Shown here piece by piece: positions 1 through 64,000 of a stretch of DNA of 64,000 bases. Below the pieces are notes generated by a model. That model did not search any database. It worked only from the letters and a program-made list of their open reading frames with translations, and had not been told where the DNA came from. Source of the stretch: Perna viridis (taxonomy: Eukaryota). The stretch covers positions 2,666,001 to 2,730,000 of the forward strand of contig CM074515.1 in assembly GCA_037379345.1 (NCBI GenBank). Direction: 5' to 3'. Made by a program: the position numbers and the translations under genes. Within the stretch, counting starts at the first letter, position 1. Every line of letters begins with the position of its first letter.

Positions 1-573
1 AATGTCTTCAAAAGAGTATTTAAACAAATTTTATTATCAAAATAGTTGTGCCCTTTTCCATTCGATGCTACCACAAAAAAAAATCAGTTTTCAAACAGAT
101 ATTCTAGTAATAAAATTTTAATTTCAATGCACTAGTTGACGTGAGCTGGATCAAAGTTGTTAGACGACTCCATGTAAGAGTTATTACCCTTGAGAGGAGA
201 AAAATTACAGTTTTCAGCTAATATCTTGAAAATTATGATAGATAGAATGAGACTTTCAATTGCAGAAACGATTCTTATTAAAAGGCCTACAAAAGTCTCC
301 AGTATCAAAGTTGTCAGATGACTCCATGTAAGAGTTATTACCCTTGAAAGGCAAAAAAATATGTTTTTAGCAGCTTTCAGCCAATATCTTGAAAACAGTA
401 ATAGATAGAATGAAACTTTCAGTTGATGAAATGATCCTTATGATGAATTCTACCAAAATCTTCATGGAGTCAGAATTGTCGGACAACTCCTTCCTAGAGT
501 TATTGCCCTTGAAAGGCAAAGGCAAAAATTTAACCAGGTGGGCGATTCAGGCTTCTGGGGGCCTCTTGTTTAT
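1..573 (+). mobile_element. 3' part of a non-autonomous Helentron-type (HINE/DINE-1-like) element with internal ~160-170 bp tandem units
   Basis: Repeated unit 'atcaaagttg..agacgactccatgtaagagttattacccttga' at ~150 and ~304. Ends in 'caggtgggcgattcaggcttctgggggcctcttgttt' (subterminal IR, 3' stem-loop, T-rich target), the same end as the copies at ~54745-54782 and ~61027-61063. Confidence 0.7.
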
Positions 574-1898
574 TTAACGAATACTCAATATTTCGGTCGA
601 ATGATTCTATTATAATTCAGAACTTCCTAGTCACATATACCATTGAATTTGTGTGGCGCAAAACACATTCACGATAACAGTATGGTTATGTAATCTACAT
701 GTATTTAAATAGACATTTTCAACGCATTATTTTTGTTTAGAAAGAAGTCCTCAGAACAGATTATGTAATTGATATTTTAGAAGCTTTAGTTGACTATTGT
801 ACACCAGCAAATTAATAGAAACTATTCATATCTTTGCATGGTTTGTGTTGCAAGGTATGGGGTGTTTAGGGTTCTACAATAAAGTCGAGCAATTTACAGA
901 ACGTTGGTTTAGTCGGTATGGTGCTTTTGTGGCTAATAATGCCTGGACTTTGATTGTTGTGTCGTTGATTTCTAACGTATTTCTTGGGTATTTCCAGAAT
1001 GGAAACTGAAGAGGACATCGAATATATACACCCAAGTACAGTCAAGCATCTGAAGATAGGCGCACCGTCAACAAGTTGTTCGGTGATAAATCAGCAACCA
1101 ATTTCTTCCCGCACAGTCTAAGTGGGGCAGGCTGTTTCGGAGATGTCATCTTTAAAAGCAAAACAGGAAACATTCTTTCAAAAGAAGACATAGTTGTTTA
1201 TACAAATATACTGAATAAAACGTTTACTAAAGACGGGACTGGTTAATTTTCGTTATGAAGATGTTTGTGCAAAGAGACCAGGGGCGTGTCCAGGATATTT
1301 GAAAGGGGGGGCGTAGAATAAAATATTTCGCCGAGCGAAGAGAGGCGAAAAAATTTTTGGACCTTTTTTGGCTTAAAAACATAAAATAATAGAGAATTGC
1401 ACTAATGTAACGGTTCCTGACTTGGAGCATGTATATTTTATAGTTAAAGTGTCAGGGTGTGACATTTTTTATGCCGAGTTTTCTCCATTAATTGTCTATG
1501 GTATATTAAAATGATTGGATGGATCTTAACAGCAGTAGACCAATAACGAGAAATTCCAAACTCAAGGGTATAAGGAGTAACTTAACATTTCAATACCTAG
1601 GCCAGGATTTTATGAACGAGAGGCGTGATTAAGGTTGAGGGTCCATGGGGAAAATCAGAAGCTCCTGAATTTCAACAATTTAGCATCAAATTATGAAGTA
1701 ATCCCTCTATTTTTGATTAAGTTCGGGTTTCGTTGAACGACACACATGATACAAGACAAATAAACACTGAAGAATAAAGTTCTTTCGTTCTGAGTATTGC
1801 TTTAATGTGGAAATATACATATATCTAGTATACATGTACCTTGACGCAAAACCTAAAATGAACACAGAAAAATACTGACGGACTCTCATTTTCAATTA

Positions 1899-4145
1899 CT
1901 AGAGTGGATTCATAAGAACCATTTTACGTGGATTTCTCATGGCGTAATCGTCAATAATTTTATCAAAATCAAGTTTAATGTCTCTGTGAATATACAAAAG
2001 AAGCAGAGCATTTAGGCGATCCTCCTTCATGGTGCTTCTCAAATCATTCTTGATCAACTTAAGGGATGAGTTAGCTCTTTCGGTGGAGCTTGACGTGACG
2101 CTCGTCAAAGCAAGTAAGAAGAGAACTTTCATGATGTTTGGAAATAAAGTCGAGCATGCCCTTACATCAGTTAAGGTTGATGTTATTGACTCTGGTTTGT
2201 CCGATTGATTTTCCCAAAACGACTTCCAGAGTCTCATCTCTTGCCTGAATGTTTCAGGCGAAGGCATATCAGTATTGTAATAATCATAAACATCCTTCTC
2301 CATCTCTTCGGAAATGAGGTGAACTCGGAAAGGCAAAATTGACAAGGCACGAACAACAGAGACAGCCTCTTGACCAAAACGCATATCAAGTTGCTGAATT
2401 AGCTCATCAAGATAAGGTAAGTAGATTGCCCGTTTAAAGTATTCTTTATCTGATGAAGCGGGAACATTGTTACGATGTGTCTGTCTAGCACAACGACGGG
2501 GCATTTTAAGCTCATCAAGTCCGGCCTTTACTGCCATGTCAGACGCATTACTGTAAACCAAGTCAAACTCTTGTTCATTTTTATGGGTTTCATCGATGAT
2601 CTGTTTCACAGCTCCGATCATTTTATAACCTTCAACAATGTCTAAAGATGAGCCTTGAAGCTTAGAACTTACTCCACGTACATAACCAAAAAAGTTGTGT
2701 ACTGTTTGGAAGCAAATAATAAATGTACTATCTGTTATCTTGGACAGAATGCCATGAGCATCCGTAATAGCCTTTTGGTCCCACGAACGTCCCTCATTGG
2801 AGCTTATGCCTTCTAAACATGCTACCAATGCCTCATACATTGTCGCGAATGTGTCGAGTGTGGCGTGTTTCTCTGTCCACCTAGTTTCACAGAAGATTTT
2901 GAATTTTGATTTAGAAATTTTGTTATTTTCTTGTCGATTGTTGTTAATATCTTCTACCTCCGTTTCTAGTCGTCGGCTTCTTTTAGGGGAATATTTAAAA
3001 AATATCCCGAGTTGTTTGAGAGAATCTAGCATGAGATGGATTTCTGTAACCTTACAACTTTTACACAGCACTAAACTTAGATTGTGACTAGCGCAATAAT
3101 GATACATTGCGCGTGGAGAGATTCGTGTTAACCGTGCGGCACATCCAACGTTTTTCCCTGACATATTTCCTGCCCCATCCATAGTCTGCGATCTACATAA
3201 CTGGATATCCAAACCATTACTAGCGAGGGACTGAACGACAAGATTACAAAGGGATTCGCCAGTGGTTTCCTCGGCCAAAATAAATTCTAGCAGGCGTTCT
3301 ACTGGAACTCCATCGACGACATAACGTAAAACCAGTCCTAACTGTTCCCAATTGCTAGTGTCTGATACCTCGTCGCATTGGATTCCAAAGTATCCACCAA
3401 AAGGCTGGGACTTCACTTCTTCCACAATAGATTTCTGAATGTATGTCTTAATGCAAGTTAACAACTCGTTCTGAGAAGTGTTTGATGTGTAGGTTGCTAC
3501 CTTTGAACACGTTTCAAAATGTTGTTTTAGGGTTGTATCGCCCGCATTTATTCTAAATTGAATAAGTTCTTTGAAATTACCCTTGTTCTTACTATGGCCT
3601 GTATCATCATCCCGATGTCCCCTAAGCGCCATTCCACGCCTTCCACAGAACTCTAAACACTTAAGCATAGATCTGATTATATCACGGTTCTTAGCGATGA
3701 TTGCTGCATGATTCGATTGCAGATTGACGTCGATTCTGTGTGACTGATTGACACACGATTTCTTGAACCCATTCAATCTAACCATCGAGTCAGCGTGATT
3801 ACCAGTCTGTGCATGCTTTTTCAAATCGACAGTGGTGTCTTTCCATTTATTGAATGGTTCTGTAACTAACACTCTTGGTCGGCGACCGGATGTGTCCGGA
3901 AAAAACTTACAAGCAAGGCAATATAACCCATCTTTCAACTTTGAATATGCTATGAATGGGAATTGCTCAAACCAATCGCGACAACAAGATCTTTTAAAAG
4001 TTCCGCTTTTGCATCTTTTATCGTTATATAATTTAAACGGAAATTTAAAGCCTGGTTCCGGACACCGATTAGACAAAATCCTGAATTTTACATCGTCCGA
4101 TAGGGTATGTACATCAATGACTCCAATATCATCTGATAATTGCGA
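1899..4145 (-). CDS. hAT transposase: TTF-type zinc finger, DUF4371-like region, DDE core and C-terminal dimerisation domain
   Basis: WFEQFPFIAYS..GLYCLAC..DLKKHAQTGNH (TTF zinc finger); ALRGHRDD/GNFKEL; TYTSNTSQNEL; QCDEVSD; QTMDGAGNMSG; YHYCASHNL (CxxH); CETRW; STERANSSLKLIKNDLRSTMKEDRLNAL. The frame stays open upstream of the annotated 4076 start up to the TGA at 4148-4146. Confidence 0.93.
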   Translation of the reverse strand, partial: SQLSDDIGVIDVHTLSDDVKFRILSNRCPEPGFKFPFKLYNDKRCKSGTFKRSCCRDWFEQFPFIAYSKLKDGLYCLACKFFPDTSGRRPRVLVTEPFNKWKDTTVDLKKHAQTGNHADSMVRLNGFKKSCVNQSHRIDVNLQSNHAAIIAKNRDIIRSMLKCLEFCGRRGMALRGHRDDDTGHSKNKGNFKELIQFRINAGDTTLKQHFETCSKVATYTSNTSQNELLTCIKTYIQKSIVEEVKSQPFGGYFGIQCDEVSDTSNWEQLGLVLRYVVDGVPVERLLEFILAEETTGESLCNLVVQSLASNGLDIQLCRSQTMDGAGNMSGKNVGCAARLTRISPRAMYHYCASHNLSLVLCKSCKVTEIHLMLDSLKQLGIFFKYSPKRSRRLETEVEDINNNRQENNKISKSKFKIFCETRWTEKHATLDTFATMYEALVACLEGISSNEGRSWDQKAITDAHGILSKITDSTFIICFQTVHNFFGYVRGVSSKLQGSSLDIVEGYKMIGAVKQIIDETHKNEQEFDLVYSNASDMAVKAGLDELKMPRRCARQTHRNNVPASSDKEYFKRAIYLPYLDELIQQLDMRFGQEAVSVVRALSILPFRVHLISEEMEKDVYDYYNTDMPSPETFRQEMRLWKSFWENQSDKPESITSTLTDVRACSTLFPNIMKVLFLLALTSVTSSSTERANSSLKLIKNDLRSTMKEDRLNALLLLYIHRDIKLDFDKIIDDYAMRNPRKMVLMNPL

Positions 4146-5103
4146 TCAAAAGGTATCGTCAACTGGAATTCCCGCAGTTTCCTCGTTGCGTTCATTGTTG
4201 AAGATAGGTGACTCATCATCTCCAGTACCGGAAGTTTCATCGTTATTGTCATTACAGGACATACATGACTCATCATTTTGAGTATCTGCAGTTTCGACGT
4301 TATTTTCATTGATGGAGACAAAAGACTCATCCACTTCTTTACCCGAAGTTTTATTGTTGCTTCCGTTGTCACAGTGGAACGTAGACTCTTCATCAATTGA
4401 CATCTCATGGCTAGTATGTTCTATATTTGGTATGTCAGTCTCATAGTCAGTGGATCGCGGTGAATTAGACGCCTGGACGTCTCCAACTACGTCAGAGTCG
4501 ACCACTCTTAGTTTAGAACTGACCAGGGGTGTTATCTCAAACTGTGATTCAGCGAATCGGTCTGTGATCGATTTGTTTAAATCTTTGATATGTGATATCA
4601 AACTTGAACACGAGGAAAATGACAGTACAACAGCTTTACCAGATGGAACACATAGTCCCATATCATTGCGACTGTGTGAATCAATACAATAAAGTATCCC
4701 TTGAGCCTTTTTTAAGCCGATAGTTGAACCAGGGTTACTTCCAAGTGTAATGAAAGAAGTTTCACTCTGTGCTAATGATTGGTGTAATGCAGACTCTAAA
4801 GTAAATGTTAAAGCGTCAGAATTGTCACTTTCCTGTTCCACAAGTCCACTCATCGGATCTTTCATTGTAATAGAGAAACTTTCGTTTTCAATAAAAATAT
4901 TCTCCGGAAACTCTGTTATTAGCATGTAGCCATCGGTAGTACAAACTTTATGGTACAAGTCAGTACCTCTTAGAAGAATATTATCTATTTCATCTCTAGT
5001 CTTTGGAATAGTATTATCCAACATGAAAGCCAATGCAATGCACGTACATTGTCGTCCACCGCCGTTTATATCACCTTGATGCATTGACCCTTTGCAAACC
5101 AGC
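4146..5103 (-). CDS. Herpesvirus large-tegument-like (VTD / peptidase C76-type) cysteine protease/deubiquitinase domain plus acidic linker; 5' part of exon 2 of the transposase gene
   Basis: GSMHQGD..GGRQCTCIAL (Cys codon 5048-5046); IDNILLRGTDLY; YCIDSHSRN..G..P.GKAVV (Asp 4682-4680, His 4676-4674). Splice acceptor ttgtttttgcattctag ends at 5104. Same frame as the transposase. Confidence 0.8.
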
Positions 5104-5159
5104 CTAGAATGCAAAAACAAAATCTGTTAACATATGAATTACACGGACACGTATGATAC

Positions 5160-5485
5160 ACTTAACACATTTGTAACGGAACTTCCCCATTTTTTCATTC
5201 TTGTTAAAGTGCATGTCATTGCTATACACGTAGCCAAATGTCGCCCCCCCTCCCCCCGAACCAAAAAAATCAAGTCCCATAACTCATACAGAATTAAATG
5301 AAACATTTATAATGATGGTGCGAAATGATATCAACTACATGTCATGTTAAACAATCCTGCAAAAAATGAACGAATCCGTCCAAGGTTTCATAGGAGTTGT
5401 GTACACAAAATAGTCACTGTGTGACGGACGAACAGAGGCCACCATTTCCATGTCCCTCTGACGCGTGGCCGATGGAAGACAATTC
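5160..5485 (+). repeat. Interspersed repeat fragment (Helentron/DINE-like) inside the transposon intron
   Basis: 'acggacgaacaga' microsatellite-like tract followed by '..catgtccctctgacgcgtggccgatggaagacaat' end structure, resembling non-autonomous rolling-circle elements. Confidence 0.35.
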
Positions 5486-6124
5486 AGGGGAGATATTCTT
5501 GAATGTCTCTAATGTAGCAGGAGTTGCGTATATAAAGACTGAGAAGGTTTAAAGGGTAATTATATAGTATACTGACAAAACATATACAAGTGATACCTCG
5601 CCACGCATAAGGGGATGGCAAATAGTGTACTATAAAACTGTAATTTCTCACAAAAATAGTTCGTAGATTTTGCTAAACATGGATTTAATATTAACACTAA
5701 ACAACTACATTGAACTGTGCAAATGTTAAAAACGTGTATCCGTTCTCGAGTTATTGTATTAAAACCACCGGGATGGACGGACCGACGGAAAATGTTGTTT
5801 GTGCTGTATTTATACCACTCTACCAAGAAATGTTTTGCATGCACACGTATAAAAATTGCGGTTTTTATCCAACGCAATCATAGGTTTGAACCCCGTTCTG
5901 GATATCATAGTCAAATCTGAGTGACCCCTTCCAAGGCAACGCGTGAAAAAATAACCCCATTTTAGACAATTTAGCTGAAAATACAACCCCTTTTGTCAGA
6001 ATATACCCAGTATTGTATATATAGTAATATACCCCCCCCCCGGTATATTTAGAATGGCTATGGGGAATCGAAGTTAGTGTCACATAAAACAACCAAAATT
6101 CATGTATTATACTGATTTACTTAC

Positions 6125-6207
6125 CGTTTTGGTTGTTTAAAAAAGGTGTCCAAGACACCTTGATACGATTTTAAGGTCTTTTGACGTTTTGTTTTTGACA
6201 TCGACAT
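6125..6207 (-). CDS. Exon 1 of the transposon gene (MSMSKTKRQKTLKSYQGVLDTFFKQPKR)
   Basis: ATG at 6207-6205, then 27 codons plus 2 nt, ending at donor CG|GTAAGT. Phase 2 matches the acceptor at 5104 (CG+G = Arg). Basic NLS-like segment and a QxxLxxFF motif. Confidence 0.75.
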
Positions 6208-6411
6208 CTTTGCGAATTCTTTATCACATCAACAACAATGGATACTAATCGCAGAGTCGAACACGCCGGACTCCGAGAAACGAAATTTTACGGTTGATGA
6301 TGACCCATCAAATTGGGGAATCAGTATAAAAAGAAATCAGAGTATGTGTTTAATTAATGAATATGATAAATTGCCATCATTCAATACAATACTAGCAGAT
6401 TATAACGATAG

Positions 6412-6442
<31 letters not shown>

Positions 6443-7790
6443 GGGGGGCGTACGCCCATTACGCCCTTACCTGGACCCGCCCCTGGAGACATTCTCGTTA
6501 TATTGTCACCGGGGACGTCCTATTCAGTGCAGAGTTTCAGCGCAGTATACAATTCAACAACATTTCTTACCCGGTTTTCGATTCAACGTCAATAAAAAAA
6601 CGCATTTGGTGATACAGTTGTGGAAAATGGGACATTGTCTTCTGCTACTTATTTTAAATTTAGATTTAATTTACGAACAGATTCGACATCAAAAGAAACG
6701 GTTAAACTGTGGATGATATCATTTCTAAATACGACGAAAGAAATGGTCACTAATAGGACATTTCTGTATTATGCTCACAGTGAGTCTTTAGGTCACGAGA
6801 TTTCCTCGCATCTTGATGACGACATCGTTCTTTTCGTCTTGACTTTTGTTTTCATGATATTGTACTCTAGTCTAGCTACTGCAAACTGGCAATGTATTTC
6901 GGACAAACAAAACCTGGCAAAAGCTGGTGTATTAGCGACAATTTTGTCTGTAGTTGGCTCTATTGGGCTAATCAGTACGTGTCATAGCAAGGTCGTTGCA
7001 ATTGTAGGAGTGATGCCGTTCTTGATTCTAGGTACGACATAGTTCATGAACCTAGTTTATTAGCACGTCATTCACTCAAAAAGTTGATGTAACGTTTTAT
7101 TTGTGTAAAATAAAAAAAATGTTACTTAGAACAGTGTTTGTAATCATATAAGCTTCTATTATATACACAACTTTTTAGACTACATTCCAATCTGCTATTC
7201 ATAATGATATCCTATAGTTGCACATTTTTCTAAAATCATTGTAATCATTGTATTAATTTTTCTACCCGAGAGGGTCCATGATTGGGGAATAAAACTATCG
7301 TATCTTGTCTTATTTTATACTTTTTAATATGTTTATTTGGCAGGAAGAAAACAGATCCCTTGTTAGGACGCTTTGAAGTTAAAATTAAAGAAATAACATT
7401 CCTTATTATGCAATTACGCCTGTCTGTAATTAGGTTACTATCGTAACGTTTCACTTTTGTATTTATAGGCATTGGTGTTGATGATATGTGTGTATTGCTG
7501 TCGGGTTTGGCGGAGACTTATGACGATGATCCAGATATGGAACCCGACGACCGAATTCAGAAAGTCATGAAAACCGGTGGAGTCAGTATCACTATAACTA
7601 CTTTAACAGATCTGATAGCGTTCTTCGTAGGAACAGCATCGTCATTCCTCAGTGTAAAGAACTTTTGTGTTTTTACAGGTATGAAACATGTGATATTGAC
7701 TTTCCGATGATGAGAAATCTTGTGTATTATAAAGGTTTCTGTAAGATTTTGACGTCTTTAAGATTTATTTACATCCATTTCGTACATTTC

Positions 7791-8512
7791 TTTTTATACG
7801 ACTTTTTTTAGCACTGCAGGAGTAGGTATCACCCTGTCGTTATCGTTGACTTTCATTGTTCCTAAGGACATGGCAGAGGATCCAATAGTTTTTTGAAAGA
7901 TGTTTGCCCCACCCTTTTAAAAATATGGGGCTAAAAGAGAAAAAAATAGGTGTTTTCATTAGAATTGACTTATCCTTAACCATTTTGGCGTTAAAGGTGA
8001 ACAACATTCGACCGCATAAAAAATAAACTTTTTAATTTTTGGTCCGATCGATTTAGAATTTTTGTCATTGGATATTTTCTGAATGTTTTCAATCAGATTT
8101 CAGATATTTCTTACGGTTTTTGAGATATAAGTGTTCATAGGGGCCACTACTTTTTGTAATATTTGGTTCGATTTTGATTTTATGGAGGGTTTCTTTTGAA
8201 TATCTCTGCCCGCATTATTCAATCAGATTTCAGATGTCTCTTACGGTTTTTGAATTATAAGGTGCCTGCCCCGCCCTTTTCCCCCCAAAAAAAAATGTTT
8301 TTTTTTTAATTTTTAGTCCGATTTCGATTTTTTTTAAAATTAAATTTCAAATTTGGTGCATTATTGTGTCCATATCAGCTGTTGTGTCCATAACGAACTG
8401 CAAGTTCATATTTTGAAGTGTGTTAAAAACAAATACTGCGTCCACACTTGCCCCAAAGAACATAGTTCGACATGCTACGGTCGTATCACGTTGCACCCCG
8501 CGAGGCTCTATG
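7791..8512 (+). mobile_element. Degenerate HINE-like element in intron 2 of the patched-like pseudogene
   Basis: Starts 'tttttatacgac'. Internal repeated 'aatcagatttcagat..cttacggtttttga' at ~8091 and ~8221. Ends with the inverted 'ggtcgtatc' plus a GC-rich tail. Confidence 0.45.
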
Positions 8513-10437
8513 TAAAAAATCTACTCTCACCTTCTTTTGTTATGATTCGTCAGGGGTTATGCATTATGCATGTGAACTCTCTATCTGCTTAATCGTTGAA
8601 TGTAAGGTTTTCTAGATCTCGAAGACGTCCATAGCTGATATCAGTTCCACGTGGGATTGATTATTAAACAAGCGAAAGTCATTTGAATCTGTAAGAGTAA
8701 TCAGTGGAACCAAGGTTAATGAACTGGTTACTCCTAGAATAACCATCATTTTCCTTTCTCTTTTTTTTTAACTTTTTAATTTATTACGTCATATTTAAAA
8801 CAAACAACCTCTGAAAGATTTTTTTGTCGATTTGTCTCGTGATTGACTGATTAGACATCATTGTAATTCAAGAATTATGACAATATCTAAAGATCAAAAG
8901 TGAAAAAGTGTACATGGCGACACGTTTAAAAGCGCTGTGAGTGTGAACGCTAATATGTGTCCCCGAAAGAATCTAAAACAATAAAAAATGAATAGTACTA
9001 ATCCAACGTTTCAGGGATAGCACGTGGTGATATTGAGTTTCTTATCTTCATTAATTTTTAAATGTTCCATTAATCAGATTTCATTATTATTTGTAGGGCT
9101 GCGGTATTCCTGTGTTACCTGAATTATGTTACATTTTGTATGGGTTGTATGACTGCACGAAAGAAGAGTTGCAAAAGGTACCCATTGCTGTACCGGGAAA
9201 TACACACAATCTGAAAAAAAAACCCACAGAAATAAAGACAAAAACTATCAAATCCTGTATGTGCAGTGGCAGTAGACCAAAGAAACGAGAGGATATTGAG
9301 GGACCATTGGAAAAATATCCACAAAAATTCATTTCGAAATTAGTCTTAACTAGACCTTCTAAAGTTGTCATTATTGTTGTTTTTCTTAATTATGTCGGAA
9401 TATCGATTTGGGGTGCAATTCATTTTGAACAGGGACTTGTTCTCAATGCTCTGGTACCGGAACAATCTTATCTCTTCAATTATAATGAGATAGAAGATAA
9501 GTACTTTCCCAAAAGCATTCCAATATCTTTGATCATTCAGCACATAGGAGACTTTTCGGGTAGTACAACTTGGGACATTATGCAAAAACTCGAGAAATAT
9601 GCTGGGATGGACACAATGATAGATTCAACTAAAACGATGAATTGGATGAGCGCGTACAGAAAAACTCTATCGTTTGACAACTCTTCAGAGCTCGTGTTTT
9701 TAAAACACCTAAAAAACGATTTCTTATCTGTAACACCTATCTTTCAAAACGATGTTATATTTGATAAGACTGATGGTCGAATTAAGGCTTCAAGAATTTT
9801 TGTGTTTACCGAAGATACGTCTGACACGAATAGCTATCATGACATCATGTCCCGGATGCGGAAACTTGTTAAAAACTCGGCTTTTGACTCAGTCATTGCT
9901 TACTCATCCGCGTTCATATTTTTTTAACAGTATCAAACAATTTTGCCAGAAACAGTACTAAACCTTGGCATGACTGTGGTAGCCATATTCCTCGTGACAT
10001 CGATATTTTTGCCACATCCTGTGCTCATTTTCTTTATAACTGTGACCTTAATAATGATTTTGGTTGGGTTATTTGGATTTATGTACTTTTGGGATTTATC
10101 CTTAAGTTTTTTAACAATGATTCATATTTTGATGAGCGTTGGATTTTCTGTCGATTTCAGTGCACATATCTGTCATGGATTTATGGACACTCGCTCTACA
10201 GATCGACAGGAGGGGGTACGGGGTGCAATAAAAAAAAAAGCAGGCGCGCCAATATCCAACGGTGCGTTGTCGTCCTTAATAGGAGTTTCTATGCTTATAT
10301 TTTCGAAATCATTTATATTTCAGTCTTTCTTTAAAATTATGCTGTTGATCATTCTATTTGGCGCGGCTCATTCTTTCTTTTTCCTACCGACCATTTTATC
10401 ATTGATTGGAGTTTGATGCTGAAGTAATTGTAGAGAA

Positions 10438-10613
10438 AAAATCTGATTCTGAACAGAAAGTAGAGAGTATATTTATGTATCCACCGAGTCAAAATCTGAT
10501 TCTGAGAGGGAACAGAAAGTAGAGAGTATATTTATGTATCCACCGAGTCAAAATCTGATTCTGAGAGGGAACAGAAAGTAGAGAGTATATTTATGTATCC
10601 ACCGAGTCAAAAT
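10438..10613. repeat. 59-bp tandem repeat, 3 copies
   Basis: aaaatctgattctg(agaggg)aacagaaagtagagagtatatttatgtatccaccgagtc at ~10438, 10491 and 10550. Confidence 0.9.
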
Positions 10614-13029
10614 TTGACAGCTGACAATAGTGGTAACTTGGAGTTTGTATCACCGCCTACTTTTCCAAGCCCACCGGAAGTTGGAAATGAGTCCGAGTTA
10701 TAACAATTGATTATTTTTTTTAGCTTTGTTATATAACTGTTTTGATCATAATGTCCGTTCGTCCACCTGCGCCTTTGCAACTACTTATAATCCCAGCCAC
10801 TTGATATTTTAATAAAAGCTTAATATAATTCTATGAGTTGTTGCATTCTTTAGTGAACTTGGCTAAGTTGTATTGTCTATTTATAATTACTGTCGCTGCA
10901 ACACATCGACATCATCGTCATCGAGTTTTTACGCAATAAATAGATTAGATGAATGTGATTATTTTTGAATATGAAGGAATGCATCACGCAGTTATGCGGT
11001 TTGGCTTTTGTTATCATTGTGTACAATTGAATTGTACCATTACATATTAAACACAGAGTTCGATCGAACTAAGGCACGGACCATTTGATTTCGGGTGTAA
11101 GAAAAAAACATGGTGTTGGTCAAATAAAAAGTAACTCAGCCAGTATCTTGAATGAACAATACTCTAGTTATCATAATTCATTCATGCATTGAATGTATAC
11201 ACAAAAATAAATCTGTGCGTGCGAATACATTTCTGGCTTGCATAGAAATCCGAACCTCCCACCCAGGAAAATTATCTGTGACTACACGAGCACACATATC
11301 GATTGTTCTAAGCTGTATGGGACACACAGAGAATATAAGCTATATATAAGAAGTTTTGGGTTTAATATGAATGCATCATAGAAAAGAGACCCTGTTTAAG
11401 ATGACCACAAGATTGTTTCAAATGAATTGACATGTATGTTGGCCTTTGTCCGATCTCCGATTCGATGTCACTTGGAAATTCGTGGGTTTTAACCACAAAA
11501 TTGAATAAAACTGCCATGTCAGGAAAACTTACAACTACGCACTGTGTATGTAGGCCAAGATAAATGTTGTGCAACCCTATTCCTTAAACATTGATATGAT
11601 TTGAGCAGGTATCATTTAATCTTTTATTTACAAAACCATGCATTTTGATTTTCTGTCAGTTTATGTGACAATAAAAAAGGGAACGAATATTGTGAAACAC
11701 AAATGCATCATCGTATACCCTTAATGAACATAATAAATACTTACAGAGATCGCCAAACGGTCTTCGATCAGTGTAAACACACCTTTAAGTAAGCTCTGAA
11801 AGGGTGGACAACACAGGTAATAAAACCCATGGTAACAGAACGATGACACTTCTTCAAAACAAACGAAAAAAGTAAAATAACGACACGGAAACACAATAAT
11901 GATCAACGACTGTGGACAGGTGCATATCTGAGGTGGAGTCAAACTAGTTTTATAAAGCCTTAACCACCCCTTTTAATGTAAGGACAAAATTGAACTGAAG
12001 CAACAAATAAACACTCATAAAAAGTGTTAGGTCATCGAAAATTCTAGTCCATTCTGTAACCACTGTTAAAAGTTCTCAATATAATGGATCACATGCGACA
12101 TGTATAAATTCGTGCGGTGTGCTGCAGTGGCTTTTGCGTGCGAAGCGAAATATGTCCTCATTTCAAATCACAGCTTATTTTTTATTCTAAAAATTATTCC
12201 GACTTAAGTAAATAACAGATACACTTTTTGTTTCTTTAAATTTTGTTGTTATTACATTAACCATTTTTTTCTTTTGATGCATGATGGCTCTTTCCGAATT
12301 TCAAAATGCAAGATTATTATGGTTCTCACTATACCGAAAAAAAAAGGATGACATCAATTTGATTGGATTTGAAAAGTTGAAAAGAATTTACACAGAATCG
12401 TAAATCTAGATTTTTTTCTTTTGGATCAGCTCACAAATTTTTTATTTTCTCTTTTTATGAGAAGATTATGATTTATTTGACCCAAATAAGTTTTCATAAT
12501 CTTCTCATAATCCGTGGACACGAATTAGTAAGTCACTGTTTTTTTTTCCTCTGCTTTGTTCACAGGGGCTTGTTCCCACTATACAGCACGACTAGTGTAC
12601 AGACATATATGACTGCATATTTGATATATGTAGAGCAAGCTCCTTGTGAAATTGATTTTCTTTAAAATTGTATATATTTTATATATAATCAATGAAAAAT
12701 ACAACATACACACACATACACCACAACAAAAACATGAAATGACCAAAAATAACACGTATATAGAAGGAAATGTAAACGAGCAAATAGGACACAAAAACTG
12801 GGAGAAAGAATTAGGTCACAGTTAAGTAAGCATCCTCGACTTTTTAAAAATTAATCGCCAAATTACTCATAAAGTGTTCCATCGGGGAGAGACAAAAACG
12901 GAAATCTGTGATCCATTGAACCAAACGGTTCTCGTGGTGCTGATGAACATTCTATAACGATCCACGAGTTCGTGACGACAACCAGAACACTTTCGTAGTG
13001 ATGACTTTAAACTTGTAGCAATACAACGC

Positions 13030-13890
13030 TGTTCCTAAAAGTTAATTGTAAAAAGTCCGGGTAGTTTTGCAAGCACTGTCGTAACGTATGAGCTGTGATA
13101 CGTAAACTTTTCACAAGTGCTGAAGGGATGTTGTCAATGATGAAAGGACACCTGGCGATACTAAACGAGAGGTCATCCTGTTTGTGGTATAGTTAAGTCA
13201 CGAGTTTTCCCTTTCAATCGATCTCTAGAAGCAGGTCAAGATACGAGGCTGACTTCATGGTGTCTGTAGTCTCCTTTATGTCGAGCTCTTTAGGGTAGAT
13301 GCGATGTATAAAATCCCCGAATCTATGGTTGTTAAGAGAAAAAACCGTCATCTGTAAAAACAAAATGATCCGACTAAACAATGGTCCTTCTCCGGACAAG
13401 ATCAACTATAAAGTCAACCTCATAAGAGCGAAGAAAAAGATCAGCGAGTTATTTTGGAGCACAATTTGTTCCCATTGGAAAAACGACCGTCTGTTCATAA
13501 CCCCTCCGCCACACTGGAAAAATATGTTGTCAATAAAAAATTCCAGTGTTTTAATATCGTCTTCGGTTTATTCAGATGCGTCTTCACTAAGTATGAGGAA
13601 TATAGGCCAAGTATTACCTACTCATAATTCCATCCTTCCTAGAACGATATATAAGGATTTTGAGTCGGAATTTCACCTGATCATCAGGAGTAGAAGTATA
13701 AAGAGGAGTTGAAAAATCATATATATGGGTTCTAGATATTATTAGATTCAAATAATATTATAGCATTGAGAGTTTCCAGACTTTTTTACATTAACTTTTC
13801 AGGTTTTCAGCATTCATACGTAAGAGTGTAACAAATGTCATGAAAGATTGGAAACCCTCTTTAACAGCTGTCAGTATGGAAGTTTATTAT
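13030..13890 (-). mobile_element. Decayed Penelope-like retroelement reverse-transcriptase remnant
   Basis: Minus-strand peptides PMGTNCAP (~13455-13480) and FGDFIHRIYPKELDIKETTDTMKSASYLDLLLEID (13214-13320), typical of Penelope-like RT. Frameshifted. Confidence 0.7.
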
Positions 13891-15015
13891 AGTCATGTTA
13901 CTGCTAGTATTTTCTAAATCTATCTCCAGTAAATCTTAAGATATGTGAAACTGGTTTGGGGAAAAATCTGAAAATATACATTAAAACTAAACTTTTTATG
14001 AGGTAGAAATATTGCACTGCAGCACAAGCACTGAAATATCGTATTTATTGTGAAGTAGGGATAACTACCGTGGGATTGGCCTAATCACCCGAAGATTGCT
14101 AGTTTGCTAATGTCGATGTACATATGCGCAAAACGTTTTCAAATGCGAGTGAGTCATCGTATATAATTTGCATTCCTGGAAGCTTGAAGGAATCATAATT
14201 GGTCGGAAATTTTCTGGAAATATTATCTAACATACGAATAAACTACCTCAATGCACTAGTTATATAGGGCAAATGAATTTTCATGACTGAACAGAGTCCA
14301 AAAAAAATTTTTTTTTTTACTTATTTTTCCATCCGAGAACCATTACCAAAAACAACTCTTACAACACATGTCCAATAATTATCGTTAAGATATTTAACAT
14401 AATTCATCTTTTTTTTATTATGATGTTAAATTCTTCTTATATATTATAATCAGAATACCAGTAAAGTGTCTACAAATAATCGTTTTGTTTTTGTTTTTTT
14501 TTGCGTGAATATACTATGGAAGTGAAACTTATCAATATTTAAACCCTTACGAAAGAAGATTGAAGAAGCTTCAAAATGTTTTTTTTGAAAACTACCAATA
14601 ATGATAGACATGTGGTAATTGTTTAATTAAAATATCCCCATTCTGCTCAAAATGGCGTGCTAAATATGTTTCTTAAAAATAACAAAATATTAGAATTATA
14701 AAAGGATATTTATCACCCGTTTATTTTTTTTTTCTTATTTTACAATTGGAGGAAAACTAGAAATCAAAAGAAGAAACATGAAAAACCGCAATTCAAAATT
14801 GCACATTACATCGGATGTGTTATGGAATACCGTGTATCAAAAGATAGAACGCAACAGATATTATCAACAACACATCTTAGTGGTAAATTTTGTTTTTTGT
14901 TTTTTTTTATGTTACACCCACTTAGCAGACAACGGTCTTTTGTCCACACCCTTGCATCACATGCAACACATGCACTGTTTGACAACAAAAATCTGTACAT
15001 GTAGGTGTAAAATTG

Positions 15016-15123
15016 TGACCTGATAACCTGATCGGAGGTCAAAGACAGTTCTGTAATTCACAAATTGTCTGACTTGTGCTTAGATAAGACTCTGTATAAA
15101 AAGCCTTGATGCCCATTGATAAG
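15016..15123 (+). promoter_or_regulatory. Candidate proximal promoter of the giant secreted gene (TATA box, GATA sites, nuclear-receptor half-sites)
   Basis: TATAAAAA at 15095-15102, ~60 bp before ATG 15161. GATAA at ~15022, 15083 and 15118. TGACCT 15016-21, TAACCT 15024-29, AGGTCA 15036-41. Confidence 0.5.
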
Positions 15124-15160
15124 AAACTTTCGTTTCGATTTTTCGTATACACGCCTTAAG

Positions 15161-15218
15161 ATGTTCCGAAAACTCGGGCTTCTTCTGGCAGCTTTCGCAG
15201 TGTTGACTACGGCGCAAG
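15161..15218 (+). CDS. Exon 1: signal peptide MFRKLGLLLAAFAVLTTAQ
   Basis: Basic N-terminus, hydrophobic core, small residues at the cleavage site; donor G|GTAAG. Confidence 0.85.
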
Positions 15219-18200
15219 GTAAGACATCTTATTATGCACAGTTATTATCTAGTATAAATATGCACACAGAAAATCCAAAATCATACTTAAGGTCCATTTA
15301 ACTTATTTTAAGATTGCAAGCGAAAAAGAGTCTTCTTCCATCAAGAAAATGGATAATTTTATTAAAACTATCTCAACTAAAGATAGGGTTATTGTAAAAC
15401 TGACATTATACTTTACGTCCAAAGTTTCCTTAAAGCTTCTGATCACTTTGAAAAGGATTTTGACAACCAGTCGAAAAAATTTCTTTGATTTTGAAATGTA
15501 TCGATTACTTCGGGAATTATTTGTCTAAATCTTGACTTTTGAAATATTTAATGTGTCTGACATTGTATCGGCCAGACACTTTGATTGCGGTTTATCGTTG
15601 GCCTTCTGGCCCTGTTATCAGAGACTATTTGGCCTACTTCGGAACATCAACACATGGAGTCCAGGGATGGTCTATTATCACGAATGTCTTATCAGACATG
15701 GACTAAATCACTATAATGTTCACTTAATGACTTCAATCGTGTATATCGCCATCGTAGACTTATATTAGATTCACTTAAATTTTAAATTGGAGACAAACAT
15801 AGATATGACTTGAAAAAATACTAACGAATACTGCTTCAAGATGTTCATTTTAGTGAAGAAAAGTTCTACCAATATATGCATTGCACCATAGTTTGTCCTT
15901 CCCATATAACTTAATCTTCAAATATGTGAACTGATGCTGGAACGGACACTTAGACGGAGACATTACAAAAAAGTTAACCAATAGTTCTAATAATACACGT
16001 TCGTCTACCCTTGAACGATTTTACTCTAAATTGCATTTCTACAGGACAATGTAAGTAATTAATTGGCACATGGATAAAAAATGCGTAAAAAGTTAATGCT
16101 TTGCTTCATTTATTATGGGAATACAAGTCATCTAGCTTTTAAACCTAAATCAGTTTAGTACAGCTTTATCTGCTTTTGCAAGGAATATAGAATAAGCTTG
16201 CTCAACATAGCACTATACCATTGTCGGAAATTCGCTCTTACCTAAGAAGCTTGGTTCGCTTTAATGCAAAGGACTGTCAAATTTTGCCTTACTGTATATA
16301 GCATGGTTAGCAATATTCTTGCTTCATTAAATCATTTTTGCGCCTTGTTTCGCCTTCTCGAATGCCTATGCCGAGTTTTAGTATTGCCTGACTGGAATAG
16401 CTTCTACAGTATATCAGCACTATACCCGGCGGCGGATGGGACTGTCCTCGGTCTTCCCATAACTGAACAGATTTCTGGCGTATATGGATTGCAACAAAAC
16501 TTTGAAACTGCCTCATCGCTTGATAAGGAGAGGGATACTGCTTATGTTTTTCATCTGCCCTATTGGAATGCTTTATGAGAAATTGCTTAATTGTGTTTTT
16601 TTTTAATAAGGCTGAGATTACTTGATAATATAATTCAAGGTTAAGAAAAACTTCAGCTAAGAAAAATCTGACCGAAAATGCTAAGATCTATAGTACCTAT
16701 CACATGTACAAAGAAAATCGTTAATATTAAAGAAAATGATATAACGTCTTTTCGTCGTTTTACTTGAATCTAAATTCATAATTATATGTAAATATTGAAC
16801 GAAAATTCACAATGGCAAACAATGTGAATGTTGATGATGAACACGACCATTTATGTTACAACAGCATGCATACCCCAAGATATTATGTTCATGGTGGACA
16901 CCTCAAGTGGAGTTGGCGCAAACAACTTCAGGGAAGAACTAGAATTCGTGAAATCGACAATACGTAACTATCATGTATCGGCACAATGTATACGTGTAGG
17001 TATAATGACGTTCAGTGGACAAGTTTACAATAATATTAAGTTTGGTCAGTACTCAACGACATCAGAACTGATGTCGGCCATAGATCAGATACAATATCAA
17101 CCAGGGAGGCGATATACCACAGAGGCCCTCAAATATCTCAACTCTAACGTTTTTGGTCAGTTTGGGAACGCTCGGGCCGGAGCTCAGCACATTGGTGTTC
17201 TCGTTTCTAACGGACAGGCATCAAACGCTCTCGCTTTTGCACAAGAAGCCAAGAGAGTGAGGGATAGTGGCACTAAGCTGTATACTGTCGGGATTGGTAC
17301 TGGCTTCCATCTTCAAGATTTGAAAAATGCAGCCAGTAATCCACATTCCAGATATGCAATGAATGCCCAGAACTTCGATTCTCTCGGTGATTTAGCATAT
17401 CCATTGTCGACAAGGACAAACAGTGGTAAGTTAGACACTGAGTTTGTACTTGGTGTACATGTCAAGGACACTATATACTATAATATCAATTCACTTCCCC
17501 ATTTAATAATAGTCGTCATTCAACATGCCCTTTATTCATGACATTAAAAAAATTACATTGTTGGGAATGACTTATATACTGCTTACACGCACACACCAAT
17601 AAACACCTATTCATGTAATTAAATAAAAGAAAATATCAATCTGAAATGCTTTATGATTTATTTATCATTTCAGACACCCAGCAATTACCAGCAGCATCAG
17701 GTTAGTTTCCCTGAATAGGTATACGTATAATTCCCATATCCTATTTACTAGTATCCTAGGGTGAAATTGATTTTTTTATTCTTACTTTTCGTCTACTCCG
17801 GACTTGAATTTTTATGAACAATTCGGCAGGTGTTTCTAGAAAAGCAGAGGACGCTTACCCTACCGGTGCACCTGGTTCATGCTCCCAGTTTTTAGTGGAG
17901 TCCGGTTTGCTTATTTACTTTTATTACTTTGTATGTATTATTTCGGTTGCTTTGTGTTCTTTGTTGTGTTTGTCTGTTTTCCATGTCCGATCTTTGTTTC
18001 TGGATTACATTCTTTTGATTTCCGGTTCTTGGTTCCTTTGATTACACTTCAATTTGATTTTAGTTCAGCAACTTAACCCGTGTACATTCATACAAAAAAA
18101 ATAAAAGCTTGTTACTTATACAGCTTTCGTTCATGTGGTGCTGAATAACAATTGTAAAAATTATGTTTTAGGATGCCTACAAAAAGCCGATTTAGTGTTC

Positions 18201-21200
18201 GCTGTCGACGGATCTGGAAGTATTGGACCACAAAATTTTGCAAAACTACAGGACTTCCTTAAAAGAATTGTAACAGAGCTAAACATCGGTCCAGATGCGG
18301 TTCACGTAGGATTGGTGAAATTCAGTAACTACCCGTCCATTGAGTTCCCGTTGGATATGTACATGTCACGACAGGAAGTCTTGACCGCTATAGACAATAT
18401 TAACTATGTTGGAGGCGGTACCAATACCGCTGAAGCCATTAATTATATGAACCACCAGGTTTTCAATCAAAAGAGCGGAGCTCGCCCTAATGTGCCAAGA
18501 ATCGCTGTTGTGATCACGGACGGACGATCCTCAAATCCAACCAACACAGCTAACGCTGCCAACCAGGCACGTGCCGACCATATTGGTATGATGTCGATTG
18601 GTATCGGTGCAGGTGTTGACCAATCAGAGCTTCAAGCTATAGCCGACAATCCCGATAGTCAGAATATGTTCATGGTAAATACCTACGATCAGTTGAAGGG
18701 TATTGTGTCCAATATCATCAACAGAGCTTGTCAAGTGAGATCCGTAGCCCCTGTAGCAACAACCAGAGCACCAGGTAATTAGTGTTGTCGACTCCATCAC
18801 CCGCACCCACATGCATTTCATCGTAAAGAATAATTAATCTTATAATGCCTTGATAGATCGACTTAATCCAAATTCGATCCCGTGAAGAAAGACATTCAAT
18901 TCCCCGTATAAACAAACAGAAACAAAAAAGTGTTGAAGGATATTAAAAACCTCCATTCCTCGCATCCCAACTATAACTTTAAAAATGTCATATCTATAGA
19001 AATAATTTTTTATGGACTATTTTCCCAGGTGCTTCACTGCCACCTGATCCATGCCAAGATGTACAACCTAACTGTAAGAGTTTCCAGGATGATATGTGTA
19101 CAAATTATGCACCATGGGCCAAGGACAACTGTGCTAGATTCTGTGGTTTCTGCAGACGTGAGTGAAATTTAACTATAGACATCTATATTGTAGTGAAAAG
19201 TTAAATTTTGCAGTAAAAATAATAACATTCTACATAGTCGGCAAGCTGTTTAATGATGATGCTAGATAGAAGTCTTGAGATATCTTACAAAATTTTCTAC
19301 TTGTTACTAATGCACCTCACCTTATTTATGACAACTGTTTATAACTTTTAAACATATATATACAGCTTTGTACACCACTGCACCACCACCATGTGTTGAC
19401 AGACTGACAGACTGTGCTAGCTATGGATTATTTGTGTGTAGTGATGCTAGATACAAGGACTGGGCTGGTGACAACTGTAGAAAATTCTGCGGTTTCTGTA
19501 AGTTGAACAATATTTTTTTTCAATTTACCGTTAATCCGTCAACTTCAGCATTACTTTCAATGTTGAAGGTCTGAAAAATGTTATGAAATCTCTTGCGTTC
19601 TCTTGCTTGACATCTACAGAAACTGAATGTGGGAATCCTCAATTAATCTTGATGATTTGTTTTGTAACAAGCTTCCTGATTGGTTGGTTCTCTCGAGCAT
19701 ATGTAACTATATAACTTTATTCCATATGAAAATATATCTTATAGGATTGACATCATCAAAGAAAAAGTAGTATACTACAACACATAGTATCGTTTATACA
19801 ATTAATATACTATATCAAAACACTAATCAAGTACATCAGCAAGTCGAACTATTTTGCATAACTTACTTGTTGTCACCCCACGATTCAAATGATCGCGAAC
19901 AAAATAACATTTTGGTAATGAGCAAATTCTTAATATTTGAATTAGAATCCATTAGAAATTGAATTATAAGAAATGTTACAAATTTTAAATAAGTTATATG
20001 AAATATCATGGGTTGGACCAGTTTACACTTTCTATATATTGGCTGATATTACAGGGCGCCGAATGGGACTTTTGCGGTTTTGTACTCAAAATTAAATTTT
20101 GTACAGACAAAAGTGAACTTTGTTCAACGAAAATGAGTTCAGATTAACAAAATTTATAACATAGTACAAATTTTAATTTTGTCATACAAAGTAATCTGTC
20201 CGTGGACAAAAGTTACTTTTGTCGATTTCTAGCACTGTTCTGTAGCTTTAGTATGAGCTCTGACGGTTTGTCACATCAACCTCATGTTAAATGTACCTTT
20301 TAACTTTATGGGTGGAGAATCCTTGTCTCATGGACATATTTCTTCTACTATGAAAAACGGTTGTGTTATGTTTTTAAATGTGTTTTTAATTGTAGGTCTG
20401 TCAAATGGAGCAACTGGATTCTGTAAGTTCTAGAAAGTAAAGAATAGGTTCTTGTTTTAAATATAAGTATTACTGGATAATTCAATTTTTCTTTAGTATA
20501 TAGTTGAATAAGATAAAGGGTCCAAGGGGAGCATTCCTATTCACGCTGGAAATTTTTATCTATTATACCAAGAATATCACCAGGAATCACTTGATCGGCC
20601 CTTTTAGTTGATCTGTGCCCCTCCTTTTCTGAATTTCTGTATCTACCATTGAATGAGGACATTTGGATAATTTCTTATCAGTGAATGTCATGCAATTTAA
20701 TACATGTTCTTTTTAGTCGGAAAATGTTATTACAAAGGAAAGCAATACCAGCATGGTGAGAAATGGATGGATGGATGTGATTATGAATGTGTCTGTGAAG
20801 ATGGAGCCTCCGGAAGATACCAATGTTACAATCGGTCAGTAGGATAGAATAGGTTAAAATCGGAAAAGATTCAAAGGTAAAAAGAGCATAAAATCTGAAA
20901 GTATAGAGAGATTGACTATGTGTGCACATACAATACCATAATACCATCTAGAGGACTGCACGACAATACCGATAAAGATATTACACTATAAGAAAACATA
21001 TAATGAGCAAAAATTACCTTCTTCTGTGCGTTAGACAAACAACGTGAAGGCAATGAAGAAAATCATTAGTTGACCGAAAATTGTGTTTATTAATCAATCA
21101 ATTAATCAATCAATCAATGACATATTATTGTGATTGTCAAAGACTAAAATTAAATAAACACAGTGATAGAGGTGCTAATTTTATAGAAAAAAAGGATGAA

Positions 21201-24200
21201 AGTAAAAAAATAAATCTTACCTTACTACCTCTCTCTTACTGTTACAGGTGTCCATTGTATTACGATCTACCAGCTGAATGTACACTGGTTCAGAACCCAT
21301 CTGAATGTTGTCAGCAACCTGTCTGCAATTTTAACCAGCAAATACAGACATTCACTAGCAATTCTCTTGGTAGACTTCCAAGTGGTCTAGGTAAGTTGTT
21401 ATTTTTGTGCTATTATCTCTCAATGACGGTTCAACTTCTGAAGCCAACGAATCATAGTTGAAGATAATAGACTATGGCCCTTGATGGTCTTACATCTTTT
21501 ATACACATGTATTTCCATGAACTATATAGTGGTTGTTGATATTTTCAGCTGTATGTGCTTATAAACAAGGACAGTATATCCAAGGTCAGACATGGCAAGA
21601 TGGCTGTGACTTTCAGTGCTCCTGTGTCAACGCTCAAACTGGAGAATACAGATGCCAAGACCTGTAAGCAATTATTACCATCAGTTCTCTTGTTTCCTTA
21701 AATCTCTATTATAATAGAGTATGTTGACCACACCGCTCTTGGCGGTGAAATAAAATTCTGAAGCTGTTCTAAAGTTATTTTCAGAAGGAAAAAAGCAGAA
21801 AAAATTACATTGCGTTTCAACAGTCAAACAGTCTTTCTGAGCTGCAGCACACACATTGAGGCAAGTAAGTCAGCTGCCTCTCCATAATTATGACCGTATA
21901 TAATTTTCATTTTTCATAAGCATAATTTTAACTGAGTTCATGGAGTGAGAACAATACTTTATTAAAATTGTCTGAGTTTTTATAGCTCGATAAGTACACG
22001 TTACTCAGACAGTGATCTGATAAGTATGTTTTCCGTAACTAGAATTACAGGGCCGACAAAGCAATGCAATTTTTTTTTCATTTGGGGGTATTTGTGAAAA
22101 AAGAAAAATTTCCTGCCTCGCTTCGCTCGGCTTTTTATATTAGTTACTCCCCACAACATGTAATTCTTCATCCACCGCTGGTTTGACTTCAGCCAGAGAA
22201 AACATACCTTATATATGTCCTTGTTACTAGTTTTATTTACTTTAATAGTCACTGAAATAATGAAATAAGTTTTTCTTCATTGAAAATTTGAATAAAAACT
22301 TGAAAAAAAATTCTGGCATTTTAAAATAGAAAATACTTGGAAGTGGTCTAAAGACACCTGCTGATTTTTTCTTGTCTCGCTCAGCAAAAGTATCTTGCAT
22401 CACTATGACAAAATGCTTCAGCTACAACCTTGACCTTCAAATTACATTATTTAATTAGTGCATGTATAATAATTGCTTCTGAGTAAAATCTGTGTTAAGA
22501 ATTACTTGATTCTTACATGTATCTTTAACTTCCTTCCAAAGACTTTCCCACCAGGGAAAAATAGTTGTGTCTGTTGTTTCATTCCCCGGTAGGTGGTTGC
22601 CCCACGAATAGCTGCTTCACTGTTGAGTCGATAAAGAAAACACATACGAGGCTCTTATTTGACAAACTATTTTTTATGAACTGCTGTTCTGCCAAATATT
22701 CAGTTTAAATTGTAAGTCTCTGTAAGAATCAGGCTAAATGGAAAAAAAAATCAGAAACATGCATGTAATAAACCAAATCTCTTTTGGGATGTCAGAGCTT
22801 GTCCAATCAGGGGCGGATTCAGGATTTGAGTTTTTTTTTTTTTTTTTTTTATGGGGGGGGGGGCATTAATTGAATCAAATGCCATGAAATGCAAGACAAA
22901 AATATTATGGGAAGAAACTTGTGGTGAAAAATATATATAACATAAAAGTAGCCATTTGTCTTTAAGGGTGCCTCGCTTCCAACTCATTTTTTTTTTAAAT
23001 ATGAAATCAGCATATATTGTTTTACCAGTGATGTAGTTTGCATATACTCAGATGAATGGTACACCACTGATTACTATTTACTGCAATGTGATCACTTCAC
23101 AGAGGATGAATCAATTGTGACATCACTAGGATGTATTATACAGCTTAATTAATTTATGACATTACTAGGCTTTATTACATGGTTTATCTGTTGATTATTT
23201 CAGTTAATTTTTGGTTTTATATAATAATGTTTTTATTTTGCCAGTTGCCCTACCTATGGTTCTGTTCCACCTTATTGTCACATGACCAAGACAGATGGAG
23301 AATGTTGTGCTAAACCTGTATGTGATTTCACCACTCAACAAGGAAGCTTTACTGGAACTGGATCTGTCAGTGGAAAAGGAGTTGGTATGCATCAGATGGT
23401 TGTAGAATCTAAATTGGCTCATTTTTATTTTAAAAAAAACCTCCTTAACATTTGTTAATGAAATAGTTCAGGGAGCTCGGAAGTAGAAGTGGTATTATAT
23501 TTAGATGTTTAAGTTCATTTTTTTATCTATATAAGTATCAAAGTTTCATTGCTCCTGTCAATACATTGTTTTGTTCTTTGTATCAATATGATATGAAAAT
23601 AACACTTTTAAATAGACAATTTACACTAGGGTTTTAACCCTTTCCATCATAATGGCGCCTTTTGACGCTCCTAATTATAGGACACTCTCCCTTTTTTCTA
23701 GGGCTTGTAGTGGGCTAATGCACAAATTTCTCTGTACCTTTTTTGGCTAACTTAATTGGAAAGGCTTTTAACTAAAAAAAAACTTACTATTTTTCATGCA
23801 GTTGGGGACCAAAAAGAAATCTTGCAGGGGACAGGAAAATCTGGAGGCCTGACAGCTTTGCAAAATAGCCTAAACAATTTTTCATTAGCTATATTTTCTG
23901 GATTTAGCAGGTTTCTGACCCTACCATTTCATACTGATTTTTTTTTTAATTTAAAAGTCAAGTTTCAGTGAAAAGAATTGTCAAAAAATGCATTTTTCTG
24001 CCCCTTTTTGATCCCCTGCTGTCTCCATGGTAACCATAAACATGTCATCGCAACTTTTTTTCTGAAAACATTTTGCTAGTTAATACCTCCTCCAAATTTA
24101 AGCTTATTTGGACTAAATTTGAAAAATCTAGAACATTTTCAATATTTGGCTTGAATCACTTGTGTAAAAAAATGACACATCAGCTAAATCCCATAAAGGA

Positions 24201-27200
24201 AAGGATTAATTTTGCTAATGTCAAAAAGAGCTAAAATTCAGAGAATTAGATATGTGAAATAATCCCTGTGAAAATATTCAACTTTATTTGTTACACAACA
24301 TAACTAAAAAAAAAACAAAACATTTGAATCCTAGTAACTATTTTAAAGAATTATGACAGTGTCTGTCCCTGATGTACATTGTCAGACACATGTTAAAATT
24401 TCAATCACTAACATGCACTATTTTAGACAAATATGAGTCAAAGGACACAGTAATAAGTGGAATTACTATTATTGTAATGCATAGCATGTCTCTTGAGGAA
24501 ACAGTTTCTATGCCTCCATATTTTTTTGCAAATATTTAAAAAAAAAATAGACCATTGACATCTGAGAAGAACTGCAAGTTTTGTTTCTTTAATATGAATA
24601 TGCTTGGAAGCCCTTGTGGTACCAAAAGCTGCAAAATGGATGGTTAAAGTTTGAAGCCATCAACAATAAAAAGGTGAAAGGACATCATGATATCTAAGAA
24701 ACCTTTTTTTTTTTTATTAATTTCTGTCAAATCACTCCTTCTTTCGAAAACTTGTCCATTTTCAAGTTTCCTGACTATTTCATTTGCAGAATAATAAAAA
24801 TAATAGTAGTAATGAGAAATTAAAAAAAAATCAGTCACAAAAATATGTTTTGGCAGTTTAAGTGTTATACAAAACCCTCTAAAAACAAAATGTTCTCCTT
24901 TTTGTTGTTCACTCTCACATGTTCAGTGTGATATTGTTGGAATCAAATCTCAAACATCAGTGATGCAGATACAAAATTTGAGTATTGGCCAGTTGCAAAT
25001 GCAATTCAAATTTCTGCGGCCATTCTTTTAATATTTTTGTGTTAAAAATTCTGATTTTAATTGGGCATTTTCAGCTTTAATGTGATGAATTGCTTGTTCC
25101 CTTATCATACTAATCATTGCACTTGCATAGTTTCCTGATAAGTAATACTTCTACTGTTACAGCTTTAACCCCAACAACACCTGCCCCATGTGTAAATGCC
25201 ATTGCCAACTGTGAGAGGTATGGTACAGATGTGTGCAATAACTTTGCTGGATGGGCTAGTGACAACTGTAGGAGTTACTGTGGACTCTGTAGTATGTTTT
25301 AATAGGAAAAGCATTTTCATTTATATAGAGAATATTATCAAGTTAATTTATATTTGAACCTTAAAAAATAGTAGTTTCTGTACAGTTTAACTCTGAAGTG
25401 GCATAAACTTCTCTAGTTAATGCAACTCCCTCCCAACTAAAGGTAATTATAGTCCCTCCCAACTAAAGGTAATTATAGTCCCTCCCAACTACAGTTAATT
25501 ATAGTCCCTCCCAAGTAAAGGTAATTATAGCCCCTCCCAACTAAAGGTAATTATAGTCCCTCCCAATTAAAGGTAATTATAGCTCCTCCCAACTCCAGGT
25601 AATTATAGTCCCTCCCAACTAAAGGTAATTGTAGTCCCTCCTAACTACTGGTAATTATAGTCCATCCCAACTAGAGATAATTATAGTCCCTCCCAACTAA
25701 AGATAATTATAGTCCCTCCCAACTAAAGATAATTATAGCCCCTCTCAAATGAAGGTAATGGTAGTCCCTCCCAACTACTGGTAATTATAGTCCATCCCAA
25801 CTAGAGATAATTATAGTCCCTCCCAACTAAAGATAATTACAGCCCCTCCCATCCAAAGATAATTATAGTCCCTCCCAACTAAAGGTAATTATAGTTCCTC
25901 TCAACTAAAGGTAATTATAGTTCCTCTCAACTAAAGGTAATTATAGTCCCTCCCAACTAAAGGTAATTATAGTCCCTCCCAACTAAAGGTAATTATAGTC
26001 CCTCCCAACTAAAGGTAATTATAGTTCCTCTCAACTAAAGGTAATTATAGTCCCTCCCAACTAAAGGTAATTATAGTTCCTCTCAACTAAAGGTAATTAT
26101 AGTACAGCCTGTATTGTATAAGTTTAAGTAAAAAATAAGAATGATAACTCTATTCAGACTGGTGCTATTGTTGTAAAAATGATCCATAATCTAATAAAAG
26201 AAAAACTAAAAAATTAAAAACCCAACAAAACATTGATTTTATATTAAAATAAATTAATTTAACTTATGGAAATATCTCCATCAATTCACATCTGTTTGTA
26301 TATCCTATGTTTACTGTTGGAGGGATTATTTTTATGAATAGGGGTGTTAAATTTTCAGTCCATATTATTCATGTCCATGGATACAGACTAAGAGAGATAA
26401 GTGTATATATTTGGATTTAAATTTTGCAAGCTTTTCTTTCCATGATTCCCAAATCTTCATAAATAAAGTGAAAATTTTATGCTAAACGGTAATACTTAAC
26501 TTAACAGTACTTGTACATTGAACACAATTTGAAGGAATTATGAATAAACTTAGTTAAAATATTTTTCAGATGTGAAACCAACACCGGGACCTGAAGGTAA
26601 TTAAAATTTCTACTTTAGTCCGAACAAAACTTACCCTGAGTTTTTTTTGTCAGTATATATAAGTGATGAGTTTGTTCCTACATCCTGATTTATTTTTTGT
26701 TAGTACTGGTACATATAAGTGGTTAATTTGTTCCTTTATCCAGATAACTGTTCATTATACTGAGAAGGCACATTAAAGGGGAAACTGATCCTTGCAGGGT
26801 CACACTCCCCCCACATAATAATAGTCAACTCTGCTGTGGCTTTATGTTTTGATTTGGGGCTGGTGAAAATGGTATTAAAATACATTATTTTTAAAACAAA
26901 GATAAGTTTCATGAAATACAGTTAAAATTACTTTTATGAAAAGTAAATATCATACAAGGTCAAATTTTAGTGCTTCAGTTTGCTCTTTGGATACTATAGC
27001 CATTTTAGTAAAACACAATGCAGGCAGTTCAAATTATTATATACTAAAGTTTCTAAAGGAAACTTCCAACCAGCAAACTTAATACTAGTAGGTATTGGAA
27101 AAAGTGAAATAAAAACAACATCTAAAAAATTTGTTTAAACAGGTGGGTTTTAAGGAGGTAGACCTAGGGTAAGGGACATAACTCTTGAAATCAGTGATGT

Positions 27201-30200
27201 ATTTGTATCATATCAATTTTACCCAAAGCCTATCAACCTTTCATATGAAACAGAATGAAATCAGTCCAAGTTACATTGATACATACATGAGATTGATGTA
27301 AAATGCTCAATACAAACAATCCAATGATTTGTATGAGTTGTGTCCCTTACCCTAGGTTCATTTTGTAAACATCCAGTGAATTTCATTGCATAGTTCTGAT
27401 GAAATATTGATATAAATCCCCTCAAAGGTAGGGTATTTTTTTCAGCTTGCTGACAGTATTTTTAATTTAATTTTCTGTGTATTTATGCACTCTGCAAAGA
27501 CAGTTTAGCAGTACAAAAGAATCTGCTTGTATCTCTTTCATCTGTCTGTCTGTTTATTAAATGTTTTGGCAAAGCAGCTCCCACTAAAATGTGGAGAGGA
27601 TTTAGCACCATATAGATGCACATCAAGCATGATGATGTTCACTGGATATTTACAAAGTGAAATAATTTGAATTTTTGATATTTTAAACACTCATAAATTG
27701 TTTGTTTTTGTTTTCTCTTTGTTTCCTGGTCAGCCAATCAAATTTCCTCTTTCATGATATTGAAAGCATTAATCAAAGGGATAAACCTGAAGAACTGAAT
27801 AGAAAGTAGAATGGAGTGTTGTTGGATCATACATTAATACGTTTTCTATTAATTTCCTTTGCTTTGGAATTATCCCTTAGATTATGGTCATTATTGGTAT
27901 TTTTTTATCTCGGGTTACCCTTCTTCTCCATTTTGACAGAGAAATGTATGTTTGATGGACGTGAATTTGGTCAGAATGAAGGATGGATGTTGAGCTGTGA
28001 TACTAAATGTGTCTGTGAGGATGCCATCTATGGATACTACAGATGTACAAATATGTAAGTTTTAACTACAGCTCTGCCTTAAAACCAGACAGAAGCTTAT
28101 GATAATTGATTCAAGCTTGTTAATTTAAAAATATCTTTTGATTGGATATCCTTCAGATGGCCTCTTAGAAACTGAATTCCACAATGAAAGTGCAAATGAA
28201 AGTTGGTCAGTGGAGATATCAACACTTAAAGTTTAGTTATGTTATGCTATAGAAAAATATGTAAAATTTTCCCGTCACAATTTTTTGCAGACAAAGTCTT
28301 TGAATCATTACTCCCTATTTTTGAATGGTTTTCAATGAAACTTCATATTAAAGTTAGAGATCATATGTAGGTGATCAAAGTAATTATCACTGAATGCTTT
28401 GAATCAATCCAACAGCAGGTAACTGTAAGTTAACACAGTTCTAGTTTTCATTGGAAGTTGATTTCTCACAAGTCAAGAGTAGTTTATAGGCCATTTCTTT
28501 TATTATGAAATGTTTTATTGTATACAAATTTTAAAATGATTTAATATATATGGACAAACATTTTTTTTGCTTGAGTGGAATTTGAGTTGGAATTTTTTCT
28601 ATACAGCTGTCCTAAGTACAGTAACTTGCCTGCTGGTTGTTATGAGACAAAGAGATCAGGAGATTGTTGTGCTTCAGTTCAGTGTGATTCTGGAACCATA
28701 CTTACCTCCACAAATAACCTCAATACCATTGGTAGTGGAGGTTTGATATCTGTTAAGAATCCTACCCAACCTCAGGTTTTCCCAACTGCCCCAGGTGGTT
28801 TAAAACCACAGCCTGGAACAGGAGGAACAGGAATGCAGGCTCCATCACTACGTAAGTTATACAGTCTCCATCAGGCATCATCCCTGAATAAGTGTTGTAG
28901 ATTCCTCACAGTTTTCATCACTAAGTAAGTTCTGTAGTCTACCCACAGGCTCAGTTACTCCGTAAGATCTGCAGTCTTCCTACAGTTGCCATCACTCCAT
29001 TTGTTCTGTAGTCACCTCTTAGGTGTTTCTAAGGTCTGCACAGTCTCTATGGAATATTCCATCCCTTAAGTTCTTCAGTATTATTGTTATTAAGTGGTCT
29101 AGAACACATAACTTCACATCTAGTGATGGAATGCAATGAGCACTTTGGAAAATATCTGATGAATTATAGTTCAATAAAATATGCATGAAAATAAATTTCT
29201 TTGTACATGTAAAGTCTAAGCAGAAGTTTTGAATTGTTTGATTTCAGGTGGATGTTTGTACAAAGGACATATGTATCTACAGGATCAGATGTGGGAAGAT
29301 GGATGTCAGTTCAGCTGTGTTTGTAAGAGTGCTCAAAATGGTTACTATGAATGTTCTACAAAGTAAGATTACCAACATCTCTAAGCTGAAAAATATTCTC
29401 CAATCTGTCTGCACTTATACATAAGCTGTAGATAAAAAAAATTGAGCTGATTATTCTTTTCTGTCATCTTACAAAAATCATACAAATATATGTATTTTCA
29501 ATTAATTAATAGTGTGGTCTAAAGAGCTTTGAAGCATGTCATGTTAGAAATACACATGGATATGTGTTGACTATGTAAAAGTGAAACAATTTTGCTGTAA
29601 ATGAGTGATTGCAAAAGTCACACAAAATCTAGTTGTATGGTAGGTATTTTTTATTTAACATAGAAATCAGTACAAGTTGCCATGTTTCTTTTGAAGATGC
29701 CCAACATATCCCAACCTTCCTGTTGGTTGCCACCTTGAGACTGATGACAGTGAGCCATGTTGTCAGAAACCAGTTTGTAATGATCCCAAAACTCCAGTGA
29801 TTCCTGTGTTTGGTCAGGGAACAACAGGCCATGGTGTTGTCAGACCACCAAGTGTCCCTGATCTGTTCCCAAAATTACCATACACAATTACATACCCTAC
29901 ATTGTATAATAAAACAGTTGCTCCACCTACTGCCAACCCTGGAACTATCAAACCAGTCATTGGTATGTTAAATACTGTGTTACGGTTTTGTTGAAGACAC
30001 ACACAATGTGTATTATCATCAGAAGTTTGGATTATGTTATATGAAATATTTTTGCCTAATTTTGAATTAGTTGGGGAGGGGAGGTATTCTGAAAAATCAG
30101 TACAGTCCAACCTTTTTTCAGGGACCTTCGGACAGAGAGCAAAATCATGGCCAAATAAGAGTGGTGGTCTTTATATACATGTTAATTTTACATAGGGATA

Positions 30201-33200
30201 TTACCAGTATTGTCATAACCTTTTAAAACAGGTTAATGCTGAAAACAAGTGGTTGCTTAGACCAGTTTAATCATCAATAGATAAAATGCCAAGAAAGCAG
30301 AATATGTTTATACATTTTAATAGAAATACGCTATATGCCAATTTTGGACAATTTCTATCCTTACAACAATAATTTAATTATGGTCAGAATGTCTTTTTGA
30401 TTGGTTGACATTTTAAGTTATGGTCAGAATGTCTTTGATTGGTTGACATTTTTAATTACAGTTATAATGTCTTTTTGATTGATTGACATTTTAAGTTAGG
30501 GTCAGAATGTCTTTTTGATTGGTTGACATTTTAAGATATGGTCAGAATGTCTTTTTGATTGGTTGACATTTTAAGATATGGTCAGAATGTCCTTTTGATT
30601 GGTTGACATTTTTAATTTTCAGAATGTCTTTTTGATTGGTTGACATTTTTAATTACGGTTAGAATGTCTTTTTGATTGGTTGACATTTTAAGTTATGGTC
30701 AGAATGTCTTTTTGATTGGTTGACATTTTAAGTTATGGTCAGAATGTCTTTTTGATTGGTTGACATATTTAATTATCAGAATGTTTCTTTGATTGGTTGA
30801 CATTTTAATGTTGTTTGCTGACTCCTTCAATAAATTAAGAATTAAACTTTAAGGAATGACTGAAGTATTTTTTGTCTCTTTTTTAAATAACTTCAATGTG
30901 TATGGTGCATATTTAGAAATAACTTGCTTGATTATATGACTCTATGTATTTTGTATAGGATACTGTGAATACAAGGGACAGAGACATCTTCAGGGAGAAA
31001 ACTGGGATGACGGTTGTGACTATAAATGTGTGTGTGAGGATGCCTCTATTGGACGGTGGAGATGTAAAGAGAGGTACACATTATCTAAGACATACAGTGA
31101 TTTCATCTAGGTGTCTGCACCATTACAGTTCTTTGAAAATATTGTGATGTCATTTTTTATGCTATACTTAGAAATTTTGTGCTTTTTCAAAACATTAGAT
31201 AAAGAAATTGAAAGATAAAATATGAAAGTTTTTATCAGGTTAAAGTTGAGGGAAGACTCCTTGTAAGAGTTATTGTCCTTGAAAGGCAAAAAAATGGTTT
31301 TTTTTTGCTGATTTTATCTTAACTTCTTGAAAAGTATAATAGATAGTAAAAAACTTTTAATTAATAAAATGTTTCTTATGGTACACAAGCAAATGTGCCA
31401 CACATGAGAATCATATGGTTTGCATCGTATGATTATCATATAAATCAAGCACAATATGATAATCATATGTTTCAGTATACATAGGATTATCGCATGATTA
31501 TATGATTATCATATGAATCGAGCACCATATGATTATCATATGTGGCACATTTGGCTGTGTCAAACCTACAAAAATCTCCACAGTTTAAAGTTGTAGGAGG
31601 ACTTCATTAAAATTTTTGGCCTTGAAAGGTGCAAAAATGAACGAAGCGATTAAGGCCTATTGGAGCATCTAGTTTTACATAAAATGTTATGTTTTAATGA
31701 TGTAAATAATTTGATATTTAGTGAATTTTGTAGAAAATGGTAATTTGACAGTGATTTCAAGGATCTGTTGAAAGTTTAAAAAAAATAATGATATGGGTTT
31801 TATGGTATATCACATGTATGCTATGGACTGGACTCTATTTATTTCCAGATGTGTTAAATACAACAACTTGCCACAACAGTGTCGTTTAGTTACATCTCAA
31901 CTTGATGCTTGTTGTAAGGATCTACTTTGTGACTTCACAGCTATCGTGAACCATATCACAGGAAAACAGACTGTCACACCAAGGCCTATCACAACAACAC
32001 CTAAACCAACTTCTCCTGCTCCAAGTAAGTCATCTTTTTATGCTTAAACCAACTTCTCCTGCTCCAAGTAAGTCATCTTTTTATGCTTAAACCAACTTCT
32101 CCTGCTCCAAGTAAGTCATCTTTTTATGCTTAAACCAACTTCTCCTGTTCCAATTAGGTCATTTTCTACATCTTAAAGTGCTTTCAAAAAATCTAACACA
32201 ACAACTTACGTTGACTCTTATAAATAATTTTGTTTTTCTTATAGTCTTCCTTAATTATGTTGTCCTACCAAAGACTACCAAAATCTTCAAAATGATAGTA
32301 TATTTAAATACCATATAACCTTTTGTATATGAATTGTACTATATTCTCATAGTCTGCTGATGTAAAATGGCAGTAGGAATCCTCCTTAATGTTAAAATAT
32401 GTTTTGCAACAGAAATGTGTGTCTATGGTGGCAGAACTTACTCAGAAAACCAAGTATGGTATGATGGTTGCAAATACAGATGTACCTGTGATAATGCTCA
32501 ACATGGATTCTACAGGTGTACTAACAGGTAAATACGGGTGTTCTGCTGGTAAATGTAGATAAAGGTAAAAAAAAATAATACAGTAATCACAAATCAGAGG
32601 GACAAATTTAATAATACACAAACTAGCTAAGTAAAAAATAAATCTTAAATGGTAAAATAGTAGTCAACTAGATTATTTTTTTTTTTAGTTTTTATAAGCT
32701 CTTGAAATACTCTTAACTTTAGAAGTACTAATATAATTTTCTGTGAAGTATTGTTTATTGGCATCCCCTGTCATGACAGAGATATATAGATGATGTACTA
32801 TAGTATTAAGTAAATAATAGCTGTATGTTCTAATATTTACCTTTTTATCCACAGATGTCCAGAGTATCAGAATGTACCTGCTGGTTGTACAATGGTACCT
32901 GATTCCCAGGACCCAGCTTGTTGTAAGGTACCAAGTTGTAACTTCACCCCTGCTCCTGGTGGTAATACTGGAGTTGTAACATTGTCCCCTGCCTCATTCC
33001 AGGGATCTGGTACTGGTACAGGAAACATTGGTAAGTATACTTAATCTATTAACACAGGATGGTAAATATCTGTCCGGTCTTAAATTGTAGTAACAACAGT
33101 AACCAATATATGTGTACAAGTGCTATAAGGGAAAATGTGAAAATTGATTTAACAAGTGTTTGAAAGATTATAAAAAATAGTCTGATGTAGGATTTTCTAT

Positions 33201-36200
33201 ATCTCCCTATGAGTATACAATATTTGTGGCTGATGCATGGAAGGTGACACAATTACATTCTGTTTTGATAATTTTCACAAGTTACTGTTCATTTTGTACA
33301 TCTTACACAATATTAAAGATACTGGTACAGGAAACATTGTATGTAATAAAACACAATATTTAAGTTAATGAAATGTTGAGTTTTCAAACAAATTATTAGC
33401 ACATTGTAATATAGCTTTCTATTCCTTATATTAAGTTGAACTGAGAAATTAGTCTATATAAGATGTGTTATTGTTATGATTGTGTTTTCACTATAAGGAT
33501 AGGTTGTGATACCATTTTTCTTATTTTTAGGTTACTGTTTGTACAAGGGTGTTCAGTACCAACAAGGACAGAAATGGGATGATGGATGCCAATATAAATG
33601 TGAATGTAAAGATGCTAGATCTGGTCTATACCAGTGTGATGAAACGTATGTGTAAAATGACAATGATTAGTTGGTTTTGTGATATATATATCTGAGGTAT
33701 TTGGACATTCCTGTATCCATAGTCAGGATACATACCGTAGCTTCTTACTACAATTTGATATAGAAATTAAGTAAGTGGTATAAAACATTGGTTTTCAGTG
33801 GGTTAACATCATAAATTGATTTGTGTTTTGAACTTTTGAGTTAAATTAAGATGTACTTCTTAACTTTTTCTGAACTTTTCAAATATGTTTCTTCAGTTTT
33901 ATTAAGAATCCTGTTATACTGGTATACACTATTGCTGCTCGGACGTTAAACCCCAACAATCAATCAATACTGGTATACATGATTTATTGAATGTTTCATT
34001 TTCAGTTGTCCCCGATATGGTAACCTGCCTTACCCTTGTAAACTTATCACAGACTTCAGAAACCCATGTTGTAAGGTTCCTGATTGTCAGTTCAATGGAA
34101 ATGTTGGTGAAATTACTGGAACTTTAACCCCAGCTCCAGGTCTGGGAACTACTCTAGTCCCACCAATACCAGGACAGAAACCCAAAGTAACACCAGCACC
34201 AGTTCTCAGTTAGTCATATTCTTTCCACTTTATTGTTTTTTGAGATTGTAAGCTTACAATGCTCTGGTACCAATCGGAACTCCTCAGCCTTTCTAGTTAC
34301 ACTAAAGAAAAAACTCAGAGGCACTAGGTGAAAGAATCTGTCCGGAATTTGACTGATTAGATTCTAAAATTATTGTCGTACTGGTTAAAATTTCTACCAT
34401 TACTTTTTTCCTAGCTCCTCGCTTCACGCCAAAATTCTTGACAGAGTTCTTTATTTCTAGTGATATCTAACCAATTTTTTAGCACCACCTGGTGGATAGA
34501 ACTACTTTGAGTCGTGTATGACTATGATTCTGGCAATTTTTTCAAGAAAGTATTCTCCTTTCTGCATCCATGATTATTTTTTAGTGTAGGGAAAATGGCT
34601 GAGTAGTTCCAGTTGCTCTGGTACAAGTAAGGTATTCATTGATTCTTACATAGTTACTACCAGAGCTATTGTAAGCTTTCATTTGGAAAGTCTATGGAAA
34701 AATTGTTTTTTGATTAACTTCTTGTTTTGTTTATTTATATGGAATAATTGTAATTGAAAATTATGTCTGAACAGTTTTTTTCTTTTGAAAATTAAGGTCA
34801 AAATCTCAATATAAATGAACTGCTGATATATTGTCCTAAATTTGAAATATTTTGTAATATAAATATGTTATATTCTTATTGTTTAGACTACTGTTTGTAC
34901 CGTGGTGTGAAGTACTACCAAGGACAGACATGGGATGATGGATGTGACAAGAGGTGTAGATGTGATGATGCTACCAAGGGATATTATACTTGTGATGACA
35001 GGTAACAGGACGTAGAATTCAGAAACTGTATTGCATTCTGGCATTGATATTGTTCATGACATTACTAATTGGTCACTGCATATTTTATAAGTAGACTAAG
35101 ATGGCACAACATTATTTACAAGGACTAAGTTGAATTTCTGAGTTGATCCTTTGTAACTGAATAGGTGATCAATTACTGAATATTAAATGCAAAATATTAA
35201 AGACGAAACATAAAATGATGTTAAGTTGCTATTAATGTTGAGGGGAGGGTTTATGGTGTACAATTGAGGAGAGGGTTGTACAGTCAAGAAAGGGGTTTAC
35301 TGGTGCAGTTGAGGGAGGGGTTTATTGATGTACAGTTTTAAAGAGGTGTCATATGTACAGTTAAGGGATGGATTACTGATGTACAGTTATTGGAAGGGTT
35401 TAACAATGTATGGTTTTTAAAGGGTTACTGATGTACAGTTTTAAAAGGGTTACTGATGTACAGTTGTAAAGAGATTAATGATGTACAGTTTTAAAAGGTT
35501 TACTGATGTACAGTTTTAAAGAGGTTGCTGATGTAAAGTTAAGGGAAGGATTACTGATGTACAGTTAATGGAAGAGTGTAACTGTTTAGTATTAAAAGGG
35601 TTACTGATGTACAGTTTTAAAGAGGTTACTGATGTACAGTTAAGGGAAGAGTGTAACAATGTTTAGTATTAAAATGGATTACTGATGAACAGTTTTAAAA
35701 GCGATTGCTGATGAACAGTTTTAAAAGGGATTACTGATGAACAGTTTTAAAAGGGATTATTGATGAAAAGTTTTAAAAGGGATTACTTATGAACAGTTTT
35801 AAAGAGGTTACTGATGTACAGTTTAAAAAGGATTACTGTTAAGGGAGGGGTTTACTGATGTACAGCAAAGGGTACTCAGATATGAAAATTCAGATATTAA
35901 TTGAATGGTAACAAACATGTCTTTATCATATTATTTTTCAGATGTCCAAAATACAACACATTACCAAAAGAATGTCAACTTATAACTGACCCTTCAGATC
36001 CATGCTGTCAGAAGCCACAGTGTGACTTCCAATCCATACTTAAAAACATAACTGGTACAGTACCACCTAATCTGATTCCCACACTTGCCCCACCAGCCAG
36101 AGTAACTGGACAAGTCAATACACCAGCTCCTACCCCAGGACCAGGACCAACTCCCGCACCAATTAGTAAGTAACTTGAATCATTTTACACATTTCCATCC

Positions 36201-39200
36201 TTTCTCTTTATTTTTCTTTTTATAGCAGTCCCTTTATTGTGTAAAAAACATGTCCTGTTTTGTGGTTGCTTTTTGAATAAACAAATGCATAAAATAAAAA
36301 ACCTTAATGTTTTCAGGATAATTGTCTTACAGGCTTTTCTACATTGTATGGTATTTTTTTTTCATTACATGGCTTTATACTCGTTGTTGGGGGAATCCTC
36401 CTTTATGTTTGTCCATCTGTCTATCTACATCACTTTTGAGAATAATTTCTCCTTAACTTTTGAAACATTATGAGAAGGTTAGACACCATATGTAGATTTG
36501 CAAGAAGAAAGAATAGAATTATTGCAGCAATTGAAGGAAAAATTCATGTGAAGCAAGGAGAGTGCCCTTTTTGTGAGATTGCGTACAGTATTCCAATTTG
36601 TGTATATTTTGTATCCAGTATATGCAATAAAAGTAAGTTTTTGTCATTCTGTTTTACAGCTAAATGCCTATACAAGGGAGTACAGTATTCTCAAGGCATG
36701 AGATGGGATGATGGATGTCAATACACATGTATATGTACTGAGGCTATGAAAGGAAAATATGTTTGTGATGAGAAGTATGTAATCTGTTAATAAACCAAAC
36801 TCTTAATAAACAGGAGACATGTTTACACTCTACAAATAGGAGACCTGTCTACAACAAACCCTGTACAAATAGGAGACCTGTCTACACCAAACCCTGTACA
36901 AATAGGAGACTTGTCTAAACCATATCCTGAATAAGGAGATCAAGTTCTTTCAAAATTTAAAGCTTTATTGATCTGTATGAAATGATCCCTACCTAAACTG
37001 AACAATATTTTATGTGAGAAGAGGGTTTGGTGATTACAGGTTTCATACTATTGTTGCTAAATGTTTTCAGATGTTTATGGCAAGAAAAATAATTTAGTTG
37101 ATTACCTACAAAGATAGGGTTTAGTTTTGTATCATTATACAACTTTTTTTTAAAAGAAATAATGCCATTTATGGATCTGGAACTGACTTAAAGCTGGATA
37201 TTCCAACTTTATTTTATGATGTGCTTGTTTTTTTTAAAGAGAAAAACCATATCAAATAACAAAATAAGAGAAAAAAATAAATGTGTATTTCCTTTTTCAC
37301 CCTGACTGTAAGACTTATACTATACTCAAAGGTGTCCAAAATGGCCAGCCCTTCCTCCAGAATGCCAGTTACAGAAGGATCCAGCTAACCCATGCTGTTA
37401 TAAACCAGAGTGTGTATTCAACCCTAATGTAGGTGAAATCACAGGTTTAGCCACTACAAAAGTTCCTCACATTGGACCAACTGCAGCACCAACTCCATAT
37501 ACTGGACAACCCACACCAGCACCATATGCCACTCCAGCTCTGCCTAAAGGTAATCACTGATTAACCTACAGTATCATTAAATCTCTGCAGGAAACAAATG
37601 TGGCACTTTTTCTTCACTCTACTTCTTTAAGAACTTAAGTTGGTGTTAATTGTTTTGATAAAAACAACTTTGTGAAAACTTCGTTTTTTTTCTCTGCAGC
37701 TGTTTGTGTGTACAAGGGTAAAAGTTACACCCAGGGACAAAGCTGGTATGATGGATGTGATTATAAATGTACATGTGAAGATGCTGAACAAGGAATCTAC
37801 AGATGTAGTCAGAGGTATGTGTAGTTGGTTAATGGACTACATAGATATTCTAGTTTGTTATACTGATGATTGTTTTGGTTGATAGTTAATGTATTTCTTG
37901 TAAAGTGTATGTTTTTGTAGAACTGTTATAAAATCACTGAAGGAAGCTAACTCTTTATTTGCTTTATCAAGAAAACCAGAAAAGTGAATGTAGTTATATT
38001 TGGTGATCAGTTTAAATGTTACTGTATATCATTCTCATCAAACATGGATCATATATTTTTGTATTTTATTGACTTCAATGACAATATTGGATAACCAGAA
38101 TTCATCATCACTTACACTGTTTACATGTATTACATCTGACATTTAACACACTGTTTATTACATCAGACATTTTACACACACTGTTTATTACATCTGACAT
38201 TTAACACACTGTTTATTACATTTGACATTTAACACACTGTTTATTACATCTGACATTTTACACACACTGTTTATTACATCTGACATTTAACACACTGTTT
38301 ATTACATCTGACATTTTACACACACTGTTTATTACATCTGACATTTAACACACTGTTTATTACATGTATATCTGACATTTAACACACTGTTTATTATATC
38401 TGACATTTTACATACTGTTTATTATATCTGACATTTAACACACAGTTTATTATATCTGACATTTAACACACTGTGTATTATATCTGACATTTTACACACT
38501 GTTTATTACATCTGACATTTAAAACACTGTTTTAACCATCAGATAAACTGATCATGTTATAAAACTTGATTGATTCATGCTTTACTTGTTTATCTGATTA
38601 GATTAAATACTTGTATGGTTGAGTGCATTGATTTATTTTAATTCAGTGAGTTTTGTATATGATGTATTTTTTACTAGGTGTTCTCAGTACCAGAACCTTC
38701 CTAAGGATTGTTACTTAGTGGCTGATGATCAAGACCCAATCTGTTGTAAAGTACCAAAATGTAACATTCCCTCACAGTACAATAACCAGTCTGGAATTTT
38801 ACCCCTTCCAACTGCAGCCCCAGGAATCATTAGTGGAGGTTCAGTCACCAAGGCTCCAACCCCTGGTACCACACAGGCCCCACAACCAGGTCAACCAAAC
38901 CCAACACCAGGACCTACTCCAGCTCCAAAAGGTAGGAATCTTGTACCTAATTGAAGGAAGGTCCAAATTATCTCTCACTTAATGAAAATCCTAACCCTAA
39001 ATTGAAGTCACACCCATCTGTAGAATTGTAATGAGTTTCCAAGTTGTATGTGATTTTTATACCCCCGCTCTGAAGGATACCATTTTACTCATGTCTGTGT
39101 TCCTGTATTTCCATAACACTTTTTTCCATCACTGTTTTCGCAGCAAATGCTAATTAAAGCTAATTAAAGCTGCTTGATATTTTAACACATTCTTCCTGTA

Positions 39201-42200
39201 GTTATGCCATATGGTTGGATATATTTTCAGAAATATTCAACAACTTTCTGTTTACCAAGGCCTATTTTGAAAGTTGAAATTTTTGTCAAGTTTTTCTGAA
39301 CAACTACTCATCACAGCAGATTGAAATTTTAACACCTTTTTCCTTTAGGTATGCAAATGGTTAGATTCATTTTCAGAAAAAATTGACAACAATTTCCCGT
39401 TAAATGAGTACTTAGTTTATGTTTCTGATATCGTGATTGAAAGCAGGGATATCACTTGTGAGCCATTGCTCACAGATCTCTTGGTTACCTTACTTACTGG
39501 TGTTTCATATTTTTTAATACCACCTTACAATGTCTACTAGGGTCTCTCTTGCTTGTGATTTATGAATAGTGTTTTATTCAGTGATATGGAAGAGGATATG
39601 TTTATTACAGAAATGTGTATATACAAAGGACGTGACTATGCTCAGGGACAGAAATGGCAAGATGGATGTGATTACAACTGTGAATGTACTAATGCTAAAA
39701 TGGGATTCTACAGATGTACTGAGAAGTAAGTACATACAAATTCTATTTGGGATTCCATTTTTGTTCAGAGAAATCTTATTTGGAATTCTTCTGATGTACT
39801 GAGAAATGTTATTTTGGATTCTTCTGATGTACTGAGAAATCTTTTTTGGGATTCCATCTAACTACTGAGAAATCTTATTTGGGATTCTACCAATGTAATG
39901 AGAAATAAGTGCACATAAAACTTATTTGGAATTCTCGCTATGTACTGAAAATCTCATTTGGGAATATTCTACAAAGTTACTGTAGACACTATATATCTGC
40001 TAATGAATTAATGTTTACTTGAACTGAATCTAACAGATATCCTTTCCTTTGCAAGTTACCTTATGGGTACTTTTATTCTGTTTTTGCTGATGAAATTGGG
40101 GCAGGTGAGAATGAAAATTTATCAATCAATTTTAATTAGCTTAATTTCCTATAATAATTGTAATATCCCAATATTGCCAGAAACTCAAATGGCTATAGTT
40201 TTCATATTTTCTAGTAATATGGATTGTAAAAAGACACATAGGACAGATAAATGTTTGCAGCACTGATTTTACAATTCAGTTGTTAAAGTTGTTTTGTTTA
40301 ATTTTTAGTATTTTAAAGAAGGCTAAAAAATAAACAAGCTAGGTCTCATGTACATCTAAAAGAACTCAATTTATATAATTGAAAATGACATAATTTTATC
40401 ATCAGAAATACTGAGTATTTTTATTTGTATGTCTTCAGATGTCCAAGATACAATAACCTTCCACCACAATGTAAACTAGTTGCTGATGTAATGAACCCAT
40501 GTTGTCAGAAACCTTACTGTGATTTCACTGGTAGCACTGGACAGATTTCTGGAACCATGACTCCTGCACCAGGTATGGTTACCACTCGTGCTCCTCTACC
40601 ACCAGGACAGACATACCCACCAACACCAGGACCTACACCTAAAATACCAGGTATGTTCATATGATTAATCTCCTGATATATACATACTATTTATCATTAG
40701 ATGTGACTGCAGTTTTATCAAGAGCCAAATTACTGCAGGACTGAATTTCTTAACAAACAACTTCATATGATGATCATACACAATATGGAATTAATATTAG
40801 ACCGTACATCTTGAGAACAAATTCATAATGTCCCATAAAAATCGTCTTTCATTGATGTTCCAAAATGCATAGTGTTCTTTAAGTGACCAGAAAAATATTG
40901 ATTGGATTGTCAGAACAATCAAATCATTTTGTGGAGCTTGCCGGCACGTTTTTGGAAGTCTGTAATAGCTTAAATCTTCTAGCAATTTTTGGTTAGTACC
41001 TGAAAGATCACAAGTAATTGGTGTGCTTATATGATAGAATGAACAAAGCGATGATTCTGTTAGGTTACATCTCTTACAACCACATTCTGATTTTTAATTG
41101 GTTTTGTCAGTGGCAGGAAAAGTGCATTTGTTTTGCTATGCTATCGTTTTATTACACAATATGGCTATGCATATTTTTGTGACTTTTTAGACACCTGTGT
41201 GTACAATGGAGTCCAATTTAAACAAGGACAGACTTGGGATGATGGATGTGATCTGAAATGTGTCTGTGAAAATGGAATGACAGGTTTCTATAGATGTTCT
41301 GATAGGTAAGAGTTAAATGGTGGATTAAGGTTCAGAATGTTAACTGTAGAATGACAGTGTTTTGCCACTAATTTTTTTTAATCCTCAATGCACATTAGCA
41401 AAGATAAAGATTCTTGAGACAACCTTCTAAGTAGCTAAAATTTTGGTGATTGAGATACAGCAGGAGGCCCCATCAAAGTGATCAATGCATTCAGTATATA
41501 CAATAAGAATTGAAATGAATTTCATAGGAAGACGTAAGAAGATCATGGTGAAGTTACATTTCTTGTAAGTTTTGTTATATTTTTACAGATGTGCCAGATA
41601 TAACAGTGTACCACAGGGATGTGTCCTGGTTACTGATCCATCAGATAGTTGTTGTCGTGTTCCTAGCTGTAGTCCTCAGCCTCAGGTCACACCAGCACCA
41701 CTCCCAGGACAGACACCAAATCCCTTCCCAACACTGACCCCTCCCACTGTTCCTGCTATCATCATTGGACAGGGTATAACCCCCACCCCAAGACCAGGTC
41801 AGCCTACACCAGCTACTTCCAGTCCACCTGTACCAGTCTGTATGTACAAGGGTAAAACATACACACAGGGACAGAAGTTTGATGATGGGTGTGACTTACA
41901 CTGTGAATGTTATGATGCAATGAATGGCAAATACAAATGTACAAAACGGTAAGGCTTTTTTATGTTTGTATAAAATTTCATGTGAATGAGACAAGTCTTA
42001 GAGTGGACATAGGTTTGTCAGGTAAATATGACCTAAATACAATACAATGTAATAAGATTAAGGTCCATTATACAAAATAGCATGATTAATGATAACATGT
42101 GAACATATACTGTAAACATACAAATTTTTGCGATGTTCTTATTTTCACTATTTTCACATCGGACAGAAAACTGCCAAAAATAATGCCAGCAAAATTGAAT

Positions 42201-45200
42201 TTAACACTATTTAACACTAAACATTTCTTTTTGAAACCGTGAAAATTGATACCTGTGAATATGTTCACTTTACAGAATCCTCAAAAATTAGCAGCCATGA
42301 AAATTAATACGTTTACAGTAGTGAATATACATATTTCAGTAATGCATGGTAAATATATAGTTATAACAGATTGCTCAAACAGCTTGAGATAAAGTTGAAG
42401 TCTGAGAATTTTATATGAATAATGTCATTTTATTGCTGACATTATAAAATATTTATTTATGACCTTTTTCTACAGTAAGGGTTACTATATCATTCTGTAG
42501 CTATAATCATTGTACTTGGAGGCTTTTTTAAACAGATGCCAGAAATATGTCAACCTGCCAAGTAACTGCAGACTGTCAATCGACCCTAATGATGCTTGCT
42601 GTAGAATCGCAACTTGTCTGCCAACTCCATCACCATTCCTCACTCCAGGACCATCTCCTGGTGGCCCAACTATAAAGCCCAACCCTAACAACACACCAGT
42701 ACCAAACCCAGTCACACCAGGTCCAACACCTGCTCCACAACCCAAAAGTAAGCACACACTATTTTAAATATCAACCACAAAGTAAGCACACACTATTTTA
42801 AATATCAACTACAAAGTAAGCACACACTATTTTAAATATCAACTACAAAGTAAGCACACACTATTTTAAATATCAACTACAAAGTAAGCACACACTATTT
42901 TAAATATCAACTACAAAGTAAGCACACACTATTTTAAATATCAACCACAAAATAAGCACATTCTATTTCACATATCAACTCTAACAGTAAACACATTTCA
43001 TTCAATATATAAATCCAAGATATAGCACATTCTTTTTTTCACAAAAATAACTAATTTATAATCATGTTATGGATTAAAAGCCATTTCTTATGAAAGAATT
43101 TGTATTGTAGATGTTTGTTTAATGAAGGGACGTCGGTATACCCAGGGACAAACCTGGTTTGATGGTTGTGACAAGAAGTGTGTATGTGAAGATGGCACAA
43201 CTGGATTTTATAGATGTTCTGACAGGTAAAATATGATATCGGTTACTGTTTTAGACTTCACATAATACCATAGTAAAAGGGTGTTTGTGGTGATGTTATT
43301 TACACCACATGGCATAATATTTGATCCCAAATTTACATTTCATTACAAAAAAATATATTTGATAAGAGTACATGTACTTATGTAAAGTAAACAAAGACTT
43401 CTCAATGACATATGGCATTTTATAACAGATGTCGTGAATACAAGAATGTTCCAGCAACCTGCACCATGGTTCCTGATCCTAGTGATCCTCAGTGTTGTCA
43501 GCTGCCACAATGTATCCCTGGTGTCAATGGCTACCCAACTCCAGTACCCCAACAAACACCAGCACCAGGTGTCACCATAGCTCCAACTCCAATGACTGGT
43601 CAACCTCTTGGTGTGGTCACTGGATTTGCTCCTAGCCCAACACCTACTGCAGGAACTACTCTAGCTCCCAAACCAGGACAGCCAAACCCAACACCTGGAC
43701 CAACTCCAGCACCAAAGAGTTAGTAGTAACCTTAGCAGATCTCTTAATAATAACATGATCCTGTTGAACTTAACTATCTTACTGTGGTTTTTTGCATCCA
43801 TCTTACTGTGTTTTGGTTTTTTACTGATTATTGTCTATGTCTTTTTTAACTATTTCTTGCCTCTAAACTGCAAATACATTTTTTTGTCTGACAGCATATA
43901 AACATGGGAAAATGTTGATGTGGTATTTCAGTTTATGTTTCTTATATTTTGTAGTGGTATGTGTTTACAAGGGAAAAGCTTATGGACAGGGCCAGAGATG
44001 GCAGGATGGCTGTGATTTTAACTGTGTCTGTACTGATGGAATGACTGGAAAATATGAATGCACTGAAAGGTCTGTAATAAATCTAATAAGTTACCATATA
44101 AAGTTACACATTATAAATTACAAGTACCAGAAATAAATTTTGTATGATTTTTACCTTATATATATAGATGTGGTTACTTTGATAGGACAATGTTATATTT
44201 TAAACCCTGAATATATGTGTATTATATATATATATTAACTCACTGTGTTCATTGTGTATGTGTATTTGTGTAATACATGTTATTATATGTGTCTATTACA
44301 TATGTTATTATGTGTTTCTGTCACATATGTTATTATATGTGTATTACATATGTTATTCTATGTGTGTATTACATGTTATTCTGTGTTTATTGCATATGTT
44401 ATTTAATGTGTCTATTATACTTCTCTGTATAGTGGTGTATTGCCTACATCTAGTATAATTCAGTTTTTATATGTGTATTTTAGATGTCCATCATACCCAG
44501 CTGTACCACAGTACTGTCATATGGAAGCAGATCCCAGTGATTTCTGTTGCCAGAGACCCGTCTGTGACTACAACAAACCAGTGACTGTACCAACACCAGC
44601 TCCTAACATGCAAACAACAATTGCTCCAATCCCAGGCCAACCAACACCTGTCAACACACCTGCACCAACTCCAGCACCTGCAGGTAATAATCAATATTTT
44701 CCTCTCATTAGATATAGATTGGTGCATGCTGATTATATATCTGCAGACTTGAAAATCCATAAACAAATAAATTGAAGACCTTGGCCTAAGTTCTTACATA
44801 GTTCCAGTAATCATGGCAGTTACTTAGTTTAGTTCCTACACAGGTTCAGTAATCTGTGCAATTACTTTTACTAGGTTCTAACATAGTTCCAGTAATCTAT
44901 GCAATTACATTACTGAGTTCATACACATGTCCAATAATCAGTGCAATTATTCTGCTGAGTTCTTACACAGTACCAGTAATCAGTGTGAATACTCTGCTGA
45001 GTTCTTACACTGATCCAGTAATCAGTGCAATTACTCTGCTGGGTTCTTACACAGTACTAGTAATCAGTATGAATACTCTGCTGAGTTCTTACACAGATCC
45101 AGTAATCAGTGCAATTACTTTCTTTGAGTTCTTACATGGATTAAATTTTGCAATTTTCATTGTGATACCATTTTGAATATGTTTCAAATTTAATATAGAA

Positions 45201-48200
45201 TATTCCATAGAAACTGTTATTTCATTTTTTTCAGCATTCTGTGTATACAATGGTGTTGCCTATCAACAAGGCAAATCATGGAATGTTGGTTGTGACAAAC
45301 AATGCAGATGTGATGATGCTTCCAAGAATATATACAATTGTGCCGACAGGTTGGTTCTCTGACATACTGATGTAGGGCCATAAGAAATAATGTAGGAAGT
45401 GATGACCATTTAATAAACAAAGTTTGTTAGGAAGTAATGACCATTTAATAAACAAGTAATGTAGGAAGTAATGACCATTTAGTAAACAAGTAATGTAGGA
45501 AGTAATGACCATTTAGTAAACAAGTAATGTAGGAAGTAATGACCATTTAATAAACAAGTAATGTAGGAAGTGATGACCATTTAATAAACAAAGTTTGTTA
45601 GGAAGTAATGATCATTTAATAAACAAGTAATGTAGGAAGTAATGACCATTTAGTAAACAAGTAATGTAGGAAGTAATGACCATTTAATAAACAAGTAATG
45701 TAGGAAGTGATGACCATTTAATAAACAAAGTTTGTTATTGTGCTTTCTATTAATCTTAAACTTTTGTATTGTTTTAGTTGATTTTATGTTAATATTTTCT
45801 CTTCCATAAAAAACAGAAACGTTTAGAATTTATTTCTGAAAAGGTTGATACAGACTTCTTTTGTATAGAAATATGTTAAGTCTTGAAGTGAATGAATGAT
45901 TAAATTTTGCTTTTTTTATACCCCACCATAGGAAATGGCGAGATATTATGTGATACCCAAAAAAAATTGCAAGTCCCTTTGTCTGTGTCAATGTTTTTTT
46001 TTTAAACTTAGCACAGTTGTTTAGTGTCATTAGATACATGTTAAGCTAGATTTTCAGTAAAATTTAATGTGTAGTTTTCAAGGACATTTTGAACATTTTG
46101 CCATCCCTCTTTTTTTTTACCTTTATGTTGCACGGTATTACTCTAATGCTCAATTCGTGCCCTTTTTAATCACCAGATGTCCAAGTTATCAGGTCAAACC
46201 TGGATGTACATATGTCACAGATCCATCAGACCCATGTTGTCAAATTCCAAGCTGCTTACAGATTCCTACACCAGTAGTGACTCCAACCCCAGGACCAGGA
46301 GTTAACCCTACCCCAGGACCTAATCTAACACCTTCAGCCACACCCTACCCATCACCACTACCACAAGGAGTGACTGGATCTGTTATAGTCAAACCACCAG
46401 TACCCAATCTAGGTAATTTATTTGGTACTCAATCTCTTGAATTTTGAGTCTGTCTTGCATGATTATTGAACTGTAGTTGCCTTTGATTTTTTAGTTTAAA
46501 ATTCTTTTTTTATTTGTGGTTCTTATTTACATTTATGTTAACAGGTTATTGTGAATACATGGGCAAACAATACAAGACTGGAGAAAAATGGGATGATGGC
46601 TGCAGATATCACTGTACATGCATTGATAGTATGTCTGGACAATACAAGTGTGATGAGAGGTGAGTTGAACATGTGTAGCTGTAGGTATCACTGTACATTT
46701 ATCGATGGTATGTGTGGACAATACACAAGTGTGACAAGAGGTGATTTTAACATGTGAAGCTATATGTATCACTATATGTGCATTGATAGTATGTCTGAAC
46801 AATACAACTGTGGAGAGAGGTCAGTTGAACACGGATAGCTATTATGTATTACCTGGAATGGTACTATGTCATCATTAATATTGACTGGTCAGCATTCTGC
46901 AGTTTTGATAAGTTTCAATATATTGAGTGCAATCCAAAAAGAATTAAGTTAAATGTAATGTTCCTAAATTTTGAATTGGTTATAGGAAATAATCTTGTGT
47001 GAGTCAGTTTACACTTGATGTTGAAACTGTCTATTTCATACAACTTTTTCAAAACTTAGAAATATTCCTTTGAAATATCACTGTTCGAGATTTTTCATCA
47101 ACCACTTATTTTACTTCTTTTTTTTTTGGTAGATGTCCACGATACCCCCAAGTTCCATCATACTGTGTATTAGTGCAGGATCCTACCGACAACTGTTGTA
47201 AAGTTCCACAGTGTACCATTGTAGCACCAACACCTCAGCCACCTGTTTCTCCATCACCAGGAGTTACCCTTGTACCAAACCCAGGAAGTACACTCTCCCC
47301 ATTAATGACTCCTCCAACTCAACCTCCACAACCAGTGCTCAAGAGTAAGAGTTGTGCTGTTTTAAGTCATCATAATGTGTTTTTGGCCAAGAACAAGATA
47401 GTAAAAATCAAGCATTAACTAAAAAAATATCTCAGATTAACTTGTAATTTAATATTGAAAGTGGAAAGCATTAAAAAACTACATGAATTTGACCAATGAA
47501 GAAACTGATTAATCATATACAGTCTATTATTGTTTTAACATTGATTGAAAATTAAGGATATTCAAGGTTTTGATGTTTTTTCTTATGAAATGATCATAGT
47601 ATATCTTCCAAAATATCAAATTCATGTTATTCAAAACATTCTTTTTAAATTTGGAATTGTGTAATTTAGTAATCTTTTATGATTCCAAATTATGGTAAAC
47701 CTTTATTTAAAACATAATTTATGACTATGTGACTACAGTTATTATTTTAACTATTTGTATTTTTCTGTTTTAAGAAATTGTCTGCCCTTGTCTGATCAGT
47801 GTTTACTGTAACATTTGTAGATGTTTGTATCATGAAGGGAAAATCCTACACACAAGGACAGACATGGGATGATGGATGTGACAAAATCTGTGTATGTGAT
47901 GATGGTAAAACAGGGCATTACTCATGCAAAGACAGGTAAATATTGTCCATTTTAATCTTTATTGTGAGTATCCACTCTTGTAGAGAGTATTCCCTTATAT
48001 TATTTTTTATATTCATTCTTCAAACTTGATCAAAACATACATCGCAATAAGAATTGAGTGGTAATTAACACACTACTGACTTGTGAATGTTTTACTTCCA
48101 TGATAAATGGTATAATTAGAACCTAAAGTTAATCATTATATTATTGCTTTAAGATGTCCAACCTATCAGAATATCTCACCATCATGTGTTATGGTACCAG

Positions 48201-51200
48201 ACCCATCAGATCCTGTATGTTGTAAGATGCCACAGTGTACTAATCCAAACAACAATGTAGTACCTACTGGGGTGTATGGTCAGGTGACAGGGCTGAATCC
48301 TACACCAGTACCCAACCTTCAACCAACACCTGGGAATCAAAATACACCAGTACCAATACCAAACAATGTACCAACACCATACCCAGGTGGTACATACGCA
48401 CCAAACATGATTCCATCAGTGTACCCAACAGTGGCACCAAATCCCAACCAGACACCTAACCCTAACCCAACACCACAGCCACAACCTAGTAAGTACACAA
48501 TGATTCCTGTAGACTGAGCTCTCTAAAAGTAATACTCTTCATTATTTTATTGATCCCTAGTTCCTACTTTGAATGGACTGTTTCTTCTTAGCACTACTAA
48601 GAAATTCATACAATTTATTCATTTTTAACTTAGACTATAAATCTATTAACTAGATCAATAATCAAGTTGATACATTCCACTATTGACAACCAAAGGTGAT
48701 AAAAGTCTAATTTCTTACTTACAAAGGCTGGTAAATAGATAAACTGGAAGAAAAGTTATATACTCTATTAATATGTTTGACTTTCTAGAAGTGTGTATTT
48801 ACAATGGACAACAGTATCCTCAGGGAGTTAGGTGGAGAGATGGATGTAAATATGACTGCATCTGTGAAAATGGAATGACAGGCAAATACACATGTACTGA
48901 CATGTAAGTTGCTACACATGTAATTCATTACAAATGTTGAGTTACAGCATTACCAATAAAATAAACAAATAAAACATGCTGACATTTGACATTAGTGATG
49001 GACATTTACTGAGATATAAGGTGTTATATTTTTGATTCAGTATTAAATCCTTATATTAATATTTTGTGTAAATTGGCTTTAATTTCAGTTGCAAAATAGT
49101 CCTGTACATAAGAAATATTTTTAATAAGAAAGATATAAGTGCATAAAAATAAGTGTATATAGCTGGATATTTTTATGTATTTGTTGAATGTGTATTTTAG
49201 TTGTCCCCGATACCCACCATTACCTGCTAACTGTAGAATGGTGAGTGACCCAGCCAACCCCTGCTGTAAGAGACCAGACTGTTCTAATCCTACACCAGTG
49301 CCAGGTCCTAATAATACTCCTAATCCAAACCCAACACTTGCTCCTAAAATTGGTAAGCCTTTTTTTATTGCCAGTAACATTCTTCAAATATTGATTGATT
49401 ATATACCTTGTGTCTACTGTATGATTAGTTTTTACCTTGCCCAGATTGTATTGCAACTTAATATTAGATAATGTTTACTTAGTTTGATGTTAAATTAGAA
49501 TAGTCTTCATTTATCATTGACTTTTCAAACCCTGGAAAATGTGTTTGTACTTTATTTTGTATTATTCTGAGTATAATAACATTACAGTCTGAAATTGTAG
49601 GATTTATTGATACTGTCTTTCAGAGTTCTGTATTTATAATGGTGTGCCATACAGACAAGGCCAGACATGGCAAGATGGTTGTAGTAAGGTGTGTAGATGT
49701 GAAGATGCTGCTGCCAAACAAGTCACCTGTAATGACAGGTAATTTTTTTTTCATTTGGAGTTGGTTTCAAATGGGGAGAATCATGGAATAATTGTTTTAC
49801 ATGTGGAAGAAATTTATTTATGGCAATAAATACAATGGACACTTTTAAAAGGGACAAATGTTCAGACCTTTTTTGTACAGTGAAACCTGTCTAAAACCAA
49901 ACCCTGAAAAATTCAAAAATCTGTCTAAACCAAACCCTGAAAATTCAAAAACCTGGCTGAAGCAAACACTTTTAAAGTCCCTTTATACCAATTTAAATGC
50001 ATTTTGAACCTGAATAAATTGAACACCTGGGTAAACTAAACACCTGTCTAAACCAAATAGATTTTAATTTCCAAAAGAGATTTGATTTTGACAGGTTTCA
50101 CTGTTGTATTATTTATTCATCAAAGTCACTTGATAATAGGCCATGGAACAGTATAAATGATGCCAAAACCATGACAAAATGTTATGTGAAAATTTTATAC
50201 TTCCACAGATGCCCAACATATCCTAAACTGCAGCCAGGATGTTCATACATCACTGACCCTAGTGACCAATGTTGTCAGGTCCCTAAATGTACACCAACAA
50301 ACAACCAAACAGTAGTAGTGACTGGACCTAAGGGAACCATTGATGGTAACAATGTTGTAGTACCTAACAGACCTAACACTGGAATCACAGGAAGATCAAG
50401 TAAGTTCGTCTTCCAGTTCCTTGGTTGCCCATCTGATATATAGGATTTGTTACACACATATTTCATACAGGAATACATATTCTGTATGAAAATATTGATT
50501 CACTCAGTTTATAGTACCTAAATAACAGAAAGATTACTGAAGGAGAAATTGAATTTAATGCATAGCTTCTATGTAATTAGAATAAAAAAAAACAGCATAG
50601 GAACATTATTTAGGAATGCTAATATTGATGTGATATTTAATTTTAGATGTATGTTTGTACAAGGGTAAGATGTATAACCAGGGTCAGTCATGGGATGATG
50701 GCTGTACCTACCACTGTGTCTGTCTTGATTCATCTACTGGACATTACCAATGTACTGAGAGGTACATCTACTGTTTGTCTTTTTATATCTTACCAATGTT
50801 TCATTGTTTACTGTGATTTACAATTGATGAATCATTTTACTTCACAACATTTGAAATATTATGCAATGGTCAGTTGTAATATCAGGAGAATCATTATTCA
50901 AAACTCCAAACTGTAACAACCTTCTGAGTGTACACTACATCAATATTGAATGGTTTCCTTTCGTCTGCACCCAGTCTCATTGTCTATTTAATATAGTATC
51001 TTGACAACATATTGATTTTCAGATGCTTCAAGATCCCACAACTGCCTCCATATTGTACCCTGGTAAATGATCCACAGGACCAATGTTGTCAGAGACCATA
51101 CTGTCAGAACCCACAACCTACACCTGGACCAAATGTTCAGCCAACTCCTGGTATAACCCTGGTACCTAATCCTAATGGAACTCCAGCACCAACCCCAGCA

Positions 51201-54200
51201 CCACAACCAAAGAGTAAGTTATGATGGTATGAAGTGAAGGAGAAACTTGATTGAATTTTATACAGTAAATCAAAAGATTGGATACTTAACAGGTTGTGTT
51301 TACCTAATGTGTATTGTTTAACTGATGATCTCCATGTTAACCCTTATCGTGCTGTGCCAGGACTAGTCCGGTTTCGTATATCGAGACGTTATGGCTACAC
51401 CCGGACTAGTTCGGGATTGGGGTTTTCCCTTCTTAGTCAGCTATATATGTTCGCCAATCGAATGTAGGCTTTAAATAAACATTTATATTGCTTAAATAAT
51501 GTTTAATACAAGCAATTTGATTGGTTTTCTGTTGTCTTGCGTAATTTTAACGAGAATATCTAGGGTTAAAATATTTGCATATGAATGAATAGGCGTAATG
51601 GCTGCTTTTATCCCTCAACATAAGGACTTTTTTTGTGAACTTCTGAACAATTCTGATAGTGAGGGCAAATTTAAAGGTTTCGATTCATTGGACGATGATG
51701 AACAGCTACCAGAAAACAATAATGGAGATATCCTGATGGAAAATTGGCTGTCTGGGGACAAAAAATACAATCACATTATTATATATCTTTATTTTCACAC
51801 CTTAATTAATATTTACAGATAAAATACAGGTAAAAATAGGTCATAATTACAAATTATAATTAGAATATAAAAGTACAGGTACTCACCTTTCAAAGATATA
51901 TATGACACGACCACAATATCATAGAAATCAAGTTGCTATAAGCATTAGGACAGTCCATACCCTTCTCAATCAGAATATAAAAAAAATTATCAGCCACAGC
52001 ATCTAAGCCCTATATATTATATATAGCACTACAAGGGTAAATGCACTGAAACATTCAGTTTTACTTAATGTGTATTGCTAGACTGATTGTCTCCATGTTA
52101 GAACACTAAAACATTCAGTTTTTACTTAATGTGTATTAGTTGACTGAATGTCTCCATGTTAATACACTAAAGAAGTACAGTTTACAAAATTATTCTTCTC
52201 TATATAAGATGTTTGATCATTAAAGTCAATGTTAAAAGTATGAAATAATCTTGTCATTACTGATTAATCTGCTTTAATGTAACATGGGGCTGATTGTGTT
52301 TTAATGTAACATGGGGCTGATTGTGTTTTAATGTAACATGGGGCTGACTGTGTTTTAATGTAACATGGGGCTGATTGAAGTTCAAGAATGTTTAAAAGTC
52401 AATGAGATGTCAAAGACAACAGATGAAAGCAAGTGCTAATATTGTCCATATTTATTTGTCTAAAATGAAATTCTAAATTTACTTTACAAACAATTTTAGA
52501 TGTATGTGTGTACAAAGGAAACATGTACCAACAGAATCAGCAGTGGTATGATGGCTGTAATGCAAAATGTCGCTGTGAGAATTCCCAAACTGGATACTAT
52601 AGATGTGAGGAGAGGTAAGTTATTACAGTCTATCTCTTAAACATTTGAAGTTAATTAATTTTGATCTATTAAACAGTGATGATTGTTTATATAACCCTAC
52701 AAAGAATGCCTTACATGAATTGTGTTATACCATTACAGATGTGCCAGATATGACCAAATACCAAGTGCTTGTATTATGGTAGCAGATCCAGCTGACCCAT
52801 CCTGTTGTAAGGTACCACAATGCCCAGTTAAACCAACTGCTGGACCTACACCAACCCCAGGTTTCATACCCAACCCACTGACTCCCAAACCTGGTGTTAT
52901 TACTGGTATTGCACCAAATCTTCAGCCCACATTGACCCCACCTCCTGTTATTGGAGGAACTACAAAAGCTCCTACACCTAAGAAAGGTAAGACTTGTGTT
53001 TGCTTATTTCACACCTAAGGCTTATATTTTTACTGACTCCTACCAATTTACTGTAAGTTTTATAATGTATGAACTATGAATTTAAATGCCAGTAGCATGT
53101 ACTCTATTATAGTTATGGCTTAAACACTTTAAACATATACTGGTACCCTATTACATTAAATCGGTATAGCTGTTTTAAGCACCTGAGCATTTGACTAAAA
53201 AGTACCAGTAACTAAAAAAATGGTTTGGTCCATTGAACATTCAGTGCATTATTATGAGTGATATTTTTGTAACAGGATGTTTATACCGTGGTGTGGTATA
53301 TAACCAGGGATCTAAATGGGATGATGGATGTGACTACCAGTGTGAATGTTTAGATGATATGACAGGACAATATAAATGTGTTCAGAGGTAGAGTATCATA
53401 TGAGAGGGTTACGGTCAATAAAAGTTCTGGTGAGATTTTAGGATAGCCATTGATGCAATTACCTGCACAATACAGTTTTGTTCAGAGGTAGAAAACATAT
53501 AGCATTGTTTCTTATGACTGGGGTAAGGGTGGGGGTTTAGAATGTTATGATTTATTATCCCTATGAGTGTCATGTGGATGAGTCTCAGAGGAAAGGTTTT
53601 GAGTAGAAGCTATGGTTGTTACTATACCCAAAACAACAAAGTTTGAAGAATATGAAACCACCCGATCCAGAGAAAGATTTGAGCAATGTGCAAGTTAACA
53701 TCAAAGTTATCTGGTAGGGAAAGACACTATAGTCATTTTTAGCTTACCTGGCCGAAGGCCAAGTGAGCATATGCCATCGCTTTGCATCCGTCGTCGTCAT
53801 TGTCATGGACAAATTTTTAAAATCTTCTCCTCTGAAACTACTGGACTGACAGATTTTAAACTTGGCATGATTGTTCCTTAGGGTGTTCTGCACAAAATGA
53901 AAAAAACATAGCCACTGTTACTAAAAATAGAACATAGGGGTCAGATTGCAGTCTTTTGCAAATAACTCAAAAACTGTTGCCTTTAGCAAATGTTTGGTGG
54001 GGTAATATTGTTCCGCATCATGAGACGGACCTATGCCAAAATTTTCAAAACAATTGGTCAACTGATGTAGGAGTTGCGGCCCTTGAAACAGTTTTTTTGC
54101 ATTTTTCGCATGTGCAACTTTGAAAATCTTCTTCTCAAATTCCATTGCACAGAATTCAATGAAAGTCAACATTTATGTTCCTTAGGGTATCCCACACAAA

Positions 54201-57200
54201 TTGACAGATGGGATTGTTGATTCCTGAAAAGCATGGCCGCCATTACTAAAAATAGAACATAGGGGTCAGATGACAGTTTTTTGCAAATAACTCAAAAACC
54301 GTCGCCTTTAGCAAATTTCTGGCACGGGTAAAATTGTAAAGCATCATGAGAAGGACCAATGCCGAAATTTTCAAAATCATCCATTGACTAATGTAGGAGT
54401 TACAACCCCTGAAACAGTTTTTTTGTTATTTTTTTTTCACATGTACAACTTTGAAAATCTTCTTCTCTAAAACCATTTAAGATCATTGAATGCAAATTAG
54501 CATGATAGTTCTTTAGTGTGTTGTTCTCAAAATGACTGTTGTGATTTTTAATCTGTAAATAGATATGACTGCCTATACTAAAAATGGAACTTAGGGGTCA
54601 TAAGACAGGTTTTTGAAAAAAATTCAAAAATTGTAGCCTTTAACAAAATTTTGGTTCAGGTCATGAAAATGCTATGAATAATTTTAGTTGATTTTAACTT
54701 AGCCTGTCTCATTACTCAAGTTTTTCAAATAAGCAAATGGTTAACCAGGTGAGCAATTCAGGCTCTCTTGAGTCTCTAGTTTATGAAAGAGGTAGTAAAT
54801 ACAAGAATACCAATCATGTATATTACAAAAACTCCAGGAGTAACCTGCAACTAAAGTTATTGTAGCAACACTTATTATCGGTGAATTTAAATGTTATTTG
54901 TATAATAGGAGTTTTTAACATTATTTCAGGTAAACCAAATTATATTGTTATGAATTTCAGGTGTGCTAAGTACCCCAATCTAGACAGCCACTGTGTACTG
55001 GTACAAGATCCTAGTGATCCATGCTGTGAGAAGCCATTCTGTGACTATGTCAATCCTACACCATTCCCTACAGGAGTACCTACACCTAATCCATACATTA
55101 CACCATCTCCAAAACCAGGCCAGAACACTGTAGCTCCAACACCTGTACCAAGGCCTACCTTCAGTAAATGTGTATACAAGGGGGTATTCTACTCACAGGG
55201 TCAGACTTGGCAAGATGGATGCGACTTCACATGCCAGTGTGATGATTCCATGAACAACTTATATACTTGTCACAAGAGGTATTTTTTCATTTATGTATGT
55301 ATGTATTCCATTAATCAATTTTTTTGCTAACTAATGTTTAAGAGCTGTTGATTGACCTAATTTAAATTGGAATGTGATCAAACTTTTATGTAATCAGGGT
55401 CTTTTTTAAGAAAGCCAGACTCAGCTAGTTATGAATTTTAAAATCTGTTAAACAATTTCAGATGTAAAACCTACTCTCAGGTACCTGCTGGATGTAAACT
55501 GACAACTGACCCTAGTGATCAGTGTTGTCTGGTTCCCAACTGTAATATTAACCTCTTCCCCAATACTCCTGGTACAGTGGTTGGTGGTACTACGCCAGCT
55601 GGGTATACTGTTAACCCACAATACTACACTGGACCTTCAGGAACTAGACCACAATACATTTACCCAACACCCATACAGCCAGGAACATTCATTGGAACCA
55701 ACACTGGACAAAATCCATTTGTTCCAAACACAGGAACCAGTTTCACTGGAAGTAACCAAAGTTAGTAAAAGAAATCTGAGGCTACATATTCCTTCCTTTC
55801 TCTTTGGCTTATGCTCCTCTTATTTAAAACATCTATAAGCTTTGAGTTGAGTTAAGCAGATTAATTATTATAACACTATCAAGATTTTGTTTGTTCTTAG
55901 AGAGACAGTGTAAGATTTTTTTTTTCTTATTAGATTTAAGTAATTGCTCTTTTGATTAAGTTTTGTATGAAACAGTTGAGGTAAGTTGACTTTTTATATA
56001 TCTCTATCTTGACTTAATCACTTTTCCTCTTGTAATTTAGATATGTGTATCTACAAGGGTAAGATCTACCAGCAGGGACAGAAATGGGATGATGGCTGTG
56101 ACTATAGGTGTGAATGTTTTGATGCCACCAGAGGACAATATAGATGTACAGACAGGTAAAAACTGAAATTTGGAAGATGTCATCTGAGTAAATGTTGATT
56201 AAAAACTTTCTGTTGTCTTTGATTTCACAAATCACACTGGAATATTTTTCTCTATTATTTGTTCTACACATGACACTTGAATATTTTTCTCTATTATTTG
56301 TTCTACACATGACACTGGAATATTTTGTACAGTATTTTTCCTGCAAATGAATCTGGAGTATTTTGTACAATGTTTTTCTTATAAATGATTCTGGGATATT
56401 TTGTACACTATTTTTCCTGCAAATGAATTTAGGATATTGAATTAAAGAAAAAGACACGGTTTGGCGTGATCTGAGCAAATTCATCCATCTTCCAAAGTTT
56501 ATTTATTATATTGTAGATGTCCATCATATCCATTCCTTCCACCTCAGTGTACATATGTACAAGATCCCAAAGATCAATGTTGTCAAATGGCCAGATGTGA
56601 CAGCTTCCAGACACCTAATCCTAACCCTATTAGAACCCCAACTCCTGGACCAAATACACCTTCACCAAATGGCCCAACAACACACCAGCCAATTAACATT
56701 ACTCCAGGACAGAACACTGGACCTGTTGGCACTGTAACACCACCAAACCAAGTCACACAGACTATCACAGGAAGAACAGGCAAGTCATAAAGGTTATCCA
56801 TTTAATCAGAGGTCACTTTTAATTTATTAACATTTATATAGACCAAGATTGGTACAACAATGTATTGCACAAAATATTACAATGGAAATATATATCTACC
56901 AGAAGATTGCATGTTTCAATAATGAAATAATAATTTTAATATCTATGTTACATAAAAATCTGAATTGAATTTGTTTTTGGCTTGTTACTATTCCAAGTAC
57001 AGTATTTTAAAGTTGGTTTAATGCAGAAAAAAGTGTGAAAATAGTATATACAACTTTCTTTAAACTCTCTTAAGTAATGTGAGAAAGTCAATACAGAAAT
57101 AGTGAATCATAATATACTTAATACTATTGAAGTATTGATAGGGATTTTATGAGGTCATTTTGTAGCACTATTGAAGTATTGATAGGGATTTATAAGGTCA

Positions 57201-60200
57201 TTTTGTAGCACTATTGAAGTATTGTTAGGGATTTATGAGGTCATTTTGTGGCACTATTGAAGTATTGTTAGGGATTTATGAGGTCATTTTGTAGCACTAT
57301 TGAAGTATTGTTAGGGATTTTATAAGGTCATTTTGTAGCACTATTGAAGTATTGTTAGGGATTTATGAGGTCATTTTGTAGCACTATTGAAGTATTGTTA
57401 GGGATTTATGAGGTCATTTTGTAGCACTATTGAAGTATTGATAGGGATTTTATAAGGTCATTTTGTTGGATTCAAGTTAGGTTTACATAATTTGTGGCAT
57501 GATGACATCATTATCATCATCGCACAGTAATGACTGTTGGAATGACTATACCTTACAGTAATGATACAATTTTGTATGATAGAAAGGGTTTTATATCATT
57601 ATATTTTTATTTAGCATGTTAAGAATTTTTTTTATTTCTGTACAGATATGTGTATGTACAAGAATACATTGTATGCTAGAGGACAGAGATGGCAAGATGG
57701 ATGTAACCTAAACTGTATCTGTGAGAGCCCAGTTGGTAACCACTTCAGATGTACAGCTAGGTATTTCTCTACCTAAAGTTCAAACTAATAATTCTCAAGC
57801 CTTACTTCTCTTTTTTACATTAATTGAAATAGTCATTGCATTTCTTATCAGATTCTTGTATACATTTTTTTGTACTTTAAAAAGGTAAAATATTACCCAG
57901 AAACAACTTTCTGTAGTGATACTTCAAACTTATTGTTTTGGTTGAGGATACTCTTTGACAGTTGTCAATCCATTATAGAAGCAACATGTTTATTACAGTG
58001 TATTTAATTTATGCCTTTGTTTTAAGGTGTAAATCGTACTCCAGTATTCCAAACTTCTGTACATTGGTACAAGATCCTAATGATGCATGCTGTTCTACAG
58101 TCAGATGTAATGTTAATGGACAACAGTTGACCCCATTGATCCCTGATGGCAGACCCACACCATCACCCACCTTGGCACCTAACATGATCAATGTTGTACC
58201 TCTTGGTACACATACAGTCATCACTGGATCAGGATTACCTAATGGTCAGGTTCCAGGGGCAACTGGAGGCAGAAGTAAGATCATAGCAAAGTGTTTGATA
58301 TTGGTTCTAATAAAAAAGAAAAATATTAACACATATTCCCAATGTATATTGAAAGCAAAACCTTTTTCAACAATTGCAAATAAACAAATGCCAAAAGCTG
58401 GCGTATTGTGTTTTTTTTTCTCTCCAAGAGTGTCAGGTTTATATCACTATTTTGTTCACTATGCTATAGTATGTTCCAGAGGATTTGTTTTAAAAGTCTA
58501 ATGATTTTAGGTGTGTGTATCTACCACGGCCAGGTGTACAAACAGGGAGAATCATGGGACGATGGATGTAAATATGTATGTACATGTGAAGATGGAAGTA
58601 CTGGAATGTACAAGTGTACTTCTAAGTAAGTAATATAAGTACATGCATAGAAATAAGAATATACAAGTAAATTTTATTGTCCGGATATGACTGAACTTGT
58701 CTAATCTTATTATCTGATACACCTTGCCAACAGAAAAAAGTGTTGGTTAAAAATTAATGCTGAAATGCACAGTTTGGAAGAACATCAATTATAGAACATA
58801 CAAGCACAGGATCTATATAAACTTGCTCTGTATTTACAGATGTCCACAGTATCAAACTATTTATATAAACTTGCTCTGTATTTACAGATGTCCACAATAC
58901 CCAGCTATCCCATCATTCTGTTCCTTCACTAAAGTTCCAGGCCAGTGTTGCCCATCCCTACATTGTAACAGCCCAACCTTTGGTAACTACAACCCTCTGC
59001 CACAACTGGTCCCAACACCCAGACCAAATGTAACACCCACTCCAGGAAACCCTAATCTGATTGTACAGCCACAGCCTGGAACTGGAACTTCTGGACAGAA
59101 CCCTATTGTTGTTTCACCAGGAACAAGTCAGACATCATTTACAGGAAATACTGATAGTAAGTCATTGTTTCATCATTCTTAATTCCAATTTCTTAGGACA
59201 GACATAAAAAGTTTCCCCAAAAATTGGAAGTAAATATTTGCTTTTTTTAAAAGAATAATCAAGGGAACCAAGGCCACAGCGGCAACCAAAAGAATGCAAC
59301 CCAGGGACAAAGACCAGACATGGAAAACAGACACAAACAACAAAGAACATAAAGTAACTAAAAGGGAGTAAGATTTAAATAAATGATGTTATTTTCTGAC
59401 TTGAGTATTAGCCAGGGTAAATAACACATGTGTTTGATAGATAAGTGAACAATTGTAAAAGGAAACTAAATACAAACAAAATTCAAATAAAATACATAAA
59501 AATATAGAAATGAGACACAAACTTTTGGCCCTATGGCTTTCGTTGGGGGCAAAAAGTTCTGGTGCCGTTTTATGAATTTCACATAAAGTTGATGATAATT
59601 TTTCAGACTTCTGTATCTACAAGGGTAAACTTTACAACAAAGGAGATAAGTGGGATGATGGATGTGACTACAGTTGTGAATGTCTTGAAGGAAGAAGTGG
59701 ATACTATCAATGTAAACCTAAGTATGTGTAAACCAATACTGTGAAAGTATTATTGTTCGTCAGGTACCAATTTTCATGGTTTTCATGGGCTTGGTAAACC
59801 ATGAAATTTGGTTCCCAATGAAAAGGAAATTTTCCATTCGTTTTTTAGCTCACCTGGCCAAAGGCCATGTGAGCTATTGCCATCTCTTGGTGTCCATCGT
59901 CATCGTCTGTTGTTGTCTGTCATCATCGTCATTAACAATTTTTCAAAACTCTTCTCCTCTGACACTACTTGACCAATTGGATCCAAACTTTGTATGAATG
60001 TTCCTTGGGGTATCATGCATAGAACTGATGTGGGGATGGCTGCTGTTACTAAAAAATAGAACATAGGGGTCAGACAGTAATTTTTGGCATTTATCTCCAA
60101 AACCGTTAGGTTTAGCCAAAATCTGACGGATAAAATTGTTCAACATGATGAGATCTATCTGTGGTCAAATTTTCATTTTAATCTGTTAAGCCATGTTGGA

Positions 60201-63200
60201 GTTACTGCCCTTTTTCGACATTTTTTGCTATTTTTAATGTTATTTCTTTCAAAAATCTACTCCTCTGACACTACTTGACCAATTGAAACCAAACTTGGTA
60301 TGAATGTTCCTTGGGGTATCATGCATAGAACTGATGTAGAGATTTTTGATCTGTCAAAAAACATGGCCACTGTTACTAAAATTAGAACAAAGTGGTCAGA
60401 CAGTAGTTTTTCGCATATATCTCCAAAACGGTTTGGTTTAGCCAATTCTGACATGGTGTTAAAGTGTTCAGCATGATGAGATCTATCTGTGGTCAAATTT
60501 TCATTTTAATTTGTTAAGCCATGTTATTGCCCATTTCAACGTTTTTTTGCTATTTTTAATGTTATTTCTTAAAGTCTTCTCATCTGACATTATTTGACCA
60601 ATTGGAATCGAACTTGGTATGAATGTTCCTTGGGGTATTGTGAATAGAACTGATGTGGGGATTTTTTATCCATCGAAAAAAACATGGCCGCTTTACTAAA
60701 AATAGAACAAAGTGGTCAGATAGTAGTTTTTCACACATTTCTCCAAAACCGTGAGGTTTAGCAAAATTATTTCTATAGCTGAAATGACCCTTATTATAAG
60801 GCCTTCAAAAGTCTTCAGGGATCAAAGTTGTCAGGTGACTCCTTGTATTGCCCTTGAAAGATGAATTTTTACAGTTTTCAGCCAATATCTTGAAAACTAT
60901 AATAGATAAAAAGAAACTTTCTGTCGCTGAAATGATCCTTTTGATAGTCCTACCAAAGTCTTCTTGAATCATAACTGTAGGACAACTCCTTGTTAAATTT
61001 ATTGCCCTTGAAAGACAAACTTTAATCAGGTGAGCGATTCAGGCTCTTGGGAGCCTCTTGTTTATAGTTTTAAATCCATGAACTGATAACTTTTCCCTAA
61101 ACCCTGAAAACTAGTATCCATGGAGTACCTTCAAAGTATCCTACATTCTTAATAGTTAAATACTTTGTCAAAATATTGTTTTAGTTTTTAATAACATGGC
61201 AGTGCTAAGTTTCACAGAGAAGAAAGTCTTAATTCAAAACAAAACAGAAGTCTCATGCAATGAATGATAATTGATATGAATTGATGGCAAGCTGTTCCTT
61301 GTAGTAATATAAATCCTTTTACAGATGTCCGACATACCCCAACATGCCATCCCAATGTTACATGACGAGAACTCCAGGAGAATGTTGTAACAAACCAATG
61401 TGTACTGGACCTGACGGCAGTGCTGTTAACCCCCTCCTACCAAACAGTAAATACCCAGTCTATGGTAGCTTTGGTGGACAATTCACAGGATTTAGACCTA
61501 ACTACATCCCAGGCCAAGTCTCTGTCACTGGAAACAGGACAAGTAAGTATATCACATGGAGGGGATCAGACTCAATTACTCCAAATCTGTCAAAGCCTGG
61601 GAAACTGATTTCTTTATTATATCTTTAGCTATTTATTGCCATTTAAATTGAAATAAAACTAGTGACCTTAAGGATAAACCAAGGAACTTAATCATCTACA
61701 TGACTAAGGAATGAAATAGAATGAGTATATGGAACATGACAAAGGAATAGAGTGAGTATATGGAACATGACTAAGGAATAGATTGAGTATATGGAACATG
61801 ATTAAGGAATGAAATAGATGGAACATGAATCAAAAGAGAGAGAATATGTGAAACTTACAGGTCTTGGGTCTTATTAGATATTTATTTGCGGTGATACATT
61901 ACTACTTTATTACAATAAAAATTATAAAAAAAAGTAAATAAATTGGAAGCTAACAGCATAAACAATTATAGAAGCTGAGTGCTTTATTACATTGTATATG
62001 AAATTAGGAGGGTGAGAAACCAACCATGATTCAGTATCATGACATGATAACTACATGTATGTTCATTCTTTGGCAATATCATCACATGATAAATACATGT
62101 ATGTTCATTCTTTGGCAGTGTCATCACATGATAAATACATGTATGTTCATTCTTTGGCAGTATCATGACATAATATATATACATGTATGTTCATTATTTT
62201 TATTATGACTTTTCTGAATATTTAAGATGTGTGTATCTACAAGGGAAGAGTTTATCAGCAGAACCAGAGATGGGAAGATGGATGTGACTACTCATGTGAA
62301 TGTATTGATGCTTCCATGGGACAATACAGATGTACTGCTAGGTAAGTATTGTGATACTTTAGTTAGTTAAGGTATATAGGTAGTTTCATGTGATGATATG
62401 ATGTACTGCTGGATTAAGTCATGTGACTATATTGTGAACTGCTTGGTAGTTTCATGTGACAATGTGTTGTACTGCTTAGTATATTCATGTGACAGCATGT
62501 GTTACTGCTGGGTTGTGTGAATTACAATAGTTCATAATGGGAACATAAAGACAAAATGATAGCATACATGTAGTACAAACTTCTGTTTGAAAAAAGATGT
62601 ATTTTAATAAGATCAGTAAAAATGTTTATGAATGGTGATTGTGCTGTATTGCTATGCATTTAAAAAGTTGTTAGCAGTTGTTTGGTTCATTTCTGCCATG
62701 CTATTTATTTTTTTTTACACAGATGTCCAACATACAATGCCCTACCATCAGCATGTAGAATGTTTGATGTACCAGGAGACTGTTGTAAGGAAGTCCGATG
62801 TGACAACAGTCAAGTTCCACCAACCCCACTGGCACCCACTCCTCTTCCTAACACTCCTGTACCACACATAGATCAAAACTGTTATGATGCTATTTCTAAC
62901 TGTAAAGCCTATGGACAACAAGCCTGCTCAGCAATGTATGATGCATGGTCCAGAAAGAACTGTAACTTGACTTGTGGTCATTGTGGTAAGTTTTGAAACA
63001 AAAATCTTGTAATCTTGATTTTTTTATTTGAATTCTCAACCTATCCTAGGATAGTTATACCTCTGCTCCATAGGAGGTGTATACTGTTTTACCTGTGTCC
63101 ATCATTCTGTCATTCTGTCATTCCATTATTCTGAAACACATTTTATTTGCAGTTTCTGAAAATCACAGGCTGTTGAAATTTGATACAAATTTTTATATAG

Positions 63201-64000
63201 TTTGTATAATAATGTATTGTGGGATTTATACTTGTGTAATATCTACTTCCTGTTTGCCAAAAAAACTTGAATTTTCCTTGTACAGTGGTAATATACATAG
63301 TTAATGTCCCATTTTTCTGATCTACTATTAATCACAGGTTACTGATATATTGTATCAAATTTCCTATAGGGATGTTGTATCCTTAATTGGTACTCATATG
63401 ACATCAACTTTCTTTTTGCCGATGAAACATTAATTTTCCTTATATTGTGATGGAAAGCGGGTTTTATTAGTGAGCTATTTATTTCTTGAGTATAATATGA
63501 ATTTGTTATTCTATTTCTTTGAAATTAAATCTTGTTGAATTACTTGCTTAAGGAGGTAGACCTTGGGTGAAGGGACAAAACTCTTATATTACAAATTGTT
63601 GGAGCGTTTGTATTCAGCATTTTACATCAATTTCACTGTATGCATCAAAGTAACTTGGACTGATTTCATTTTGTTTCAAATGAAATCTTGATAGGTGTTG
63701 GTGAAATTGAATAAGATACAAGCTTATCACTGATTTCAAGAGTTACATCCCTTACACTAGGTCATCTTCCTTAACTTATACAAAAACTTTACATTTACGT
63801 TCAATTGTCTATTACCTGTATTACCTAAGCAGCTTAGGGAGGTTGTAGCGCTAAACAAGGGGATCCTGGTTCTGTTTATTACATTAGTAGTAAAGTACTG
63901 ACTTAATTAGTCAGCATAAATCTCTCAATTATATTACATTAGCAATACTATCAATTTTATTTTAGTTCCAAGCGTTACCGCAGGACCAAAAAGATGTGAA
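15161..64000 (+). CDS. Giant secreted multidomain protein: signal peptide - VWA - VWA - ShKT x2 - VWC-like x2 - ShKT - VWC-like x27 with Pro/Thr-rich linkers - ShKT - (continues beyond window)
   Basis: 67 phase-compatible exons traced by eye: 15161-15218, 16045-16050, 16865-17425, 17674-17700, 18172-18774, 19029-19157, 19366-19497, 20396-20422, 20717-20834, 21248-21390, 21549-21663, 23245-23384, 25163-25291, 26570-26596, 27940-28054, 28607-28851, 29248-29362, 29697-29962, 30959-31073, 31849-32024, 32413-32527, 32855-33030, 33531-33645, 34006-34208, 34887-35001, 35942-36165, 36660-36774, 37332-37549, 37700-37814, 38678-38931, 39611-39725, 40439-40650, 41191-41305, 41589-41948, 42536-42747, 43111-43225, 43429-43718, 43955-44069, 44484-44683, 45235-45349, 46177-46412, 46545-46659, 47133-47344, 47821-47935, 48154-48488, 48789-48903, 49201-49352, 49624-49738, 50209-50399, 50647-50761, 51023-51213, 52500-52614, 52739-52986, 53276-53387, 54961-55278, 55462-55760, 56041-56155, 56517-56779, 57646-57760, 58027-58274, 58511-58625, 58888-59156, 59607-59721, 61325-61542, 62227-62341, 62723-62985, 63966-64000+. 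About 11.6 kb coding, ~3,870 aa. Confidence 0.88.
16865..17425 (+). CDS. von Willebrand factor A domain 1 (degenerate MIDAS)
   Basis: CIPQDIMFMVDTSSGVG..IRVGIMTFS..TTEALKYL..GVLVSNG..YTVGIG; single phase-1/phase-1 exon. Confidence 0.9.
17790..18047 (+). repeat. Interspersed repeat, probably a Penelope-associated terminal-repeat fragment; partial inverted copy at ~59255-59360
   Basis: '..tgttctttgttgtgtttgtctgttttccatgtc..cattcttttg..ttggttcc.ttgatta' recurs as the reverse complement at 59255-59350. The family assignment is from memory only. Confidence 0.45.
18172..18774 (+). CDS. von Willebrand factor A domain 2 (intact MIDAS)
   Basis: KADLVFAVDGSGSIG..VHVGLVKFS..GGGTNTAEAI..IAVVITDGRS..SIGIG. 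Confidence 0.93.
19029..19497 (+). CDS. Two ShKT (ShK toxin-like) domain exons, 19029-19157 and 19366-19497
   Basis: CQDVQPNCKSFQDDMCTNYAPWAKDNCARFCGFC and CVDRLTDCASYGLFVCSDARYKDWAGDNCRKFCGFC follow the 6-Cys ShKT pattern. Confidence 0.85.
23638..24205. mobile_element. piggyBac-like MITE
   Basis: TTAA|CCCTTTCCATCAT ... ATAAAGGAAAGGA|TTAA: imperfect 13-bp TIR with TTAA on both sides. Confidence 0.55.
25163..25291 (+). CDS. ShKT domain exon 3
   Basis: CVNAIANCERYGTDVCNNFAGWASDNCRSYCGLC. Confidence 0.85.
25425..26103. repeat. 26-bp minisatellite, ~26 copies
   Basis: Unit agtccctcccaactaaaggtaattat. Confidence 0.95.
27154..27360. mobile_element. TTAA-flanked MITE (Kolobok-like), copy 1
   Basis: ttaa|ggaggtagacctagggtaagggacataactc ... 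gagttgtgtcccttaccctagg. The interior is the reverse complement of 63552-63770. Confidence 0.7.
30375..30808. repeat. ~40-bp minisatellite, ~11 copies
   Basis: Unit atggtcagaatgtctttttgattggttgacattttaagtt. Confidence 0.95.
31230..31672 (+). mobile_element. HINE fragment (same family as 1-573) interrupted by a palindromic MITE at ~31382-31560
   Basis: 'gactccttgtaagagttattgtccttgaaaggcaaaaaa' and end 'gcgattaaggcctattggagcatctagtt'. The inner element has inverted ends acaca.gc.aaatgtgccaca.atga.aatcatatgg / ccatatgattatcatatgtggcacatttggctgtgt. Confidence 0.6.
32002..32165. repeat. Tandem duplication (~45-bp unit, ~4 copies) of an exon end and splice donor
   Basis: taaaccaacttctcctgctccaa|gtaagtcatctttttatgct repeated. 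Confidence 0.9.
34250..34678. mobile_element. MITE-like element with long imperfect TIRs
   Basis: agcttacaatgctctggta..ggaactcctcagcc..tacactaaa versus tttagtgta..ggctgagtagttcc..taccagagctattgtaagct. Confidence 0.55.
35230..35865. repeat. ~27-bp degenerate minisatellite
   Basis: Unit resembles gggttactgatgtacagttttaaaa. Confidence 0.9.
38145..38532. repeat. ~28-bp minisatellite
   Basis: Unit acactgtttattacatctgacatttaac. Confidence 0.93.
39053..39485 (+). mobile_element. HINE-like element of a further family; related remnants at ~45912-45990 and ~63055-63490
   Basis: Starts tttttatacccccgct; ends gcagggatatc + hairpin tgtgagc-catt-gctcaca + tcttg. Confidence 0.55.
42110..42318. mobile_element. 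TA-flanked Tc1/mariner/pogo-like MITE
   Basis: ta|ctgtaaacatacaaattttt ... gaaaattaatacgtttacag|ta. Confidence 0.6.
42740..42985. repeat. ~35-bp tandem repeat (~7 copies) containing the splice donor of exon 42536-42747
   Basis: caaagtaagcacacactattttaaatatcaacta repeated. Confidence 0.92.
44790..45140. repeat. ~40-bp minisatellite (explains the spurious ORF 44856-45176)
   Basis: Unit ccagtaatcagtgcaattactctgctgagttcttacacag. Confidence 0.9.
45385..45737. repeat. ~34-bp minisatellite with higher-order variants
   Basis: Unit gtaatgtaggaagtaatgaccatttaataaacaa; a variant with 'aagtttgttag' recurs. Confidence 0.92.
49878..50103. mobile_element. pogo/Tigger-like MITE
   Basis: ta|cagtgaaacctgtctaaaa ... 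ttttgacaggtttcactg TIRs; internal 'ctgtctaaaccaaaccctg' repeats. Related remnant at ~36790-37050. Confidence 0.65.
51341..52037 (+). mobile_element. piggyBac internal-deletion derivative
   Basis: TTAA|CCCTTATCGTGCT ... AGCACTACAAGGG|TAAA (11/13 TIR match). Left arm is CpG-rich. ORF 51598 has an acidic 'NSDSEGKFKGFDSLDDDE' start like piggyBac transposase N-termini. Splits a ~60-bp tandem repeat. Confidence 0.65.
53736..54782 (+). mobile_element. Non-autonomous Helentron (HINE) element, near full-length
   Basis: 5' ttttagcttacctggccgaaggccaagtgagc plus a (gtc)n tract; internal ~325-bp tandem units ('tactaaaaatagaacataggggtcaga' at ~53919, 54244, 54577); 3' caggtgagcaattcaggctctcttgagtctctagttt. 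Confidence 0.78.
57124..57465. repeat. ~43-bp minisatellite, ~8 copies
   Basis: Unit ctattgaagtattgttagggatttatgaggtcattttgtagca. Confidence 0.95.
59842..61063 (+). mobile_element. Non-autonomous Helentron (HINE) element, full-length, with composite internal array
   Basis: 5' ttttagctcacctggccaaaggccatgtgagc plus microsatellite; ~310-bp units at ~59954, 60260 and 60580; final units match the 1-573 family; 3' caggtgagcgattcaggctcttgggagcctcttgttt. Confidence 0.8.
62030..62195. repeat. ~43-bp minisatellite; a separate ~33-bp one lies at ~61695-61830
   Basis: Unit cagtatcatcacatgataaatacatgtatgttcattctttgg. Confidence 0.88.
62723..62985 (+). CDS. Second half of VWC-like module 29 plus ShKT domain 4
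   Basis: CPTYNALPSAC..GDCCKEVRC..CYDAISNCKAYGQQACSAMYDAWSRKNCNLTCGHC. Confidence 0.85.
63552..63770. mobile_element. TTAA-flanked MITE (Kolobok-like), copy 2, inverted relative to 27154-27360
   Basis: ttaa|ggaggtagaccttgggtgaagggacaaaactctt ... aagagttacatcccttacactaggtcatcttcc|ttaa. Confidence 0.72.

Follow-up and report, generated by a model that had tools for sequence, protein, structure and literature searches.

Herpesviruses encode the deubiquitinases UL36, UL48, BPLF1 and M48 (Herpes_teg_N), a tegument class which we take to be MEROPS C76. Related proteases, the VTDs, are placed by the accessible text of Erven et al. 2022 (PMC9741609) in frame with the transposase of Helitrons (Helentron/HLE2), an example being the zebrafish DrT1-VTD2 (structure 8ADD), which contains Q-C and D-x-H motifs and a conserved Glu. 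In the same text, the C-terminus of ubiquitin is bound by Glu377 of DrT1-VTD2, the acidic pair D376/E377 binds the R-x-R tail, Helitron VTD cleaves K48, K63 and K11 chains and Wc-VTD1 is K6-type; some cnidarian VTDs are also reported as fusions to 'transposon-associated domains' that are not named. Proteases are known on cut-and-paste transposases as well. In Ginger1 (Bao et al. 2010, PMC2836005) the transposase is fused to an interchangeable OTU or Ulp1 domain, for which the accessible part of the paper proposes a role in transposition and gives no test; Mutator-Ulp1 is cited there as another protease-bearing transposase.

The window analysed here, a stretch of 64,000 nucleotides from Perna viridis, contains a transposon of 5,207 bp on the minus strand (positions 1279-6485), delimited by terminal inverted repeats (TIRs), target site duplications (TSDs) and genome copies. 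The original prediction placed the gene within TIRs, and these are repeats of 16 bp that are 15/16 complementary, the 5' one at 6470-6485 (minus strand, with the same end in other copies) and the 3' one at 1279-1294 (minus strand). They are flanked by a 5-bp TSD (1274-1278 and 6486-6490), the only length between 2 and 11 that matches both flanks; an 8-bp TSD is thereby ruled out for this copy. Of 38 insertions, 34 have a TSD of 5 bp (32 exact and two with one mismatch), and just three have the canonical hAT length of 8 bp. The TSD length makes the element hAT5-like (Kapitonov & Jurka 2007, as cited in the accessible text of PMC12730594), a likeness in TSD length. The genome contains nine full-length copies of 99.2-99.7% identity, four of them with an intact reading frame and all nine with identical catalytic codons; this is a young DNA transposon that was recently active and has recently spread. 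A Helitron identity was considered and rejected, given that no RepHel (HUH + PIF1) Pfam match was found and TSDs are present.

The C-terminal module (1899-4139, minus strand) reads as a hAT superfamily transposase; the short TIRs of 16 bp are a hAT trait too. It comprises a TTF-type zinc finger, DUF4371 (Pfam E 2e-20, over the cut-off), the residues D605/D670/E1036, CxxH and W, whose roles are presumably those assigned in hAT transposases, and a C-terminal dimerisation region (Dimer_Tnp_hAT, E 4e-4, 20.6 bits, just under the cut-off of 21.4). The module is encoded in the second of two minus-strand exons, whose coordinates and splice signals are as originally predicted. Exon 1 (6125-6207, 83 nt) encodes a basic N-terminus and ends in a phase-2 GT donor, the GT-AG intron of 1,021 nt (5104-6124) has its AG acceptor ending at 5104, and exon 2, read from the sequence, covers 3,205 nt (1899-5103). 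The joined frame of 3,288 nt (1,096 codons) would encode a protein of 1,095 residues. Its only stops are the terminal codon and a TGA at codon 347 (4146-4148, minus strand), which alone splits the open reading frame and is private to the window copy: the codon is Gly in all eight other full copies and in both contig sets covering it. The window copy is thus, as read, dead as a full-length source, and by itself could yield just a 346-residue product with a PIP box, the VTD and an acidic low-complexity linker (4140-4511, minus strand) that is not conserved between families.

Reads across the 6125-5103 junction, the proposed check of this structure, were not seen: no read or contig listed for four runs shows the joint, and it is not among the seven joints listed. 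The raw RNA runs X21 and X24, whose organism label differs from that of X9 and X10, left the VTD uncovered and gave hardly any reads on the transposase. The joint is supported indirectly, by homologous gene structure. The exon 1 donor is in use in RNA-like contigs, the acceptor position and phase are common to locus L041 and the older family L032-L034, and the RefSeq model P0277 has a homologous 28-residue N-terminus.

The domain between exon 1 and the linker (4512-5103, minus strand) was assigned to the VTDs (Herpes_teg_N/C76-like) by profile, structure model and sequence matches. Its motifs are present as first described, save that three residues and not two precede the P in the D-x-H region. 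The N-terminal Q-G...Q-C motif contains the catalytic Cys47 (5046-5048), which aligns to Cys322 of DrT1-VTD2; Asp169 and His171 of the D-x-H motif (4674-4682) are likewise aligned to 8ADD, and Glu92 (4911-4913) is the equivalent of Glu377, all on the minus strand. Asp376 is replaced by Thr, so that the Glu of the acidic pair is the one kept. Among the rows of alignment A1 covering each site, the Cys is found in 63 of 64, the Asp in 78 of 79, the His in 78 of 78, and E or D at the Glu92 site in 78 of 81. A phmmer search of the domain against 177,635 PDB sequences gave a single match at E≤10, which is more than expected by chance: 8ADD, the Helitron VTD (E 5.8e-4), in an alignment that pairs the Cys and the D-x-H of both proteins. 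In the PDB, a profile built from the relatives retrieved nothing but VTDs (eight of eight rows), including 6PPB, 6W2D, 7ET3 and 2J7Q. The Pfam scan of the window domain gave no family at E≤1; PF04843 matches close homologues, and a newer precomputed model labels the relatives P0001, P0154 and P0272.

The AlphaFold model of the domain (pLDDT 97) has the papain-like alpha-beta-alpha fold of M48 and 8ADD (Foldseek TM 0.84). It superposes on 8ADD with Z 25.4 (rmsd 2.2, 194 aligned), on M48 with Z 21.1 (rmsd 2.6, 188 aligned; Foldseek E 3e-11) and on Wc-VTD1 with Z 14.6 (rmsd 3.1, 162 aligned), the best non-VTD reaching Z 12.6. The fold is therefore nearest to the K48/K63/K11-cleaving Helitron VTD and M48, ahead of the K6-type Wc-VTD1. 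On the model, the N-terminal domain is a VTD protease with an intact triad, and the tegument-like fold that had been proposed from motifs alone is borne out by the 8ADD sequence match and both superpositions. Fold and profile matches are shared with the herpesvirus deubiquitinases, whereas identity to these is 18-19% and the domain lies in a transposon protein, with no viral context.

Modelled in complex with ubiquitin, the domain scored 0.67, compared with 0.01 for the best of three controls; at least 93% of contacts are common to the runs and the partner has a pLDDT of at least 86. Among microbial pairs, 51 of 78 solved and 2 of 108 mismatched ones attain the score mark applied, compared with 71 of 105 and 2 of 126 in eukaryotes. 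The modelled contacts involve ubiquitin residues 68-75 and the Ile44 patch, and Cys47 and His171 also touch. The predicted surface is compatible with ubiquitin, the C-terminus lying at the active site, and the score may reflect likeness to VTD-ubiquitin complexes already solved.

The VTD might be a piece of a Helitron nested in the element, or an ORF that arose by chance, outside the transposase protein; most long VTD homologues found are indeed Helitron proteins, and the splice joint was not seen. A profile search for longer VTD proteins, which retrieved 7 of 8,000 scored candidates, makes a weak census. This explanation is largely refuted and highly improbable: locus L002 encodes VTD and hAT in one continuous 1,075-codon frame, the fusion recurs in Mytilus models, and no Helitron-labelled row falls within the hAT-linked VTD group. 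The domain is present in all nine full copies, as expected if it is not a one-off fragment, and relatives in Mytilus and other records carry the fusion in further genomes. The Mytilus proteins XP_063442576.1, CAG2254819.1 and CAC5418271.1 (the last 85% identical over 481 residues) share the VTD-linker-hAT layout; they are named '52 kDa repressor of the inhibitor of the protein kinase-like' or TTF-type domain proteins, annotation products rather than descriptions, with no mention of a protease. The hAT-linked VTDs, 59 rows from several hAT lineages, group apart from the Helitron-labelled VTDs.

The position occupied by the protease varies among relatives. Among the 120 listed, a VTD is found in seven and an OTU domain, of at least two types, in six; P0162 and P0167, of the same clade (trees by FastTree and a smaller IQ-TREE run), have no protease, and the 1.7 kb preceding the L040 transposase gave no match to VTD or OTU. 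By sequence comparison, the slot on these transposases seems swappable, holding VTD, OTU or nothing. Such protease-less relatives would fit a captured passenger of little benefit, or else a protease that processes its own protein to release the transposase, as would the lower conservation of the VTD relative to the transposase (37% vs 57% identity, L002 vs L041). We consider this quite unlikely, given that the triad is preserved across families of just 37-50% identity, that the Glu which binds ubiquitin has been retained and docking of ubiquitin is predicted, and that the hAT-linked group spans several hAT lineages. Between families the VTD is under constraint, with dN 0.64 and dS 1.53, and identity is 0.68 at codon position 2 vs 0.40 at position 3; the within-family variants (four synonymous, five non-synonymous) are too sparse to show selection.

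Exon 1 contains a PIP box, for which the consensus is Q-x-x-[LIM]-x-x-[FY]-[FY]. The motif Q-x-x-L-x-x-F-F (residues 16-23; 6139-6162, minus strand), with a Lys four residues behind, is the single strict match in the 1,095 residues; the fraction of shuffles with a PIP box in the first 28 residues is 0.0015. Of 70 N-termini from relatives, 15 have a strict match, compared with two matches across 49,536 residues of core sequence. The box adjoins the VTD in the window family and in P0277, and is also found on relatives without any protease. It is ancestral to these hATs, so its nearness to the VTD may be incidental. Searches for a PIP-box-bearing exon 1 gave no candidate upstream of L032-L034, L040, L041, L043, L047 or L051, where the flanks are probably too short. 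Classic CRL4-Cdt2 degrons have a T-D pair in the PIP motif and a basic +4 residue; the window motif has no T-D pair and P0277 no basic +4 residue. The host PCNA gene is split into exons.

The reading we favour, at somewhat below an even chance, is that of one spliced protein, PIP box, VTD deubiquitinase, flexible linker and hAT transposase, in which the VTD mainly strips chains off the transposase itself. The PIP box would tether the protein to PCNA where DNA is being replicated or repaired, the site at which PCNA-coupled ligases such as CRL4-Cdt2 act. The VTD would then remove chains of K48 type, and also of K63 and K11 type, for the most part from the transposase, which would persist longer on chromatin. 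A like protective role is proposed for Helitron VTDs in the accessible text of Erven et al. (PMC9741609). Because sister hATs have OTU or nothing in the slot, the protease would be a helpful accessory and not essential. Points that count against this reading are the missing T-D pair, the absent basic +4 residue in P0277, the Thr at the Asp376 site, the Pfam scan of the window domain with no family at E≤1, the splice joint not seen in four runs and the occurrence of the PIP box on hATs that have no protease. Alternatively, the same docked protease could have as its main substrate repair factors or ubiquitinated PCNA at the site of excision or insertion, and so direct translesion or gap repair in the manner of EBV BPLF1. 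The PIP box directly precedes the VTD; BPLF1, itself a VTD, removes ubiquitin from PCNA, with less polymerase eta recruited as a result (the accessible text of two reviews citing Whitehurst 2012), and a repair role is suggested for OTU/Ulp1 on Ginger1 in that of PMC2836005. We regard it as unlikely; at least two OTU types in the slot fit generic chain removal better than one substrate. A wider deneddylase and deubiquitinase activity, damping cullin ligases or ubiquitin-based germline silencing as counter-defence, would agree with the cleavage of NEDD8 by two of three Helitron VTDs tested and with several male-germline-specific animal VTD genes (PMC9741609, in the accessible text). This is very unlikely, as the tether to a DNA-bound transposase suggests local action.

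The original prediction did not include the PIP box, the TSD of 5 bp or the exchange of VTD for OTU among sister elements, and its claim of novelty stands in part. Literature searches found no published description of a VTD on a hAT; 'hAT' is absent from the accessible main text of PMC9741609 and of HELIANO (PMC11417382), and the accessible parts of PMC5751038 and PMC12062965 have no pertinent content on VTD-hAT. On the other hand, automatic Pfam labels show the fusion (PF04843+PF14291 on 5 of the 120 relatives listed), and proteases were known on Ginger1, Mutator and Helitron. Ginger1 belongs to another superfamily with a C-terminal OTU or Ulp1, whereas here the VTD or OTU is N-terminal, behind the PIP box. 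The Helitron carrier is a rolling-circle RepHel; the window carrier is a DDE hAT that moves by cut-and-paste and has both TIRs and TSDs. A VTD class earlier described in rolling-circle transposons is thus read here on a cut-and-paste transposase.

Why transposons carry ubiquitin or SUMO proteases has been speculated upon since at least 2010 (PMC2836005) and in 2022 (PMC9741609), with no test found in the accessible text of either. The present family makes the question testable, since the element is compact (two exons in 5.2 kb), its ends are defined and some copies are open; protease and PIP box can each be controlled by changing single residues, and sisters with VTD, OTU or none occur naturally. 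More tentatively, and with the balance somewhat against it, a broad animal hAT group may have an exchangeable deubiquitinase slot (VTD/OTU), flanked by a PCNA-binding motif on one side and the zinc finger on the other, with a hAT-linked VTD subfamily that spread to other hAT lineages, a separate VTD on a pogo-type transposase, and a module serving as a PCNA-tethered counter to ubiquitin-based host control of transposases or cut-site repair. VTD/OTU exchange is known in Helitrons and in herpes- and alloherpesviruses, so this would, if true, represent a general mobile-element strategy. The VTD family is widened to cut-and-paste transposons, and carriage by hATs would give VTDs another mobile vehicle, besides Helitrons, for passing from one lineage to another.

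The hAT transposon occupies 1279-6485 on the minus strand (5,207 bp, 16-bp terminal inverted repeats, TIRs, and a 5-bp target site duplication, TSD). The two-exon frame of the original prediction is present in the window sequence: exon 1 (6207-6125, minus strand, 83 nt, GT donor) and exon 2 (5103-1899, minus strand, 3,205 nt), which starts directly after an AG acceptor ending at 5104, join into 1,096 codons interrupted once, by a TGA at codon 347. On the opposite strand the insertion site looks like coding sequence: it lies in an already frameshifted Patched-domain gene whose pieces (about 880-1278 and 6491-10416, plus strand; PF02460 match at 6596-7039) carry frameshifts of their own. Elsewhere in the window, a terminus like the family's TIR at 22808 probably belongs to another small hAT-type element, and plus-strand exons at 16828-18782 and 54866-58501 look by eye like parts of ordinary host genes, with von Willebrand A domains and Cys-rich VWC-like repeats.

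The N-terminal domain gave no match in a direct Pfam scan. A phmmer search of the PDB returned one match, the zebrafish Helitron deubiquitinase domain (VTD) 8ADD (E 5.8e-4), with Cys47 on Cys322, Glu92 on Glu377, the D-x-H motif in register and Thr at the position of DrT1-VTD2 Asp376. A search of 1.84 billion representatives recovered 524 relatives at E<=0.001, and a profile of the query and 80 of these matched only VTDs in the PDB (8/8 rows), with 8ADD at 4e-35, four herpes large tegument proteins, M48 and Wc-VTD1. In the covering rows Cys is conserved in 63/64, Asp in 78/79 and His in 78/78. The AlphaFold model (pLDDT 97) resembles 8ADD (Foldseek E 3e-14, TM 0.84, Z 25.4), M48 (Z 21.1), then Wc-VTD1 (14.6) and AvrPphB (12.6); Erven et al. 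(PMC9741609) likewise describe a YopT/AvrPphB likeness. The predicted VTD/C76-type protease is borne out in fold and catalytic residues, and the VTD is, as judged from alignment and model, intact.

Modelled together with ubiquitin encoded in the window's genome, the domain reached a score of 0.67 (best control 0.01); in calibration the score mark was reached by 51/78 solved versus 2/108 mismatched microbial pairs. Runs shared at least 93% of contacts, with a partner pLDDT of at least 86; residues 68-75 and the Ile44 patch of ubiquitin lie at the catalytic cleft. Because VTD-ubiquitin complexes have already been solved, this model speaks for likeness and not for binding. Activity of the domain on ubiquitin or NEDD8 is probable.

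The window's assembly comprises 723 Mb in 46 contigs. A DNA search of it yielded 416 candidates, of which 40 were scored, so that copy counts are lower bounds: at least nine full-length copies, at least one truncated at its 5' end and many with internal deletions. The nine are 99.2-99.7% identical. The original prediction had proposed a search for TIR-bounded copies with an open VTD-hAT frame, and four of the nine retain it after splicing (1,088-1,095 aa); of the others, three contain a single premature stop and two have frameshifts. The TGA is private to the window copy, the 8 other full copies all having a Gly codon there, and the full copy L002 holds a single 1,075-codon frame spanning domain, linker and transposase. 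The catalytic codons are invariant across full-length copies.

Both ends were available for 38 distinct insertions, 18 in a first set, from which L010 (an end missing) and the duplicate L018 were left out, and 20 in a second. Of these 38, 32 have exact 5-bp TSDs, two have 5-bp TSDs with one mismatch, three have exact 8-bp TSDs and one has none. hATs with 5-bp TSDs are termed hAT5 (PMC12730594). The 8-bp cases (L009, L012 and the pair L083/L084, all in the window's assembly) have the same TIRs as the majority; a single transposase may cut with two staggers, or a different hAT may cross-mobilise these copies. The element is recently mobile. The same genome holds an older, decayed second VTD-hAT family (C4:21550525-21553199, C6:9804400-9807236 and C12:37988534; L032-L035, L038, L039), with the same acceptor position as the window element.

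Within the 1,095-aa product a strict PIP box occurs once, in exon 1 (residues 16-23); a fraction of 0.0015 of shuffles placed one within residues 1-28. Of 70 N-termini of relatives, 15 contain a strict PIP box, versus 2 in 49,536 core residues. The RefSeq model XP_063442576.1 (M. trossulus) begins with 28 residues that include a PIP box, and it passes into the VTD at the residue where the window product does. This layout indicates that the PIP box is ancestral and that the VTD was inserted behind it, ahead of the zinc finger.

The exon 1-exon 2 joint (6125-5103), for which junction reads had been suggested as a check, did not appear in two contig sets presumed to be RNA or in two raw RNA runs, an absence that counts against this reading; the raw runs, under another organism label, had no reads over the VTD. 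The two contig sets cover 25-27 of 30 bins and read a Gly codon at 4148; they use donor 6125, but join it to foreign sequence. Many partly matching reads at 5787-5891, within the intron, come from another repeat. All ten internally deleted loci L011-L020, representing nine elements, retain exon 1 and its donor (window counterpart 6125-6485). Since short copies keep the donor and the contigs run from it into foreign sequence, chimeric host transcripts may originate from this family and could place the PIP box on host exons.

Among the 120 listed transposase relatives (of 139 found among 8,000 scored), the VTD profile detects an N-terminal VTD in seven, including Mytilus edulis and M. coruscus models. 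L041, a metagenome contig (one of 31 loci), has a VTD exon with the identical phase-2 acceptor, introns in its linker, a transposase and a related TIR; its domain differs from that of L002 by a dN of 0.64 and a nearly saturated dS of 1.53. In a FastTree phylogeny of 156 VTD domains (126 rows without label), 59 rows form a group (support 94, short of the starred level) that contains all 11 hAT-linked rows and zero Helitron-labelled ones, and further members run on into more distant hAT-like transposases. VTDs, mostly of this subgroup, are also fused to distant hAT-like transposases in P0042, P0051, P0055, P0115, P0122, P0047, P0022 and P0273/P0289; in P0273, found later and outside the tree, the VTD precedes the transposase. 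Comparison across these relatives makes the VTD-hAT fusion a trait of the lineage; a real VTD-transposase fusion is nearly certain, and an artefact would be very improbable.

P0272 (Mytilus coruscus, CAC5418271.1) is 85% identical to the window family over 481 aa, linker included; other Mytilus VTD-hATs are 57-58% identical overall. This closeness may reflect horizontal transfer or a close host. C-terminal VTDs occur on P0153, a pogo/Tigger-type transposase (HTH_psq, HTH_Tnp_Tc5, DDE_1), and P0096, an ankyrin-repeat/CCDC144C-like protein.

An OTU-like domain takes the VTD's N-terminal position in 6 of the 120 listed relatives (P0166, P0192, P0225, P0214, labelled by eye without an OTU Pfam match, and P0229 and P0231, under the Pfam cut-off), as well as in L043:434-3301 and L047/L051. 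These transposases belong to the same clade or to adjacent ones, and their OTU domains are of at least two types. Others, P0162 and P0167 among them, have a complete N-terminus and no protease, and upstream exons may lie behind many of the 'none' labels, L047 being an example for P0164. An IQ-TREE analysis of 30 selected transposase cores groups 20 rows in one clade (99/97), among them 7 with a VTD, 4 with an OTU and 2 without a protease. Of the 7 VTD rows, 6 fall in a starred clade of 8 rows (96/93), which adjoins a weakly supported OTU group (86/77). The VTD fusion may have a single origin within the 20-row clade.

Protease-bearing transposases are already known: VTDs on Helitrons (PMC9741609; PMC11417382), interchangeable OTU or Ulp1 on Ginger1 and Ulp1 on Mutators (PMC2836005). 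Erven et al. (PMC9741609) mention cnidarian VTDs fused to 'several transposon-associated domains', names not given; 'hAT' is absent from the main text and three text supplements, and the figures and large zip supplement may list such proteins. No description of a VTD or OTU on a hAT was found in searches of mostly open-access literature. The claimed novelty would hold for written descriptions and not for automatic Pfam labels, which pair PF04843 with PF14291 on 5 of the 120 listed rows. A protease-bearing transposase of this kind is apparently undescribed among hATs, as are VTDs on DDE transposases.

The feature as a whole is real and was rightly interpreted; sequence and models together show an element that was mobile recently, an open frame that unites both parts, and a VTD that is intact. 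CRL4-Cdt2 recognises PIP-containing degrons at DNA-loaded PCNA (PMC4865505), and the nearest VTD enzymes prefer K48/K63/K11 chains (PMC9741609). The PIP box would carry the protein to DNA-loaded PCNA, and the VTD would strip ubiquitin chains off the transposase; this docking and clearing has a nearly even chance of being right. Less likely, the substrate would be PCNA or repair factors, as reviews describe for BPLF1. A role in deneddylation or anti-silencing is improbable, and so is a VTD that is a passenger or a self-processing protease. The bolder reading, a PCNA-tethered, exchangeable counter-ubiquitin module, is possible but less likely than not. With the PIP-VTD layout and the VTD/OTU/none series, an old speculation becomes testable.
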